Source: Amphiscolops sp. MND2022 | Lineage: Eukaryota | Direction of reading: 5' to 3' | Assembly (NCBI GenBank): GCA_964187785.1 | Contig: OZ076409.1 | Location: 68,450,001-68,514,000 of the forward strand | Length of the DNA: 64,000 bases | In this document: piece by piece, positions 1 to 64,000 of the stretch | Layout of the letters: every line of letters starts with the position of its first letter | How positions within the stretch are numbered: position 1 is the stretch's first letter | Notes under the pieces: model-generated | Seen by the model: the letters and a program-made list of their open reading frames with translations, nothing else | Told to the model about the DNA's origin: nothing | Databases searched by the model: none | Translations under genes and position numbers: made by a program

Positions 1-462
1 GAACATAAAAAAGCCCTAAAATTACGCTAGCTCATGAGACGTATATTTGCTTAGCTAAACCATTTTCTCCTGTTTCAAGTTTTTGGGGCTCGAAGCATCT
101 GAAAGATTTCCAAGTTTGACAAATGTAAATGTTTCTACGGAAATACATATTTCCTAGTTTTTGAGGTTGTACTCATTCTCAGTTACTACGTTGCTGATGT
201 ACCGATAGCTCGAAGTAACTACCAATTTTTCATCAATCAATCACAATGAAACAGACATAAAAATGTCCAAGCAAGTTGTTTGCAAGAGTTTTTGGGAAAA
301 CCCTCACATATTTTTCCAGTGGAAATAAAACCTCCTATCTTCAATGGATTTCCTTTCAGCAAAAAGTTTTGGGAAACAAAGCGAAACGAATTTTTTTCTC
401 TTTTTACTTAGAAAAATAACGAGGCAGGATTCGACCGAGTAATTTCACCAATTGTCATTTAG

Positions 463-793
463 AAAATTAACAGTTTTGACATCAAAGTGGTAACACTACC
501 ACCTGATTTCAAATTCAAATATGACACTCTTAAATTATTTGCAGGATTCATTCTCGCAATTTGTTTATTTTGATGGAAACACCCCAACTATAACTATGCT
601 AATATTGTACCCAAAAAGTCCCCACATTTCCACATATTTGATTGTTATTTAGGAAATAAACAGTTTTGCCGTCAAAATGGTAGCATTCCCATCTTATTTC
701 AAATTCAATTACGACACTCTCAAAATATTTGCTATCTTTAAATATTTGTTCTCGCAATTTGTTCATTTTGATGAAAACACCCCAATTATAACT
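463..793. repeat. Degenerate two-copy direct repeat, period about 190 bp
   Basis: AACAGTTTTG..TCAAA.TGGTA.CA...ATTTCAAATTCAA...TTCTCGCAATTTGTT.ATTTTGATG.AAACACCCCAA.TATAACT occurs at about 463-595 and 655-793. Confidence 0.8.
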
Positions 794-1722
794 CAGTTAT
801 AATTCATGACTAAATCCAAATCTCACATCAAACAGCTGCTCTCCGGCTACATTTGATCTAATGAGAACAAACCACGAAATTTGTAGCTACTCAACCACTC
901 AAAAAAATTTTCAACCGACATAGGTAAGCGATTAACAATTAATATCAATTCTCATTTCCGATAGAAAACGGGACGAGAACGTCTCAAGTCGGCAATCCTC
1001 TCAAGGCTCGAAAAGTGTAAAGTCTTTGTAAAATAATCAGGGCAATTTCCAAGAATTTCTAATCAAATTTGGGATCGAGAAACTCTTTTCTCTAACTAGA
1101 ACGATTGAAAAACCCAAAAATTTTTCGAAAAATTTACTTTCGAAAAAATCGCACGGTGCTTTTGATCTTCGAAATTTGCGTACATGAATAATAATTTTTA
1201 GATCTACGCCGTATTTAAAGACCCATTTTAACTTTCAAATCAAGTGGTGGGTCGTTGTCTTAAAGTCAGTTCAAACTAGACAGGAACCGCTCAAAGAAGC
1301 CGTTTTATAGAATTTCTGAAAAATCTCAGTCCTGGAAAATGCCAATTGGGCTTGAAGTATCTATTTATATAAAACGTTAAGAAACCAAAGGCACTCTTTT
1401 GTGGTAGGAATTGTTTGAAAAAGTCACACCGGGCCAAAAAAAAACAAAGTTAGTGTGAGCTTGGAAGCCTAAAATTATCTGCTCATTCAATTCGTCTAGT
1501 TGAAGGCAAACAGCCTTGGGAAAAAGTAAAGCACACGGATATGAACTAAAAAGCATGTAAACTTTAAAAGGCACTAAATGTTGTTCAAATAGAAAGAACT
1601 GAACAAACGTTGCCTGAATTTTCACATAATTACCGATGTTCTCCGATTTGAACTATCAACGAACCACGACTTTCTAAACCTTTATTTCTTAAACATAATA
1701 GAAGTTTTGTTTGATGTCCTAA

Positions 1723-2284
1723 TTTTTAGTCGGCTCTTCTCTTAAGAAAAGAGTCAACTCTAGTCATGGTTTTTCGTCAGTGATTTTTTTCGATACACCT
1801 GAAGTGACCAAAATAGTTCTACCAAAAGTTCTACAAAATTTAAACGAAGGCGCTAAATTGTACCGGTTGGCCCAGGGCACTGAACCAAAAAGGTTTTTCC
1901 TGTTTTCCGCGTAACCTACAATACCGGGCGAGACTAAAGGATCTCCCTTTCAGTTTTTTTTGGTATTGTGAGCTTTTTTTCAAAAAAAGATCCTCAAGGG
2001 GTGTCGACTTCATTCTTTTGGAGTTTTGCGACAGAATAGATGTTGAAAAATCCCAAACTTTTTTTTCAATTATTATTTTTTCACTAAAGGGTCCTCCCTT
2101 CAATATTTTTGATGATTTGCGACCAAATGGATGAAAAACCTCAAAACGTCCCCCTCGTGCGCCAATTCAGTCCAGCTTTTGGGTTTTTCCGTTACTCTAG
2201 AAGAGAATGCTTTGACACTTTGAAGTCCTTTTGCTATTTTCGAGCCTTAGATATGGCGCCGACTTGGGCCGGTCCCAGCTTGTT
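1723..2284 (+). mobile_element. Non-autonomous Helentron/HINE (DINE-1-like) element
   Basis: 5' end is TTTTT-AGTCGGC followed by a short inverted repeat (CTCTTCTCTTAAGAAAAGAG). 3' end is GCGCCGACT (subterminal inverted repeat of the 5' motif), then a GC hairpin and TTGTT. The same termini recur elsewhere in the window. Confidence 0.65.
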
Positions 2285-2302
2285 GACATAGTAACTGCTT
2301 AT

Positions 2303-2548
2303 TGTTCTATTTCTTGGTTTGGATAAGAAAACAAAAGGTTTTATCTAAAATCTATCTTTAACTCAAAGTATTGTCAAACGATCTTTCTCTAACGCAGCTA
2401 TCTGTATCAAATGATATAGTTTTGGTGTAAAGCAATAGTATGGTGTTTACAAACATGTAAAAACATAATCTTGGTAGCTCTAAGAAAGGATCTAAGTTTG
2501 ATTGACAATGTCACCGAAATATTGGTCCGGTATGTGTACCGTATAACA
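2303..2548 (-). repeat. 3' LTR of element 2303-8173
   Basis: Matches 7928-8173; adjacent to the polypurine tract. Confidence 0.95.
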
Positions 2549-2709
2549 TTTCTTCCCTTCTGGATCTAATTCGGCTATTTTTTCGACGTTCCGGGTGTTG
2601 GGGTTTTCTCTCGGATGAAGTCCGCAGGCTCCTTTGTCAGTGGTTTGGGGGCTTCCTTTCGGCTGGTCCATTTTTCTGCTGTATTGCCTGTAACATGAAA
2701 TTTTTTGAT

Positions 2710-5700
2710 TTATACCCAAAATTTTTTTGTATAAGGAATCCCCCCGTACCTATTTGGTTGTTTGCTTTCGCGGTTGGACCGTCTTATTTTTTTATCTTCG
2801 GTTATTTTATTACTTGTTTGTTTCTCACCCGTATTTATCTCACCATCCGTGTGTAGGTTTAACTCATCTTCGGGGGATGTGGCAATTGGTTGATATCCGA
2901 CCGTCTTTTCCGGAGGTATCATGATTTTTGGAGTAGCTTTCTTCGTCTTCTATTTCACCTTCCTCGCTTTCGGAGTCAGATTCAGTTCGCTGATTTTGCA
3001 CTATCTTCAGCTTTCCGTTTAGTACATCTCTCAGGATTTCGTTCCATTGGATATATTTGCCATCCACTCGTCTAAGGCAGTGTCGGTTCTTTGGAGTGAT
3101 GGTGTCTCCGATTTTCGATGCTATCTTTCTTTCTGAAATACAATTGGGTCCGAATTAAATTTTTGGTGAAATGTTTTTCCGGTATCGGTAGTTACGGTGA
3201 GTTCTGTGCCGTTCACCGCGGTTTGTCTATATTTTTGAAATCTTCCTTCTAGTGATTATTCATTGTGTTTTTTTTTCAAAGAATTGAAAATATTTACCAA
3301 CCGAATTTTTTTTCTTCGGTGATTTTTTGGTTCGTTAGTTTTCTTCCGATTTTTTTCGGGCCATAACGATGTGGTTGGATACCTCTCCATCACCATTTCT
3401 GGTTACGTTGATCGGTATCTTTGGCCGATTGTTTGCTGAAACAGGTAGTTCACACCAATTAGAAAGGAAAGATTTTCCGTCCTTTATTATATTTGTTAGT
3501 TCGGTTCGTGGTTTACGACCGTGATGTAGTTCCAACGGTGTCGTCTTTAATCCTGTATGTATTGTAAACCGCATGACGTTTAGCGCTCTATTTACGCATT
3601 CGGTTAGACATGTGTTGTCTTCCAAGTTTGCGGTAAATAGATTCTTCAGTGTTTGTATTGCGCGTTCTACTGCTCCCATACCGGTATGCACCCTCGGTGT
3701 ACTGTATTCGATTTCGATATTTTTCGCGTTGCAAAGTTCTTTATATTATTTTGATATAAAGCCCCCCCTTTATCCGTTTTTATTTTGTCCGGTATTCCGT
3801 ATATATTGAAATTTTGTTTCAAGAAGTTTATTACTTCTTTGGTTTCCGACGATTTGCAAATTTTTGCGGTTGGCCACTTACTAAACCTATCTATTGCTCA
3901 TAGCAATTGGTGTTCCACGTTTAATTTATTGTTGTTTAGTTTACTAGCGAAATCAATTCGAATTTCTTGTCCTGGTTCCGTTAATGTCCGAATTCGTTTT
4001 TCGGTAATTGGTATTTCAAATTCTTACCCGATGACATGCAGGCCACGCAGTTTTTTGTTTTGTCTTCGATTTCTTTCTGCATGTTCGGCCACCAGAAAAT
4101 TTTGGCTTCCGCTGTCATTTTGGTAGCTCCGGCGTGTCCGAAAGGTAAGGTGTCCAGCAGTTTCTTCCGTAGTTCGGTTGGTACTACTATTCGGTCGTCG
4201 TTAAACGTCAGTCCCCATTTATTGGTCACTTTTTCGAATGCGGTTCGGTATTGGTCCGGCGCCGTGTTTTTCTCGCCTCTTCGCATTGCATCCCGTACGC
4301 GGTTTGGTTCAGCGTCTGTTGAGGATTTTGCAATGAGCGTTTTTAGGTCTAATATAAAGTTAAACTCGGCTTTCTTGATGGTGTCTTCGGTGTTCTTATT
4401 CTAGCCAGTGGCTTTCTCGATGACCTGTTAATTTGTATAAATTGGATCTCCTTTCAATCTGTATTGTAGGATTTTAGGTCGACGACGGGAAAATTATCAC
4501 CCCGAATCACTTGGTTCTCTTCTTCTTTTTCTTGTTCGGTGTCCTCGATGTTTTCCGGTTGTTGAGGTTCTTGCTCTTCTTCCACTCGATCTTCAAGGGG
4601 TTGGTATCCCCCGCCGATTCTATTTGCTTTGGTCAGTAGTTCGCCATCAATCTCCGCAATTTCTTCGCAGCTTCCTTTCTTCGGTCTTGATGGGACCCAA
4701 ATTTGACTCTGTGCATTTATATCAAAATTTCGGCGCATTGTCCCAGGTCGGGAAATTTCTAGCCGTCTTTCCACTAGTCGGAGGGTTTCGGGGCTTTTCC
4801 TTCGTCTCCTTATAATTTCCATGATTTCGGCGGTTGCGCCCCAGTGGAAGTAATCTCAATCCATTTCGTTCTTAAACAAAGGTAATTCTTTTGAAAGTTT
4901 GGAAGTTTGAAAGAGATTGAATTTTGAATTTCGGGTTGGACTTTCCGTTTTAGCTTTTTGTCGGCGTTTGACCGGTGCGCTTTTCGTTCGTTTGTGAATT
5001 TCGTTCACGTCTCGGTTTTTCTCGAATGTTCTGTTTCGATGTGATTGGTTGTTTACGTTCTTTTCGGTTCTTTTTTGTTCTCTCCGGCGCGTTTTGTGAT
5101 TGGTCGGCGAATAGTGTTCCGTATTTTACATTTAATTCAGCTTGTTTGAGAGGATGTTAATTACGTATTGCTCGTCGTATACGTCTTCGTTCGTTGCTTT
5201 CTCTACCGCATTCCTACTTAGAAAGTCGGTAGATTTTAAATTGTTTCCTGCGATATGTTGGATAGCAATATCAAAGTGTGCGAGTCGGTCTGACCATCTT
5301 GTTAGTTATGCGCTGTATTGTCTATTGCACCGATTTCTTTTAATTAGAGGTTCAAGAGCTTGATGGTCGGTATATAAGAAGACATTCTTTCCATATAAAT
5401 GAAATCGGAATTTCTCTAATCCCCGAACAACTGCAAGTAATTCTAATTCTCCGATCGGATAATTCTTTTACTGTCGTTTAGGTATCTGCTACCGAATGCT
5501 ATCGGTTTTATTTCTCCATCCGACTGTTTCTGCAATAATGTTATTCCGAATCCGGTTTTGCTAGCATCGGTTGTGACAATATTTTCTCTGTCTTTTGCAT
5601 AGTGGGCTACGCAGGGTTCTTCAGTTAACATCTCTTATATCTTGTTAAAATCTTCATCTTGTTTTTTTCCCAGTTCCATACCGAGTCCTTTTTCAGGAGT

Positions 5701-7878
5701 CTCCGGAGTTTTTTTTCGATAGTCTCGGTAGGAACTTTGCGAGATATTGTATCGCGCCGAGATATGACTCCAGTTGTTTTTGGTTTACCGGGTGTTTCAA
5801 ATCCAATATTGCTTTTACTTTTTCTTTATTCGGTTTGATTCCCGTTTCGTCAATTTCATGTCCGAGCATTTTTGTTTTGTTTAGAAAAAGTTCGAACTTT
5901 CTTCCGTTTGCTCGGTATCCCGCGTCTTCTAATTTTTTAAATACATCAAACAATTTGTTTTCGTGTTCTTTTCGGTTGCCTCTAGTTACTACAATTATGT
6001 CGTCGAGCCATGCTGGTGTTGAGTATTCCAATGTTCGGTCAATTTTTTCTTTGAATTTTGTTGGGATGTCGGCCAAACCGTAAAATCCCTTTTTAAATCG
6101 GTAATATCCGCTAAACTTTCCTCCCGTTATTGCGAATACACATTGTCGGATTGTTTCGTTTGACAGTTTCATCTGGCCATATGCATAGTCAAGATCAATT
6201 TTGGACATCAATAATTCTTTCGTTCAGTCTCTTGTGATTCCTACCGAAATTTGGTTTAGCAGTTCTTCCATATTCGGCATGTGTGGTTGGATTTTAATGC
6301 AGCTATCATTCAATTTTCTCGAGTCTAGTGCAATTTTAACCGACTTATCGTTCTTTACCGTAATTACCACCCGTGAAACAAAACAGTCTTCATCTACGTG
6401 TTTTACTTTCTCCAAGTGTCCGGTTTTTATTAATTTCTCCAATTCTCTCTCGACGTCTTTTTGTAAGTGTAGTGGGCTGAATCTTGTTTTTTGTTTCACC
6501 GGATAGTGGCCCGGTTTTAGTTGGATTTTGATCTCGGTATCCTTTATCGTGGTATTGTTTCCAAATAAGTCCGGGAATTTTTCGATTACTCGTCTTTTTT
6601 CTGATTGGTTACTATCCTGTATTCGGATGTTTTCGATTGTTAACTTGATTTTTTTTCATCCAATCCATTCCGAGTAATGGTGTGATATCGTTTCTTTCGG
6701 TAATCAGAATTTGCATTTTTTGTTTGTTGTTTTCGTATTCGATATCAGCCGGTATCTTTCCCCGGAATTTTACTTCGTTTTTGTTCACATCTTGGTACCG
6801 GTGTTTCGCTTTCTGTATCTCGGTTCGTTTCATTATGTTTTCATCTACGGGCGTTATCGAAATTGGTGATCCGGTATCCACTATGAATTCTTTTTCAATT
6901 CCGTTCACTTTTACTGTTGTTGTTAGGTATTTGTTTCTGTCGGTGATTCTGTTTATTTTCTCATTTCGATGTATACTCGTCTCTGATTCGTCAAATTCTC
7001 CTCTAATTGCTTCTGGCTCTTCTTCGGTGATGTTTCGTACTTTGCATTTGTAATTTTCTCTCTGTCTGCATACGCGTGCGAAGTGTCATTTCCTTCCGCA
7101 GTTATTGCAAAGTTTTCCCAGTGCCGGGCATTTGTGAGTGGGGTTCCAATTTGGTGCGTTACAGAGTTTGCATAGTTTTTCGTTGATGGTTTTATTCTTT
7201 AGTCTTGTGTCTGATCTTTCCATTTTTAGTATTGGTTTTTCTTTGATTTCTTTTTCTCGGTGTGTTATCAATGCTTCCGGTATAATATTTTTCCGGTTTT
7301 GTCTTTAGTATGTGTTCTGTTTGATCATTTCAATTGTCTTCTTCAATTCCAGCTTTTTCTCTTTCATCAGTTTATCTCGGAGTTTTGTATCCGTAATTGC
7401 GGTCATGAATTTTGAAATTAATAAATCTTCGGCTGTCATCCTTCGATTGCGCATTCTTTTTCTGTTTCTATGAGTCTCCGCCAGAAGTCTTCTGGTGTCT
7501 CGGATTCGGTCTGTCTTGTCCAAAAGAATTCCCCCCGGTTGTGGTAAATGTTCCGCTTCGGTAAGATTTATTCGTTAAGTTGTCGGACAAGGTATTTTAC
7601 CGCTATTTTGTCGAATTCTGTTTTGTATTCCGCTGGTGTGATTTGGTATAATGCTTCGGAGCCGATTTCCCATATGAAGTCTTCTTGAGTTTCGGTTTCT
7701 TTTCCGGACCAACCGGTTTGTGTTATTTCGGCTCCCCGTATCATTTCGGCGATATCCATTTATGTTTTCTCTTGGTGTATTGCCGAAATCTTTCGAGCCA
7801 TTGTTTCGGAGTGAAAATTTTTTTCCCGTCTGATGTGGCTTCGAAGTTCGGTACTTCGATTTTATTTTCTTCTGCCAT
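2710..7878 (-). pseudogene. Fragmented gag-pol of Ty3/gypsy element
   Basis: Fragments carry the Gag zinc knuckle (CKLCNAPNWNPTHKCPALGKLCNNCG), protease (FIVDTGS), RT (KIDLDYAYGQ...FYGL...WLDD), RNase H (VTTDASK) and integrase (GHAG...CVAC; GAVERAIQTLK). Many stops and frameshifts. Confidence 0.93.
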
Positions 7879-7927
7879 TTTCTTTGTTGCAAATAGAATT
7901 GGGTAATTTAAGCTGCTGACTGTGCCT

Positions 7928-8173
7928 TGTTCTATTTCTTGGTTTGGATAAGAAAACAAAAGGTTTTATCTAAAATCTCTCTTTAACTCAAAGTATTGTC
8001 AAACGATCTTTCTCTAACGCAGCTATCTGTATCAAATGATATACTTTTGGTGTAAAGCAATAGTATGGTGTTTACAAACATTTATAAACATAATCTTGGT
8101 AGCTCTAAGAAAGGATCTAAGTTTGATTGACAATGTCACCGAAACATCGGTTCGGTATTTGTACCGTATAACA
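7928..8173 (-). repeat. 5' LTR of element 2303-8173
   Basis: Matches 2303-2548; adjacent to the PBS-like sequence and upstream of the gag start at 7878. Confidence 0.95.
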
Positions 8174-9172
8174 CTTATAAGTTTGAAGTATAATTGCATT
8201 CAACCTATCTGAAGGATACTAAATGCTCACTGGGTAATAAGGTGCTGCTTTCTCGAGACCAAAATTTCTAAAAAAAATCAATTTCCTCAGAGAATTAATT
8301 CTTCACCTATTTTTGTTCAATGAGAAGTTATCGTTTAATCGAAAACGTACTTTTTATAAGGAAAAACTGACATTCAATTTTGAAATATAGTCGATTGACG
8401 TCTCGAAAACGTTGAGAAAAACGCATAAATTAATATTCAAGCAAATAAACATCGAAAGCTGTAATCTAAGAGGCAACTTTTCATCTTATTACTCAGATTT
8501 GTGGCTATAGGCATCTTCCATTCGTTGCTCCTGCTTTATATAATCGAATTGTCGAATCAAGTTGTCGAAAAGTGACAAGCACATGGCAGTCGATGTTTCA
8601 TACATTTTCATGAATTTCATTCTACTGAATGATACATAACAAACAAGCCGTGTTTTAGTTGGTGCTTCCAATGGATAACGCAGACTATAGTGTGGTCTTT
8701 TAAATACCAATCGATCCAACAGTTTTGTTAATAGGTTTGCGAAATTTCTGATTATGTTTTCTCAGCACTTGCCGCGTTGTTTACTGATTAGAAGAGAGCG
8801 TGCCTCGAATGCAGGAGATGGTTGTTCCAATCCCGCCCAGAAGGGAAAATCGTTTTTCATGTTTGCTAGATTTGATTAGGTCGAAGGGTACAGCAGTAGG
8901 GTATTTTAGAGCATTGCTACTTTTACCGAGTTTCTTTTTTTATTCCTATTTGGGTCCTCTATTTGAGTTTTAAACTCAATTATTTGGGACGAAGCGTTTT
9001 GCGAGCCTAAGGGCTCCTCGGTGCACTATCTATTTACTGGTTAAACACTCATTCAATATTATCCAACTTGAGCGAAGGTCGAATTTCGATAAAAAATTTG
9101 ATTGGAAATTCCCATTTCAAATATGAATCGAACTCATACTAAAAACAAATTATATTTCGCCGACAGATGTTC

Positions 9173-9314
9173 AATTGTTTGTCCGGTGTACCTTTTGGCC
9201 CTGAGGTTACTGCGAATTTTGGTGTGGGCGGGGCTGGGAAACAGGAGTACACGGGCTCACATCCCGCACTAAACTAAATGTTTTTGGCTACACAGGTACA
9301 CCGGACAAATAATT
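9173..9314. mobile_element. Small MITE-like element with 21-bp terminal inverted repeats
   Basis: AATTGTTTGTCCGGTGTACCT (9173-9193) and AGGTACACCGGACAAATAATT (9294-9314) are reverse complements with 1 mismatch. Non-coding interior. Confidence 0.7.
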
Positions 9315-10949
9315 CCCCTATGGGGTTCTTTTTTTTGGTTTGGCATTGTGCAATTTGTTTTGAAAATCTGTGATCCAATTGAACTATGTGAGCCCCTAGA
9401 GCTAATGTACAACAAGGGGTGAGAGAGGTTCCCCCTTGACTCTTACACCTTTTTACACAAATTTGAAAATTTGAATGAGATTAAATGGCCCCTCGTGTTT
9501 TTTTCCGGCATTGCACTTGTCATCGATTTTAATTTTCAGTAATGAAATCATTTTCGATCCGAAAGACAACTTTTCTTCTGCCGGAAAGGTTCCCCTTAGG
9601 ACTTTTTTCGTAATTGTACGTTTTTTATTTTTCTTCAGTTAGTGTGACTTCTATTTAGTTTTCTTTATATTATCATTGGTTTTCTATTTAATTACAAACT
9701 TCTGTATTTTTCCATAACGAACTAAAGACCCCAGAAAAACCGAAGCAGCGAACTTCTAGTGAAAATTTTTAAAAAATTGAACAAATAGCAGTCGAAACAA
9801 CCGCAGCTCTTTCACACAATTATAGAGAAAACTCTCATCAGTCCCACAGGATCAAAAATAACCAAAAAAAAGTAAACCTTAGGACTCGGAAAACGGTTTT
9901 GAATCACAGAAAACCTAAAAAACTGAAAGTCGTGTGAATATTTTTCAAAAAAGTTTCGGTAAGACTCACTGTGCTAAAAAACCTCCAGGGGACCTTCTGT
10001 ACTTGAAAAATGATGTTCCTTCTAAAATAAGAGGGGTTGAAAAGATTCTGGAAAAATGTCGCATGGTTACAAAAAAACCCAGAGGGTCCTTTGGCTTTTC
10101 CTTGTATCTTGCAAACATAAAAATTTCCGTCTAGCGCAGTATTCATTCAGCTGATTCCAGAGAAACGTACTCACTCACAACGTAGAGAAACTCACGTAAA
10201 GTGGCCTCCAACCTGGCTTATGAGTTACAGAAGATAGTGAAGAAACTTTTGGAGGAAACACTTTTTTTGAAAATTCTCGGCTGAAACTAAGCTTTTTCTA
10301 CTCTTGAGGAATTTGAGGCTCAAGAATAGCCAATGCACTATAAAAACGCAAAGAAGTACGAATAAAAGAAACCTTTGATTCATTTTAGCCCATTTTAAAA
10401 GGAAACACCTATTTAATTATTTCTGCGATAATTGGCCTTTTTCGTTTTTCGGCACCATGCGACTTACCGAGTAAAGAGAAAGTTTTCTAATAGAACTTTC
10501 GAAAAACATTTTTCGAAATATTTAGTTTTTGAGGTTTTCTGTAAAGGAAAATACTTCAACTCAATTTTCGTCTCTGTGTGTCTTTCCCAAACTTTCATTT
10601 GGTCGAAAGGTACCCCCTTGCTTTTTCAGCAGATTTCGACTTACTTGAGGAAAGCAGTTTTGCGAGCTGAAACTTGTTTCGCCATCATAGGATTTCACCG
10701 GAAAAAATTCACAAATTTGAAATTTTGTGATTACTGTTGGCGAGAAAGTGGTTTCCGAGTCTCAAGTCTACTTCTCGGCGTAATTTTTGGCAGTGAGAAA
10801 ATAGTAAAAACTTGAAATGAGGCTCTTTGCAAGTTTAAGGAACTTGAACAATCCCGATTTGTTATAATATTGCACATAGTTTACCAAAATTGTCAAAAAT
10901 TGGAAATATTTTCGACAACTTTGGGTTCCATTTGAGGAAGATTTTCAAC

Positions 10950-12800
10950 ATGAATCTACAGATGTCTCTTCGCAAATAAGCCTACTGGACACCGATTTTA
11001 GATGTTGTTGAATGTTCACACCATTCTAGCCCAGGAAGTACCTCGAAACAATTTCCTTTAGAAGGTGTATTCTCTATCTAGTGATTTTGCTTGGACCTTA
11101 TTGAATATTAAATAATGTGCAAATAAGGTCGAAATTTACGTTTTCAAAAGTTGTGCCAATAAACTTGTCGGATATCTTCCCGAAACGCTATCGGTAGCAA
11201 AATCGGAAGGTTTCACACCTTTGTTTGTTGTAAACTCGATGACTTTCATCCCTTTTATCCCTAATTGCGTTTTGAATACCCTATTGTTTCAACGCTCAGG
11301 TCAATGGAAGTTCTATTCAACAAAAATTGGGATTAATTTGTCAGAAAACCTGCTTTTCTGTTGTTTCATGGATTTTGGGGTGAGGCCATTTCCAACAAAA
11401 AATTGCAGTTATATCTTCAAAATTGTCTACTGAATACCAGAATTAGTCATTGCTGAGTCTTTTAAACCATTTGGTGCGAGGAAGTAGCTCAAAATTGTAA
11501 TGAAAACTGCCTAAAAATGTGAATAAAGTTGAAAAACTCAATTTTTGCATCGGTTGGTTCATTCTGAGGAAATTTTTATCCGCAAAGTATGCCAGTTTTT
11601 TCTGAAAAACGTGCTGTGCACCTAGTTTGATCATCTGGAGCTTTCCGAAGCTTTTATTCACCGAAGTTTCCCCATTGCAAATACAAATACCTCGGAAATG
11701 TGAGAGGTCGGCAAAAACTTCGACGTTTTTGACTTTCCTCGGTCAATTTTGAGCCATTTTCCAACCGAAACTGCAAATATAATCAAAAAGTCTTTTGGAT
11801 AATGAGTTCAATCTCTGTTGAACGATTGCCAACATTCTGACTCCAAAACGATTCAAAAAGTCATATATTTGCACAACAACGACGATGTCGAAATTTTTCA
11901 ACTGAATTGGAGTCTTTCTGAAGTGTTTTTTAGGCAAAAGGCTGCAACGTACTTCTCAAAATAAATTAGGTTATAACTCGTTCCTTCGTTGTAGGTTGTG
12001 TTGAAACTTATAACGAAATCTCTCGGAAATTGTACAGAAATTGCTTCCAAAACATCAAAAACTTGACGTCTTTCGGCAATTTTAGGGTCAATTTGAGGCA
12101 TTTTTTAAACAAATTGAACTTATGTTTTGACGAAAGGTCACCGACACAACAAGTTGTCCTATTGTTTAGGGGTTTTAACATTCTAGTCCACGAAGTCTAT
12201 CGATAGTTTGACAAGAATTGAACAAGGAAAATGGAAATCGGAAACTTTCATCTTTTTTGATGTCAATTCCAGACATTTTTGATTTGAAAACTGCAATTAT
12301 TTTTTCTCTAAACAATTTTGACAACACATTCTAACCTTGTTGACTCTATCAATATTCCAATCCACGATGTCTGTCAATAAATTGGGAAATATATATTAAA
12401 ATTATGAAAATTGGAAGATTTTTGATTTTTTTGTCATTTTCGGTGCTGTTTTGAGTCATTTAGAAAACTGGAATAAAATTTTCGGAAAAGGATACTGGAC
12501 ATCAAAGTTTTTCCTCTTGTCTGTTTTCAACATTCCAATCGACGAAGTTTGTCGACAATTTGACAAAAATTGCATAAACATTTTGAAAAATGGGGAAATT
12601 TCGGTTTTTTGTCTACTTCGGTGTCAATTTGAGATCCATTTCATTTGGTAAAAAGCAATTATCTCTTCATTGAAAATTATTGGACAAAAAGTTCGTGCCT
12701 TGTTGGACGATCTCGACATTCTAATCCTTGATATCTATAAAAATGACAAAAATTGCATTAAAAAGTAAAAAATTGGAGTTTCTCATTTTAAGGCCATTTT
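10950..12800. repeat. Degenerate tandem repeat, about 175-185 bp period where clearest
   Basis: CATTC(T/C)A.TCCACGA.GTCT...TTTGACAA.AATTG recurs at about 12177, 12352, 12529 and 12716, with weaker copies near 11023 and 11831. Confidence 0.6.
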
Positions 12801-13401
12801 AAGGTCATTCTGGGATGAACTAAAAAAATCCAAAAATCTCCACAAATACATATCGCATGAAGCTAAATTCATGTGAGTTGAATTCTATGGGTAACACCCT
12901 TAAGGTTAAATATGAATTTGGTCCTTGGCAAATTTTGTAAAAAAAACCGTTTGGTTTAAATATTTTACTTTCCCATATGGTATATGGGCGGAAAATAGTA
13001 ATTGCCAAAAATCATATTCAGTGCATAAATTGTGTTTCGCATGTTGAAATTATAATATACATGACTTCAGAGTTAGATAAATTGAGTGAATAGAGATTAA
13101 GTAAAATGGTAGAAGTAACGCAATATTTATTTGTAACGCATCTTCCGTGCTGCATATCGGATTCCCGCAGGGTGCCATTTTGTTCAGTGTTTTTCTTTTC
13201 AACTTATGGGCTGGAGGCGCTAACGAAGATGAGGTAATGAAAAAATTCAATTGGTCGATAAAACAATTTTCACTTTTTAATTGTTTTTTTTAATGGTTTT
13301 GGTTTTCGAATGTACCTTTATATTCGGTTTTATTGGGTTTTAAATGTAATTTGTATCAAGGACATTGATGTGAACATTTTGTTTATAGCTTCGAGTGAAT
13401 A

Positions 13402-13811
13402 ATGAAACAACGGTTATTTTCACTAATAACGCTTCTGGCATTTCTTCTGGGTTTGGTTGCCTATGACGTAATACCCTGTGGCGCTCCTAATGGTGAATGT
13501 GAGGTATATTGTGGATATAACTGCGACTGGTACACTTCTAACTACAATTATAACTATTGCTGCCAACTGGAATCCATTGACTACTCAAACGTCACAGACG
13601 ATGATGCATCCATTTTGGATTTATCAGGAATGCAACTATTCCTCGACAGGCTGCTTTGGGTTGATTTGAAACATGATTTTCCTAAAGAGAAAGTTCAAAC
13701 CCTAGTATTGTCAAACAACTCGTTTTATTTCCGCAACCTCAACAGCTTGTCTCAATTTGTTTCTCTTTTCCCCAATCTCACCAGCCTCGATCTGTCGAAC
13801 AGTGTCATTCC
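13402..13811 (+). CDS. Secreted LRR protein, coding exon 1 (signal peptide, Cys-rich N-cap, first LRRs)
   Basis: MKQRLFSLITLLAFLLGLVA hydrophobic leader, Cys cluster, LRR motifs VQTLVLSNN and LTSLDLSNS. Donor GTAAGT at 13812 (phase 2). Confidence 0.88.
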
Positions 13812-14457
13812 GTAAGTACTACTACACTCATTGTTAGCCGATGAGTTTCTATGACTCCAGTCTCGACCTGAAACTCCCTGTTTTATTACTTTTTATAGTA
13901 CTTTTTAACAGTAGCGTAGTACCTTTATATTTTCACCCAAGAATCCCCTGTCGTTGATCTTGGTCTCCAGGTTAGCTCGGAACTAAAAGTCAAAATATGC
14001 CGTATTTCATTTCCGCGAATAAGAAACCTCCTCCCCTTTTGAGTTTCAAAATTTCAAAATATAAGCGTCTTTGACTTCTCTCTGCGTTTGGAAGTTTCAA
14101 CTAATGGGATCAAACGATCAAGTTAACAATCGTGGAGTCTTTTAGAACAAGCCGGGAACGGCCAAAGTTGGTACTACGCTCAAGGCTCACAGCATACAGA
14201 ACTACTATTCACAAAAGGCAAAGTACTTCAAATCTCTAAGGAAATTGTTTTTTTCAAAAATTCTATCTATGCCAAAATGTAGAAGGAGGACCTTTTGGGC
14301 TTCAGAAAAGTTCTTTTAAAAGTTTCGGAATCGCTGAAAAGCCGTTTTGATGCAAATTCTCGAAACTCTCACTGGAAAAATGATCTTTGTGCCGAAAAAG
14401 TTTTCCTTCAACTGTGTAAGGCCTTTGTTGTTTTTTAAAGTTTTTTTTCTTTTTCAG

Positions 14458-14722
14458 TCCTCGGTATGCAGACTACTACAGTAAGTCAACCAGTAATATA
14501 GAGCAAATTATGGGCAATGTAACAGGTTTGTTTATGGTGGATATATCGAACAATTACGATGCCTGGTCAATTTCTAGCGAAACATTCAATGCTATGACCA
14601 ACTTGGAGGAACTTCATATGAAAGATTGCTGTTCAAACATCAATGAGGAAATTACACCTGAACTGTTCAGAGATTTGGTGAATCTTGAGTTCCTCGATAT
14701 TTCTTCTACAGGGATGATCAAA
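14458..14722 (+). CDS. LRR protein, exon 2
   Basis: Polypyrimidine-CAG acceptor at 14457 matches the phase of exon 1. LRRs NLEELHMKDC and NLEFLDISST. The 3' boundary (GTAGAA at 14723) is tentative. Confidence 0.8.
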
Positions 14723-14998
14723 GTAGAAGTTGTTTTCAGTCAAAATTTGAAGCCACTTCTCGAAAGATTTAAATCTCAAATCATTAATAACTAACTTCTT
14801 AATCGAGCCCGCCATGAAGATTTTTGTGTTGCGTGAGAACAGGGTGATTTATCATGAAACATTGAAAACTTCGGGACCCTGCAGTTTTTTTCTACTTAAA
14901 AATTTCATAACAATCAAAGGGAGCATTCAAACAGGTGAAATTGAATATATATCAAGAATGTACCAAACTATTACAAAAACTTTTTGAATTTCTGTGAG

Positions 14999-15126
14999 AA
15001 TTTTACTTTGATGATCCCAACTGCAACAGAATGGGATGGGTTTTCTGGACCGTCTCTATTGTATGCTTCTCAAAAACTCACCCACCTGAACATGACGGGG
15101 CTCAACCATCTCCCCGATATGACGAG
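14999..15126 (+). CDS. LRR protein, exon 3 (not in the ORF track)
   Basis: Reads ...EWDGFSGPSLLYASQKLTHLNMTGLNHLPDMT. Donor AG|GTAGGG at 15127 (phase 2) fits the acceptor at 35090. The 5' boundary is uncertain (14999 or 15030). Confidence 0.65.
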
Positions 15127-15467
15127 GTAGGGCTGTTATCCCTTACTAACATTCTTGTAAAAATGCATGCGAACCAGAAAGTAACATACAAGCAAAACAT
15201 AAATCATCCCTTTAAATTACCATTAATTGAGTTCTAAGAATTGTTACATTTGTTATATTATCTAGGATTTTATAATATTATATAGTAATTTGTATTATTA
15301 TCTAGGTATTTGTAATATCATCGTACAAAAAAATAATTATTGACACCCGAGAAAAAAATCAATTTTCATCACGCATTCGTTACAACGGAAACGAACTCAG
15401 CGTAGCGTGATTGATTTTGTAATGATTGAACCAATCTGTCAGATCTATTAGAAACAAAACGGGAACG

Positions 15468-15736
15468 TGTACTGACCTACATTAATAACCAATAGTATTT
15501 AGATGTTTATAGAATGTTCTAGAATGTACATTTATTTGTTATTGAATGATTGTAAATCTCTACTCCCTCAGAGAGAGAAAAATAATAATCAGTATTCAGT
15601 TGACTTCCTTTTTGTTCTACTTCTAACACCTCGAACTAGTTGTAATAAAGTAAGCTAGCTAGCCTGGCTCCCGGCCGCTTTTAGTAGTTGTGTATAAGAC
15701 CAACCAAAGAACTAACCAACCATTAAAAGCAGCTCA
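15468..15736 (+). repeat. 5' LTR of giant element
   Basis: Direct repeat of 33637-33905; contains AATAAA at 15644. Confidence 0.96.
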
Positions 15737-15739
15737 ATT

Positions 15740-15752
15740 TGGTGCGACTTGT
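15740..15752 (+). promoter_or_regulatory. Putative primer binding site (tRNA not assigned)
   Basis: TGGTGCGACTTG lies 3 nt after the 5' LTR; TGG is complementary to tRNA CCA. Confidence 0.6.
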
Positions 15753-17576
15753 AAAATTTCTTGCCTTTTCTCCTAAATGATTTCTCTTCTCTCAACAATC
15801 ATACAAATACCACTCTCCATATTTGAAATTCTCTGGAACTGCAGTGAAATCTTTCTAGCATTCCTTGAAAGTTTAGTCTGTGACTTTCTGAATTTCATCA
15901 ATAAATACATCATCGTTCGAAACACAATTTCTCCACTACAACAATCAACTTAAATATAACAAATTTTCTTCACTACCGGTTTATCACGTTTTCTAACACG
16001 TTGACACGGTTCTTCCTCATGTTCTTTTGCCATACCGGTTTATCACGTTTTCCAATACGTTGAAACGGTTTCATTTCGGACTGATTTATCCAAAGTGACA
16101 CAGTTCTGTTCTCTATACTGATTTATCACAGCTAATCCGGAAGCTTGTTGAAACAGTTCTTTGACGTTTGTCTGGTTTATCAAGGTTTTCTAAAACCTTT
16201 GACACAGCAACTTTCTTCAATCCTGCTATCTTGAACGTCAGGTGGACTCCTGGTGTAATAGTTAATTGAGTGCATGTCCAACTCCGCTCACCTATAAGCA
16301 CATACGTCTCAAGATCAACTTCGTGTTGGCAGAAAACCTGGATTTTCTACTTTTACGTTTCGAATCCACTTTCTACAAAATTTCCTACAAAAAAAATTCA
16401 GAAATAGACTCTGAAAACAAAAAAAGGCAACCAAGACTAACTACAAAAAACAACCACGCACTATTCCATTTCTTTTCCTATTGTCGACAAACAATACAAA
16501 TAAATTCACAAAACTTAAATAATACAAGTAACTTCAAAAAATTTCAATAACCAACAAAAATAACAACACAAAGTACACTCAACCTTATCTCTAGTACTTT
16601 CAATGGTAATAATTTTAACATAATCCTACAAATCAATTATTTTAACAAAATACCACATACAATTCTCACAACTCTTTTGCTTTAAAACTTAAAATAAGGC
16701 ATGTAAATAACACAAACACAGTAAAGTTAGTTTTCTACTTTCAGGCACCCACAATTCCTATCCCCTCCCGTAAGACTTAGCCAATCAGACAGCCTCACCA
16801 GCTTACTCTGATTCTAAGACTGACTAAAAACCTTAGTTAAGTGTAAACGTCTTTAAGGAGAATCGAGAGGACACCGAACTACGTTCGAATCTTCAAAATT
16901 CTCAGAAAGTAAAAGTAAAAGTAAAAGAAACAAAGATCAAACTTTGATCTTGATCAGTATTGATCAGACTTTGGATAGTGGACGTTGATTGTTCAGAGTT
17001 CCACTCCCTTAGTCTTAAAACACACAACCCTTGTTATAATTAAAACAATCTTAGTTTTTCTGGACGTGTCAGTAACCTTATGTTAGACACCTTAAAGTGA
17101 TCCAGACTTAAAATAACATTTAGTTTCTGTTAGCAATCCTTTGAGGTTGAATACAGATCCTACTGCATCCGCTTCTTTCTTCTCTATCCAAAACTATTAA
17201 CTTCTCAAATAACATCAAATTACAATACAAATTAAATGAACCCTAACATATACAACCAAGCAATTTATCCTTTCAACTTTTACATTCCGCCAATTAGCTC
17301 CCTTCAAAACCCTACAGCAAACGATTTTGAAAGATTAATTGAACGATATCAACAATATTTTTTCTTTATCATAAATCAACAACGACATAACCCAAGAGCT
17401 CCAACTTAGAAAATGTCTATAAAAATCAATTGCAACGTTCTCACCTTCACATTATAACATGTGGAAAAAGGTTACCACAGTAGTACTCATTACAACATAC
17501 ACGTTTTGTGTCTTATTTATAGTTTGTGTCCTTCTTGAAAAAATACTTACGGTGATGAGAGACAAACTTTAGAAAA

Positions 17577-20500
17577 ATGTCCTTAACAACAACCTATTTA
17601 CCTTTTCAAACCCCCATCATTAAAAATGCAAAAGTTGTAAAATTAGAACTAAACCCATTCCTACAAAACATTATTTCACATTATACACAACCACTCCCAT
17701 TTGAAAATGAACCACACACAATTGAAACAATCCCTCTTATTAGAGAACATTTGGACACATACCTTTTTATATTAGATACAAAGTTTTAACAATCACCGAA
17801 GAATACCCAACTTTTCAAATCTCCTTTCTTCAACAAAGACTTAATTCATCTCATATATACAGAAGAAAAATAAATCCAATAAACATTCAAGTTCCTATTA
17901 AACAAGTTTTTCATGCTTTTCTAAACAATGTAAAAGACCACAACTTAGCACAGGAAATTCCAAACTTTAGTCCAAATGCACTCGACGATCTTCAACGATA
18001 CATAGACAATTTCGACGCAGAAATTATTGAAAGATTAGTTAATCCTGAAGATAATCCCCATCATTGGTTACAAGCTGATATATTACGAATTCAAAATTTC
18101 ATCTACCATTACTTCAAAGACTTAACATTAAATGACCAAACAATTCCTCAGATCAAAGTAATATCTTTATTTCTCAGAAAATACTTCAGATTTAATTATT
18201 AACTATTATGGTCACAACAAGATCAATCTGCTTTTACAGCATTTCCAGATCATTTTACATTAGAAGAATGTTTACCATTCATCATCAGTGAAAAAAATGA
18301 ACATCCTTACTTTCATAAACCACAATCAATTACAAAACAAACCTTAGATTACATACATTCCGATCCTCTATTAATTACAGAAAATGATCTATTCGCAGAC
18401 AATAGACCTTACCACTATGAACAAAATTCTCAAGATCAACAAAATTTACATTTTAACACTAACAATTCTACTGAAGATGATAACACCGATCAGGAAAATA
18501 CAACCCAACAACAAAATCAACCTGAAAACTATAACGATAATGAGTTTACTACCCAAGAATCTACAATTTCAACACATAATCCATCACAAACAGGGACATC
18601 AACATCAGTACATACTCAATCCTTTAGAGTTCCCACTAGAGTTGTAAACCAAAGACAAACTACAGATAGTCCTCAATCTCACTTAGCTACATCTCCAAAC
18701 CTTAATATAACTTTTAACCTTCCACATACAGATGACACACACGATGAAACCCATGATACATTCCAGGATGATATTCTAACTACATCTAGTGCTCAGAATA
18801 CTTCTGTTAATGTTGCATCTCCAACAAGAACTAATCCTGATTATACAAGATACATTACTCGATCTAGATTTGATCCTCCATCAATTCCCTCCGCCTTTCG
18901 CTCAAACAGATCGACCTCTTCCAACAACAATTTTAATGATAATCCCCAAACTTCCAACCGATATTACGATCCATTTAATTATAACTTTTATCCTCCATCA
19001 AATACAACTACCAATACATATATCAACCAACATCACTCTCAAATTAATACAACTTCAACAACACAAAACCCCTTCATACAATTATCAAATACCAATATTT
19101 CACAGAATATATATTCTCGAAATCAAGGAACCTCGTATCCTTCCACTTCTTATTCTAATATCACACAGGATTCTCAAAGGAGACTTCATAACCCTCCACT
19201 TACACATATACCAACGGATCCTCTGTATCAAATGCATCCAAATCCAAATCCTAACCCTAATTCAAATCCATTACCACAAAATACAATCCAACATATACCT
19301 CCACCACTCACACAACAATTAGCTCCTCCACCCCAATATTTACCAATGCCACAAGATACTTTTATAAACATGTCCGCTTCAATATCAGAACCTATGAAAC
19401 CTTTTGATGGTTTGGACCATTCTTACACCCCCGAAGAATATCTACAACAAGTCGAAGCAAGATTAACCTTCGCCATAGGTGAAGAACCTCAAAATAATCC
19501 TATATAATACAAATCTTGGCATAACAGACGCATGGCTTACATACCATGTTCATTAACAGGAACAGCTCTCGATTGGTACACTAACCTCCATATATCATAT
19601 AAACAACAATGGAATTCTTTTGTACAATTATTCAAAAAACAATTCTCATCTCAAAAAACTGCTTACTACGCTCAAGTAGAAGCTATGTCACTCATGAAAA
19701 AGGATAATGAAACAGTTCGCCACTTCGCCCTTAGAGTACAACAATTAGTAAAAAAAGGGTTGGTGTAATGAAAATGCAGCTACCATAAATCTCAAAAATA
19801 ATGAAATCTTTACAAAAGGGTTACCAAAGAAGTTAAAAAATTTTGCCCATAAACGACAAGTTAAACATGTATCAACATTACTTGAACCTTCAATACCATT
19901 TCATACACTTGTTAGACATGTCGATTCTGAAGATATTGCTAATGAAAAAATTAGAACTAACGACTTAGCTCTAGAAATAAACAAAGTATCGCTTAAGATG
20001 ATACTAACAAAAAGAATTTGAACATGAAGATCAGATAATGGTTACTCAATCTGGAGACCCAAATAACAAAAGCAAACCAGCGTATAGAAAATATTGTTCT
20101 TATTGTCACAAAAATAATCATAGTATTTCAAATTGTTATCAAAAACAACGTGATGACGAATACCAGAAATACAATAACCAAAGATCACGAACTCCTCAAC
20201 AATCCTTTGTACAATATTTTCGCAGTAAACCTAATAATCCTCAAGAAAATCGAAATGACAATACAAATCCTTACTCTTCAGATAATGATCGTAATAAATA
20301 TAATCAAAATTACTATAATGATAGATACAGAAACAATGATAGATATCGTAGCAATAATAGAGAATATTCGCAAAACAACTATAGATCAAACTCTCGACAA
20401 AGATATTATAATCGATCCCGGAGTCCGTATAGATCTCGATTTGATAATTATTATCAAAGAAGAACTCCTTCTAGATCTCCATATAGATCTCCATACAGAA

Positions 20501-20700
20501 ATAACTCAAATTACAGATATAATTCTCGCTCAAGATAAAGATGTCGTTCTCAATCACAAGGAAACTCCTTCAAACGATATAGTTTTCCATATAGATCTCC
20601 ATCAAGACCTAGAGATTTTAGATCAAAATCTAGAACACCCTCAAGAAACAGACAACAAAACAGAATAAATCAAGTAGACGTTAAATCTGCAAAAGAAAAT
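17577..20700 (+). pseudogene. gag of giant element (long N-terminal extension, capsid, CCHC knuckle, RS-rich tail); interrupted
   Basis: Capsid-like PMKPFDG...PEEYL and SLTGTALDWY...ETVRHFALRV; knuckle CSYCHKNNHSISNC; RSRSPYRS repeats. Several point stops and frameshifts. Confidence 0.88.
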
Positions 20701-23700
20701 GATAGTACAAAATTTGAAATTCACACCTGTCAAATAACTGAAATAGCTAATACAATCACTCCTTATAGTTGGTTTTATCCACTATATATTCACGCTTCTG
20801 AAACAAATGATAACATATTACCTTCAAAGTTAGAAATCTTATTCCTCTTAGATACTGGAGCATCCATATCTGTCTGTTTTGAATTTACCAACATTTCATG
20901 TAATTTCCAAACAATTAAACATCAATGTTCCAACTAACCTCCAAAACAAAAGAGCCAAAACTCTTACAGTTGCAAACCAAACTGAAGTACCAATAATACA
21001 TTATATTTCGATGACCTGTTTCACTGAAGTAAATCACAAAACACGATCCTTCAATATCGATTTTGCCGTAGCAAATATCAAATACAACATTCTTGGAACA
21101 CCCTTTTTCGAAAAGCACATCCAAAATATTGATTTTCAACAAAATATTATGACATACATAGAACAACATCCAAAGCTTCCAACAAAAACAACATTTTCCA
21201 CATTTGCAGAAAAAGATTACCCATATATTTCTTACATTTATACTATTAAATGTAAGGAACCAATTCACTTTAAACCAAGGTCAGGAAAAACCATACATTT
21301 CCCAATTAAAAACTATTCAAATCTACATTTTGAACTTTAGGATAATACAAAATTCTATCCAACAAACCCATATACAAATTTCTTACAAAAATTCAAAAAT
21401 ATCTTTCATTTCTTAGATATGATAGTCAATGAAAAAAGCAAAGACTCATGTGCAACCATAACTCAAAACTTTACATCTTACTCAGCTACATTACCACGAG
21501 GAATTATTGGATATATAGAAATACCTATTACTCAAACAACTCCTCGTCACTACAGAGTTAACTATGTAAATTCACCTATTCACTCTGTAATACATGCGTA
21601 TCACCCTGATACCACAACTCCGATTCAACAAAATTCTTATGTAGATATGAACTTATGTACTAGGGTAACACCACAATCCTTATTAGAAAACAAGATAGAA
21701 ATCAACGACAAAACGCTTCAAATTCCTATACCTTCTGTTACTGGAAACCTTCGACCCTCAGATAAAATTCGAAAAGATTTCCCTCCATTACCCTATTCTA
21801 CAGAAAATCAACAATTCATAAAGAAGTTCAATTTTGAATACTCAGATTTAACCGATACAGAATTTGTAAACCTCTGCAATATTCTGAATAATAACCAAAA
21901 TTGTTACGCCGAACATAAGAACGACGTAGGAAAGATTTCTACCCCCTTTCGAATTAGAATAAAAGATAACTGTAAACTTCACACATAAAGACCTTCTAAA
22001 GTACCTATTCACTATAGAGATAGAATAAATAAATTTTTATTAGAACTTGAAAAATACAACATCATAAAACAAATTGGTTCAACAACAGATGAAAAACATC
22101 CTATTGGAACAACATTTTTAAACCCTTTAATTATTATCCCCGAAGGAGACGCAATAAAAGTTGTTTTAGATGCAAGACATCTAAACTCAAACACTAACCA
22201 AGAACTTGAATCTTGGCCTATTGAACCTTTAGCTCCTCAACTAGCTAGAGCCAATAAAAAATACAAATCAACTATTGATCTAATGTATGCATATGCTCAT
22301 ACACCATTAGACGAAGAAACAATTAAACTTACAGGATTTTCATCCGGTGACAAATTATACGCCTTTATCCGTGGATTGTATGGATTAAAAGGACTTCCGA
22401 ACTTTTTTACAAAACAAATGTCAACTTTCTTTAGATCGCTTATAGACAAACGTTCTGCGTTAGTTTATATCGATGATATTTTATTACTCGCAAACGAAAA
22501 ACAAGAAATGTTTGAACTTATAAAAGAATTACATACAATAGCATCTCGAGAAAATCTCAAACTTGCACCTGAAAAATCATTCTACATGTTACTCAAAGTA
22601 AAATTCCTTGGACATGAAATTGGTAACAACACAATTAAACCAATTCCATCCAAAATTGAAGCTATTAAAAGAATTCCATCACCAAAAGAAAAGAAAGATG
22701 TTATGCAATTTCTTGGCAGTGTTAACTTTTATTCAAAATTTATTGAAAAACTTCATATAAACCTTAAACCATTGTATACATTACTACATGATGATGTTAA
22801 ATTTCAATGGACACCTGAATTAGAAAAAATATTTCAAAATGTTAAAAATACAATGACAGCAAACACTGAATTAACAATACCCAACACCACGTATCCATTT
22901 TTCATAATAGTAGATGCTTCGTTAGTAGGTTTAGGCGCAGTCTTATTCCAAATGAACGAAGAAAATAAGATGAAAGTAATCTCTTATAACTCCAGAATTC
23001 TTAAGACACAAGAACAAAAACTTTCAACTTTAGATAGAGAACTTCTTGCAATAGTCTACGCACTGCAAATATATGAATTTTTGATCATTGGATCTCCTCA
23101 TCCTATATACCTCTTCACAGATCACAAGCCTTTACTACATTGTTTCGCAAAGAAAGGAAATCTTAGTCCTAGATTCTATAGAGCACAAATGCAACTAACC
23201 AAATTCTCCAAACTAAAAATCATTCATACCCCTGGAAAAAAATTAACTGTAGCAGATATGCTTTCACGAACCTTTACAAAAGAACAGTTACAAGTACACC
23301 AATTACGACACAAGCAATTACCATCTCAAATAGATTTCTCTATCATGAAAGATAATCAACTCAAACCAGTACATTATTTAGTAAAACATGAAGAAATAAA
23401 ATATAATCAAAAGAATGATTGTCATCCTATCCTTGCTGACTACGGAGACGACCAATTCTCTATCCGTATAAATAACAAAGGAGAAGAAATACACATAAAG
23501 CCTTTAGATTCCTTCACTTTTCAATCTATTGTTCCATTCGAATCAAAATATAAAAAGCCTACAAAAAACCAAGCAAAATCTCTTTTACAACAATCGACAA
23601 TTCTTAATGATACTGGCATTCTTAGTGATGAAGATGAAATAACTCAATCAAATAATATCCAACAACAAAACTCAGACATAGTAAAAGAACACACCCTTGC

Positions 23701-25605
23701 TATACAATATCCTACCAAATCCGACTATTGTAAACAACAAGTTCCATTTTTTGATCCATCCTTTTTCAAATACAAAAAGTATTTTAATTACTTCTTCCTA
23801 CCAGAAGATACACAAATAACCATTGAAACAATAAAAACTCAACAAAACCAAGATACTGTTTTACAAAAGGTTTACCAATGGATACTTAATAATGAAAGAC
23901 CCTTACAAATAGACCCAACAATTGCAGCTAACTCTTTCTTATTAGTATATTACAAAATCTTCAACCAATCATATATTAATCATGATACAAAAACTATCCA
24001 CATAGATTATCCTAATCCTCACGATTCCAACCCGAATCAAAGAGACAAAATATGTCTCCCATTTAAACTTTTCCACGCAGCTTTTGACAAACTTCATGCT
24101 CATGGACATTCAGGAATAAAAATATCCATCAAAGCTTTCAACCAATTTTACTTCATACCGTACTTGAATAAATGGATGTCAATATTCATCCATGATTGCA
24201 TTGAATGCCAACAAAATAAACATATTAACCAAAAATTACAAACTGCATCTATACTAACCTTCTCAGAAAATGCTTCATATTTTAATTACCGAATATCAAT
24301 GGATACAAAAGGACCTATAAACCCACCATCAAATCAAAATTCATACATTCATGTTATAGTAGACGCTTTTAGTCACTTTGTAGTAACAGTACCTATAAAA
24401 CAAAAAAATGGTCAAAACGCTGTTAACTCATTACTACATCATTGGATAAAAAAATTTGGACCTCCTGTACATCTAGTTACCGACCGTGGAACAGAATACA
24501 TTAATTCAGAATTTGCAAATCTTGCACAATGGGAATTAGACATTCACCAAGAACTCCTCATGCACCATGGACAAATGGTTTAGTTGAAAATCAAAACAGA
24601 AATCTTGGAACTCATCTCAGACTTTTCTTACATAACACTCCAGAAAATTGGTCAACCCAAGTTCATATGTATGCTTATGCACATAATTCACAACCACTTT
24701 CTGAAGTAAACTTATCTCCATTTGAAATAGTATTCCATACTATACCCAGAATTCCAATCAACTTTGAACTCAATCTCCAAAGAGATACATATAGAAATTG
24801 TACTTCTCAATATTGTCAAGAATTACCACTTCATACACACTATGACAAATCAAATCTAAACCCTTTCTTTCATAAAATTTTATCTGAACCAATTCCACAA
24901 TGGATCTTAGCTACTGAAACTGCTATGATACAGATATACCATACGGTATACGAAAACACAAAAAGAAAGATTAATTCCTATGCTTATTTTAACAAAACAT
25001 ATCACAATCCAAGACCCTTAGATATTGGTACATTTGTACTAAAAACAAATTTTCTCCATGTTCATTTTTCCGATAAATTAAAACCTCTCAGAAATGGCCC
25101 ATTCAAAATTATTAACAAAATCTCCGACATAACATATGAAAGTGTTAATCAAGATGGTTATACATCGCACATACATAGAAATCATTTAATTCCTTATCAT
25201 CCAAAAGAACCAGTTATTTTTCCTTTCCTACAACAATTTCATCCTCATTTATTTAATGACTGTCATTCAAATATAAACGATCAAATAATTAACTCTGATG
25301 AAGGCAAATTTACTGAAGAAGAACAATTTCCTTCCACAACATCTAAAGAAACGGATATACCATTCACGATTGACTTACAACCAGAATCATTTAGCCAATA
25401 TTGTTCATTTCCATATAAACAAAAAGAACAAATTCCTCAAAATACCTACCTGGATAACCAATCAGATATTCATGACTATGATAACTTTATTAATCCCCGA
25501 AGACACTCCTATAATAGATACAATTTCCGCCCACAACCAAGAAAAGACTACCGACGTTTCCTTGGTGAAAACGATATAATTTCACTTTCTCCAAAATCCT
25601 GCTGA
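20701..25605 (+). pseudogene. pol of giant element (PR, RT, RNase H, IN); interrupted
   Basis: LLDTGAS with DTG at 20851, in the gag frame. YIDD at 22466-22477. RNase H VDAS...RELLA...TDHKPL...ADMLSR. Integrase HGH..CIEC, MDTKGP, TDRGTEY, NGLVE. Stops at 21338 and 21986; frameshifts near 20875 and 24525. Confidence 0.95.
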
Positions 25606-25794
25606 AATACGGAATACAGAAAAAAGCACAAAAAGAAAATTTGAAAGAAAAGCAAAAGTTTGAAGTTTACTGTGAAACTGAACGAAAAATATTTCACAAG
25701 TGATAATAAACGAAAGAAATCGATATGAAACTATAAATACTTTATAAATTGAAACAAACTACCTTAACACAAAGATTTCAAAATTGATAGACAT

Positions 25795-27244
25795 ATTCAC
25801 TCGCCATCATCAACCACAAATAACTCTTCTTCTAGTTCAACATATTCACTCCAAAGATTACCTGAATATACAGCATATTTAAACTCAGATACAGACATAC
25901 TGGATTTCTCATCCTCAAATCCCAGTCCATCCGCTCCATATACTCCTGATAGAGTACCAACAACACCCACCAATACACCTATAACCCAAACTCAAACAGT
26001 AATAATAACAACTCAATCACAACCTGTTTAACGAAATCTAACATTTGTAGAAACAAATTCACCACTTTCTGACTCTAATGATGAAACTCCTACAATACCA
26101 AATACACAAGTTACTTCAAATATTCAAATATTTTAAATAGACCTCCTCTTCCACCGATTACTACCACTCGTTCTATTCATATCCCTGATCCTAGCTCAGT
26201 CCTACAATACATAAATTCTTGTCCACACAAAGTACCAACCGCAACGAAAACAAAAAGAAAAACTCCTTTACCTACATTACCACAAAATCTTGATTTACCA
26301 TCATCAAGTAATACTCCAATAACAGTTTTACCAGAACCTTCATTGAAATCACCAACGAAGGAAACACAGCAACACCCAACTCCTTCACCACCTGAACTAA
26401 GTTCATTCACATTTTCTCAAATATATCCCAAACTTGAATGACAACGTGTACATTCAACCACCACCTCTTCATTAACAGATTTATATCATAAAGATAAAGA
26501 TTCTGACTCAACTGCTAGCACTAGAGTACCAAGACATAATTATAACCTTCGATCTCAACAACAAAGAAATTCTCAAGAATTACAATCTTTAACTAGTTCA
26601 AGTACAAACTCAAGACTATTTCGACAGCACGCCCAACCCAGATTGGACACTTCTTCTCTTTCCTCATCTCAACCCACTATACCATCTTCTCTATCACTGC
26701 CATTTCAAATCACATCAGGATTTGAAACAGCCTCTCTTCTTTCTGAAGAGCCAGTAACTATATCAGATAGCGCAGCTAATTTTTCACGAGTTTACTCACC
26801 TAGTTCAATAGCATCAAACTCTTCCATACAATTACCTGAATATTTTTAGAAGATTTCTCAAGACCTCCATCGCCAAATCCTCACGAATATCCTATTCGTG
26901 TTAATTCAAAAATTGTTCGCACGCTTAACGAAGATCCTCGATACACGGTATTACCTGCAAGATTTATAAACAACAGTTCACTCTCAACTCAAAGAAAACA
27001 AAGAGAACTACGAAGATTACAAGAACAACAACTCACATTAAAATTTGAAGTAGAAGTCACATTCAACTCGTTAGGACCTCATCCATTCTCTCTTTCAACA
27101 AGAGTAGCACACAAAACAACCCCATCACCATTCATAGTCACATCCATTTCTTACCTTTGTGACGCAGATTTACCTGAGATTAGAACAGGACATATACACT
27201 TTTTTAATCCCTACTCCGGACTCAATTATAGATCACTATTTTAA
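25795..27244 (+). pseudogene. Decayed Ser/Thr/Pro-rich accessory ORF between pol and env
   Basis: Frame fragments SPSSTTNNSSSSSTYSLQRLPEY...PSPSAPYTP, DTSSLSSSQPTIPSS..., and a terminal globular-looking part (LKFEVEVTFN...GHIHFFNPYSGLNYRSLF*) that stops 2 nt before the env ATG. Confidence 0.6.
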
Positions 27245-27246
27245 CC

Positions 27247-29824
27247 ATGAACCAAACCACCTTTACCCTATATTTATTATACATAATACAAGTTGTTAAA
27301 TACACATATATAATACACATAGTCCACTCTTTAGTTCACCCTTCAACTGTTCCTAAAGTTGACACCACCAATTCTGAAAATCATATTTCAGACCAAGATC
27401 CTAACATTTTAAACTTGATGGTATCTCATTATGATTGTGCAAAACAAAACAACTTAAGACAATTCTGTTTATTAAATGTAGAACCATGTAAACAAGCACC
27501 CTCAGATATACAACACACAAAAACCCAAGCAACAGTTTATGTTAGAGCAAAAGCTAAAAGAATAAAAGCCTTTAAATGCCAAGCATATTTAAAGACTGAG
27601 AAAGTCTGGTGTTCACAAACATTCACATCTAGTAGACGATATGATCGTTTACAATGGGGACAAAACACATTAGAACTTCCAAAAATATTGGACCCTATTG
27701 AATGCAAAAATATGATGAGATATTTAAACGCGACTGATAGTGAAGAACTAAACAACTACAATATACAAAGTTCTTTCTCATTGTTCGACGATAGTAATTA
27801 TCAAAACACAATTGAACGAATTCAGACACCATTTAGAGTAAAAAAATCAATTACATGGCATATTGGAACCTTCGTATTTGATGAAAATTATCCCGACTGG
27901 ATAGTTAATGTTACACAAAATACATACTCCAGATGTCGATCAGACCGAGAACATTTAATTACCCGACAAAGTTGGAAACTTAGAAATGTTAACACCGCAA
28001 TAGATTATGACGATAAAAACAATCAATTAATACATGACGGACACATATTACCATGTTATCATTCAGACGGATTTTGTAAACCAACGACCAAAACTCCATA
28101 TACATTAACATGGTTTGATGAAAAGTTTTGCCTCATATTTCAACTTCAAGAATTCATTGGTAGAATGACACGAATCAAAGATAGATATTGGATAGAAACC
28201 GATACCTTCATTGAAACTTCAAACATCACACAAAAACTTCAAACCGAAGGAATACAAGGGACAAGATATCCTAATGTAAAAACACCACAATCAAAAGTAA
28301 GCAATCCAAGCCTTTCTCGATTTGAAATGTACCCAATTGCACAAACCTTCTGTTGAAAACCTGAACTATTATTTTCAACACAATATGATGACATCTTTGT
28401 TACATACTTAGATGGTTTTGATATGAACACAGGATTTCCCAAAACCACACTCAATAATTGACCAAACAATTAGTGGAAATATAAAATATGATGATTCAAA
28501 CAAAAGGTATATATTCCCTGCATTGAATATATCAAACAATTTCGCCACTTTAGATTATGATGCCCATATTAATACAAAGATTGATTTCACAATAAATCAT
28601 GTATTTAAATCCATGACAGTACAAGAACTAAACACTCTTCATACAATATGTGAACTGGAAAGAACTCAATTATTAACGATCTTAGCTATGTCAGTTAAAA
28701 ATCCTCAATTAGCCGGTTTTCTTTAAACTGGAAATCGTAGTAACTTTCTCTACGTTGAAGGATCTACAGCATGGCTGTATGATTGCCCTCATTTTATATC
28801 ACCACTATACAAGGCAGACAAATGCTTTGATAGAATTCCTATACACTACAGAGAAACGATAATGTATGTTGACCCAATAACAAGACAAATTTTTAACTTT
28901 GCAACACCAATTGAATGTGGAAATAAGCCACAAAATATAATAGATTTAGATCCAGATTCTAACGACGGAGATTTTTATGTGTTAACACCAGAACCACTTA
29001 AACGAGAAGCACCACAAATGTTTAAACCTACCCAAATTAAAACAACAATCACTCCTAATACATTTACCACCCAAGATGCCGGTATTTACTCAAATGCAGA
29101 ATTAGATCAATTCTGGAATAGAGTACTAATTGCTAAACATTCTGACACAACTCTCCAATTACTTGGAAAATCATTAAGCTATGATTTCATCTCAATGCAT
29201 AATGATAAACACTCATACTCAGGACATAATCCCTATAATCATTTAAGGATTGGAGTACATGACCACTTGTTAAACCTTTTACCACTTTTCAACCCTGACT
29301 GGTTCAGTCAAGCATTCATTAATTTCTTTGGATATCCATGTTATGTTTTAACTCAATGTGGAATTTATTTTTCAACATTTCTTTTCATTAGAGAAGTTTT
29401 AACATTTTTACTCAAATTCTACAGAACAATTAGCATAAAATATAATCTCCAAAGCAACATTTCCATTTTGAGTTCAATAGCCCATGGATTTTTTAATATA
29501 GTTACATCGGAAATGGTAACCGATTTAAACAATACAGGAAAACGAAAACGGATATATACTAAACACAAAATTACAACAAGTGAAAATGATAATATCCTAT
29601 TGCCGGAAAAAGAATTAAACAATAAACGAAGACACTCTGATACTGATTCCCCTTATTTACCTCCTAAATATTCCAGTAAGAATTCAACATTTCAATCACC
29701 GCAAAAGACACACCCAACTAATGTAAACGATATTAATTCTCAGGACTATGACCCAATAATGTCAAATGTAATAGCTGTACCGGAAAGCCCTGCTAAAGTC
29801 TTTATAAAATTCAATCCCTCCTAG
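27247..29824 (+). pseudogene. env-like glycoprotein, class III fusogen (herpes gB / chuvirus G-like); two stops and a frameshift
   Basis: Hydrophobic N-terminus; YDC...LLNVEPC...FKC...WC...IEC pattern; ICELERTQLLTILAMSVKNPQLAGFL-TGN...EGSTAWLYDC...KCFDRIPI...YVDPITR...IEC; GIYSNAELDQF; C-terminal hydrophobic TM segment and cytoplasmic tail. About 860 codons when rejoined across the stops at 28354 and 28724 and a frameshift near 28460. Confidence 0.85.
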
Positions 29825-30280
29825 CTGTAAAGCAATAACTTAAAAAACAAATTAACCTCAGAAAAAGTTCAAAAAATTATCAACTAAATTCTTCTCAGTC
29901 TAAATTTCTAATCAACTAAACTTCATTCAAACCCAAATTCTCACTCGGACCGGTCTCTCCTTTTCAACTTAACAACAAATTCACTTGCTCACCAAAACTC
30001 AACTCTCAACCAGAAGACTTCAACTGGATTTTCAGTCCATCTAAAAGACCGAAATCACAGAAGTTTCTATTCCTGGAATAGATGCCATTGTGATTGTTGA
30101 TGTTTTCAACCCATCATTGACTCAGTATTCCCATATTGTAAGTACAATTTAAATTTCAATATTAACAAACAATTTAATGGATAGGAAAGACATAACAAAA
30201 TTTTTCCCTATTATTAGAAACAATATAATCAAACGTTATAATCATTATTTTAGCTCTATAAAAACACGCAAGTTTAAATA

Positions 30281-31330
30281 ATGGAATCCTTGCCCGAAAT
30301 TGATGTAGTTAACTCTAATCCCTCTGAATTGCTTGCATCCCCTTTGAATATAACTATTCAACAAAATGTTAACGAAGATAATAACTCTTCTTCCAACTCT
30401 CAAGACCCCATAGAAACTATTCCTATTGAACAAGTAGATCATGTTAACGCAAGATCTCAAAAAAGAAAGTACCCAGATATAGCTGCAGATAAACCTTTTA
30501 TGGAATCTGGCGCTTGCCCTCCTTTCATAAAACCAATTAAACAAGATGAAGATAGAGATTGTGAACTAGTTCCTATTCTCTCGTCAAAACACTTCACCTT
30601 TCAATCTCAGTTAACTTCGTTATACATGATTCCAACAAAATATAAATTCATCATCAGAGAATTTAAAAATGATTATCATACATCAATTGCTTCAAAATTG
30701 ATTACCCCATATGATTGGTGGTTAAACAATAAAGTGAAAATTTTCTCACTCCAATACAACTTCCTCAGACCATCTCCATATGATCTTCGAACCGAAGAAA
30801 ATGATGCAAATTTTTTGCCATACCAAATCAAAAAGGCTCACCACATGACTTATCAAAAGTTTCTTCAATATAAAGAGCCCGATACTTATATATTCTTCAA
30901 CTCCAAATATACATCGCCATTCACTTTCAACTCAAAATATTTAATAGATCATACCAAAACAAAAGGAAAACTTAGAAATTATGACCCGCTGAAACAAAGT
31001 TTTCTCTTCCTTCCAAATGATAACCCAAAAAGACCAATCATTGTACCACAAGAATACCTCATTCTGAACGACGATTCGTTACTACAAGAAGATATACCTC
31101 AACATATATCTGATCCTCTTCCTCCACTTCAACATATAGCCTCTCAACCTTTGGGAGACTGTGAAAAATCTTATTTTCACGCAATGACCGAAAAGGGATA
31201 TTCGAATAATGAACTAACTTTTATTATTTCTCATCTGCTTTCACTTCTTACAAATGGAAATCACAAAGAATATAAAAAGGCGAAACAAGAATCGCCTAAG
31301 AAAACCAAAAATGATATTCCTCAACCATAA
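30281..31330 (+). CDS. Unknown 349-aa accessory ORF of giant element
   Basis: Long ATG-initiated sense ORF inside the LTR boundaries. May continue by frameshift to about 31573. No motif recognised. Confidence 0.65.
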   Translation: MESLPEIDVVNSNPSELLASPLNITIQQNVNEDNNSSSNSQDPIETIPIEQVDHVNARSQKRKYPDIAADKPFMESGACPPFIKPIKQDEDRDCELVPILSSKHFTFQSQLTSLYMIPTKYKFIIREFKNDYHTSIASKLITPYDWWLNNKVKIFSLQYNFLRPSPYDLRTEENDANFLPYQIKKAHHMTYQKFLQYKEPDTYIFFNSKYTSPFTFNSKYLIDHTKTKGKLRNYDPLKQSFLFLPNDNPKRPIIVPQEYLILNDDSLLQEDIPQHISDPLPPLQHIASQPLGDCEKSYFHAMTEKGYSNNELTFIISHLLSLLTNGNHKEYKKAKQESPKKTKNDIPQP

Positions 31331-32096
31331 AGTTTTTGCCCAACAGATGAATTACAGAAATATACAGAAATCCTGAAGATCATAAAACCGTACCATCATC
31401 CGAACCGAGATATTCATATAACAATCGCTGAAATCGTAAATACCCTTGAACAAGCTCGAAGCATAATACAAAATATCGTATTTGATACGACAAGAATTAG
31501 CCAATCAGCTTTGTGCATTCGCACATCTTTAGACGAATTCAACTACACTATTGAAAAATTGCATCGATCTTAACTGGTAATTATGGGATAATCACTTTAA
31601 AATTGTTAACACCTATCACTTAATCTCTTAACAACCTGTCAAAATTAATTGAGTCTATACGTATATGCCTGCTATGCACGATTATAAAACATGCTTGATG
31701 TTAAAATACACTTTTAAAATAAAATAACATAAAAAATTTTCAATCACGACATAAAAATTTTCAACAAAATTCCTCAATTGCTCCTCCTTTTATTGGACCG
31801 ATTTCAACAAATAAGTACTTATTTGAAAGATATTCAAATACCCTTCAAAAGACTTTCAAAATACAACAACTTAATTCTTAAAATTAAAAAGTTATAATAT
31901 CACAAAGTTCAATAAAAAAATGTCAACTACGAAATTCTATTTTCAAAGGAACTTTATTGTAAACAAACTAATCTATTTTAGGTGAATATCGTCACAACTG
32001 CTTCTGCAGCATTCCTTCCTCCTCTCAGGTCACCCAATCAAGAAGAACTCCAAAGTATCTTCTACAACTTTCAACGAAATTTTCCCATTCTTCAAT

Positions 32097-32573
32097 ATGA
32101 CAACTATTCATTCTGGCGACATAGACTGCCCGATAGCTCCTTTTCTTTCAATCTCTTCAGCTCGATTGCGATTTTTGATCCTGAAAAAGCATTTAACGAC
32201 ATTAAATGCGCAGCTTAGAACAGTCAAAAAGGCAGACCCACATCTTACAAGGATGATATTGCTTAATATGTTCCAATTATTCCAATTAACAAGAATAAAT
32301 TTCGACCAATATCTCCTTATTCATAAACATCCTGACACTTATGCAACCCAACGAGACGCCACTACCCAAACAGAACATACTACCATCAAGTCCAAACGTT
32401 TAGTACGAAATCTATCCAATAGAATGCGTTCTGAAATGGAAAAACAACGTCTAAATTCTTATTGGCCTTCAGATGATAATGATGATACTGACGAAGAACT
32501 TCAAAAAGACCCTCCAGAAGCACTTATAGATGATAATTACCCGCACAAAACATATACTTACGTTTCTTTCTAA
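32097..32573 (+). CDS. Unknown 158-aa accessory ORF of giant element
   Basis: ATG-initiated sense ORF with helical-looking core and acidic tail; overlaps a decayed upstream frame (31920-32218). Confidence 0.5.
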   Translation: MTTIHSGDIDCPIAPFLSISSARLRFLILKKHLTTLNAQLRTVKKADPHLTRMILLNMFQLFQLTRINFDQYLLIHKHPDTYATQRDATTQTEHTTIKSKRLVRNLSNRMRSEMEKQRLNSYWPSDDNDDTDEELQKDPPEALIDDNYPHKTYTYVSF

Positions 32574-33636
32574 TATCAACAGACGCCATCAACAGCACCC
32601 GTCCACTCCCATCTTCGAATCCCACATCTTCAACGATTGATCGTCGCAGATCAGCACCCGTCTTCAACTTCATCGCCGCCCAACAGTGCCCATCTTCATT
32701 CATCTGCTGACCCTTCTTCATCCATCTTCCAATCTTCAATCGTCACCCATCCAATTCTCCGCCGAAGATGATCGATATTTAATAATAAAGAAAACTCAAA
32801 GAAAAACATTGTGCATGATAACATTTCGAAAAGTTTCAAACTCATCAAATATTTAGAGAATTCAAAACTCTTACCGAAAATATTCACTATGTAGTTATTA
32901 TTTCAAATTTCATCCCCACCCACATTTATTTGCCCAAAAATCCTTTATTCACACCCGTACCGATATTTATTTGCTTTATTTTTAAAGAATAATTAGTAAT
33001 AATTATTATTTTTCGGTGCTATCCTATCCAAAAAATTCACAAATATTATCAATAAATCTTTTCAAATTTCAACAAAACCAGCTCAAAAGTAGATCAAGCA
33101 CATTTTTCAAATCAAATTCGAATAATGACAAACCCAAATTCTTGACGTTTTCAACATTTGTTACATAACAAACCCGCCAAAGTTAATCACAACCTGAAAT
33201 CTTTTCGGACAAATTTCACGCTCGATGGAAAAATTTTCTCTTCTCAACGATATTATTTCAATGACTCTTTGACCTTTAACTCGTATGATGTTTGCTCACG
33301 TTTGTTCAATGCGAAGTTCTTTCGAAAACTTCAACAGAAGCATAAAATTGAGCATCTACCAGTTCAAAAACAAGCCGACGAAAGCATAGTGAAAAAGAAC
33401 ACTTTGACGCTTTTTGAACTGTAGTCGCACCTACGAGGTGTCAATCAAAAATTTGACAATTCGAGGTACATCAATGAGTCGAACTTACACCACTCTTAAC
33501 GAGACTTATGCCAATCATCCATCTAATGAAAAATATTAACTAGCTGAAACGCTAAGAACATTTAAACAAAAATTTTTCTTCATTTCAATTAATGATGCTA
33601 CTTTAAAATTTTATTTTATTTGAAAACTGGGATGGA

Positions 33637-33905
33637 TGTACTGACCTACATTAATAACCAATAGTATTTAGATGTTTATAGAATGTTCTAGAATGTACAT
33701 TTATTTGTTATTGAATGATTGTAAATCTCTACTCCCTCAGAGAGAGAAAAATAATAATCAGTATTCAGTTGACTTCCTTTTTGTTCTACTTCTAACACCT
33801 CGAACTAGTTGTAATAAAGTAAGCTAGCTAGCCTGTCTCCCAGCCGCTTTTAGTAGTTGTGTATAAGACCAACCAAAGAACTAACCAACCATTAAAAGCA
33901 GCACA
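33637..33905 (+). repeat. 3' LTR of giant element
   Basis: Direct repeat of 15468-15736; preceded by the PPT-like tract and followed by TSD AACG. Confidence 0.96.
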
Positions 33906-33909
33906 AACG

Positions 33910-34813
33910 TCTAAAGTTGGCGCTATACCTAAGGCTCAAAAAGCGCAAAGTTTTTAAAATATGCCCAGAACGTTTCAATGAAAACAGTTTCAAAACATTC
34001 AAAGGGTGCCTTTCGTGCTTGGAAAACGCTTCAGAGATCAGATGAAGCGTGTTGAGACAAATACCAGCGCTTTTTGATTCTACGCTTCCTCCTCAGTAAA
34101 AAGCAATATAGTTCGGATACAACGTCAAAAGTTCGGATATAGCGTGCTGGGACAAATGGAGGCGCTTCTTTTCAAACCTCCGCCTCATCCTTTGCAAAAA
34201 GCATTACAGTTCAAATATAACGTCAAAAATTCGAATACAGCGCAAATTTTTTGAACCACCTCCAAATACAAAATTTGGACAGTATTGGAAAAATTATTGG
34301 TGGAACCATATTGAAAAAAACCTACTTTCAGGCCAAAATCAGAATTTTGAAACAGTCTCATAGTTCCGAAAATGAAAAAAGGGGGACCATTTTTGCTTTT
34401 TCAACATTTTTAAACAAAACATTGAAGGGGAACCTTTAAAGACATTTGAAAATTTTTAAAGAAACTCAAAGAAAGGAAAGTTTTGAACAGTCCCATAATG
34501 CCAAAAAATCTGAAAAGGAGATTCTTTCGGATTTTTAGACATTCATTTTGTAGCAAAGTATCAAAAAACTTGAAGGGGGACAATTTGAAGACATTGAAAA
34601 TATTTCAAAAAATAGTCTTATAGTGCCATTGACATGCGGACACTTTCCACTAACTTGGATGCGTTTTCGCTGGCCAGACGTAGCCGGTACAGTACTTCAG
34701 TAGTTTTAGCAGCTTCTGTAAAAATGTGTCCACTACGCATAGATTCTGTTATTGTAACCACTTACTGTAACGGTCGGGTTTTTTTCGTTTAAGGAAAATG
34801 CGCCGACTAAAAA
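33910..34813 (-). mobile_element. HINE-like element interrupted by the giant retroelement (tip at 15453-15467)
   Basis: Rejoining the flanks gives AACAAAACGGGAACGTCTAAAGTTGGCGCTATACCTAAGGCTC, matching the family terminus at 37865 and 14146. The other end, GCGCCGACTAAAAA, is at 34800-34813. Confidence 0.7.
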
Positions 34814-35090
34814 GACTAAGAAATTGAAGGAAAGAAGAAATTATTCCCATTTCGTCTGAAATTGGAAGTTTTCACGAAAATTTTGATAGCGAAAAGTGAA
34901 CAAACTTTTGCTCAACAACTTGGCTGTAAATATAGTACCAAAGCTTGCTATGGGAAGATGGTATCCGAAAGGGCACCAACTTATAAAAGAAGAACTGCTA
35001 TTCGGCGTCCACCGAAAAAAAAACTTTTCTCTCCATCTTTTGCTTAGTCAAGTATTGTGTGACGCAAAAAAGTAACAAATATGTTTCCAG

Positions 35091-35283
35091 AGCTCTGCAA
35101 AAACAAAAGAATCTTCAATCGCTAGATCTTTCGGGTTCTGCAGTGGAGGAAACAATAGAAGTTGTTTCCGAGAACATTACGGAAATCCATCTCAGACGGT
35201 GCAAATTTGACAATGACCTTCCTCTACAACTATCAAAGCCGTGGTCTCTGCGGAAGCTGGACTTAACTGGGTCTTCTCTTGAT
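35091..35283 (+). CDS. LRR protein, exon 4
   Basis: TTTCCAG acceptor; LRRs NLQSLDLSGS, ITEIHLRRC and SLRKLDLTGS; donor GTGAGT at 35284 (phase 0). Confidence 0.85.
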
Positions 35284-36264
35284 GTGAGTACAAACTTATG
35301 GTAACACTTTCATCTGTTCGCTTGCTAGCTTTTTATTTCAGGTGTTGTATTGCACTGGAATCAACTTGTTAAATTGTGCAAGAGCTCGACAAAAAAATGG
35401 GTTCAAATATCATCCAAAGAAATTGCGATTAAAAGCTGTGACAGTATTAAATCTTCAAAGCAATTTATATAAAAAGAGGCCATATACTTATGCTTTCGAA
35501 CCAGGAGCGAAGTGCAGGAACAAGCCTATACTGTACTAGTGGCTGGTTTAACGGAGGCCACATTGAAGGAAATAGACCGAGTCATGCAACAAATGACTCC
35601 CTTCATCCATTAATAAAGTTCAAAAAATAAAAAATAATTTGAGAGAATGGACTCCCGAAAAAATCTCAGTTCTGGACTAGTTGTTTTTTATCTAGTCTTC
35701 TATAAAAGAAGTTTTATCTTCTTTTATTCCTAACAGTTTCTGCCTGAAACTACTGGAAAGTTGGAAAGAACTTGTCAATCACTCACAGACAGAAATTTTC
35801 TCAATGGCTTATTTGCTAGGGTAGGGGCGAGGTTGGGAAGCTGGAATACTTTAGAAAAACTGTTTTTCCAAACTGATCCAAACGTTTCCCGATATAACGT
35901 TTTCTGAAATAACAATTATAACGAAGTGAATTTTACGAAGTAAAGAAATTGTCATTATAACCGAAACATCTTCACCGAAGGAATTCCATTTAAATTTCTT
36001 ATCTTTTCAAGTTGAACTATGGGGGAAGTTTTTTTTGTTTCAGCAATTACATACATAAACAGGCGATCTGAATTTGCAATTGTGAGAGCATAATCCAATG
36101 ATTTTTCAACGTCAGGTGCATTTTTTGGATCTTCCATGATCAGTTTTGGGCCTGAAATTTTTAGATCGTAATTCCATAATGCTGGATGTTTTTGGATAAT
36201 TTATTAGCTCATTTGCCGAGACTTCTGAAGGTTTTATGATGACTGAGGTTCTAAACGGGGATCT

Positions 36265-36460
36265 TGAATCCTCTTGCATTTTCTTGCCTATTCTTGGTTT
36301 CTCTTGTAACTCTTGATAAAGAATCTTGGAATTTCTTGAATTTCTTGGCACGATCTTGCAAGATCTTGCAATTTCTTGGATTTCTTGGTAAGAGTCTTGG
36401 CAAGATTCTTACCAAGAAATCCAAGAATATCCAAGATTCTTACCAAGAGTTCCAAGAGTT
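36265..36460. repeat. TCTTG/CAAGA short-period quasi-palindromic array
   Basis: A run of roughly 9-11 bp units containing TCTTG switches to the complement CAAGA near 36400. Confidence 0.75.
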
Positions 36461-37864
36461 TTTACACAGGGGAGCAATACATTTTTTAATCCAACCGAAA
36501 TTACCAAAAAATTTCTCAAAGTTTTCTCAAACTGTCCCCTTTTCCAATATTTCACAATTTTATATACTGTACGAACCCCATGCCCCTCTGTGAGAGTTCT
36601 GAGGCTGCGCGATTGTTGATTTCGTTTCACAAAAGGTCCCTTTTGTTATTTTTTGCTTTTTTCAGAATAACCTTTTCTATTCTATCTACGAAGGGTTTTT
36701 CACTTCCTTACTTTAGGGTCTCTGTGACATCTGAACTGTTTAACCAAAAAAATTTTATTCACCGCTTTTCTCAAGAAAAGAGTCGGCTATAGTCATTACT
36801 TTTCGTCAGTTCTTTACCGAATTTAACGCATACCGGATATAATGTATACCGGATACAACGTTTCTTGTTTTCAAGAGACTCGAATTGACAGTTTCAATTA
36901 ATAACTGAATAATACAGTAACTTCTGTCACTTGGCCTAGATGTAAGTAAGCACGCCATATCCGAACTTTTTTTAAATATTAAAATTTGTTACATTCGAAG
37001 TTAGTTGCGTTTCACTAAAAAAGAGGTGGAGGCCCGAAAATATTGCGCTATATCCAAACTTTGACGATATATCAGAAACAAATTGCGTTGTACTAAAGTG
37101 AAGGTGAAGGTTAGAATCTTATATGTTTCAATGTTTCGTTCCTTCCCGAAATAGAAAAAAGCACACTACATCTGTATTTTTTTCGTTATATCCCAAGCAA
37201 TTTATATTTCTAGTGGAAAACAAATGCCAAAAGCCCTTTTAGGCTCAAACAGGTCCCCTTTTAGTTCTATTTTCGGCATTGTGAAATTGAGTTTTTGTTT
37301 GGAAAGGTACAGGAAAGACCATATAGTCCCACCTCCGTTTTGTTTCGGTACTATGTGTTTTTTTCTGATTTTTTTTCAGAAGCCCTTCTTCAATTTTTAG
37401 CAAAAACAGAGCCTTTCGTGAGCACAGAGGGCCTCTTCGAATTTTTCGGCGCTATTCGTAAGCAATTTTTCCAAAACAATCGGTTGTTTTTTGAGGTTTT
37501 CTGTAACGGAAATTAGTTTCCCAGCTTTAAGGGTGACATTTTCGATTACCGTTTGGTCCTGTGGGATCGTTGTGAGTTTTCTCAATATCTGCGGAAAAAC
37601 CTACAGGTTTTTCGGCTCTGCAATTTTTACCATTTTTTTCACCAGAATTTCTCACCCTCTGTTTTTTGATGTTTTCAGTGGTGTTGGCCGGTAACAGATA
37701 CCAGTGAAAAGGAGGAGCAGGGATAGAAAGAGACATAAAGATAATACCAGAGAAGTTGAAGAGTTTTGCTACTTATTTCCAAAAAATCTCGAAGGAAAAA
37801 ATACTTTTCATAATTTTTCGCAGTTTTGGACAGTTTTCCGAAACGAAAGGCTCAGTAGGTATGA

Positions 37865-38302
37865 AACAAGCCGGGAACGGCATAAGTCGGCGCCATGTTG
37901 AAGGCTCAAAAATAGCACAAGGACTTCAAAGTGTCAAGTATTCTTTCACAGTACCTGAAAAACCCAAAAAGTTGGACCGAATTGGCAAGGCAGGAAGATC
38001 CCCTTGAGATTTTTCATCCATTCTGTCGCAAATCATCAAAAAAATGGAGGGGGCCCTTTGGTGAAAAAAAAAATTTTGAAAAAAGTCTCATAATGCCAAA
38101 AAACTGAAAGTCTCTCGCGGTATTGTATGCTACGTGGAATAAGAGGAAAAACCTTTTTAGTTCAGTTCGCTAGGCTAAATGATTCAATTTGGGACCATAA
38201 AATTTCGTAGAAATTTAAGAACTATTCTGGTCAGTTCGTGTGGATTGGAAAAAAGAGTCCTTATAATAGTCGCATTTCACTTTATGAAGCGCCGACTAAA
38301 AA
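37865..38302 (-). mobile_element. HINE-like element
   Basis: AACAAGCCGGGAACGGCATAAGTCGGCGCC at one end and ATAGTCG...GCGCCGACTAAAAA at the other; a second similar terminus follows at 38318-38357. Confidence 0.7.
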
Positions 38303-38635
38303 TAAACTAGCCACTGTAATAGTCGGCAATTTTCACTAGAAAAGCGGCGACTAAAAATGGGAGCGCTTGCATTCGAACCTCCGCCTTCTTCTTTGTAAAA
38401 CGCGATATTAAATATGAAGTGGAGTAAAAAAGTGGAGATTTGGCAAAATTTGGAAAACAAACGCAACACAGATATTATAATTTTCCTCCCCCATACACAA
38501 ATAAAATTGTGGGGACGGAAAACAATAAAACAAATATGTGCTTTCACTCTCACTCGAACTTTTTTACCTGAACTCTCCGTTGGGTTTCAAAGCACTCAAT
38601 AATCGTGAGAATGTGGAGATCACGTGCTGTTTTAG

Positions 38636-39560
38636 GTTGACTTATCCGTTTTTCCGGAGAACCTTTTTGGACTGGAGTGGCTAAGTTTGAAAAACACCAA
38701 GAATTTCGTGAACTCATACAGTGAATACTATTTTGCAAACAACACCAATATTGAATTCTTGGATCTTAGTGGGGTTCATTTGTATCTACTTAGCGCCACT
38801 CTGTTCAACAGTTTGCCGAATCTGAACACTTTGATAATTCAGAATGCCTACATTAGCTATAGCCCCAACGACTGGGGATGGTGCCCTTTTAAAACACTGG
38901 AGCTGCTTAATTTGGCAGGATCCGAATGCTCCAGTGGCTGCGGTTTCTGGAAACTCTTGGGGCAATATTGCAACATTATTACACTTGATATGCGCCAGAC
39001 TAAAGGTTTTAGTTTAGACTTTAATTCTGTTTTCCCGAACGTCACGGAAATTGACCTCACCGAAGCAACGGCGCAAAAGGTTTACATGGAAAATCTGCCA
39101 GAACTGACAAGTCTCCTTTTGACGAGGGCCCGCATTGAAACAAAGTTGACGCTACACAATCTGCCGTCACTGAGCCAGGTTGATTTCACAAACCTCGCCT
39201 CGACTTCGAAATACAGCCCGATTGAATTGATCGAAGTGTCAGATCTCCCTGAGTTGACTACTTTGGATTTTTCCCAACTGAGTTTTGAAAATTTGGAAGT
39301 CTCAAGTTTGACTGCTTTGTCTTCCATCTCATTTGATATGAGTGAAATAAACGCAATAGCGCTATCGGATCTACCTGAAATCGTGAGTTTAAATTTCAAA
39401 GGCAGTAAAATAGGCCAGTTGGCAATGTCCAATCTTCCCAACTTGCGCGGTTTAGATTTGAGTGGGCTTGACATCAACAACATCAATATAACCGGCTTCG
39501 AGTCATTGATTACTGATTTGGGTTTGGAGTATGAGCAGTTTTTGGACGCTACTACGCCAG
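38636..39560 (+). CDS. LRR protein, exon 5 (many LRRs)
   Basis: TTTTAG acceptor in phase 0 and in frame with the 38687 ORF. Repeated LxxLxLxx motifs. Donor CAG|GTTTGG at 39561. Confidence 0.88.
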
Positions 39561-39856
39561 GTTTGGGTGAAAGAATACAATGCTATATTGATCAATAAAA
39601 CATATAAAAATATTTATTTGATTAAGAATTTAAAAGAAAGTTTTTAGCCCACGGCCAGGGAAACAGTTTTCTTGACCAACTGATTGCTTGCCAAATGAAT
39701 TGACTGCCAGCAAAAATGTTGTTGGCTGGCAAATAAGCTTTTCGAAAATTCTGTTTTCTGAAAATTTCTCATTTATGATGTCTTTCGCTTGCACATTATG
39801 GAAGAGAGTGATGTTTAAAACTGTCGAAAATTGACATTTTTCCGTACTTTCTAGAG

Positions 39857-39946
39857 AGTTTTTCTCAAATTTAATCAACATCGTCTCCACTTCTATCAAT
39901 CTAAAGAAAGTTATGTTTCGATTGGAACCGCTGCCAAAGCAATTCG
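39857..39946 (+). CDS. Possible small LRR exon
   Basis: Open frame FFSNLINIVSTSINLKKVMFRLEPLPKQF followed by a GTGAGT donor. Acceptor position is ambiguous within a TAGAGAG run. Confidence 0.4.
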
Positions 39947-40775
39947 GTGAGTAATACTAAGCGAAAGCGTTTTTGAAAACTGCCTTCATTGGCGCTTTTG
40001 GACCAGCATTACTCGACAAAGAAAGCAAAACGCGAAAACCTGCTCCACTCAAATAATTTTATTTTTATTCAGAAAAAAAATTGAAACTTTTGAAATTTGG
40101 TTGGAAGCCAGAAAAATGAAGTTTTGAAAAGAAGTTTTCAACAGAAAGTTTTGGCAATTTGATGTTGAAGGGAAAATGACAGCGAATGACAAAAGAAACT
40201 GGATGATATCTGAAATAAAAACGTTTCCTCTGTCGTAACAAAAACTTGAGTAAAATAGCCCAACGGATGAGTTGCAAAAACGAAAGACTTGCAAAGTTTT
40301 GGAGCAAGAAATCCTTCTCTTTATAATTTTCGTCCACATTCAGAAGTATCTTTTCACTAGATTTTTTTGGCTTTCGCTTTTGTTTTTCTAACTTTAAATT
40401 AAAAGGGAAAAATTGTGAAGGAATGAATTCAAAGAAAACATCAAAGAAACTTCACAGGTTGAAATGAATTTTCCGATTGTTTGGCAACACAAAAATTGTA
40501 AACAAAATGTTTCCTAGGGTTTCCAAGGTAGTTTCAGTAGTAAATGTTTTGACTCTAAACAAATGATTTCAACAAAGCTGTTTGAAATAAATGAAGAACT
40601 GGTTCTCTTTCCAAATTCAGTGTGATTTTGGACAGTATGTCAAATATATGTGCCACATAAACAATTCGAGGAATTTTTTACATAATACTTATCCGTACTT
40701 AGTTTACGTGACTTCTGAATATTTCAAAGAGTGCCAGTCGTAATGAAGAATTTTTGTTTGTAAAATATTTTATAG

Positions 40776-41144
40776 AGAGAGATATTTTTCACACCCTTGT
40801 CAGGAGCGTTTTTATCCAACTTCAAGAACTTGCAGAGCCTCAGTCTAGCTCACAACTTCATCGACGAATTACCTGCCGACTTTTTTACAAGCAACCCCTA
40901 CCTAAAGAAAATTGACCTCTCTTACAACTATTTGAACTATCTGACCTGGGAGACGGTCGAGCAAGTGGTGACATTGCAACGTCATTGGCTAATCAATCTA
41001 GAGGGCAATCTTTTGGACTGTGGAGATTGTCGCAATAAGTGGATGAGCAACAAGGAATACAAGTATAACCTAAAAGGTGCTCTTTGTGAGACACCGTACG
41101 AGGAATATCACATGCATGTCACTGATGTCGAAATCTGTGCATGA
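40776..41144 (+). CDS. LRR protein, last exon with LRR-CT cap
   Basis: NLQSLSLAHNFIDELP and LKKIDLSYNYL, then LEGNLLDCGDC..W...C.TP.....C and a stop. AATAAA at about 41405. Exact acceptor (40776-40780) is uncertain. Confidence 0.88.
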   Translation, partial: REIFFTPLSGAFLSNFKNLQSLSLAHNFIDELPADFFTSNPYLKKIDLSYNYLNYLTWETVEQVVTLQRHWLINLEGNLLDCGDCRNKWMSNKEYKYNLKGALCETPYEEYHMHVTDVEICA

Positions 41145-41652
41145 ACATGAGTGACGTCACTTGAGCAACCACGGAGTGACGTCATTGTCTCTTACAAGAT
41201 CATAAGTGAGGACACTGGGACCCATGCGAATGAAACTTGTGGTGCAACTTCCCTTTGATTCGAATTAAAACAAATTTCAAAAGTTACAACAAACGCCACC
41301 TTCCTCAGGCTTCCAAAAAATGTGTTCAGCCGAAAATTAACGTATTCTGAAGAAAAGATTTTATATTACAAACCAATTGAAATTATTTTCGTTTAAATTT
41401 TAAGAATAAATGAATGAATAAGTGAATGTGGGGTTGTGTGGATGAATAATATCTATTTTACCATCTATCTGACGCCGCATTGTTTCATTTAATGTTAAAA
41501 AACCATCTCCAATTATAACATTTTTCGATCATAGTCGAAGTTTTGAAAAAAAATCTAGATCAACAAGTGTAAGTATGAGCAGATTATCAAGATATTTTAC
41601 ATCACGATTACATGAGAACTATTGGCAAAATTGCATATTTAATTAGTTTTAC

Positions 41653-42361
41653 CTATATGCGCTCAGCTGCAGATCGTAAGATCAAGGTCTTAGGGAGTTT
41701 TTCTCGATTCCACGCTTTATCATTGACGGCGTAGGTTTCAATAGGCGACAGATCGTGACTATTAGGAGGCCATTTATAAAATAGGCTCAGAACCATGTAA
41801 GTGTCATCCTGGCAGTATGTGGCCTGGCACCATCCTGCTGTAGGACCCATCCATAGAGTTGGCATAGAGGAGGAGGCTTTTATGTACTGGTATGCATTAA
41901 AATTGCCGTGTATGATCGTAATGAAGAAATCTTTCTGCGCTGGTGTACCCCTGGTGTACATATGTAAATCTTTTCTGCCCTGGTGTACATATGTAAATAA
42001 AACACAGTCGTCGGTAATACATACCTTATCTGTGACAAATTTTGCATACGCGTTGAAAAACTCACTCGTTTTTTGACGTGTTCTTCAATCAGTCAAGGTT
42101 ATTTTCCAGGGTTCGTTTTGACGTACACCGAAGCTTTCATACAACACTACTCAGTCCTAGTAAACACACTACTGTAGCTTGCCTAATATGTTTTAATTCA
42201 TTTAAAATAGCTTCAGCTGATTTTGTCGGATTGCTTGACGCCAATTTGACAAGACAGCGCTGGTCGTCTCTAGAAATTTTCTTGCGGCGTCCACTTCTCT
42301 TATCCATTTTGAGGAAACAGCCTTGGTTTAACTTAGCCAAATTGCGATGTATGTAGCGCAT
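41653..42361 (-). pseudogene. Decayed Tc1-family transposase
   Basis: RSGRRKKISRDDQRCLVKLASSNP resembles the Tc1 GRPR linker/HTH; WPPNSHDLSPIE resembles Tc1 WPxxSPDLNPIE. Frames are broken and no TIRs were found. Confidence 0.8.
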
Positions 42362-45300
42362 AAAAAAGCAAGGGTTTTCTGCTAGAGAATCTGTCTCTGT
42401 AAAACGAAGTTCACATAGTTTAGTTAGTTTATAGCAATGGCAAACTTTTCCACTTTGAATAAAGTTTAGAAAGTGCTTTTTCCTGTGGAATTTCGTTTTT
42501 GGAACGTGATTTAAAAAATTTATACATGTTAACGATTAGATGTTATGTTTGTAAGGACATTTTTTCCACCTTTTCAAAGAAATCATGATGTCTGTGCCAT
42601 TATTTTTGTCTGTGGTTTTGACTCGTTTGCCTGAATCGCATTTCGACCGGCCCTACCTCGCGAGGTGTGGTATTGCGTGTTCATTCTTCTCAGACTATTG
42701 ATGCATTTTTAGGCGAAGCGGAGCGAACCTTATTGCCATTCGATGTTTGCAGGCAACTTTTACTTTTATCTGTTAAAAAGTGGGACATTGGAAAAGTTTT
42801 TTTTAAGTTTGAGTCCTTATTTTTCGTCTTTTATGTCGGATACGAATTCGTTTTTTTTTCAAAAAACGTTTGACACGACCCTGGATTTCCTTCCAGTAGA
42901 AAAAATTCTACTTCCAGTTAGAAAAAAAGTAGAAAACGGATGTTCCAACATAAACTCCTCCTGTTTGAAATCTTGTTAGGTCGATTCTGAATACCAGTTT
43001 CCAATCAGTTGGCTACTATTATCTTCGGAACCATTCGAGCTCCTGGCTTGACGTGTATATACTTTTACATGGTTCTCTCGCCGGGCTTTTTCGTTTCATC
43101 CCGCTAACGTTGCTCCTCGATGCAATGTTTGACGGAAAATGTTCTTTGATCAAAAAGCTTATTTGATTTTCTAAGGCCTATATCTTCGAGAGTGTTTGTT
43201 ATCTTGTTTGTTTTAATCTCCGTTCGGCTCTAACTAACACCAGCGCTTAGTGGAAGACGTGATTACGTCATAAGTGTTCCAATTTGAACGATTTTCAGAA
43301 TGAATGAAAGTTTTCCAGCTCCTTGTTTACAAATATAGTATTGTGATTAAGGAATCATCACCCGAGCGATTTTACGCTCGATTTTCTCGAAATCGGGTGA
43401 TAATTTGAAAACCATCAGAAACATAAGTTTCTGAGAATTTATTCCACTTTAGATTACTTTTTTTGATACAAAAATTTTGAAAGTTACAAATAGCTTATTT
43501 TGAGCAAAATTGGGACTTTTTTGTTTTTCCATTTTTGTCCCTTTTACCTAAATTGTTTACTAATCATGCAAATTTCTGGGGACTACTTGGAGAAATTCTG
43601 TAGGGTTACAATATGCAGCTTCCACTATTTCATTTAAAGCTGAAAACATTTCAATTTCTTCTCAGTCACGATCACTTTGTTTTCACGCTTACGTTTCTCA
43701 ATTTAATAACTTATGTAATCACCGTTAGTCAAAAGCACGCTGAATATGACTCTTCTTGGAAACTTATAAAGTAATTGTAGTTTGTTTGCATTGAAATCGC
43801 AGTAAAAATGATGAGGTCTCATCTGATTTTACAATTAGAACTGCCGCTTAATGAAACCTGCAAAACTTCGCGGCTCAGAATTGCCGCCAAGTTTGAGATG
43901 CATCTTACAGGCAGCTGGCTAATATTAAATTGAATCAGTGAAATTTTATTGCATGGAATTTTATCAAATCATAAAAATTTAGTTTGTTTCCTACAAAAAA
44001 TGTGTAAAAAGCAATTTGAACTAAGGAAATAAGCAATTTGGATTTGTTGATAACGACACTCAGCGCATTGGAGAACAATATTTAAATCATAGTACTGTTT
44101 TGAAATTTTGAAGAATGAAAGTTTTCTGCGTTTTGTTTTTGGGTCGTTCACCTGGTTTCTTTATTAACGCAGAAAGTGTTACGATTCGTACAGCCGAATT
44201 TAGAAAATGGGTCTCAAACGGCAGAATTCAATTTACTGCAATTAAGTTTGATATCAGCTTTCATAAGAAATACCGTTTGTATGACTCGGTCTTTCTCCTT
44301 CCGTGTTAGATTATTCTTTGCTCCTGCATTCAGGGCACCAGGGTTATGTGAACATACCTGATTACGTTTTATCAATAATTTCGACAATATATGGTACATG
44401 CTTCAATTGAACGAATCCATTTCAATTTTAAAAATGAACCAATCAGAATGCACGATGAAGAAAAATTCTGCAGGTTGAGAACAATTTTTCTTTTTTTTTG
44501 ACTGTGTGGCATTTCGACGCATTGGGAATTCCTTGAAGATTGGTGCTACGTTTGATCCAAACTTTTGATTTTGTTCATACTTGATAGCTATTAAGTACAC
44601 TATTCACTTGGGGCTTTGAGGTAATCAGTTATTAACCCCGACTTCAATCAGCATTTGAAGTTTCGGATCATGGAAATTTTGTGTAACTACTTTGGTATCA
44701 AGTCACACCCAGAGGGAGACTTATAAAGGGAGTTCATTTTATAAAAAGGCATTTATTGAACACATATTTGCTTGAATAATCTCTCGAGATATGCGAATGA
44801 CCTTGATCGACTAGAGCGGTTTTGTACCACTTTCAACAGGCTGGGAGTGTTCGATAATCTTTTTATCAGGTATTGATAAGTCCTATTACGTTTATCAAAG
44901 ACAAATTTTGTCAACTAAATGGACAAGCGTGCTAAAATCTGGTCTCAAGCTTCAAATTAATTGGTTTTGCAGCTCTTCAAATTGGTTAGTTAGAAGTTCT
45001 GAGTCTTTATTTAATACTTCGTTAATTCGTTTTTCAGTATACTTTAATTCAGTTTATTCATAGCTGAGTAAGAATTTGAAAACAAATCCAACTAACAAGA
45101 TGTGAAACGAGACGCAAAGGTCTCAACACGGCGCCCCGCTTAGTGCTAAAAAAACCCAAAGTAGATATGCTCAAGGTGGTTTTTTGGTTTTTAAGAAATT
45201 CTCACGAATCTGATTGTGCCAAAAATTCAGAAGGGGCCCCCATAGGGCTCGAAAACGATTTTCTCTAACTGAAAACTAAAGAAACTCAAAATGGTGTAAA

Positions 45301-45957
45301 ATAGTTCTAATAAAAAACTTACTTCCCAAAGAAGTCACACAGTCGAAAAAGACAAAAAGGAACTGTTTAGGTTCAGAAAAGAATATTTTTCCTTAGCAAA
45401 GATAGGAAAAAACTAAAAGGAGGACCGTCCGATTCTATCAAAATTTACAAATATAAAAACTTTTGGCCCACAGCGGTATTCGAGCCCACGACCTCCATCA
45501 TGCATTATAACCAAGTCTGTTCAAAAAGCGGGCCATTCAAAGTGAGGTCTGTGGTCTGACAAAAAAGATTAGGTCGGCCCCTTATAGCGTGATGGGCCAC
45601 GGCCGCCGCCGTAGTGTCTGGCGGAGATCTGACGAAAAAAAACTTGACTCTGTAATAGTCGTGCGCATTTTCTGCTGAAATGCGCCGACTGAAAACGTTC
45701 TCCCTTGTAATAGTCGGGCACTTTTTGTAACAAAAAGAGCCGAATGAAAAAATTCTGGATTAACTTAAGGTATGTATTTATAAGATACTGGACAAACTCA
45801 ACAGATATTGCAGTGATGTTCAATTGCTCGATTTTTTTTTGGCACCTGGAAATGTTCAAAGCATCGAACAAATGCTTCCGATCAAGCCTTGCAATAAGTA
45901 TCAATATGAAAGTATACTTGTTTTATATCGCTACTAACCTGGTCGAGAAAAAATGCG

Positions 45958-46063
45958 TTCCTTGAAAGATCTTGCAAGGAAATGTTTTCCTTGAAAGATC
46001 TTGCAAGGAAATTTTTTCCTTGAAAGATCTTGCAAGGAAATGCTTTCCTTGCAAGATTCTTGA
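45958..46063. repeat. 29-bp tandem repeat (about 3.5 copies) of a near-palindromic unit
   Basis: CTTGAAAGATCTTGCAAGGAAAT(G/T)(T/C)TTTC at 45961, 45990 and 46019, partial at 46048. Confidence 0.9.
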
Positions 46064-46520
46064 GTTCAATGTACTTCATACTGAGAAATTATGTTAACGT
46101 AGTCGTGATTTGAGTGTTATATTTTGGTAATCTAAGTTTAAGAGAAAAGAATATTGTAAAATAAAGATCTCTAGTTCAAATCTATATCTCAGCTTTTCAA
46201 TTTGTATAAATGTATCTAATGTAATTTAACGTTAGATTGAGTTTGTTTGTAAACAACTCCAGCTGGTATGTAGACACTAGACAGTTTTCATGTAAGTGAA
46301 CCGAATCTCGGTAGAGGTCGTAGGAACCGGATTGAACCGTATATAACATTTCCCCCTCTATTCTTTTCTCGTGTAGTTTTTCTACATCTGATCTGAGGGG
46401 CCTGGTTTTGATTCTTCCTCGGGTAGGAAGTCTGCTGGTTTCTGGATCGTCTCCGGTTTTGGCGTATCTTTGTGTCGATTCCACATTGTACCTGTAATAT
46501 ATACATTGTGTTTTAGACCT

Positions 46521-49500
46521 TTAATTTTTTATTCCCCAGAAGTTTCCCGTATAGGGTATGCTACCGTATCTATTCGGTTTTTTACTATTTCGGTTAGAGC
46601 GTCTTATTTGTGATTCTGAATTCTCACCCGGCATTTCGCTGTCGGTGTGTAGTTGTAGCGTGTCTTCCTCCGGGTTAGTCCGTATTGGCACGTATCTCCC
46701 GTCTTTTTCGGATGTGTCATATACTATCGGTGTTCCGATTTCTTCCGGCGTTTCTTCATCGTCTTCATCTTCGTCGTCATCGTCAGTTTCGCTTTCTGCC
46801 CGCTTTTTATTTTGGACGATTTTCAATTTACCGTTCAGGATGTCCCGAAGGATTTCATCCCAACGGCCATATTTCCCGTCCAGTCCGCGTAGGCAGTGTC
46901 GGTTTTTGGGGTTGATTTCGCCGGTTGTGTTTGTTACCGGTTCTTTTCTGTTTTTCCTCTCGGTCTGAAACAGTGGTTCCGAAATAAATTATTGGTTAAT
47001 TATTTTCCCGGAGTCTGTTTTTATAGTACTTTCGGTTCCGCTTATAGCGGTTTGTATTTTCTTTTGAAATTTTCCTTCTAATGATTTTTTGTTATGATTC
47101 TTTTCAACAAAGTAAAAGGGGTATCTAACCGAATTTTTCTTCTTCGGTGATTTCGGTCTTTCGGCGAGGTGTTTCTCCTCTGTTTTGGTTCGCGCCATAA
47201 CTATGTGGTTTGTGATGTCCCCGTCCGCATCACGGCCAACATATATGGGAATCTTTGGTTTGTTCGGTGCTGAAACAGTCAGTTCTGACCAATTAGATAG
47301 GTATGATTTTCCGTCTTTAACGATATTCGTTAATTCGGTTCTCGGTTTTCTACCGTGGTGTAGTTTAAATGGCGTTAACTTTAATCCGGTGTGTATTGTA
47401 AATCGCATTACATGTAATGCTCTGTTTACACTTTCGGTTAGGCTTATGCCGTCTTCCAAATTTGCTATTATTAAGTTTTTCAATGTTTGTATTGCTCTTT
47501 CTACTACTCCGTTTCCCGTATGTACTCGGGGGGGGGGTACAATATTCAATTTCAATATTTCGGTTCTTGCAAAATTCTCGGTATTCTTTCGAAACGAACG
47601 CTCCTCCTTTATCGGATTTGATCTTTTTCGGTATTCCGTATAAGTTAAAATTACTCGATAGAAAATTTGTGACTTCTTTGGTCTCCGCCGTTTTACATTT
47701 TTTTACGGTCGGCCATTTACTGAATCTATCTACCGCTATTAGTATTTGTACTTCTCCGTGTATGTTTTTGTTATGTAATTTTCCGGTAAAATCGATTTGT
47801 AATTCTTGGCCGGGTTCAGTTAGTTTTTCTAATTTTCCGTAATGCTTTTTCGGTAATTGATATTTAAGGTTTTTACCTGATGCAAAGCAGGCTGTACAGT
47901 CCTTTACTTTGTTCTCGATATCCTGTTTCATTCCGGGCCACCACAATATGCGTGCTTCTGACATCATTTTTGTTATACCGGAGTGACCGAAATGAAGGAT
48001 GTCCAGGAGTCTTCGTCTCAAGTAGATGGGTATCACAATTTGGTCATCGACGAAGATCAATCCCCATCTGATTGATAGTTTGTCAAATGCATTTCGGTAG
48101 CCATCCGGAATTGTCTCTCGATCTTCTCTCCGCATGCTAGTTCTGACGCGGGTTAGTTCCGGGTCGATTGCGGTTTTTGCGATAAGTGTTTTTAAGTCCA
48201 TCATGAACTCAAATTCTGCTTTTTTAATGTGTTCTTCGGTGATCTTCTTGTTGCTTGTTAATTTTCCCACGATGTGGTTTATCTGTATGTAATGCGCCTG
48301 CTTTCCTTCGGTATTGTATCTGCTGAGATCTACTATTGGTAGATTGTCGCCCCGCATTATGACGCTGTCTTCTTCCGTCTCGGCATTTTCGATTTCCAGT
48401 TCACCTTCTTCCCGTATTTCTTCCGGTTCTTCTTCTTCTTCGGCTATTGGTCGGTATCCACCGCCCAATCGATTGGCTCTCCTCATGATCTCTGCGTCTA
48501 TCTCGGCAATTTCCTCTCGGCTTCTTTTGTTGGGTCTCGTTGGAGCGAATACCGTTCTTTGGGTGTAGTGATCGTACCGACGTCGTAATGTTCCCGGTCG
48601 GGATAATCCATTTCGTTGCTCTACTAGTCGGCGTGTCTCTGGGCTATTGTTCCGTCTGCGAATAATCTCCATAATTTCGCGTGTGGCGCCCCAGTGGTAA
48701 AAGTTTTCGCGATCCATTTCGGTAATTTCCGTATTTGAATTTTGAACTTTTGTAATTCGATTTGAATTTTGACTCTCTTTCTTTGAGTAACTTGGCTCTA
48801 GCGCGCTAATTTCGGACTGCCCGGATGTAGTTTTTAAGTTTCGTTTATTTTTGTTCACGCTGTGTTTGTTCTCGAATGTTCTATTCGTGTGTGATTGGCT
48901 ACCGCCTTTCTCAATTTGTTCTTCGGCTATATCATTCTTTATTTCGGTTTTCGCTTTCTTGCATTCTGATTGGTCAGCGAATATTGGTCCGTATTTTATA
49001 TTCAATTTTGCTTGTTCGGTAAGTATGTTGATGACGTATTCTTCGTCGTAGATTTCTTCCGGTGCGGCTCCCCCTACCGGATTTCTACTAAGGTAGTCGG
49101 TGAATTTCAGGTTACTACCTGCGATATGCTGTATTGATATATCGAAATGGGTTAGGCGGTCTAACCATCTTGTTAATCGCGCGCTATATTGTCTGTTGCT
49201 CCGGTTTCTCTTGAATAATGGCTCTAGTGCTTGATGATCGGTGTAAAGGTACACCTTCTTTCCGTATAAATAAAATCGGAATTTTTCGAGTCCCCACACT
49301 ACTGCTAGTAATTCTAATTCACCGATAGAATATTTCTTTTCGGTATCGTTCAAGTATCTGCTTCCTAATGCTATCGGTTTCGTGTTTCCGTCATCTTGTT
49401 TCTGCCATAGTGTTATCCCAGTCAGGTGGTGCTGGCATCCGTTGTTACTATATTATCTTTGTCTTTTGCGTAGTGTGCCAAACATGGGCCTTCGGTTAGC

Positions 49501-51756
49501 ATTTGTTTTATTTTTTTGAAATCTTTTTGTTGTTCATCTCCCCATATCCATGGCTCATTCTTTTTCAGTAGTTTTCGTAATCGGTCGGTTTGTTCCGAAA
49601 GTTTTGGTAAGAATTTTGCCATGTATTGTATCGCCCCGAGAAATGATTTCAGTTCTTTTGTGTTCTCCGGTGATTTTAATTTCTGTATGGCTTCTATTTT
49701 TTCTTCGTTCGGTTTAATTCTGTTTCCGTCAATTTCGTGTCCCAGCCACTTTATTCGGTTCATGAAGAATTCTGATTTCTTTTTGCTTGCTCGGTAGCCG
49801 GCTTTTTCCAGTTTAGTCAATACGTCAAATAGTTTCTTCTCGTGGTCTTGTTTGTTTCCCCGTGTTACTACAATTATATCGTCCAGCCACGCCGGTGTGC
49901 AATATTCGAGTGTTCGGTCGATCTTTTCTTGGAATATCGTGGGTATGTCGGCAAGTCCGTAAAACCCTTTTTTGAATCGGTAATATCCGCTGAATTTTCC
50001 TCCGGTTAAGGCAAATACACATTGTCGGCTTGTTTCTTCGGATAGTTTCATTTGTCCGTACGCATAGTCTAGATCAATTTTTGATACAAATAATTGTAGT
50101 GTTCGGTCGCGTGAAATTTCTACCGAAATCTGGTTTAGTAGTTCCTCCATATTCGGCATGTGAGGTCTCATTTTTATGCAGCTATCGTTCAGTTTTCTTG
50201 AGTCTAGTGCTATCTTCACTGATTTGTCACTTTTTACGGTTATGACTACCGGAGATACAAAGCAATCTTCGTCTACGTCCTTTATCTTTTCTAGGTGTCC
50301 GGATTTTATTAGTTTTTCTAATTCACGTCCGACATCTTCCTGGAGATGTAGTGGTATCGGTCTTGCTTTTTGTTTTACCGGATAGTGTCCTGGTTTTAAT
50401 TGGATATTTATTTCGGTGTCTTTTATAGTTTCATTGTTTTCAAATAGGTCCGGAAATTTGTTGAATATTTTCTCGCGTTCTGATTGGTTGTTGTCGGCCA
50501 ATTGTATTTGCTGATCGTTAGTTTGAATTTCTTCATCCAATCCATTCCGAGTAATGGTGTTATGTCTGTTCTTTCGGTTATCAAAATCTCCATTTTCTGT
50601 TTGTTGTTTTCGTATTCAACATTTACCGGAATTTTTCCCCGGAACTTTACTTCGTTTTTATTCACGTCTTGGTATCGGTTTGTTATTTTCTGTATTTCGG
50701 TTGATTTTGTAATTCTTTCGTCCGGTGGCATTAATGATATTGGTGTTTCGGTGTCTATTATAAATTCTTTTGTTATTCCATTGATTTTGAGCGTTGTGGT
50801 GAAGTGTTTATTTGTTTCGTCGATTTTCTTTATCTTTTTTATGTGGTGAATGCTCTCTTCGGATTCACTTGATAATCTGTCTGATTCGTTCGGTTCGTCT
50901 TCGGTTAGTCTTTTCACAGTTCGGTTGCTGTTTGTCTTCTGTCTGCATGCTTTCGCATAATGTCCTTTCTTGCCGCATTTGTTACAGTTAACGTCTAGTG
51001 CGGGACATTTGTGCATCGGTGTCCAGTTTGGTGCGTTGCAGAATCTGCATGTTCGGTTTCCGAAATTTTTATTTTTCGGTCGCACACCGAATCGTTCCAT
51101 TCTTTGTATCGGTTCTTCCTTTCTATTTGTTTTTCTTTTGTTGATATCAAAGCTTCCGGTATTGTGTTCTTTTTATTTTTCTTCTCGTATGTGTTTTGTT
51201 TGATCAGTTTGATTACTTTCTTCAGTTCCAATGTTTTCTCTTTCATTATTTTATCCCGTAATTTTTTATCGGTGATTGCGGTCATGTATTTTGATATCAA
51301 CAATTCTTCTGCCGAGATGGTATTGAAGTTACATTCTTTTTCAATTTCGATCAGTCGTCTCCAGAATTCCTCGGGTGTTTCCTCTTCTGTCTGTTTTGCC
51401 CAGAAGAAGTCTCCGCGGTTATGGTACGTATTTCTTTTCGGCATGTAAAATTCGGTGAACAACCGGATTAAGTCTTTCACTTTTATACTGTCGGGTTCCG
51501 TTTTATATTCGGCCCTAGTTATTTGGTAGAGTGCTTCCGGTCCCACTCCCCACAGAAAATCTTCTTGGATTGGTTGTTCTTTTCCGGTCCACCCGGTGTC
51601 TGTTATATCTTCTCCTTTCAGTAGCGGTGCGATGTCTATTTTGTGTTCCCGTTTGCAAAACTGCCGGAACCTCTCTAGCCATTGTCTCGGTGTGAATACC
51701 GGATTCCCGTCTGTGGCTTTCGCTTCGAGGTTCGGGACTATGTTCTTCTCCGCCAT
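46521..51756 (-). pseudogene. gag-pol with several frameshifts
   Basis: Gag CRFC...HKCPA..CNKCGKKGHYAKAC; protease site IIDTETP (DTG altered); RT WLDD; RNase H TDAS...ELELLAVVWGL...TDHQAL; integrase HFGHSG..CTAC, QIDFTG, SDKGG, GVVER. Confidence 0.95.
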
Positions 51757-51797
51757 TCTGTGTTAAGAAGTTTTTTGTTCAATTGTTTTAAAAATTG

Positions 51798-51810
51798 GCT
51801 GACTGCGCCA
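51798..51810 (-). promoter_or_regulatory. Primer binding site, probably tRNA-Ser
   Basis: Minus-strand TGGCGCAGTCAGC directly after the 5' LTR; complementary to the ...GCUGACUGCG-CCA end of invertebrate tRNA-Ser. Confidence 0.75.
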
Positions 51811-52408
51811 TGTTATATTTTGGTAATCTAAGTTTAAGAGAAAAGAATATTGTAAAATAAAGATCTCTAGTTCAAATCTATATCTCAGCTTTTCAATTTG
51901 TATAAATGTATCTAATGTAATTTAACGTTAGATTGAGTTTGTTTGTAAACAACTCCAGCTGGTATGTAGACACTAGACAGTTTTCATGTAAGTGAACCGA
52001 ATCTCGGTAGAGGTCGTAGGAACCGGATTGAACCGTATATAACATTGAGAATAATGTCAAAAACGTTGATAACTATTATTTCAGAAGGGTAAGTATCGCA
52101 CTAAGAGTGAGTTTACTCTTGGTTTAAAAAACTCGGCAAATGAGTCTATGATAAGTTTAAAATTCTCATGAAAATGGAAAACATACTAGTATACTAATAA
52201 AGCTCGTTTCTGAAAAACTCGCTGCTCAAGATTTTGTACAATTGACAAAAACTAGTGATTTGCCTTTGATTTCACGAAAACGCATATCTGACTTTTTCCT
52301 TGGAATTTTGTTGAGTTTATGAATTTTGTTCAAAAGTAAAACCACATCAACACTTTTTTATAGCATTTTCATTCATTTTGAAGCTTCGTTTAATATGAGA
52401 TACTAGCA

Positions 52409-52800
52409 GGGGAGCATAGTGTAGTGGTTAGAGCATTCGTCCTGTACTGGGGCGGTAACAGGTCCGAATCTCTTTCAACTCACCATTGTTGCGCATTAAG
52501 CAAGTCCTTCATACCTCGCTTAGTGGTATTGTTCAGTGACAAAAATTAACGCATTTGGCGGAGAAAAGCATAAATAAAAAGAGCAACGGGGAGCAGTCAG
52601 ACCTTTGTGGCCTTGAGAAAGTCACTTTAAAACCACAGTTTCAAATCCACCATTCCGTGACCACTTGGTTGCAAATATGGTACCATTGCTTGCTATGGGG
52701 AGATAGTTTCCGAAAGGGCGCCGACTTGAAAAAGCCGAACTGCTTATTTAGCGTCCACCCCGCGGAATAGGGGAAATTAACTTTCTTCCTTTCTTCTTCT
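52409..52800 (+). mobile_element. tRNA-derived SINE (degenerate)
   Basis: A-box-like TAGTGTAGTGGTTAGAGC and B-box-like GGTCCGAATC in the head. The downstream body (52663-52760) is repeated at 34917-35013, and a TTC-repeat tail follows. Confidence 0.55.
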
Positions 52801-53038
52801 TTCTTCAAGCCGGTTGAATATCTGCTTACGAACAAGACATATACCGTTCACTTGTGAACTCTCGTTAAGCGTGCTTTCCATCTATTGATAAATCGTTCAA
52901 TTGCTCTCATTTTGACGTAGGGCACATAGTGTAAGCTGTGACTATTTTGAGAACTCCCTACAATTTGTCAGCGCAAAACAAGGAGAGAAAAACTAGTTTT
53001 TTCACAGGTTGCATCGATTAATCCCAGTGCCAGTTGAA

Positions 53039-53188
53039 ATGGAAGAGGGCTACAAGAACTTGCCAGATGACACCATGCGGTGCGCTTGGGGCGAGAGAGA
53101 GATCGATGCCAGCGACCAGTTCCTCAAAATAGACGGTCACCCTGTCATGGAACGATGGGAGACCCCTTACATGAACAAACTTGCTGAG
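53039..53188 (+). CDS. GAMT: Guanidinoacetate N-methyltransferase, exon A
   Basis: AW...LKIDGHPVMERWETPYM matches the GAMT signature GKPVMERWETPYM. An acceptor at 53007 implies an upstream exon or UTR, so the start is tentative. Donor at 53189. Confidence 0.9.
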
Positions 53189-54076
53189 GTCGTTACCAGT
53201 TTTCTCCTATTAAGACTCTCGAAATATGAATTTCTTAAGAGAAAATTGAATTTGCATGCTATGTTTGTAGAAGTAAAATCAATGTAGGACGTCTGTGCAA
53301 CTGCCGTTTCGTTTTCTGAGCAGTCTTTATTGGTTGATCAGATGGAAACTTTATTGTGCTAAAAAACGAACATGCGACTATTCGGATTAGAACCCCATTC
53401 ATTAGCTGATCCCCCAACATTGGCGAGAAATGAAATGGATTTTCCTTTCCTCGGTTTTACACACAATCTACGGAATCTAGATACCAGTGATGCTTATTGA
53501 TGAAACTTCAGTACTTTCAGTCATATGCTCAAGGTAGAATACACATTTTATCGCAACTCAGTGTTGTCCAAAATCATTTGTCTTGAATGCTGTTGTCTTG
53601 AACTGTTAATTTTTCACGAAAGCGAAAATTTTTACTGTTCTATGCTCCAATCATAAGTCCTGTTTCAGTTTACACAAGGAATAAAAAGCATATTAAATCG
53701 ATGTTTTTAAATGAATTTCAGAGTAGCGCTGACAAGTAAGGCGCTCTTACGAAGGGGATAGGACTTGATTGTTTTCTTCTTCAAAATTTAGCTCCAGGTG
53801 AAACTTTCAGTGAAGTTGAATAAAGTGAATCAAGCAAAGCCAAAAATATTATTGAACCAAAATCTCAGAATATTCATTTATTTTCTGAGCAAACTCATTA
53901 TAACGTATAAATGTTTCTATTGATGGATTTTCTGAGTTTACACTGTACATAATCAAGTACAGTTTCCTTTCATAGAAATTACTGAGGATTTTTTAAAAAT
54001 TGCTTTGAATGAACCTTTTTGTTTGACTATTTCTTTTATGGTGAAAATGTTGTTGAAAATGAATGATTGCCACCAG

Positions 54077-54236
54077 GTCGCAACAACCAACAAGGGGACA
54101 GTTCTGGAGGTGGGATTGGGCATGGCAATCAGCGCCACAGCTATCCAGATTTACAAGCCAGAGAAGCATTACATCATCGAATTTAATCACAAGGTCGTCG
54201 AAAACTGCAGCCAGTTCTTGAAAGACCATCCCAGGG
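54077..54236 (+). CDS. GAMT: GAMT exon B (SAM-binding motif I)
   Basis: KGTVLEVGLGMAISA...HYIIEFN matches GAMT VLEVGFGMAI...HWIIECN. CAG acceptor in phase; 3' boundary uncertain by a few nt. Confidence 0.9.
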
Positions 54237-54651
54237 GTGTAAAATATCATTATTAATACCTAATTTTCCATTATTAAATATATAACTAAAAACGTGTATA
54301 ATTAAACGCCGGGTTTTGAAAAATTTCGAATATCCACTTTTTGCTAAAAAAAATTATAAATCAAATTTTGGCAGAGAAGTTAACTTTTTCAAGGCGCTAG
54401 ACATTTTTTGCCAAAATTGCCAGCAAAAATTTTCCACTTGCAAGACAGTGCATTATTCTGCCAGGTATCTAGCAAGATCTTGTAAGATCTTGCAGGTGGG
54501 GTCGAGTTTTCTCGGGGCTTCGAGCAGTGTATAAATGAAACTATAACTACGAAACTACATTTTTGTGACGAATATTTAGTGTGAAATATACTTTTTGTTG
54601 ACATAGAATTAGAGTTAGTCAAAATTGTCTTGGGCATACCTGGTGTGTTCA

Positions 54652-55083
54652 AGTGTGGAAATCTTGGAAGGAGACTGGAAAGTGATGCTTGACAAGTTGC
54701 CAGATTCGACGCTAGATGGCGTCCTTTATGATACTTATCCAATGAGCAAGCAGGAACAGCATGTGCATCAGTTTGAGTTCATCGGCCGATGTCGATCCAA
54801 AATGAAAAAAGGAGGGATCTTGATCTACTGCAACTTGACCTCTTTGGGCGTTCTTTTCTCGGAATTGAAGGTCACGGGTTCAACATGTCACGAAAGCTGC
54901 ACAGCTACTTGGGCCAAAATTTGGGAAAAAACGCAAAAACCGCATTTACTGGCGTGTGGTTGGAAGGAATCGGAAATTGGTTATGACGTGTTCTTTTTGC
55001 CCGAAGATGCCATTAAAAGGCGAGGAAATTGTGAATATTATTCACACCCGTCTTGCTTGGTGCCTAAACTAGTGAAAGAGTAA
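54652..55083 (+). CDS. GAMT: GAMT exon C
   Basis: LPDSTLDGVLYDTYP...HVHQFEFI...GGILIYCNLTS...TQKPHLLACG...CEYYSHP, then a stop; AATAAA near 55103. Confidence 0.92.
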   Translation, partial: SVEILEGDWKVMLDKLPDSTLDGVLYDTYPMSKQEQHVHQFEFIGRCRSKMKKGGILIYCNLTSLGVLFSELKVTGSTCHESCTATWAKIWEKTQKPHLLACGWKESEIGYDVFFLPEDAIKRRGNCEYYSHPSCLVPKLVKE

Positions 55084-55364
55084 ATACATGGGTGGCAGAG
55101 AAAATAAAAAACAAAACTTGAAACCGTGTAACGAACTTGAAACTAACAAATCACTTTCTAATGAAGAAGGTCAACCTTCTTCAAATAAAAAATTGATGAC
55201 CTCATTATTACGTAAAAGGTGTTCCAGGATGAGTTACAATCTGCTAGCTCATTGAACAATCTGTACTTTTTTCAACTATTTATACTATTCAACTATTTTC
55301 AAAATACAATTTAAAAAACTATCGAGTTTTCGAGCATACTAAAATGACCTATTAGCATCTTGAC

Positions 55365-56596
55365 TCAACAACCGTTGGGTTTGGAAGTGTTGAAAGACGG
55401 CGAGAATTTGGTTTGCAAATCGAAATATTCGTTGCACGGACTGAAACAGTCAGGACGAAATTGGTTCTTTACCTTAAGAGATTTTTTGATAAGCATAGGA
55501 TTCAAGGGGAGCAAAAGTGACCCTTGCCTATTTTTGAGACATCGTAAGGGTGTCACTGATTACGTTGCATGCTGGGTTGAGGATCTGGTTTATTGCAGCA
55601 GAGGTAAAAAATTTCACGAGCAATTCGAAGTTGCGCTTCGCAAAAAGTTTTTGGTTAGCGAAGTTAGTAATCTCAATTGGTTTCTAGGTATGCAAATCAG
55701 GAGAGATGCTAACAAAATCGAAATATCACAAAAAAGTTACATCGAAAAGCTTCTAGAGAGTTTTGGCATGAGTTACGCGAAAACCGCTTTCACGCCAGCT
55801 TTAGAAAATTCCCTATCAGCAGTGTTGATTGTCCTTCAAAGGGCAGTAAAGAAGAAAAAGAAATGAAGTGTTGTAACTATAGAGGTTTAATTGGTAGTCT
55901 CAACTACTTAGCCAACGTTTCAAGACCTGATATAACTATTGCCGTAAGATCTCTGAGTAGGTTTGTTCAAAACCCTGGAAGGCAGCATTGCAATCAAGCT
56001 GGGCATGTTTTGCGATAATTGATTGCTACGAAGAATAGGAAGTTGATTGACGAGAAAACGGACGAAATGAGAATTGAGGCTATAGCGATTCTGACTGGGC
56101 AGGTATAATAGATTCAAGAAAATCAACTAGTGGCTCCTGTTTTTTTTCTCTGAATGAGACTTCAGGTGCTATTAGTTGGAACTCAAAGCTGCAATCAACA
56201 GTAGCAACGTCTACTGCCGAAGCTGTAGCTGCTGTTCTTTTTGCAGCAACACCAGAATTGATTTTTCTCAGAGAATTAGGTGCAGAACTTGGTATGAGCA
56301 AATCATTACCTACCGAGTTCTGTTATCGTTGACAATCAAGTGTATACCAATGACTAAAAACGCTGTCAATTCCCAGAAAGTTAAACATTTTGCCACCAAG
56401 CTACATTTCTTGCAACAGAAAATAGACGAGACGGTTTTAGAAGTTAGGTTCTGTCCATGTTTTGATCGAAACCTTAGAGAAGGCCAAGTTTCAGACTTTC
56501 AGCATTGAAATAGCTGGTGATGTAACAACCCATAGAAAAAATAACTTTCATCGATCAGACATGTATTCCTATTTACCTCATGATGAAAAGAGGGCG
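55365..56596 (+). mobile_element. 5'-truncated Ty1/copia fragment (RT-RNase H) ending in a shared LTR
   Basis: SLHGLKQSGRNW, SDPCLF, WFLGMQI, YRGLIGSLNYL..SRPDI, YSDSDWAG. Duplicated at 60492-61720. Confidence 0.9.
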
Positions 56597-59500
56597 TATC
56601 AAGGATTTACTTTCTTGAGCTAGAAGTCATAGCATGTATATCTTCTACTTTTTATCAAGATTTTTGCTTTCATTACATGTATGAACAACGCGTGAAATAT
56701 CTCTTCTTTGCGTTGGCGCCAAGTAATTGGTGACTACTTCACTGTAAAAGTTTGTATCATTCTTTGAGTAACTTTCATCGTAATTTAGTTCACTTCTGGA
56801 GAACAAAACAACGTTTTTGGAAATCGAGAGGTTATGGGAAACTGTCACGCATCTTGAAACAACAATAACTAAGACTTCTTTGCCGTAAAGATTGAATGAT
56901 TTTTGCGCTCTCTGACCAACAACATAGACGATTTGCAACTTTTGATGCATAGCGAGCGATGGCCTTGAGATGTTGACGTGGGATGAAGATGGTTTTGCAA
57001 TGGACTAGCAGAGGTCACAGTAGTATGCCATTGAGGGTTCAGCGTGGCTACGACGATTCTTTTGAGCAGTGTCAGTTTGCAGCAGAAGTCAACAGTCCTC
57101 AAGGAAGCACTTTTGCGGGTGTACAAGTAACTCTGAATACTTGAAGTCAAACTCTTCATTTAGTCTCTTTCTTGTGCTTTCTTTTTTGTGCTTTTAATAC
57201 TAGCTGTTGTTTTTTGTTAATCTGAATCAATTGAGAGTGGAGTTGAGTTGAGAGACAACACGTAGCAAGGTTTCAAAGCAAAAAAATTTGGGGGGACTTA
57301 AAATCCAGTTAGTAAGACTGTCTTAGAAAAAGTTCTCTAGTCCATAATTTATTGACAGACAGTTTGATTTTTTTGAAGATGCTTTGCCTCGAAAGTTTTG
57401 TATTCCACACAAAACTGCTGTAGCTAAAGAACTGCTTCGCCAACAGTCAATACTGTACTCATTCTAGGATCCTGCTAGTTCGTTGCGGGATGTGTCTCTT
57501 AATGACTGGAATGAGTTGATTCTGAATTAGGTTTCAGGAGGTCTGTCATTTCCATTTTTTGAATACTGCCTTTTTGCAGCGCGCTCTCAGAAACAATTTC
57601 ACTATTTCACAATTCACGGGTTGATGATTCACAAGGTTTAGGTGATTAGCGAAAAAGACTAGACAGTGGAAGTATAGGAATCCGTTGAAAAAAATCTTGA
57701 AGAAGTTACGCTAAGTTGAGAAAGTTACCGCTGGGATAGCAACTTCGACCTAAAAGGTGCATTCTAAACTCGAAACGTTAATGTTTTCTGGAAAGGATGA
57801 AGAATACGAATATTTCTGGGAACTATTTAAAGCACGGCTTCATTAGCTCTAGCTAAGATGTGTTTTGCTGGACAATGAAACCTTGCCGGCATCAGAAGCG
57901 AAAAACTTTACCGCTGAGAGTGAAAAACTGAAAGAAAAGCACTTCGAAGTATGGTGCCAATTGGTTCAATGTTCAGATACGAAATGAAAAGTCTAAAACT
58001 GATTGGCACTGCAGCTTGGCGTGAACTCCAAAAGTATTTCAAGAGCAAAGAAAGACCGCGCGTTCATCAACTTTTGAACTTTTGACAAACTTGAAACTCG
58101 ACTCAAGTGGAAGTATTCGTGACTCCGTAGTCAGAGCTGAGGAACTCTAGCTAAATTTCAGCGAAGTGAACGAAAACGTAAGTGACCAAATGCTTTGTTC
58201 GGTAGTTTTTGAAGTCCTTCCACAACAGTTCGCGAATTTTGTCAGAGTTCTCAAGTATTCGCACGAGCTAAAGTCTTTCCCAGAATTTAAGAGAAATTTA
58301 CTGAGTTTTGACAGCGAAAGCAACCTAAACAGTATGACTCAAGGTTCGAGTTTGCATTTCAGTAAAGATGTGAAGTGTTTCAAGTGCGGCAAGTTCGGTC
58401 ACAAGCAAGCGCAATGTCGGTCGAAAACTGTTACGGTCGTTTGTCACGAATGTGAGAAAAGTTACATGGGTAATGCGTGTCCTGAAGCTCAAAAGGAGCC
58501 GTTTGAGAAACGTAACGGGGAATTACAAAAAAGTTTTTCGCAAAACGGAACGAAGGCAACTTGACAACCGAACTCAACGATACAGACGTTTTTCTTTCAC
58601 GCGTCAGATAAATTTGAAGAGGACTCTCATTTCGAATTTTTGATAGACAGTTGCTGCACAGGTCACATGATAAAAGATATAGAATTTTTCAGCTATCTAG
58701 AAACGTCTCAGAAAAGAAAAGTATATTGTGCTAACGGCACTGAACCTGTCGTTGAAGGTAGAGGTAAATTATTGTTTTTTGCCGAAAACAGTCGCGGAAC
58801 ATTTCAAAAAGTAGCTCTCGAAAAGGTTCTGCAAGTCTCCCATTATTCGAAAAACTTAATCTCAATGAAAAGATTGAACGTCGCGGAGGCGAAGGTAATA
58901 TTTGATGAGAAACCCAGGATTGAAATTGAAAATGATTGTTTTCCTTTAGAAAGTTGGATCAATCCGTTTTTTTGCGTCCTAGAAAATTCGAAGTAAGCAA
59001 TACTGCTGAAGATACACTGCAGTTATAGCATGAATGTTTAGGCCATAAAAATATGATAGACTTTCGGAAAATTTTAGAACAGACTGAAAGTTTGAAAATA
59101 TTGGACGAAGACGACGAGTTTGAGGTCTAACACTCAAACACCCAGACATAATCCTACATGTAAAACTGTATTTACACGAACTTCGTAATCACTAGAAGTA
59201 GTTCATTTTCACTTTTCGCCCGAGCCAATTGTGTCAGTCGACGGATTCAAATTTGCTTTGGCCTTTGTTGATAGTTTCCGTAGGTTAGGCGCGATCTTTT
59301 TGCTGAAATGTCAAAACGAATTAGCCCTGAAACTAGATATTTTCTTAGTTAGGGGTAAACCACGTGAAATCGTGAGCGATAACGCGAAAGAATTCAAGTT
59401 TGGTAAGTTTGCAAAAGTTTGTTTGAGAAACCATTTTCGCCAAGAGTTTACCGCTACGTTCACTCCCGAAGAACTTGGGAAAGTTGAAAGAATAACGAGT

Positions 59501-61954
59501 ATCATCGGCGTGATGGCGAAATGTATGTTAAATACTGCAAACGTAAGAGACACGTTTTGATCTTTTGCATTTAGAGCAGCCTTTCACATAAAAAAAACAA
59601 GTGTATTCACTCCTCACATGGTAAGACACCACACGAGAAGCTCTTTGGACAACCGCCACATTTAAACCATCTAAAGATTTTTGGCTGCAAAGCGTTTGCT
59701 TTACTAGAGATAGAGAAACGAGAAAAGTTCGACAGTCGAGAAGAAGAAGGAAATTTGGTAGGCTATTGTAGCAATTCAAAAATTTACCTGATTGGATTTA
59801 TGGAGACATTGCAAACCCGAAATGTAAAGTTCAACGAAAGAGTTTTTCCAGGCTTGGAAAGTTTCCATAGGCCAAGTTTTACGAACGACGAAGACAATAT
59901 TTTTGAGATAGATGAAAGGGGGAATGAGATAACTGAAAACAAAAATGTTGGAAATGTGTTGACAGAATCAGCAGAAGATGAGGTTAGAACCAGATACGGA
60001 AGGCAAGTGAGACCAGCTGAAATACGAACCAGGTATTAGTGAGACAGCTAATCAAAATGTTTCGTCTGAACTCGAATATCAACTATCGTTTCACATAAGG
60101 TTTTTTGACCCCGAAGTACCGAAAACCGTTGAAGAAGCGTTATCCATTCCAGAAGGTTATCAAGCTATGAAGGACGAGTTTCAGACCCTTGAAAAGAATA
60201 AAGTTTCGGAGTTAGCCAAACTTACTTTGAACAGATATTTAGTAAGCGGAAAATGGCATTTCACGTTAAATCGATATGGAAATGGCATATTCATAAAATT
60301 TGAGGTAAGATATGTCGTCGGAGTCTTCAATCAAAATGAGGCCTAGACTTCGATGAAACCTATAGTCATACAGTGAAGACGGTGACGCTTAGATTTTTAC
60401 TGAGATTTGCGGTACAGCAAGACATGAAGTTGAAACAATTAGATGTGAAGACAGCTTATATCAACGCAGAGATAGACGAATAAGTCTTGGTTCAACAACC
60501 GTTGGGTTTCGAAGTGTTGAAAGACGGCAAGAATTTGCTTTGCAAATCCAAATAATCGTTGTACGGACTAAAACAGTCAGGACGAAATTGGTTCTTTACC
60601 TTAAGAGATTTTTTGATAAACATTGAAATCAAGGGAAGCAAAAGTGACCCTTGCCTATTTGTGAGACATCGTAAGGCTGTCACTGATTACGTTGCATGCT
60701 GGCTTGAGGATCTGGTTTATTGCAGCAGAGGTAAAAGTTTTACGAGCAATTCGAAGTTGCGCTTCGCAAAAAGTTTTTGGTTAGCGAAGTTAGTAATCTC
60801 AATTGGTTTCTAGGTATGCAAATCAGGAGAGATGCTAACAAAATCGAAATATCACAAAAAAGTTACATCGAAAAGCTTCTAGAGAGTTTTGGCATGAGTT
60901 ACGCGAAAACCGCTTTCACGCCAGCTTTAGAAAACTCCCTATCAGCAGTGTTGATTGTCCTTCAAAGGGCAGTAAAGAAGAAAAAGAAATGAAGTGTTGT
61001 AACTATAGAGGTTTAATTGGTAGTCTCAACTACTTAGCCAACGTTTCAAGACCTGATATAACTATTGCCGTAAGATCTCTGAGTAGGTTTGTTCAAAACC
61101 CTGGAAGGCAGCATTGCAATCAAGCTGGGCATGTTTTGCGATAATTGATTGCTACGAAGAATAGGAAGTTGATTGACGAGAAAACGGACGAAATGAGAAT
61201 TGAGGCTATAGCGATTCTGACTGGGCAGGTATAATAGATTCAAGAAAATCAACCCCTGGCTCCTGTTTTTTTCTCTGAATGAGACTTCAGGTGCTATTAG
61301 TTGGAACTCAAAGCTGCAATCAACAGTAGCAACGTCTACTGCCGAAGCTGTAGCTGCTGTTCTTTTTGCAGCAACACAAGAGTTGACTTTTCTGAGAGAG
61401 TTAGGTGCAGAACTTGGTATGAGCAAATCATTACCTACCGAGTTCTGTTATCGTTGACAATCAAGTGTATACCAATGACTAAAAACGGTGTCAATTGCCA
61501 GAAAATTAAACATTTCGCCATCAAGCTACATTTCTTGCAACAGAAAATAGATGAGAAGGTTTTAGAAGGTAAGTTCGGTCCAAGTTTTGACCAAAGCCTT
61601 AGGGAGGGCTAAGTTTCAGAGGTTCAGCAATGAAATAGCTGGTGATATAACAACCCAGAGAAATAGTAACTTTCATCGATTAGGCATGTATTCCTGTTTA
61701 CAAGTCATGAAAAATGGGAGTATCAAGGATGTATTTTCTTGAGCTAGAAATCATAGCATGTATATCTTCTACTTTTTATCGATATTTCTGCTTTCATTAC
61801 ATGTATGAACAACGCGTGAAATATCTCTTCTTTGCGTTGGCGCCAAGTACTTGGTGTTTACTTCACTCTAGATGTTTGTATCATTCTTTGTGTGACTTTC
61901 ATCAAAATTCAGTTCCTTTCTGGAAGAACAAAACAACGTTTTTGGAAATCAAGA
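56597..61954 (+). mobile_element. Ty1/copia LTR retrotransposon, old and decayed
   Basis: About 233-bp diverged direct repeats at 56597-56829 and 61721-61954. Copia-type PBS GGTTATGGG at 56830. Gag knuckle CFKCGKFGHKQAQC, protease IDSCCTGHM, integrase FVDSF..SDNAKEF..GKVER, then RT-RH (IN before RT is the copia order). Confidence 0.9.
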
Positions 61955-61959
61955 AAAAC

Positions 61960-62097
61960 TTAATTCAAAATTAGCGAAATACGTTTCAAACAATCTCAAG
62001 AGAAGTCTGGAGCGCATTCGTGTGATATTTATTTCAAATTTTACAAAAGAATCGGTCTCAAGAGCAACTGTCTGGAGAAACCTGAAGAAATATGGTG
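61960..62097 (+). pseudogene. Possible Tc1 HTH remnant between copia LTR and HINE
   Basis: SVSRATVWRNLKKYG resembles the Tc1 second HTH (VSxxTVxRxLxxxG); very short. Confidence 0.35.
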
Positions 62098-62679
62098 TTT
62101 TTAGTCGGCCACAGACCTCACACTGTATGTACCACTTTTTGGTTCTGACGTTAATTGGTTTCGGGGGAACCCTTGAGTGGCGGGTTCGAGCCCTGCTTCC
62201 AAGACTAAACGGCCCTTTTTCAATTTTTTTTCGGCACTGTGAAACTTTTTTTGAATATTTTCAATGTCTCCAGTGGGTCCTTTCAATTTTTTTTATATAT
62301 TGCGACAAACTTGCTTTTCAAAAAGCCCGAAAGTTCGTCACTTTTATAATTTTTGGCATTATTTTTCAAATTTCAAAATGATTTTTTTTTCGTCCTGAAT
62401 TTAGGTTTCTTCAGTGGACCAGTACGCTATATCCGGGTTTCGTTCGTTTGGGCGGCAGGTTTTCGGTACTATGCGACTTTTTTCTAAATTGTTTTTATCG
62501 AAGTCCCCCTCAATTTTCACTAGAAACGAAACGTTTGCGAGCATGAAGGACTACTTATGGTTTCCGCACTATGCGACGTTTTCCAAAAGAAAAAATCCGA
62601 TTATTGTTCGAAAGATAGTTTTTGTTGTTTCCAGTTGGGGAAAAAGTGGGGCGCCGACTTGGGCTGTTCCGGGTTTGTT
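62098..62679 (+). mobile_element. HINE-like element
   Basis: Starts TTTTTAGTCGGC and ends GGCGCCGACTTGGGCTGTTCCGGGTTTGTT. Another 3' terminus lies at 63922-63951. Confidence 0.62.
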
Positions 62680-64000
62680 ATCTAGGTTTCTATAAGTTTA
62701 GCCCGTGGCATAGTTTGAGTTGCATAGTCCGTTCTCGTGGGTTCGAATTCCAAGATACCTTAGTTGAGACTGCAGGAACTTTTTACATGCTGCAGGCCTG
62801 CATGCAGGGTAATTGTTTATAAAACCTAGAAAATTCAGGGTAATTCAGGTGGTAAATCTTGTAGAATTACACTGCATTTTCCACTACTGCAATTAAATTT
62901 GAAAATAGATGCAACATCATCACCGACACGACCTTATTGTATTTACAATTTGCTTTCTCAACTACTCATCTGATGTGATCACCGCGTCTCAAATAGGACG
63001 CTAAATATGACGGTATAGTGCAGTTTATTAGGTGACTGAAGTAATTTTGCATTAAAATGGCTGTTAAGCTGAGAGCAATTTATTTGCTTTTAAAATTTTA
63101 GAACTGCTTCTTTATGAAACCTGCAAAACTTCAAGGCGTAAAATTGCCGCCAAAACTTTGATGAATCATCTTTCAAGCAGCTTGATAAAAGTCGAATACA
63201 ACAGGTAAATATTTTCTCATTAAAGTTTCCGTAAGAGTTTTATAAAATCATAATAAAAGTTGCTGGCAGCATTAAAGTACATGCAAAAAGTTCAAGAAGT
63301 TTCAACAAGGGTAGACAATTTTTGTCTTGTTTTCGCAAACTTATTTGAATTTTTGAATTTTTCGGTTTGGAAAAGGTGTTTAGAGAGTCTAGATCTCCTT
63401 TTGAGTTTTTCGACACTGTGCAATTTTGTCTCTGGATTTTTTCATCGAAACCTCCCTTCAATATTTAACAGAAACAAAGCCTTTCGCGAGCAAAGACGGC
63501 TCCTTTAGAGACTTTCAGCACTATGAAGACATTTTTTGAAAAAAATTCGGGGAAAAATTTCGAAAGTTTTACGTTTTTTGGGAGTGATGAGAGTTGTCTC
63601 AATACTCTTGGAAAAGGCCTATGGTTTTCCGACAGCGTGCGACTTCTCGGAAAAAATTGATTTGGTCAAAGTGTCACCATCATTTTTTGAGAAAAAAAGC
63701 CTTTCTATTTTTTTGGCACTGAGACTTTTCCAGGAAGAAATAAATGTTCGATTTTTTTTTCAAAAATTGGTTTTTTGATAATCGCAATTAGGGTAAAAGC
63801 GGTTTTAGAATCTTATGGTATCCCCTTGAGTACTTTTTGGCGCTGTCAATTTGATAGAAATTTTCACAACGGCGTCCCTTCGCGTATTCAAAATACTTTG
63901 TTCTTTTTGAACTTTGGACAGGGTGTCGACTTGGGCCTTTCCCGCCTTGTTTGTTTTGTAGTATTGTTTTTCAAAAACATTTTTGACGTATTCATTGTTT

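Follow-up and report, generated by a model that had tools for sequence, protein, structure and literature searches.

We asked whether an 18,438-bp Ty3/gypsy element (15468..33905, +) in a 64,000-nucleotide stretch of the Amphiscolops sp. MND2022 genome (contig OZ076409.1; the window), which carries env and extra frames in addition to gag-pol, represents a distinct multi-gene lineage or owes its size to nested insertions and chance open frames. Its outline is as originally predicted: the two LTRs are near-identical (3 differences over 269 bp) and lie within an AACG target-site duplication (TSD), a primer-binding-site (PBS)-like sequence and a purine tract are present, and gag-pol, ORF-X between pol and env, env, and sense frames 3' of env are all in place (Table 1). 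The copy is also defective as predicted, being broken in at least 16 places, with gag-pol, X, env and ORF-A each divided into open pieces. GC skew is uniformly negative across the whole span, and the element strand is strongly A/C-skewed, with long spurious overlapping frames. A scan for RNA structure placed only 3 of 52 windows below z -2.5, and an AATAAA-GTAAGC motif in the LTR was dropped as a candidate conserved signal because it is missing from the older and sister families described below.

Table 1. Features of the window element (window coordinates; dN/dS from comparisons of related copies)
Feature	Position	Strand	Description
Left TSD	15464..15467	+	AACG, 4 bp; perfect 4-bp TSD in 6/8 siblings, one mismatch in 2/8
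5' LTR	15468..15736	+	269 bp, TG..CA
PBS	15740..15751	+	PBS-like TGGTGCGAC at 15740
u0	15777..15953	+	58-codon hydrophobic leader ORF, moderately constrained; dN/dS 0.44
Conserved non-coding leader	15954..17235	+	dN/dS 0.68-0.94 in three frames, no codon signal
u1	17236..17409	+	57-codon leader ORF, weak constraint; dN/dS 0.56
u2	17459..17572	+	Predicted 37-aa single-transmembrane microprotein; dN/dS 0.11
gag-pol	17577..25605	+	Single ~2,650-codon frame in the family as a whole; 11 pieces in window copy
ORF-X	25768..27244	+	~490 codons; 4 pieces in window copy
env	27247..29824	+	Chuvirus/gB-like fusion glycoprotein, ~860 codons; 3 pieces in window copy
ORF-A	30281..31573	+	~430 aa; 2 pieces in window copy; dN/dS 0.11 and 0.23
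3' splice-site-like motif	31964..31981	+	Upstream of ORF-B; branch-point-like CTAAT, pyrimidines, YAG
ORF-B	32097..32573	+	158 aa from first AUG after acceptor, fast-evolving; dN/dS 0.28 over open frame
Frame C	32986..33424	+	dN/dS 0.96, no codon-position bias
Polypurine-tract-like sequence	33622..33636	+	Similar in 8/8 siblings and in sister family
3' LTR	33637..33905	+	269 bp
Right TSD	33906..33909	+	AACG

The gag-pol frame encodes a long N-terminal extension, capsid, one CCHC, protease (DTG), RT (YIDD) and RNase H, followed by a ~290-aa bridge without a Pfam match and an integrase with an SH3-like tail and no chromodomain; Pfam families matched on its pieces were Retrotrans_gag, RT, RNase H (a single RNase H-like match in pol), IN zinc finger and rve. 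Among solved structures the RT is closest to Ty3 (E 5e-45), with foamy virus (5e-17), MLV (4e-12) and caulimovirus behind, and its nearest named proteins, among the 120 matches listed, are gypsy-type polyproteins at no more than 34% identity. By its TG..CA LTRs, short TSD, PBS, purine tract, capsid-type gag, PR-RT-RH-IN order and RT, the element belongs to the Metaviridae (Ty3/gypsy). In RT trees built from search hits (1 of 38 and 1 of 123 rows dropped for short coverage), the clade holding it comprised 15 of 37 rows with 100/100 support and 10 of 122 rows in the larger tree (SH-aLRT 100). Judged by RT sequence, the clade is deep and unnamed, and in its metagenomic members, too, env is flanked by extra ORFs, as in L073 (pol, a 313-codon ORF, env and a 391-codon ORF) and in L070 (env with two paralogous ORFs downstream). 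Two other placements were rejected: one with Retroviridae, lokiretroviruses or Odin (compared with the available part of PMC9040795), as the RT does not group with retroviruses, and one with BEL/Pao (Anakin) elements bearing a chuviral glycoprotein, as no Pao-type family was among the Pfam matches.

Over 9 nt, the PBS is the complement of the 3' terminus of host tRNA genes that end in TGGTCGCA, and that of a sister family matches a host tRNA 3' end over 11-12 nt. PBS-type tRNA 3' ends gave 16 matches in the host genome vs. 0 in a reversed control, and ARAGORN called tRNA-Met(CAT) and tRNA-Val(TAC) at the matching loci, with a tRNA call at the match in 2 of 6. A host tRNA with a Met/Val-type 3' end would almost certainly prime the full-length RNA, with reverse transcription and integration proceeding as in other Ty3/gypsy elements.

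The element is one of very many, with 1850 LTR candidates and 2075 ORF-B candidates in the genome (the best 150 of the latter at 90-100% identity). Among eight siblings, three align with the window copy as one block (18.3-18.4 kb, 96-97% identity), and in the remaining five the sole departures are copy-specific deletions, duplications or a single insertion. An older subfamily (14 partial copies, ~77% nucleotide identity to the window family) has the same gene order, as does the sister family, whose elements measure 18.8 kb in five of the six regions (amino acid identity ~59% in Pol, 38% in X and 39-40% in A). Since gag-pol, X, env, A and B thus recur in the same order in siblings and both relatives, the extra frames are not nested insertions, and the predicted lineage of much larger, enveloped, multi-accessory Ty3/gypsy elements is borne out. 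Its predicted recent activity holds only loosely: divergence is 0.56% per LTR (95% CI 0.11-1.63%) in the window copy and 1.9-3.3% from siblings, and all nine full copies examined are broken, at different places. The sister family moved more recently, with LTR identities of 99.4-100% in five of its six regions.

X, env, A, B and u2 are under purifying selection. In-frame dN/dS, from pooled pairwise comparisons of related copies whose values are not independent, was 0.15-0.45 in X (individual values 0.34, 0.45, 0.23 and 0.15), 0.14-0.16 in env, 0.11-0.23 in A and 0.28 in B, compared with 0.62-2.5 in shifted frames; stops occurred at 0.15-0.8 per 100 codons in frame vs. 3-11 in shifted frames. 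Corresponding dN/dS values were 0.25-0.39 in gag and 0.29 in the integrase tail. The strong A/C skew does generate long spurious frames, such as 18780-19322 (dN/dS 1.26), which we rejected as a gene along with the overlapping frame 31982-32218 (dN/dS 1.56). Frame C also fits a chance frame: it is unconstrained, shows stops and shifts in older copies, and was set aside as a gene, leaving X, A and B of the up to four accessory ORFs first proposed. With a dS of 0.22, compared with 0.5-1.0 in the genes, it is probably cis-acting 3' untranslated sequence, conserved at the nucleotide level. For X, A, B and u2, an origin as nested insertions, or as frames left open by chance on a skewed strand poor in stops, is refuted by in-frame selection and by gene order in the sister family, these frames being common to three families and without repeats or TSDs of their own; we regard it as extremely improbable.

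Env matches Pfam PF24664 (Monjiviricetes_fusion; E 1.9e-12 in the window copy, 5.9e-27 in the sister family) and no F-type env family at E<=0.1, so the baculovirus F-type env to which the original prediction compared it is not the appropriate relative; from family membership and the available text of PMC13524379, we infer a class III fold. In all families Env is full-length and cysteine-rich, with a signal-like N-terminus (hydrophobicity 1.6-2.0) and many N-glycosylation sequons, which argues against a retrotransposon confined to the cell, with env and the extra ORFs working there in membrane targeting or anti-silencing and never mediating passage between cells. Such an element would be consistent with the very high copy number, with the furin motif that was looked for in the env sequence and not found, and with a weak C-terminal hydrophobic segment (1.4-1.6 in the window and sister families, compared with 2.1-2.3 in distant relatives), but we consider it unlikely. 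We assign a similarly low probability to the opposite extreme, a still exogenous, horizontally infectious retrovirus-like agent of invertebrates that repeatedly invades the germline and whose accessory genes are virus-host conflict factors. Purifying selection as strong on env as on pol, several bursts of differing age, a deep clade spread over unrelated samples and fast turnover of accessory genes all suit such an agent; against this, neither free virus nor RNA is on record, a search for near-identical elements in other named organisms found none, and within-host cell-to-cell spread accounts equally well for the conservation of env. One DNA run (share 0.05) contained scattered pieces and was left out of the evidence. 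No env relatives were found in viral_contigs. By analogy with the passage of Drosophila errantiviruses from soma to germline, it is reasonably probable that Env would carry particles across membranes between host cells.

ORF-X, which has no Pfam or PDB match, combines an S/T/P-rich region with a conserved ~125-aa C-terminal domain. It lacks a start AUG and is depleted of ATG in every frame: four sister-family copies of ~1.4 kb hold 0, 0, 0 and 1 ATGs vs. 6.8-7.8 expected (zero ATG arose in at most 2 of 2000 codon shuffles), and 15 window-family and older copies hold 1-4 vs. 7.5-12.5 expected, compared with 9-25 per kb in other genes of the element. Two findings weigh against such a purge: depletion in distant relatives is only about half (9-10 vs. 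16-17 expected), and around 26080 the X region of the window family retains one short AUG-initiated ORF in another frame, present in all five siblings and in six of nine older copies. The env AUG sits 2 nt after the X stop in the window copy, and the two are 1-8 nt apart in most copies. From these sequence features, X and env are probably read from one message by a non-AUG start and leaky scanning, and we lean slightly toward a specific form in which X would initiate at a near-cognate codon and ribosomes would leak through 1.4 kb of AUG-free sequence to the env start.

The same genes could instead be expressed through internal promoters for env, A and B, through stop-restart of env after X, or with X joined by splicing as a second coding exon. 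For the Oikopleura elements Tor3b/4b, internal promoters of env are on record (available sections of PMC4402516), the short X-env distance would suit reinitiation, an AG at 25789 is conserved in 7 of 7 older copies, and spacers of 400-500 nt lie upstream of A and of B. However, internal promoters or stop-restart need no removal of out-of-frame ATGs over 1.4 kb, the start of the sister-family X frame has no shared AG, and the splice-site-like motif ahead of B occurs in three families, making these modes of expression the less likely ones, at roughly three chances in ten.

Under the leaky-scanning reading of X and env, subgenomic RNAs would also yield the 3' genes. The B acceptor retains its AG in all eight siblings and in 11 of the 12 older copies that were aligned, and in each of four sister-family copies a YAG lies 2 nt upstream of the AUG that opens the ORF at the B position; from these signals, a spliced message for B is fairly probable. 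Many other spacer AGs are also conserved, so the ORF-A acceptor candidate is weak, and a spliced message for A falls just short of an even chance. Candidate donors at 16242 and 16770 keep their GT in 7/8 and 8/8 copies, and sister-family leaders contain no strong donor matching them. Three closely spaced ORF-B pairs, considered as spliced retrocopies, all proved to be duplications or fragments.

No known family was recovered for the accessory proteins among Pfam and PDB sequence profiles. ORF-A has a disordered N-terminus, a conserved core and C-terminal helices, with a small beta-barrel predicted at residues ~203-262 in a low-confidence AlphaFold model (pLDDT 43, barrel segment 50-58; another model of ORF-A had pLDDT 33). 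A Tudor/SH3 reading of the barrel reached Foldseek E values of only 0.24-0.45, no match at E<=0.001 was found in PDB or viral sets, and VIA-align returned generic coiled coils alone (Z<=6.5). One ESM Atlas search with the accessory proteins gave no match, and phage-tail-like Atlas clusters (0.92-0.96) showed low recognition and inconsistent families, serving as a lead only. Accessory ORFs of distant relatives had no detectable homology to X or A; a by-eye likeness of the ORF-A barrel to the post-env ORFs of L070 and L073 failed HMM, shuffle and hhalign tests. The ~300-aa sister-family ORF at the B position likewise showed no detectable homology to ORF-B (E 0.065). These proteins would serve the element. 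On the model, a nuclear role for A in regulating RNA export, or one in anti-silencing by way of a Tudor/SH3-like barrel, is a doubtful assignment; X and B as host-interaction factors is slightly less so, though still unlikely.

The leader was described at first as non-coding, which holds for 15954..17235 (78-93% identity to the older subfamily) and fails for u2, with u0 and u1 as weaker short ORFs. The u2 frame ends 4 nt upstream of the gag AUG, its differences fall 26/8/50% by codon position, its hydrophobicity is 2.76, and a 37-aa counterpart occurs in 4 of 4 sister leaders, a score matched by 1 of 2000 shuffles. Stops in u0 number 0.24 per 100 codons vs. 6-9 in other frames (Kyte-Doolittle 1.85), and no similarity to sister-family sORFs was found; among eight leaders of the older subfamily (from 10 stretches, 2 without leader being left out), four have a u1 counterpart of 66-69 codons. 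Tentatively, u2 may be a small membrane protein aiding particle release or cell contact.

Several of these traits have precedents in the parts of the literature available to us. In gB-type "ancient errantiviruses", which occur in many animal phyla (PMC13524379; Chary and Hayashi, eLife 2026), a Ty3/gypsy gag-pol likewise precedes a chuvirus/herpes gB-like env in multi-copy elements of invertebrates. That survey was limited to candidate regions of at most 10 kb and LTR distances of at most 14 kb, whereas window and sister elements measure 18.4-18.8 kb, with a pol-env gene, two post-env genes and leader microproteins beyond the layout described there. The family might nevertheless already be described, in a repeat library or among the survey's 221 gB-type entries, with the accessory part alone unannotated, given how widespread gB-type gag-pol-env elements are. 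The survey's size limits, the absence of the window PBS type from its seven supplementary files, the 34% ceiling on RT identity to named proteins among the 120 listed, and the lack of any named protein among ORF-A relatives argue against this, and we put it at about one chance in six. Full-text searches of openly accessible papers turned up no account of such a layout, their scope not extending to closed journals or to Repbase, Dfam and GyDB.

Insect errantiviruses (gypsy/ZAM/Idefix) differ in having an F-type env and a tRNA-Lys/Ser/Leu primer, compared with PF24664 and a PBS fitting tRNA-Met/Val over 9-12 nt only. In complex retroviruses, accessory ORFs around env enlarge the genome. Fish foamy-like endogenous retroviruses, which reach 17 kb (cited in PMC6431247), resemble the window element in this mode of growth and in likely subgenomic RNAs, but they and complex retroviruses are Retroviridae, whereas the window RT is nearer Ty3. 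Planarian Burro/GYPSM1 (Arkhipova and Yushenova 2019, PMC6431247) is also giant, with thousands of copies, env homology and accessory ORFs; unlike the window element, with its short LTRs, separate env after pol and accessory genes without known domains, Burro exceeds 30 kb, and its env is part of a ~4,900-aa polyprotein, lying in frame after gag and ahead of pol, that includes BIR/BCL2/MATH domains. In C. elegans, Cer1 makes one known accessory protein, CERV, from spliced RNA with Rev-like action (PMC10309623), a model for a possible role of ORF-A or B. Drosophila MDG1 elements (~7 kb, without env; PMC11952523) carry small selected ORFs 5' of gag, sORF1 and sORF2, one of them transmembrane; sORF2 has ~70 aa, an ectodomain, a basic patch and often myristoylation, whereas u2 has 37 aa and no N-terminal glycine, and accompanies an env. 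Oikopleura Tor (PMC4402516) and bdelloid Vesta/Juno/TelKA with their ORF3s (PMC5408684) are likewise divergent invertebrate gypsy-like elements with env or extra ORFs, but in the available passages have one extra ORF each and no multi-gene 3' block. As an analogy only, X shows the leaky-scanning signature of rice tungro bacilliform virus, a plant pararetrovirus with a non-AUG first ORF and an AUG-free upstream region of ~895 nt (PMC3542737), compared with ~1.4 kb of AUG-poor sequence ahead of env here.

Taken together, we favor with good confidence the reading of the window element as the decayed provirus of a Ty3/gypsy lineage that is present in many copies in an invertebrate host and combines a gB-like (class III) env with stable accessory genes. 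The mitochondrial COX1 of this host scored highest under genetic code table 5 (458 bits, vs. 457 for tables 13 and 21, 444 for table 9 and 436 for table 4), as fits an invertebrate animal. A bolder version has about one chance in three: that a deep clade of invertebrate Ty3/gypsy viruses independently evolved the full complex-retrovirus organization and is still mobile in its host. Its 6-8 genes would include a class III envelope, leader microproteins of Vpu/FAST type and a regulator resembling Rev or Tudor proteins; accessory messages would be spliced, X and env would form a 1.4-kb bicistron read by a non-AUG start and leaky scanning, and accessory genes would turn over fast. The originally claimed convergence with complex retroviruses stands as regards a large enveloped multi-accessory lineage and was overstated otherwise: since Burro, Cer1 and MDG1 already carry accessory genes, and gB-type elements are also on record, convergent complexity has precedent. 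What was already known, in the available texts, comprises gB-type errantiviruses, Burro, Cer1 CERV and MDG1 sORFs, next to which the window element is unusually complex.

These results indicate that env-carrying Ty3/gypsy elements can match complex retroviruses in size and gene count, with selection maintaining the genes, and that surveys with a size cap overlook such large elements. The X domain, A core, B and u2 constitute new protein families that are candidates for regulating an abundant genome parasite or protecting it from silencing, while an AUG-purged 1.4-kb gene ahead of env offers a testable translation strategy, without a report for LTR retroelements in the portions of the literature searched. 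The lineage thus bears on how often accessory-gene complexity arises among reverse-transcribing viruses.

The 18,438-bp element is enclosed by LTRs, a target-site duplication, a PBS-like sequence and a purine tract (table), as had been read from the sequence alone, and its GC skew is strongly negative throughout, with flanks lacking such skew. Pfam matches follow the gypsy order (Retrotrans_gag, RT, RNase H, integrase zinc finger, rve and an SH3-like integrase tail), accompanied by protease DTG, RT YIDD and one CCHC knuckle, and env matches Monjiviricetes_fusion (PF24664, E 1.9e-12), bearing out the Ty3/gypsy gag-pol and env of the original prediction; the extra frames of this copy had no significant Pfam family match. 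The PBS is complementary to the TGGTCGCA end of host tRNA genes (16 pattern matches vs. 0 in the control), with tRNA calls at two of the six scanned PBS-matching loci, tRNA-Val(TAC) and tRNA-Met(CAT). The first of two unassigned inserts in pol may, judging by position, be dUTPase-like. The copy itself is dead, its open pieces numbering 11 in gag-pol, 4 in X (the frame between pol and env), 3 in env and 2 in A (the first frame after env).

Features of the 64,000-nt window, in window coordinates
Feature	Position	Description
Element	15468-33905	LTRs 269 bp, 3 differences, TG..CA ends; 4-bp TSD outside
PBS-like sequence	from 15740	
Purine tract		upstream-adjacent to 3' LTR
u0, leader ORF	15777-15953	dN/dS 0.44
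u1, leader ORF	17236-17409	dN/dS 0.56
u2, leader ORF	17459-17572	37-codon hydrophobic ORF; dN/dS 0.11; differences 26/8/50% by codon position
Candidate donor	16242	kept in 7/8 older leaders
Candidate donor	16770	kept in 8/8 older leaders
Pol insert, protease-RT interval	21341-21988	~215 aa, no assigned domain
Pol insert, RNase H-integrase interval	23200-24070	~290 aa, no assigned domain
Env-A spacer	30025-30174	best RNA-structure z-score of scan, -3.7; nearby AGs conserved in 14/14 older copies
Dispersed repeat D13	15440-15467 and 33910-33940	copy into which the element inserted
D13, at least three more copies	967, 14146, 37865	
LTR element, minus strand	2302-8176	~5.9 kb; LTR pair 96%
LTR element, minus strand	46115-52046	~5.9 kb, related to preceding (72-78% alike); LTR pair 100%; gypsy RT, RNase H, integrase matches; no env-sized frame
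29-bp tandem array	45951-46062	internal inverted symmetry; just outside LTR at 46115
Degraded LTR element	55358-61947	~1.46-kb LTRs; copia-type gag, Pol_BBD, SH3 matches
Leucine-rich-repeat frame, plus strand	38636-39598	320 codons; PF23952, E 1e-9; possibly host exon or repeat cargo

Searches of the whole genome (1.07 Gb) returned 1850 LTR and 2075 ORF-B candidates (B being the second frame after env), which are candidate totals rather than copy numbers but show that the family is large; 40 LTR candidates scored at 97-100%, with 8 further LTR pairs among them, and the best 150 of the 2075 ORF-B candidates at 90-100%. Three of these eight siblings align as a single block (18.3-18.4 kb, 96-97% identity), three have one private deletion, one has internal duplications and one several deletions plus an 8-kb insertion; 4-bp TSDs are perfect in six and carry one mismatch in two. 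All eight are broken, each at different sites, and their open stretches together trace gag-pol as a single frame, then X, env, A and B, and lastly frame C, which varies. The recent activity originally proposed fits only loosely: LTR divergence of the window copy is 0.56% per LTR (95% CI 0.11-1.63), that copy differs from its siblings by 1.9-3.3% and none of them is intact, so that the family stems from a past burst and is decaying at present.

Searching with a diverged ORF-A protein, we located an older subfamily of 14 partial copies with about 77% nucleotide identity and unchanged gene order; the order X, env, A, B recurs in the 8 siblings, the 14 older copies and a related sister family of the same genome. 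Pairwise in-frame comparison of older copies with the window gave dN/dS values of 0.34, 0.45, 0.23 and 0.15 along X, 0.14-0.16 for env, 0.11 and 0.23 for A, 0.28 for B and 0.29 for the integrase tail, with third positions changing most and fewer than 1 stop per 100 codons, vs. 0.62-2.5 and 2-11 stops per 100 codons in shifted frames, a contrast that is consistent despite the non-independence of the pooled pairs. In spacers, all frames have 3-9 stops per 100 codons. Of the up to four accessory ORFs predicted, X, A and B are thus upheld, while frame C (dN/dS 0.96, no codon-position bias) is not.

The leader, which had been taken as non-coding, was compared between eight older-subfamily copies and the window; most of it indeed lacks codon signal, but dN/dS values (table) speak against the claim for three short ORFs, strongly for u2 and more weakly for u0 and u1. 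Full-length u2 is present in 6/7 sibling and 5/8 older leaders, and all four sister leaders carry a 37-aa counterpart (score reached by 1/2000 shuffles), a 45-48-aa paralogue and a hydrophobic ORF of 78 aa, the stop codon of which overlaps with the gag AUG. By these comparisons, the large accessory genes X, A and B are under selection, and so is at least one microprotein of the leader. By analogy, u2 may work like small viral membrane proteins such as Vpu or MDG1 sORF2. The latter has been described as a small membrane protein (PMC11952523). A distant clade member (L080:5424-5630) has a 68-aa pre-gag ORF without Pfam match, with a transmembrane segment and basic tail, nearer the sORF2/FAST pattern than u2 is.

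The sister family, found via one distant ORF-A homologue, measures 18.8 kb, with LTRs of 320-339 bp (99.4-100% identical in 5/6 regions), 4-bp TSDs and a PBS core identical to that of the window family. Identity between the two families is 59% in Pol, 44-75% in env, 38% in the X domain and 39% in A, and the B position holds a ~300-codon ORF with no detectable homology to B. Judged from TSD boundaries, sister LTRs seem to end in TA, not CA; two of the six regions lie within satellite arrays (~185 and ~220 bp).

Neither in the window nor in any of the 4 sister copies does X have an in-frame start AUG, and in most copies only 1-8 nt separate its stop from the env AUG downstream. ATGs of X, counted in all frames, number 0, 0, 0 and 1 over ~1.4 kb in the four sister copies vs. 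6.8-7.8 expected, and 3 in the window, 1-4 in five siblings and 2-4 in nine older copies vs. 7.5-12.5 expected; other genes have 9-25 per kb, and codon shuffles within X typically gave 6-7 out-of-frame ATGs, with zero in at most 2/2000 trials. The ATGs of decayed copies are mostly private, although copies share a short ORF, out of frame, near 26080, and near-cognate codons in good context occur at the X 5' end in both families. The near-absence of ATGs together with the missing start AUG amounts to a leaky-scanning signature with a non-AUG start, as reported across ~895 nt in rice tungro bacilliform virus (PMC3542737). An X-env message of this kind is probable: ribosomes would start X at a near-cognate codon and leak through the AUG-poor stretch to the env AUG. 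For downstream genes, B is preceded by a branch-point/pyrimidine/YAG motif, its candidate acceptor at 31981, kept in 8/8 siblings and 11/12 older copies, and the sister ORF at this position has a YAG 2 nt upstream of its AUG (4/4). A candidate A acceptor, an AG 27 nt upstream of the A start, is kept in 13/14 copies against high background AG conservation, and no clear sister equivalent of the two candidate donors was found. We infer both the X-env message and the splicing from DNA.

Pfam, PDB-profile and Foldseek searches and structure models assigned the accessory proteins to no family and gave neither a solved relative nor a confident fold. The second ORF-A model suggests a small beta-barrel at residues 203-262; Tudor/SH3 domains came up as its weak Foldseek neighbours (E 0.24-0.45), making a Tudor/SH3-like barrel a lead only; by analogy, A may work like Cer1 CERV (PMC10309623).

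Env proteins of gB type are known on Ty3/gypsy elements across many phyla (221 entries), from a survey limited to 10-kb candidate regions and an LTR distance of 14 kb, whose main text, as searched, does not discuss accessory ORFs and whose PBS listing lacks the window family's type (PMC13524379). Giant or multi-ORF LTR elements are likewise known, including Burro, Ogre and foamy-like ERVs of fish as long as 17 kb; additional ORFs lie in the pol-env interval or downstream of env, and total length rarely exceeds 10 kb (PMC6431247). Rotifer elements with ORF3s (PMC5408684) and internal promoters in Tor elements (PMC4402516) are known too. Comparison with these systems ruled out insect errantivirus, Burro and retrovirus identities, and the element belongs to the Metaviridae. 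The predicted larger, multi-accessory enveloped lineage stands as family-wide, with X, A and B under selection, but it joins giant and multi-ORF elements already described. We found no description of its layout in the full-text literature searched. The element represents an unusually complex env-carrying gypsy lineage, real and family-wide.

An ORF-A profile search gave 332 clusters at E<=0.001, with identity falling to 31-49% in the distant ones; many are the same organism, since one close homologue is identical to the window's genome. RT-RNase H relatives fall into identity tiers of 97%, 72-77%, 45-49% and 34% or less, the 45-49% group being absent from the window's genome (best there 35-38%), and relatives are encoded at 12 metagenome loci. 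Both RT trees recovered a long-stemmed clade (10/122 rows, SH-aLRT 100; 15/37 rows, support 100/100), separate from other PF24664-bearing polyproteins; the element belongs to this deep unnamed RT clade. Among distant members, L073 runs pol, a 313-codon ORF, env and a 391-codon ORF, and L075 matches this order over its available extent; in the roughly 12.6-kb L070 element two ORFs come after env, paralogous to each other with 35% identity over 188 aa. These paralogues (L070:9651-12092) combine a short beta-rich core with a C-terminal coiled coil and have only 7 homologues. The extra ORFs of all three loci lack measurable homology to X or A, which argues that in this clade the layout is old while its cargo turns over.

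What the first reader, a model, noticed from the sequence alone, without database searches (positions are those of the whole stretch)
27247..29824. env resembles a class III fusogen (herpes gB / chuvirus G type) in a gypsy backbone
Seen: YDC..L.V..C N-terminal Cys pattern; helix ICELERTQLLTILAMSVKNPQLAGFL.TG; G...LYDC...CFDRIP; GIYS..EL; TM segment and tail. Established: gB domain III/IV reads WCELQ....NP.AIAS..VG....GDV.AV..C...CYSRP, and gB- or chuvirus-like glycoproteins are known in BEL/Pao elements of nematodes and insects. Inference: a pol with gypsy-type motifs is paired with this fusogen class, implying capacity for cell-to-cell infection. gB-type envs in other animal Ty3/gypsy elements may already be described.
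Basis: partly seen in the sequence, partly recalled or inferred. Interest (0 to 1): 0.85.

Follow-up and report, generated by a model that had tools for sequence, protein, structure and literature searches.

The report
Five-gene gypsy element with gB-type envelope
This is a broken copy of an abundant 18-kb virus-like retrotransposon whose envelope gene is predicted to fold like herpesvirus glycoprotein B, a pairing already published, but it also carries a conserved methionine-free gene in front of the envelope that likely starts at CUG and likely lets ribosomes scan on to the envelope.

Summary
27247-29824 is an env gene with two stops and one frameshift. It lies in an 18.4-kb Ty3/gypsy element with near-identical LTRs and a 4-bp target duplication. 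A natural open copy from the same genome matches Pfam PF24664 and folds closest to chuvirus G (Foldseek E 8e-32) and herpes gB (E 4e-11). gB-type env in gypsy elements is already described across animals (PMC13524379), so that point is not new. What looks new is the layout, shared by eight related families in this genome: gag-pol, ORF X, env, ORF4, ORF5. ORF X (410-447 codons) has no methionine and is under purifying selection (dN/dS 0.09-0.17). It begins at a conserved CTG in strong start context, although CTG is about 2% of leucine codons here. Out-of-frame ATGs between that CTG and env are depleted. This points to CUG initiation with leaky scanning to env. ORF X carries YPxL/PSAP motifs and the env tail carries PPxY, both budding-type signals, which Gag mostly lacks. 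A distant element from another sample also has methionine-poor ORFs between pol and env. Expression, initiation and fusion are untested.

The parts
15464..15467 (.). Target-site duplication, 4 bp (second copy 33906-33909)
   Evidence: 4-bp duplications also flank sister copies
15468..15736 (+). 5' LTR, 269 bp, TG...CA
   Evidence: 3 mismatches to the 3' LTR
15740..15751 (+). Primer-binding site beginning TGGTGCGAC; tRNA not assigned
   Evidence: its complement is one mismatch in nine from a tRNA-Gly end listed in the PMC13524379 supplement
17577..25605 (+). gag-pol (capsid, CCHC knuckle, protease, RT, RNase H, integrase with GPY/F). One 2,640-2,730-codon frame in open copies; five frame changes and five stops here
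25900..27244 (+). ORF X: methionine-free frame from a conserved CTG. S/T/P-rich N-terminal part with PSAP and YPxL, conserved ~125-aa C-terminal domain. Two frame changes and two stops here
27247..29824 (+). env, class III fusion glycoprotein (chuvirus G / herpes gB type): N-terminal hydrophobic leader, 14 conserved ectodomain cysteines, transmembrane helix, PPxY tail. Two stops and one frameshift here
30281..31573 (+). ORF4, 430-495 aa in sister copies, conserved across all families, no known family; one stop here
32097..32573 (+). ORF5, 158 aa, open here; conserved within clades, homology between clades uncertain
33621..33636 (+). Polypurine tract
33637..33905 (+). 3' LTR

Best explanation
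The gene is the broken env of an 18.4-kb Ty3/gypsy LTR element, and its open sister copies encode a predicted class III fusion glycoprotein that is likely made by leaky scanning from an RNA shared with an upstream, likely CUG-initiated gene (ORF X). The element belongs to a recently expanding clade of at least eight families with the order gag-pol, X, env, ORF4, ORF5 (shown). Gag-Pol is one frame and would copy and integrate the RNA as in Ty3 (established for the family). A shorter RNA whose 5' end lies just after pol, made by an internal promoter or by splicing, would present the CUG first. Some ribosomes would start ORF X there; the rest would scan 1.2-1.4 kb almost free of AUG and start env (inferred). 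ORF X protein, with YPxL and PSAP, and the env tail, with PPxY, would recruit ESCRT/Nedd4 factors for budding, a job Gag does in retroviruses (inferred; motif roles recalled). Env would then fuse the particle with a target cell, giving access to the germ line (inferred). The window copy itself is dead.
For: Fold. Backbone. Selection on env: ectodomain dN/dS 0.02-0.05 in five within-clade family pairs. Recent spread: LTR pairs 99-100% identical in most copies with a pair found; 1,217 LTR/PBS junctions for family A against 0 in the control; 4,893 PBS motifs against 1,641 in the control. ORF X: dN/dS 0.09-0.17 in 6 of 6 within-clade pairs, and 0 Met in 8 of 8 families. The purine-n-n-CTG-G site is present in 47 of 49 copies; one lacks it and one was not assessed. 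It persists across clades whose dS is 1.4-1.8, while CTG is about 2% of leucine codons in these ORFs. The frame upstream of the CTG is 6-53 codons long and not conserved between clades. Out-of-frame ATGs number 0-3 against 5.8-7.8 in codon shuffles, P<=0.05 in 8 of 8 families; 0 of 21 control ORFs were depleted. The remaining ATGs open only 1-17 codons. YPxL is in 8 of 8 X proteins, PSAP in 4 of 8 and PPxY in 7 of 7 env tails; 5 of 6 Gag regions have none. A distant element, L128 (RT 45-47%, env 22% identical), has a 295-aa ORF with one Met and a 1,032-aa ORF with none between pol and env. Precedent for the mechanism: rice tungro virus ORF I starts at AUU, followed by AUG-free ORFs (PMC5902531, passages).
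Against: There is no RNA, ribosome or protein evidence. The eight families form only three independent clades (A; B/G; C-F), so the tests are not eight independent trials. With the protein held fixed (synonymous shuffles), depletion is not significant in families C (P 0.38) and G (P 0.11). Family C keeps an upstream ACCATG in good -3 context. There is no stable hairpin around the CUG in 7 of 7 sequences. AUGs lie 60-100 nt after the pol stop, so a separate RNA 5' end is required and was not located. L128's long ORF still has 19 out-of-frame ATGs, is a single copy, and shows no detectable homology to ORF X. Late-domain motifs are short and lie in proline-rich sequence. TM-scores to gB are low (0.14-0.29 by query length) and rmsd is large.
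Confidence: 0.68

Rival explanations
1. ORF X is a real gene but receives its start by splicing from an upstream AUG exon, and env has its own spliced or internally promoted RNA. The CTG is conserved for another reason, such as a promoter or RNA element.
For: Splicing or an internal promoter is the usual route to env (PMC4402516, passages). Families C-F have pyrimidine-rich stretches before ORF X. A conserved ATG lies about 70 nt after the pol stop.
Against: No AG acceptor is conserved next to the CTG in families B-F (contexts). Splicing does not explain the loss of in-frame and out-of-frame AUG over the whole 1.2-1.4 kb. Protein conservation starts at the CTG.
Confidence: 0.2
2. The AUG shortage is a by-product of S/T/P-rich disordered sequence in an A/C-rich strand. 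ORF X is read by some other route, such as reinitiation after pol, and env is not reached by scanning through it.
For: G is scarce on this strand. The low-complexity Gag controls also have few Met (1-4 in 440 codons). Two families lose significance under synonymous shuffling.
Against: Codon shuffles keep composition and still give 5.8-7.8 out-of-frame ATGs. The Gag controls of similar composition are not depleted. Before a G, NAY codons in X end in T in 8 of 46 cases, against about two thirds elsewhere in X.
Confidence: 0.08
3. Env is kept for a role other than infection, such as fusing host cells or blocking receptors, and the element spreads inside cells only.
For: No particle or fusion data exist here. 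PMC13524379 states that the entry mechanism of gB-type elements is unknown (Discussion part 1).
Against: Env stays inside thousands of dispersed LTR-bounded copies and diverges with pol: the same B/G and C/D/E groups appear in both trees, and A's placement is unresolved. Purifying selection acts along element lineages, not at one fixed host locus.
Confidence: 0.1

Closest known systems
HSV/gB-type errantiviruses (env-bearing Ty3/gypsy) of Chary and Hayashi 2026, PMC13524379
   Same: gag-pol-env order, Ty3/gypsy pol, gB-type class III ectodomain between leader and transmembrane segment, many near-identical copies.
   Different: 18-19 kb with three extra ORFs. The pol-env gap is 1.3-1.7 kb, above that study's 1,000-nt filter. 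Its main text has 0 hits for accessory, leaky, splic or matrix. The PBS 9-mer has 0 hits in its table of 1,512 elements, a weak test because many rows list no PBS.
Chuvirus / Jingchuvirales G and mosquito BEL/Pao elements carrying it (PMC7642597, seen as search listing and as cited in PMC13524379)
   Same: Closest predicted structures are chuvirus-type G (E 8e-32, TM about 0.4-0.5); shared Pfam PF24664.
   Different: Only 13-16% identity, and the backbone here is gypsy-type with no BEL/Pao domains among the Pfam hits.
Herpesvirus glycoprotein B
   Same: Best solved folds; the alignment spans model residues 60-655; domain IV alone gives Z 8.0 at rmsd 3.9.
   Different: No sequence match (0 PDB hits at E<=10); no gH/gL-like partner identified.
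Burro elements of planarians (PMC6431247, passages)
   Same: Giant gypsy-like elements in thousands of copies with a mononegavirus-like env region and accessory ORFs.
   Different: Burro env is in frame between gag and pol in a ~4,900-aa polyprotein; here env is a separate ORF after pol and X.
Tor4b/Tor3b elements of Oikopleura (PMC4402516, passages)
   Same: Gap between pol and env; env from an internal promoter is a model for the RNA needed here.
   Different: The passages seen describe no intervening gene and no non-AUG start.
Rice tungro bacilliform virus ORF I-III (PMC5902531, passages)
   Same: Non-AUG start followed by long ORFs free of internal AUG, read by leaky scanning: what ORF X-env likely works like.
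   Different: Plant pararetrovirus, AUU start, genomic RNA with ribosome shunt, no envelope.

Membership tests
Ty3/gypsy (Metaviridae) | LTRs with TG...CA, target duplication, PBS and PPT | tested here: met
Ty3/gypsy (Metaviridae) | Domain order PR-RT-RH-IN with gypsy-type capsid and GPY/F integrase tail | tested here: met
Ty3/gypsy (Metaviridae) | RT closer to Ty3/gypsy than to retroviral or caulimoviral RT | tested here: met
   Ty3 E 1e-37; next solved RTs 2e-25, 8e-19 and 3e-12. No tree against named gypsy clades was built.
BEL/Pao | Pao-type gag, protease and RNase H domains | tested here: not met
   Pfam scans of gag-pol at E<=1 returned gypsy-type families only
Class III viral fusogen | Profile match to a class III glycoprotein family | tested here: met
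   PF24664, 88.5 bits against cut-off 27
Class III viral fusogen | gB/G-like fold: beta-rich fusion and PH domains, long central helix, crown, C-terminal arm | tested here: met
   helix 437-481 and helix 616-651
Class III viral fusogen | Conserved ectodomain cysteines, single C-terminal membrane anchor | tested here: met
   14 cysteines, each kept in 74-100% of aligned rows; helix 696-733
Class III viral fusogen | Trimer | not testable with these tools
   three ectodomains exceed the 1,000-residue limit of the complex tool
Class III viral fusogen | Hydrophobic fusion loops and membrane-fusion activity | not tested
   loops not assigned in the model; activity needs bench work
F-type (class I) env | Furin site plus fusion peptide, similarity to baculovirus F / paramyxovirus F | tested here: not met
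   no F-type Pfam hit at E<=10; no R-x-K/R-R site, only three R-x-x-R; top folds are class III
HSV/gB-type errantivirus (PMC13524379) | gag, gypsy pol and gB-type env in one LTR element, multi-copy | tested here: met
HSV/gB-type errantivirus (PMC13524379) | Placement in one of its clades A1-A11 and cysteine classes C1-C3; bridge mini-domain | not tested
   the paper's sequences and figures were not available as usable sequence
Mononegavirus matrix protein (for ORF X) | Position before the glycoprotein gene; late-domain motifs in a disordered N-terminus | tested here: met
   the gene order and motif roles of matrix proteins are recalled
Mononegavirus matrix protein (for ORF X) | Matrix fold | tested here: inconclusive
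   model pLDDT 50; best Z 4.2, no Foldseek hit at E<=0.001

The most novel reading that the evidence does not exclude
An undescribed lineage of giant complex errantiviruses expresses a CUG-initiated, matrix-like budding protein and a class III fusogen from one leaky-scanned RNA, with budding signals moved out of Gag. It would be a reverse-transcribing element with an M-G-like module as in negative-strand RNA viruses, plus two further accessory genes, filling several percent of an invertebrate genome and present in at least one other host.
Probability: 0.35. Interest if true: 0.82.

Novelty: new variant of a known kind. Interest (0 to 1): 0.6.

Why it matters
How gB-type errantiviruses express env, assemble and leave cells is open; PMC13524379 says the entry mechanism is unknown. 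This clade gives specific, testable handles: a predicted non-AUG start, a predicted two-gene RNA, and candidate budding motifs outside Gag. It also shows that surveys limited to short pol-env gaps and ATG-based gene calling can miss both these elements and their extra gene. With roughly 3,000 PBS sites above background, the clade could be a few percent of this genome (estimate, assuming full-length copies).

Tried and rejected
Sequence search of env against PDB: 0 hits at E<=10. ESM Atlas: env hits 0.82-0.87, mostly class III families, lead only; ORF4 gave no usable hit. ORF X C-domain: model pLDDT 50 from 12 rows, fold searches uninformative; its profile had 0 PDB hits. ORF4: no Pfam family shared by its members; best PDB hit cofilin at E 0.03, not accepted. 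ORF X and ORF4 against L128's ORFs: no significant match. Hairpin at the CUG: none, z -0.8 to 0.9. RNA runs: no RNA holder listed, which is no evidence either way, so no reads were laid. Viral contigs: no pattern match. A 202-246-codon shifted frame over the RS-rich nucleocapsid region recurs in all families; I read it as a composition shadow and did not test it. Primer tRNA not assigned. Earlier scan findings: three look-ups returned nothing. Literature: searches listed no paper whose title or opening abstract describes a CUG-started ORF before env in an LTR element; one search had 0 papers with all six terms. The library lacks most subscription journals, Repbase/Dfam were not searched, and the figures of PMC13524379 could not be seen.

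Full report
Observation. The region 27247-29824 holds one env gene in three pieces. Against a natural open copy from the same genome the pieces are 93-94% identical, and the breaks are a stop at 28354, a frame change near 28436-28443 and a stop at 28724. Two of the three pieces hit Pfam PF24664, Monjiviricetes fusion glycoprotein.

The element. LTRs of 269 bp lie at 15468-15736 and 33637-33905 with 3 mismatches, a 4-bp target duplication, a primer site and a polypurine tract. Between them are capsid, zinc knuckle, protease, RT, RNase H and integrase in gypsy order. The RT's best solved relative is Ty3 RT, E 1e-37. This copy has five frame changes and five stops in gag-pol and breaks in ORF X, env and ORF4, so it is inactive. 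The host is an animal with Wnt genes and the invertebrate mitochondrial code, with AGR as Ser, ATA as Met and AAA as Lys. That excludes vertebrates, ascidians, echinoderms, rhabditophoran flatworms and cnidarians (code assignments recalled). I did not place it further.

Copies. Of the 147 best env matches scored in the genome, about 67 lie in stop-free frames of 862 codons or more (counted by eye; a biased, best-scoring set). Three database relatives at 56-67% identity map to further families with open env frames, and one search revealed more. I fetched natural copies chosen for open env and sorted them into eight families in three clades: A1/A2, B/G and C/D/E/F. Spans are 17.9-18.8 kb, and LTR pairs are mostly 99-100% identical. 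A single gag-pol frame of 2,640 codons or more was seen in 5 of 10 A1, 0 of 10 A2, 1 of 3 B, 0 of 3 C, 1 of 2 D, 2 of 3 E, 0 of 1 F and 1 of 1 G copies. Family A alone has 1,217 LTR/primer-site junctions (control 0). The shared primer motif occurs 4,893 times against 1,641 for the control.

Env fold. The open copy (856 aa) scores 88.5 bits on PF24664 and has no sequence hit in PDB. AlphaFold with 60 natural rows gave pLDDT 71.7 and pTM 0.52, with a beta-rich N-terminal half, a 45-residue central helix, a membrane helix at 696-733 and a disordered tail. Foldseek returned herpes gB in all 40 listed PDB rows, best E 3.7e-11, with low TM-scores. In BFVD the top rows were chuvirus-type G, best E 8e-32. 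VIA ranked gB chains first to sixth (Z 8.9-6.6), then a vesiculovirus G. Fourteen ectodomain cysteines are kept in 74-100% of aligned rows. The ectodomain dN/dS is 0.02-0.05 within clades. The class III assignment is secure; trimer, fusion loops and activity were not tested.

What is known. That survey allowed at most 1,000 nt between pol and env; the gap here is 1.3-1.7 kb.

The extra genes. Every family has the order gag-pol, X, env, ORF4, ORF5. ORF4 has dN/dS 0.05-0.12 within clades and is 35-41% identical between clades. ORF5 has dN/dS 0.15-0.31 within C-E and only 17-25% identity between clades. Neither has a known family.

ORF X has no methionine in any of 8 families, yet dN/dS is 0.09-0.17 within clades. 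Conservation between clades starts at a CTG with a purine at -3 and G at +4. The site is present in 47 of 49 copies, including the window at 25900. CTG makes up about 2% of leucine codons in these elements, and dS between clades is 1.4-1.8, so its retention is not drift. Out-of-frame ATGs in X number 0-3, against 5.8-7.8 after shuffling codons (P<=0.05 in 8 of 8). With the protein fixed, 6 of 8 stay significant. None of 21 control ORFs is depleted. The few remaining ATGs open 1-17 codons. This is the pattern of leaky scanning after a non-AUG start, shown for rice tungro virus (PMC5902531, passages). Against it: there are only three independent clades, no hairpin near the CUG, and AUGs shortly after the pol stop require a separate RNA 5' end that I could not locate. 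An internal env promoter is known in Tor elements (PMC4402516, passages).

Possible role of X. Its S/T/P-rich part holds YPxL in 8 of 8 families (0.07-0.17 expected per protein) and PSAP in 4 of 8. The env tail holds PPxY in 7 of 7, and the first 950 residues of gag-pol hold none of these motifs in 5 of 6. These match ESCRT/Nedd4 late-domain patterns (recalled). A late-domain protein encoded just before a class III glycoprotein resembles the matrix gene of negative-strand viruses (recalled). The fold test was inconclusive: pLDDT 50, best Z 4.2. X is therefore matrix-like by position and motifs only.

Beyond this genome. 2,097 representative proteins match env at E<=0.001. I saw the context of one distant relative, L128 from a metagenome contig, whose RT is 45-47% and env 22% identical. 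It has gypsy pol, then a 295-aa ORF with one Met and a 1,032-aa ORF with none, then env and a further long ORF. Out-of-frame ATGs are 0 against 8.4 and 19 against 41, and only three ATGs lie in the last 1.6 kb before env. Its ORFs show no detectable homology to X or ORF4, and it is one copy. It supports a wider lineage with AUG-poor genes before env but does not prove the same mechanism. RT and env trees of six families plus L128 agree on C/D/E, are compatible on B/G and do not resolve A.

Verdict. The env is a new member of a published kind. The element is a new variant: about 18 kb, five frames, with a likely CUG-initiated gene sharing an RNA with env. Fold and backbone are about 0.95 certain; the translation model about 0.7; the matrix-like budding role about 0.35-0.4. 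Interest 0.6.

Noticed in passing
window 46115-52046 and about 2302-8176, minus strand: Two env-less Ty3/gypsy elements of 5.6-5.9 kb with 100% and 96% identical LTRs, 72-77% alike to each other.
   Followed up: partly
window about 55358-56823 and 60485-61947: Long direct repeats 5.1 kb apart with a copia-type RT fragment (RVT_2) inside the first, so a nested or duplicated copia piece.
   Followed up: no
window 15468-33905: Strong C-over-G and A-over-T skew marks the whole element and stops at its LTRs.
   Followed up: no
window 15737-17576: The leader before gag is 1.0-1.9 kb; in families A and B it is also ATG-poor (8 against 26 and 4 against 12 expected), which suggests scanning or shunting control of gag-pol.
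   Followed up: partly
window 29825-30280: The spacer between env and ORF4 has 0-3 ATGs in most families, so ORF4 may have its own RNA start or be reached by reinitiation.
   Followed up: no
window 20039-20668: A 202-246-codon shifted open frame over the RS-rich nucleocapsid region in all families; a second overlapping 276-320-codon frame lies in pol of families D-F. Probably composition shadows.
   Followed up: no
window 38636-39598, plus strand: Leucine-rich-repeat open frame of 320 aa, probably a host exon.
   Followed up: partly
window 54619-55083, plus strand: Frame resembling a methyltransferase C-terminal part (recalled impression; no Pfam hit at E<=0.01).
   Followed up: no
L090-L101 flanks: Three of five family D/E copies, and in part a fourth, sit inside long tandem-repeat arrays, which hints at a target preference.
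   Followed up: no
L128 5959-9883: The 295-aa and 1,032-aa frames overlap by about 60 nt. They may be one 1,300-aa gene with a single Met, broken or frameshifted; the second has cysteine clusters and coiled-coil-like stretches.
   Followed up: partly

Follow-up and report, generated by a model that had tools for sequence, protein, structure and literature searches.

Two selected genes behind env, flanked by splice-like signals, in a gB-type Ty3/gypsy element of Amphiscolops sp.

The window analysed here, a stretch of 64,000 nucleotides from contig OZ076409.1 of Amphiscolops sp. MND2022, harbours an 18.4-kb Ty3/gypsy element with a chuvirus/gB-type env, and this element contains the open reading frames (ORFs) under study (Table 1). 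Judged from its paired LTRs and target-site duplication, the order of its gag-pol domains and the position of env after pol, the element fits the env-carrying, errantivirus-like Ty3/gypsy elements of the gB type. A PBS-like TGG site lies at 15740, 3 nt past the 5′ LTR, and is common to the three families described below. Gag, RT, RNase H and integrase were assigned from Pfam, and what we take to be the protease was assigned from an aspartyl-protease motif. The gag-pol of the window copy is interrupted by stops and frameshifts. In sister-family copies the gag-pol and env frames are long and open; gag-pol forms one frame of at least 2207-2270 codons in two of these copies, and PF24664 matches the env of one family-2 copy at E 6.3e-25, above the Pfam cut-off. 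The sense strand of the element is G-poor and skewed to C and A over its full length, in agreement with the preliminary description of this locus, in which the ORFs and the element were said to have an A/C-rich composition in common.

Table 1. Features of the element in the window (positions within the window; strand as annotated)
Feature	Positions	Strand	Remarks
Target-site duplication, 4 bp	15464-15467 and 33906-33909		flanks both LTRs
5′ LTR	15468-15736	+	TG...CA; 3 differences from the 3′ LTR
gag-pol	17559-25605	+	gag, PR (presumed), RT, RNase H, integrase in Ty3/gypsy order; PF03732, PF00078, PF17917, PF00665, PF17921
env	27247-29824	+	chuvirus/gB-type fusion glycoprotein, broken in the window copy; PF24664, E 1.9e-12
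Conserved non-coding motif, ~32 nt	30075-30106	+	upstream of ORF-A; 91-97% identity, family 1 versus two family-2 branches
Predicted intron, 116 nt	30138-30253	+	GTAAG...TTTTAG; ends 27 nt before the ORF-A start; motif prediction
ORF-A	30281-31573	+	430-aa accessory gene in sibling copies; premature stop at 31328-31330 in the window copy
Predicted intron, 405 nt	31577-31981	+	donor-like GTAAT 3 nt past the ORF-A stop; acceptor-like TTTTAG and branch-like motif; motif prediction
ORF-B leader, 115 nt	31982-32096	+	likely non-coding; part of the former "decayed frame"
ORF-B	32097-32573	+	158-aa accessory gene, intact in the window copy; acidic C-terminal tail
3′ LTR	33637-33905	+	AATAAA at 33813

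The preliminary description had listed three frames behind env: a 349-aa ORF that might extend to about 31573, a decayed frame and a 158-aa ORF. The first and the last are present, in the sense orientation and between the two LTRs, as had been stated. From its ATG the first frame runs for 349 codons to its stop and is followed by 80 further in-frame codons, which bear out the suspected extension. The stop at codon 350 was found in 1 of 30 fetched copies, namely the window's own, and 15 of the 30 have a single stop-free frame of 431 codons; 12 encode an intact 430-aa protein from the ATG. The 349-codon ORF and its in-frame continuation are one gene, here called ORF-A, and the 158-aa ORF is called ORF-B. 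Searches of the 1.07-Gb host genome gave at least 116 full-length matches to ORF-A at 95-100% identity (116 of 116 scored, from 7287 candidates) and at least 150 matches to ORF-B at 91-100% identity (150 of 150 scored, from 1824 candidates), both counts being lower bounds from candidates ranked by similarity. No longer fused form of ORF-A was scored, which is weak evidence against such forms.

When diverged matches were used as queries, two further families of the same host genome yielded homologues of ORF-A, 442-473 aa long in family 2 and 495 aa long in family 3. Four family-2 and family-3 copies were read in long stretches; they are gag-pol-env elements, and the ORF-A homologue is the first long ORF past env in each. 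Divergence among the three families ranks alike for RT (77, 73 and 70% identity) and for the ORF-A core (48, 44 and 40% identity). The second ORF of family 2 is a distant homologue of ORF-B (hhalign probability 54%, E 1.3e-4, 27 columns), and the corresponding slot of family 3 holds a Ser/Thr/Pro-rich ORF of ~300 aa that is apparently unrelated. Of the two genes, ORF-A occurs in all three families, and ORF-B is the partner that is more easily exchanged. When 1.84 billion representative sequences were searched, 271 matches came back, the longer of which extended down to ~30% identity; the 10 match clusters inspected consisted entirely of unnamed ENA sequences.

We conclude with near certainty that the element encodes two proteins under selection, ORF-A and ORF-B, and that the frame between them is not a gene. 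The dN/dS ratios were obtained from Nei-Gojobori counts with bootstrapping over codons, in pairs that are not independent and with transition bias ignored; ORF-A was measured in loci picked on ORF-B and vice versa, so that no loci were chosen on the gene under test. Between subfamilies, ORF-A showed a dN/dS of 0.16 (0.12-0.22; 21 x 21 loci of 30 + 30, picked on ORF-B), and codons 351-430, which lie beyond the window's stop, showed 0.20 (0.11-0.33). The ratio was 0.09-0.12 in family 2 and 0.08 in family 3, so that the ORF-A values fall mostly between 0.08 and 0.2 over the three families. ORF-B gave 0.21 (0.14-0.30) in 24 of 30 loci picked on ORF-A and 0.18 between subfamilies. The second ORF gave 0.11 in family 2, where it is the ORF-B homologue, and 0.38 in family 3, where it is the apparently unrelated ORF. 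For the env tail the ratio was 0.26 among near copies. Young copies had higher values of 0.32-0.37 (ORF-A, 0.37 among near copies), as decay following insertion would lead one to expect. In one and the same genome, several families with recent activity keep an unnamed protein of 430-495 aa under selection at least as strong as that on the env tail.

These values bear on the reading that both ORFs are passenger frames, held open by A/C-rich composition and recent amplification. The strand is G-poor, and in 2000 composition-matched simulations a frame of at least 158 codons arose by chance in 1.8% and one of at least 78 codons in 88.7%. None of the 2000 contained a frame of at least 349 codons (the longest had 256), and the earlier judgement that such a frame is unlikely by chance holds. 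The passenger reading is opposed by the dN/dS of 0.08-0.21 between diverged lineages, by an excess at third positions, and by homologues at the same position in three families; as an account of the locus it is extremely improbable, being refuted for ORF-A and ORF-B and holding for the middle frame. Frames that are not conserved among copies, or a ratio of about 1, had been put forward as the outcome that would speak against the genes. Neither outcome was observed for ORF-A or ORF-B: their frames are conserved both among copies and between families, and their ratios lie far below 1.

The stretch at 31920-32218, previously regarded as a decayed ORF, turned out to be two different frames joined: an ATG frame at 31920 and a startless 78-codon frame at 31982-32218. 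The ATG frame stops after 21 codons, and all 29 near copies share this stop, as do 20 of the 24 copies from the sister subfamily. For the 78-codon frame, dN/dS is 2.85 (1.29-11.9) outside ORF-B and 1.48 (0.54-6.0) inside it. It is not kept as a frame, the distance to the ORF-B start being 0, 1 or 2 modulo 3 in 9, 8 and 7 sister-subfamily copies, respectively. A third frame of the ORF-B leader showed a dN/dS of 0.31 (0.13-0.88) in 23 near copies; it was set aside as a gene candidate because no start codon precedes the predicted junction and the sister subfamily does not keep the frame. The proposed cluster of ORFs is therefore reduced to two real accessory genes, and its third, decayed member is unsupported.

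ORF-A and ORF-B lie a long way from the LTR promoter. Splice-like signals were found on both sides of ORF-A. The contexts of the predicted 116-nt intron upstream are kept among the 30 copies (donor in 25-28, acceptor in 25), and a further acceptor-like site upstream of ORF-A ends at 30035. Within 20 nt of the ORF-A stop, GGTAA occurs in 49/53 (family 1a), 21/29 (family 1b), 40/43 (family 2) and 15/22 (family 3) distinct spacers, compared with 0.07-0.7% of shuffles; in the remaining 7 spacers of family 3, a GGTAAG follows at 50-61 nt. TTTYAG lies ahead of the next ORF in 52/53 (1a), 27/29 (1b), 42/43 (2) and 22/22 (3) spacers; in three family-3 copies it sits 2 nt before the start codon. All of these counts are to be read with the motifs and the 20-nt window having been chosen after inspection of the data and with copies within a family not being independent. 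The sense strand of the whole 18.4-kb element contains 5 GGTAA and 11 TTTYAG, and 3 of the TTTYAG (30035, 30253 and 31981) fall in the two spacers before and after ORF-A. Between families, the ORF-A/ORF-B spacers are unalignable except for short pyrimidine runs. In family 1, whose subfamilies are 77% identical over the spacer as a whole, 41 of 518 windows are conserved as well as or better than the ORF-B acceptor. In families 2 and 3, the acceptor-like sites that precede ORF-A are weaker, and their position is variable.

Because donor- and acceptor-like sites recur in all three families, in spacers that do not align, ORF-A is probably a whole-gene exon, with an acceptor upstream of it and a donor directly past its stop. 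The same signals suggest that ORF-A and ORF-B are likely to be translated from spliced subgenomic RNAs. Inclusion of the ORF-A exon would give the ORF-A message, and its skipping would give the ORF-B message via the next acceptor, with ORF-B as the last exon. The splice junctions in the window element are predicted to the base. A different reading accepts both genes and dispenses with alternative cis-splicing, so that they would be expressed from internal promoters, by trans-splicing at the acceptors, or by re-initiation on a two-gene message. It draws on the leader: a donor common to the families was not found there, and the candidates in the family-1 5′ UTR sit in a generally conserved stretch. 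The conserved motif before ORF-A and the highly conserved spacer between ORF-A and ORF-B could be promoter elements, and in families 3a and 3b removal of the predicted intron leaves ~5 nt between stop and start. However, the donor-like site behind the stop recurs in three families and would be unneeded for promoters or trans-splicing, and we consider expression without alternative cis-splicing rather improbable. Long-range pairing of the motif at 30075-30106 was no better than in 8 shuffles, and Rfam gave 0 matches over 29800-33950.

The ORF-A protein consists of a disordered, low-complexity N-terminus, a basic tripeptide near aa 61, a conserved core at aa ~60-330 and a helical C-terminus. The tripeptide (KRK, KKR or KKK) stands ahead of the core in all three families and is NLS-like, at three residues only. 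ORF-A has no arginine-rich RNA-binding run, and its family alignment has no conserved cysteines. A transmembrane or hydrophobic segment is absent from 7 of 7 proteins, ORF-A and ORF-B included, the top 19-residue hydropathy being 0.82-1.20. Neither ORF-A nor ORF-B had a Pfam match at the cut-off, singly or over 62 alignment members; MJ1010-like_2nd (E 0.004-0.2) appeared in family 1 only, under its own cut-off, and was rejected. For both proteins, PDB sequence profiles gave no credible match and the ESM Atlas gave no usable one. The AlphaFold2 models of ORF-A were poor (pLDDT 46, and 48 for the core), and fold searches with them returned nothing significant (viral best, E 0.028; PDB-wide best, Z 3.7, at the last helices).

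The three best-ordered strands of the core model (pLDDT 63-73) placed the Tudor domains of PHF1, PHF19 and MTF2 in the top Foldseek rows (31 residues, rmsd 1.5-1.7), and the stretch concerned, aa ~225-257, is among the most conserved in the ORF-A family. ORF-A might accordingly be pictured as a protein of chromatin or of a small-RNA pathway, in which a Tudor/SH3-like barrel at this position would read methyl-lysine or methyl-arginine and would activate the LTR or blunt silencing, with the acidic-tailed ORF-B as co-activator. The thousands of genome candidates mark a very successful family, which suits such a role. However, the alignment is not significant (Foldseek E 1.0 or worse, VIA-align Z 2.0-2.1) and comes from a low-confidence model with a mean pLDDT of 48, and Pfam and PDB profile searches of this stretch gave no Tudor family at E up to 10. 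The modelled resemblance is a hint and not a finding, and we regard a chromatin or small-RNA role as unlikely, though not to be neglected.

More distant env families of the host genome (RT 45-47% identical) have other genes in the post-env slot: an ORF of 153-169 aa with a coiled-coil/TRAF-MATH gene after it, a MATH gene alone, or a 519-aa coiled-coil ORF. The ORF-A and ORF-B profiles matched 1 of 30 distant-family loci, and the env of that locus is 60% identical to that of family 2. Because the distant families hold other genes in the post-env slot, ORF-A in its present form is not universal to spliced env elements. The same slot could generally house cytoplasmic or particle proteins that interact with the host, either decoys of immune or cell-death signalling or trafficking helpers for env-mediated spread, with ORF-A and ORF-B among them. 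The coiled-coil and TRAF/MATH gene of the distant families (PF21355, E down to 7e-22 and 3e-22) and the exchange of the second gene between families agree with this reading, and rotifer (PMC5408684) and planarian (PMC6431247) elements bear such cargo according to the available portions of those papers. By contrast, ORF-A and ORF-B have no signalling-domain match and no transmembrane segment, and ORF-A retains its basic NLS-like motif; a host-interaction role for these two proteins therefore seems to us fairly improbable. Identity with GDSL, DEDDy or MATH cargo was rejected, as neither protein has a Pfam match and MATH is readily found in the other families.

The usual description of invertebrate Ty3/gypsy elements that bear env is gag-pol-env. 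The env-carrying errantiviruses with an HSV/gB-type env (Chary and Hayashi, PMC13524379) are, in the text available, like the window element in their LTR-gag-pol-env-LTR layout, pol order, chuvirus/gB-like env and many near-identical copies. Three ORFs are described for them in that text, whereas the window element has two more selected genes after env; the words "accessory", "sORF", "extra" and "downstream of" are absent from the accessible main text. Additional ORFs are otherwise on record in animal Ty3/gypsy elements. According to the sections available, the ORF3s of rotifer LTR elements encode GDSL or DEDDy enzymes or membrane proteins, typically from spliced messages (PMC5408684), and Drosophila MDG1-group elements, which are env-less, contain sORF1 and sORF2, the latter a short transmembrane fusogen (PMC11952523). 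In the part of PMC6431247 at hand, the existence of further ORFs behind env is mentioned in a general way. Unlike the elements with rotifer ORF3s or sORF2, the window element keeps env, and its extra proteins are soluble and unnamed. A sORF2/FAST-like fusogen identity was rejected for ORF-A and ORF-B, which have no transmembrane segment. The literature searched, in which few subscription papers were covered and Repbase was outside the scope, held no description of ORF-A or ORF-B. What is new here is an unnamed protein family and a predicted splicing design, within a known kind of element, the Ty3/gypsy element with a gB-type env.

Complex retroviruses have accessory genes 3′ of env, such as Rev, Tat and Nef of HIV-1 and Tas and Bet of foamy viruses, which are expressed by splicing from the LTR promoter. 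The window element is like them in its post-env genes and in the splicing predicted from a common LTR promoter; it differs in that its backbone is that of Ty3/gypsy rather than Retroviridae, and no sequence similarity was found. A full-length RNA that retains working splice sites would depend for its export on a factor whose own message is fully spliced. ORF-A is the candidate for this factor because all three families possess it and because its basic motif is conserved, and it would let the intron-containing genomic RNA escape splicing and exit the nucleus. Our preferred reading, which we put forward tentatively, is that the element has two selected genes behind env with spliced expression, and that ORF-A acts in the nucleus to control export of the genomic RNA, in the manner of Rev or CERV. 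The export role by itself is likewise a possibility that we hold with reserve. The preliminary description had named suppression of host silencing, RNA export and transactivation as speculative candidate roles; of these, RNA export is indirectly favoured by the conserved splice-like signals, which that description did not contain.

The closest precedent is CERV of the C. elegans element Cer1, which, in the text available of PMC10309623, is translated from spliced mRNA, resides in the nucleus and is required for the genomic RNA to be exported; in the literature compared, it is the one gypsy-type accessory protein demonstrated to have this function. CERV, at ~500 aa, is similar in size to ORF-A (430-495 aa), and each is a novel gypsy-type protein that has a candidate NLS and lacks homologues beyond its own lineage. 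CERV, however, has exons in common with gag, an essential cysteine loop and a G-protein-like domain, whereas ORF-A forms a gene of its own behind env and has no conserved cysteines. Splicing and the export role are experimental results for CERV, and for ORF-A we infer both (these CERV features again follow the available part of PMC10309623). Membership of ORF-A in the CERV family was rejected on the missing cysteines and the position after env. The lack of both CERV's essential cysteine loop and an arginine-rich run counts against an export role for ORF-A.

A wider proposal, which we consider speculative and on the unlikely side, is that a Ty3/gypsy lineage independently reached the design of complex retroviruses. 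Its post-env regulators would belong to a new protein family and have their own acceptors, ORF-A would be a cassette exon that switches between two regulators, one of them controlling genomic-RNA export, and a small beta-barrel core of this family may also occur in the gene that comes first after env in much more distantly related env elements. If true, Metaviridae evolved regulation in the style of complex retroviruses on their own, and did so with a new protein family. That ORF-A is homologous to the short ORF standing first behind env in the distant families is a lead only. The C-terminus of that short ORF resembles ORF-A aa 200-260 by eye. In a whole-versus-whole comparison, 2 of 60 shuffles were as good and unrelated element proteins scored similarly, and comparison of whole profiles gave nothing. 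The register seen by eye was recovered by hhalign at a probability of 0.2% and E 0.24, and the shuffle test over the last 65 columns gave a z of 3.4, with 0 of 150 shuffles scoring as well.

Within the window element's own family (family 1), subfamilies 1a and 1b shared 77% identity in the spacer between the accessory genes ORF-A and ORF-B, despite a dS of 0.74-1.39 in the flanking genes, indicating that the spacer contains constrained non-coding sequence beyond the predicted splice sites. Upstream of ORF-A, a G/T-rich non-coding motif of ~32 nt showed 91-97% identity between family 1 and two branches of family 2, a related env-carrying family in the same genome, and synonymous sites were saturated across the same comparisons. 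Only in family 1 did this motif contribute to a hairpin, and searches of families 2b and 3 did not recover it.

Families 2 and 3 also had a conserved frame of 412-453 codons between pol and env, which contained no ATG codon in either family; its counterpart in the window was broken. The C-terminal 134 aa were 38-46% identical between families and had no match in Pfam. One possibility is a third accessory gene, whose translation would require a start codon supplied by splicing or initiation at a non-AUG codon.

At the 5′ end, the N-terminal extension of gag was unusually long: in family 2, where gag and pol share a single frame, the Pfam gag domain began at about residue 685. The 5′ leader downstream of the LTR measured 1.0-1.8 kb. 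In the window this leader has a candidate GC-AG intron of 46 nt and a candidate GTAAG donor; most of the 12 sister-subfamily copies that were aligned retain them, but the surrounding stretch is conserved in general.

In more distant gB-env Ty3/gypsy families, a gene encoding a coiled coil and a TRAF/MATH domain (PF21355, E down to 3e-22) lay 3′ of env, mostly preceded by an unnamed ORF of 153-169 aa, and acceptor-like sites were present upstream of several of these post-env gene starts. A literature search listed no paper on an LTR retrotransposon combining an envelope with a TRAF/MATH domain; a MATH domain is present in Burro elements (PMC6431247). Another env family carried, 3′ of env, a lone ORF of 519 aa that includes a long coiled coil and for which Pfam gave no match at cut-off.

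Coordinates of the features described, in the window and in element copies elsewhere in the genome (L-numbers; positions within the locus)
Feature	Window	Other loci
Leader GC-AG intron (possible)	16699-16744	
Leader GTAAG donor (possible)	16770	
gag N-terminal extension	17559-19507	L166:3379 onward; L174:3191 onward
pol-env frame	25768-27244	L167:1704-2942; L175:1436-2797
32-nt motif	30075-30106	
ORF-A/ORF-B spacer	31574-32096	
Coiled-coil + TRAF/MATH gene		L262:329-1606; L264:306-1764; L266:221-1499; L268:919-1920
519-aa coiled-coil ORF		L260:641-2197
Minus-strand LTR elements	2302-8176; 46115-52046	
Repeat with 5.1-kb spacing	55358-61947	
Leucine-rich-repeat-like stretches	34987-35304; 38636-39598; about 40800-41145	

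The window additionally held two minus-strand LTR elements of ~5.9 kb each, 72-77% alike, and a further repeat. Leucine-rich-repeat-like host coding stretches, called by eye, probably represent exons from at least one host gene.
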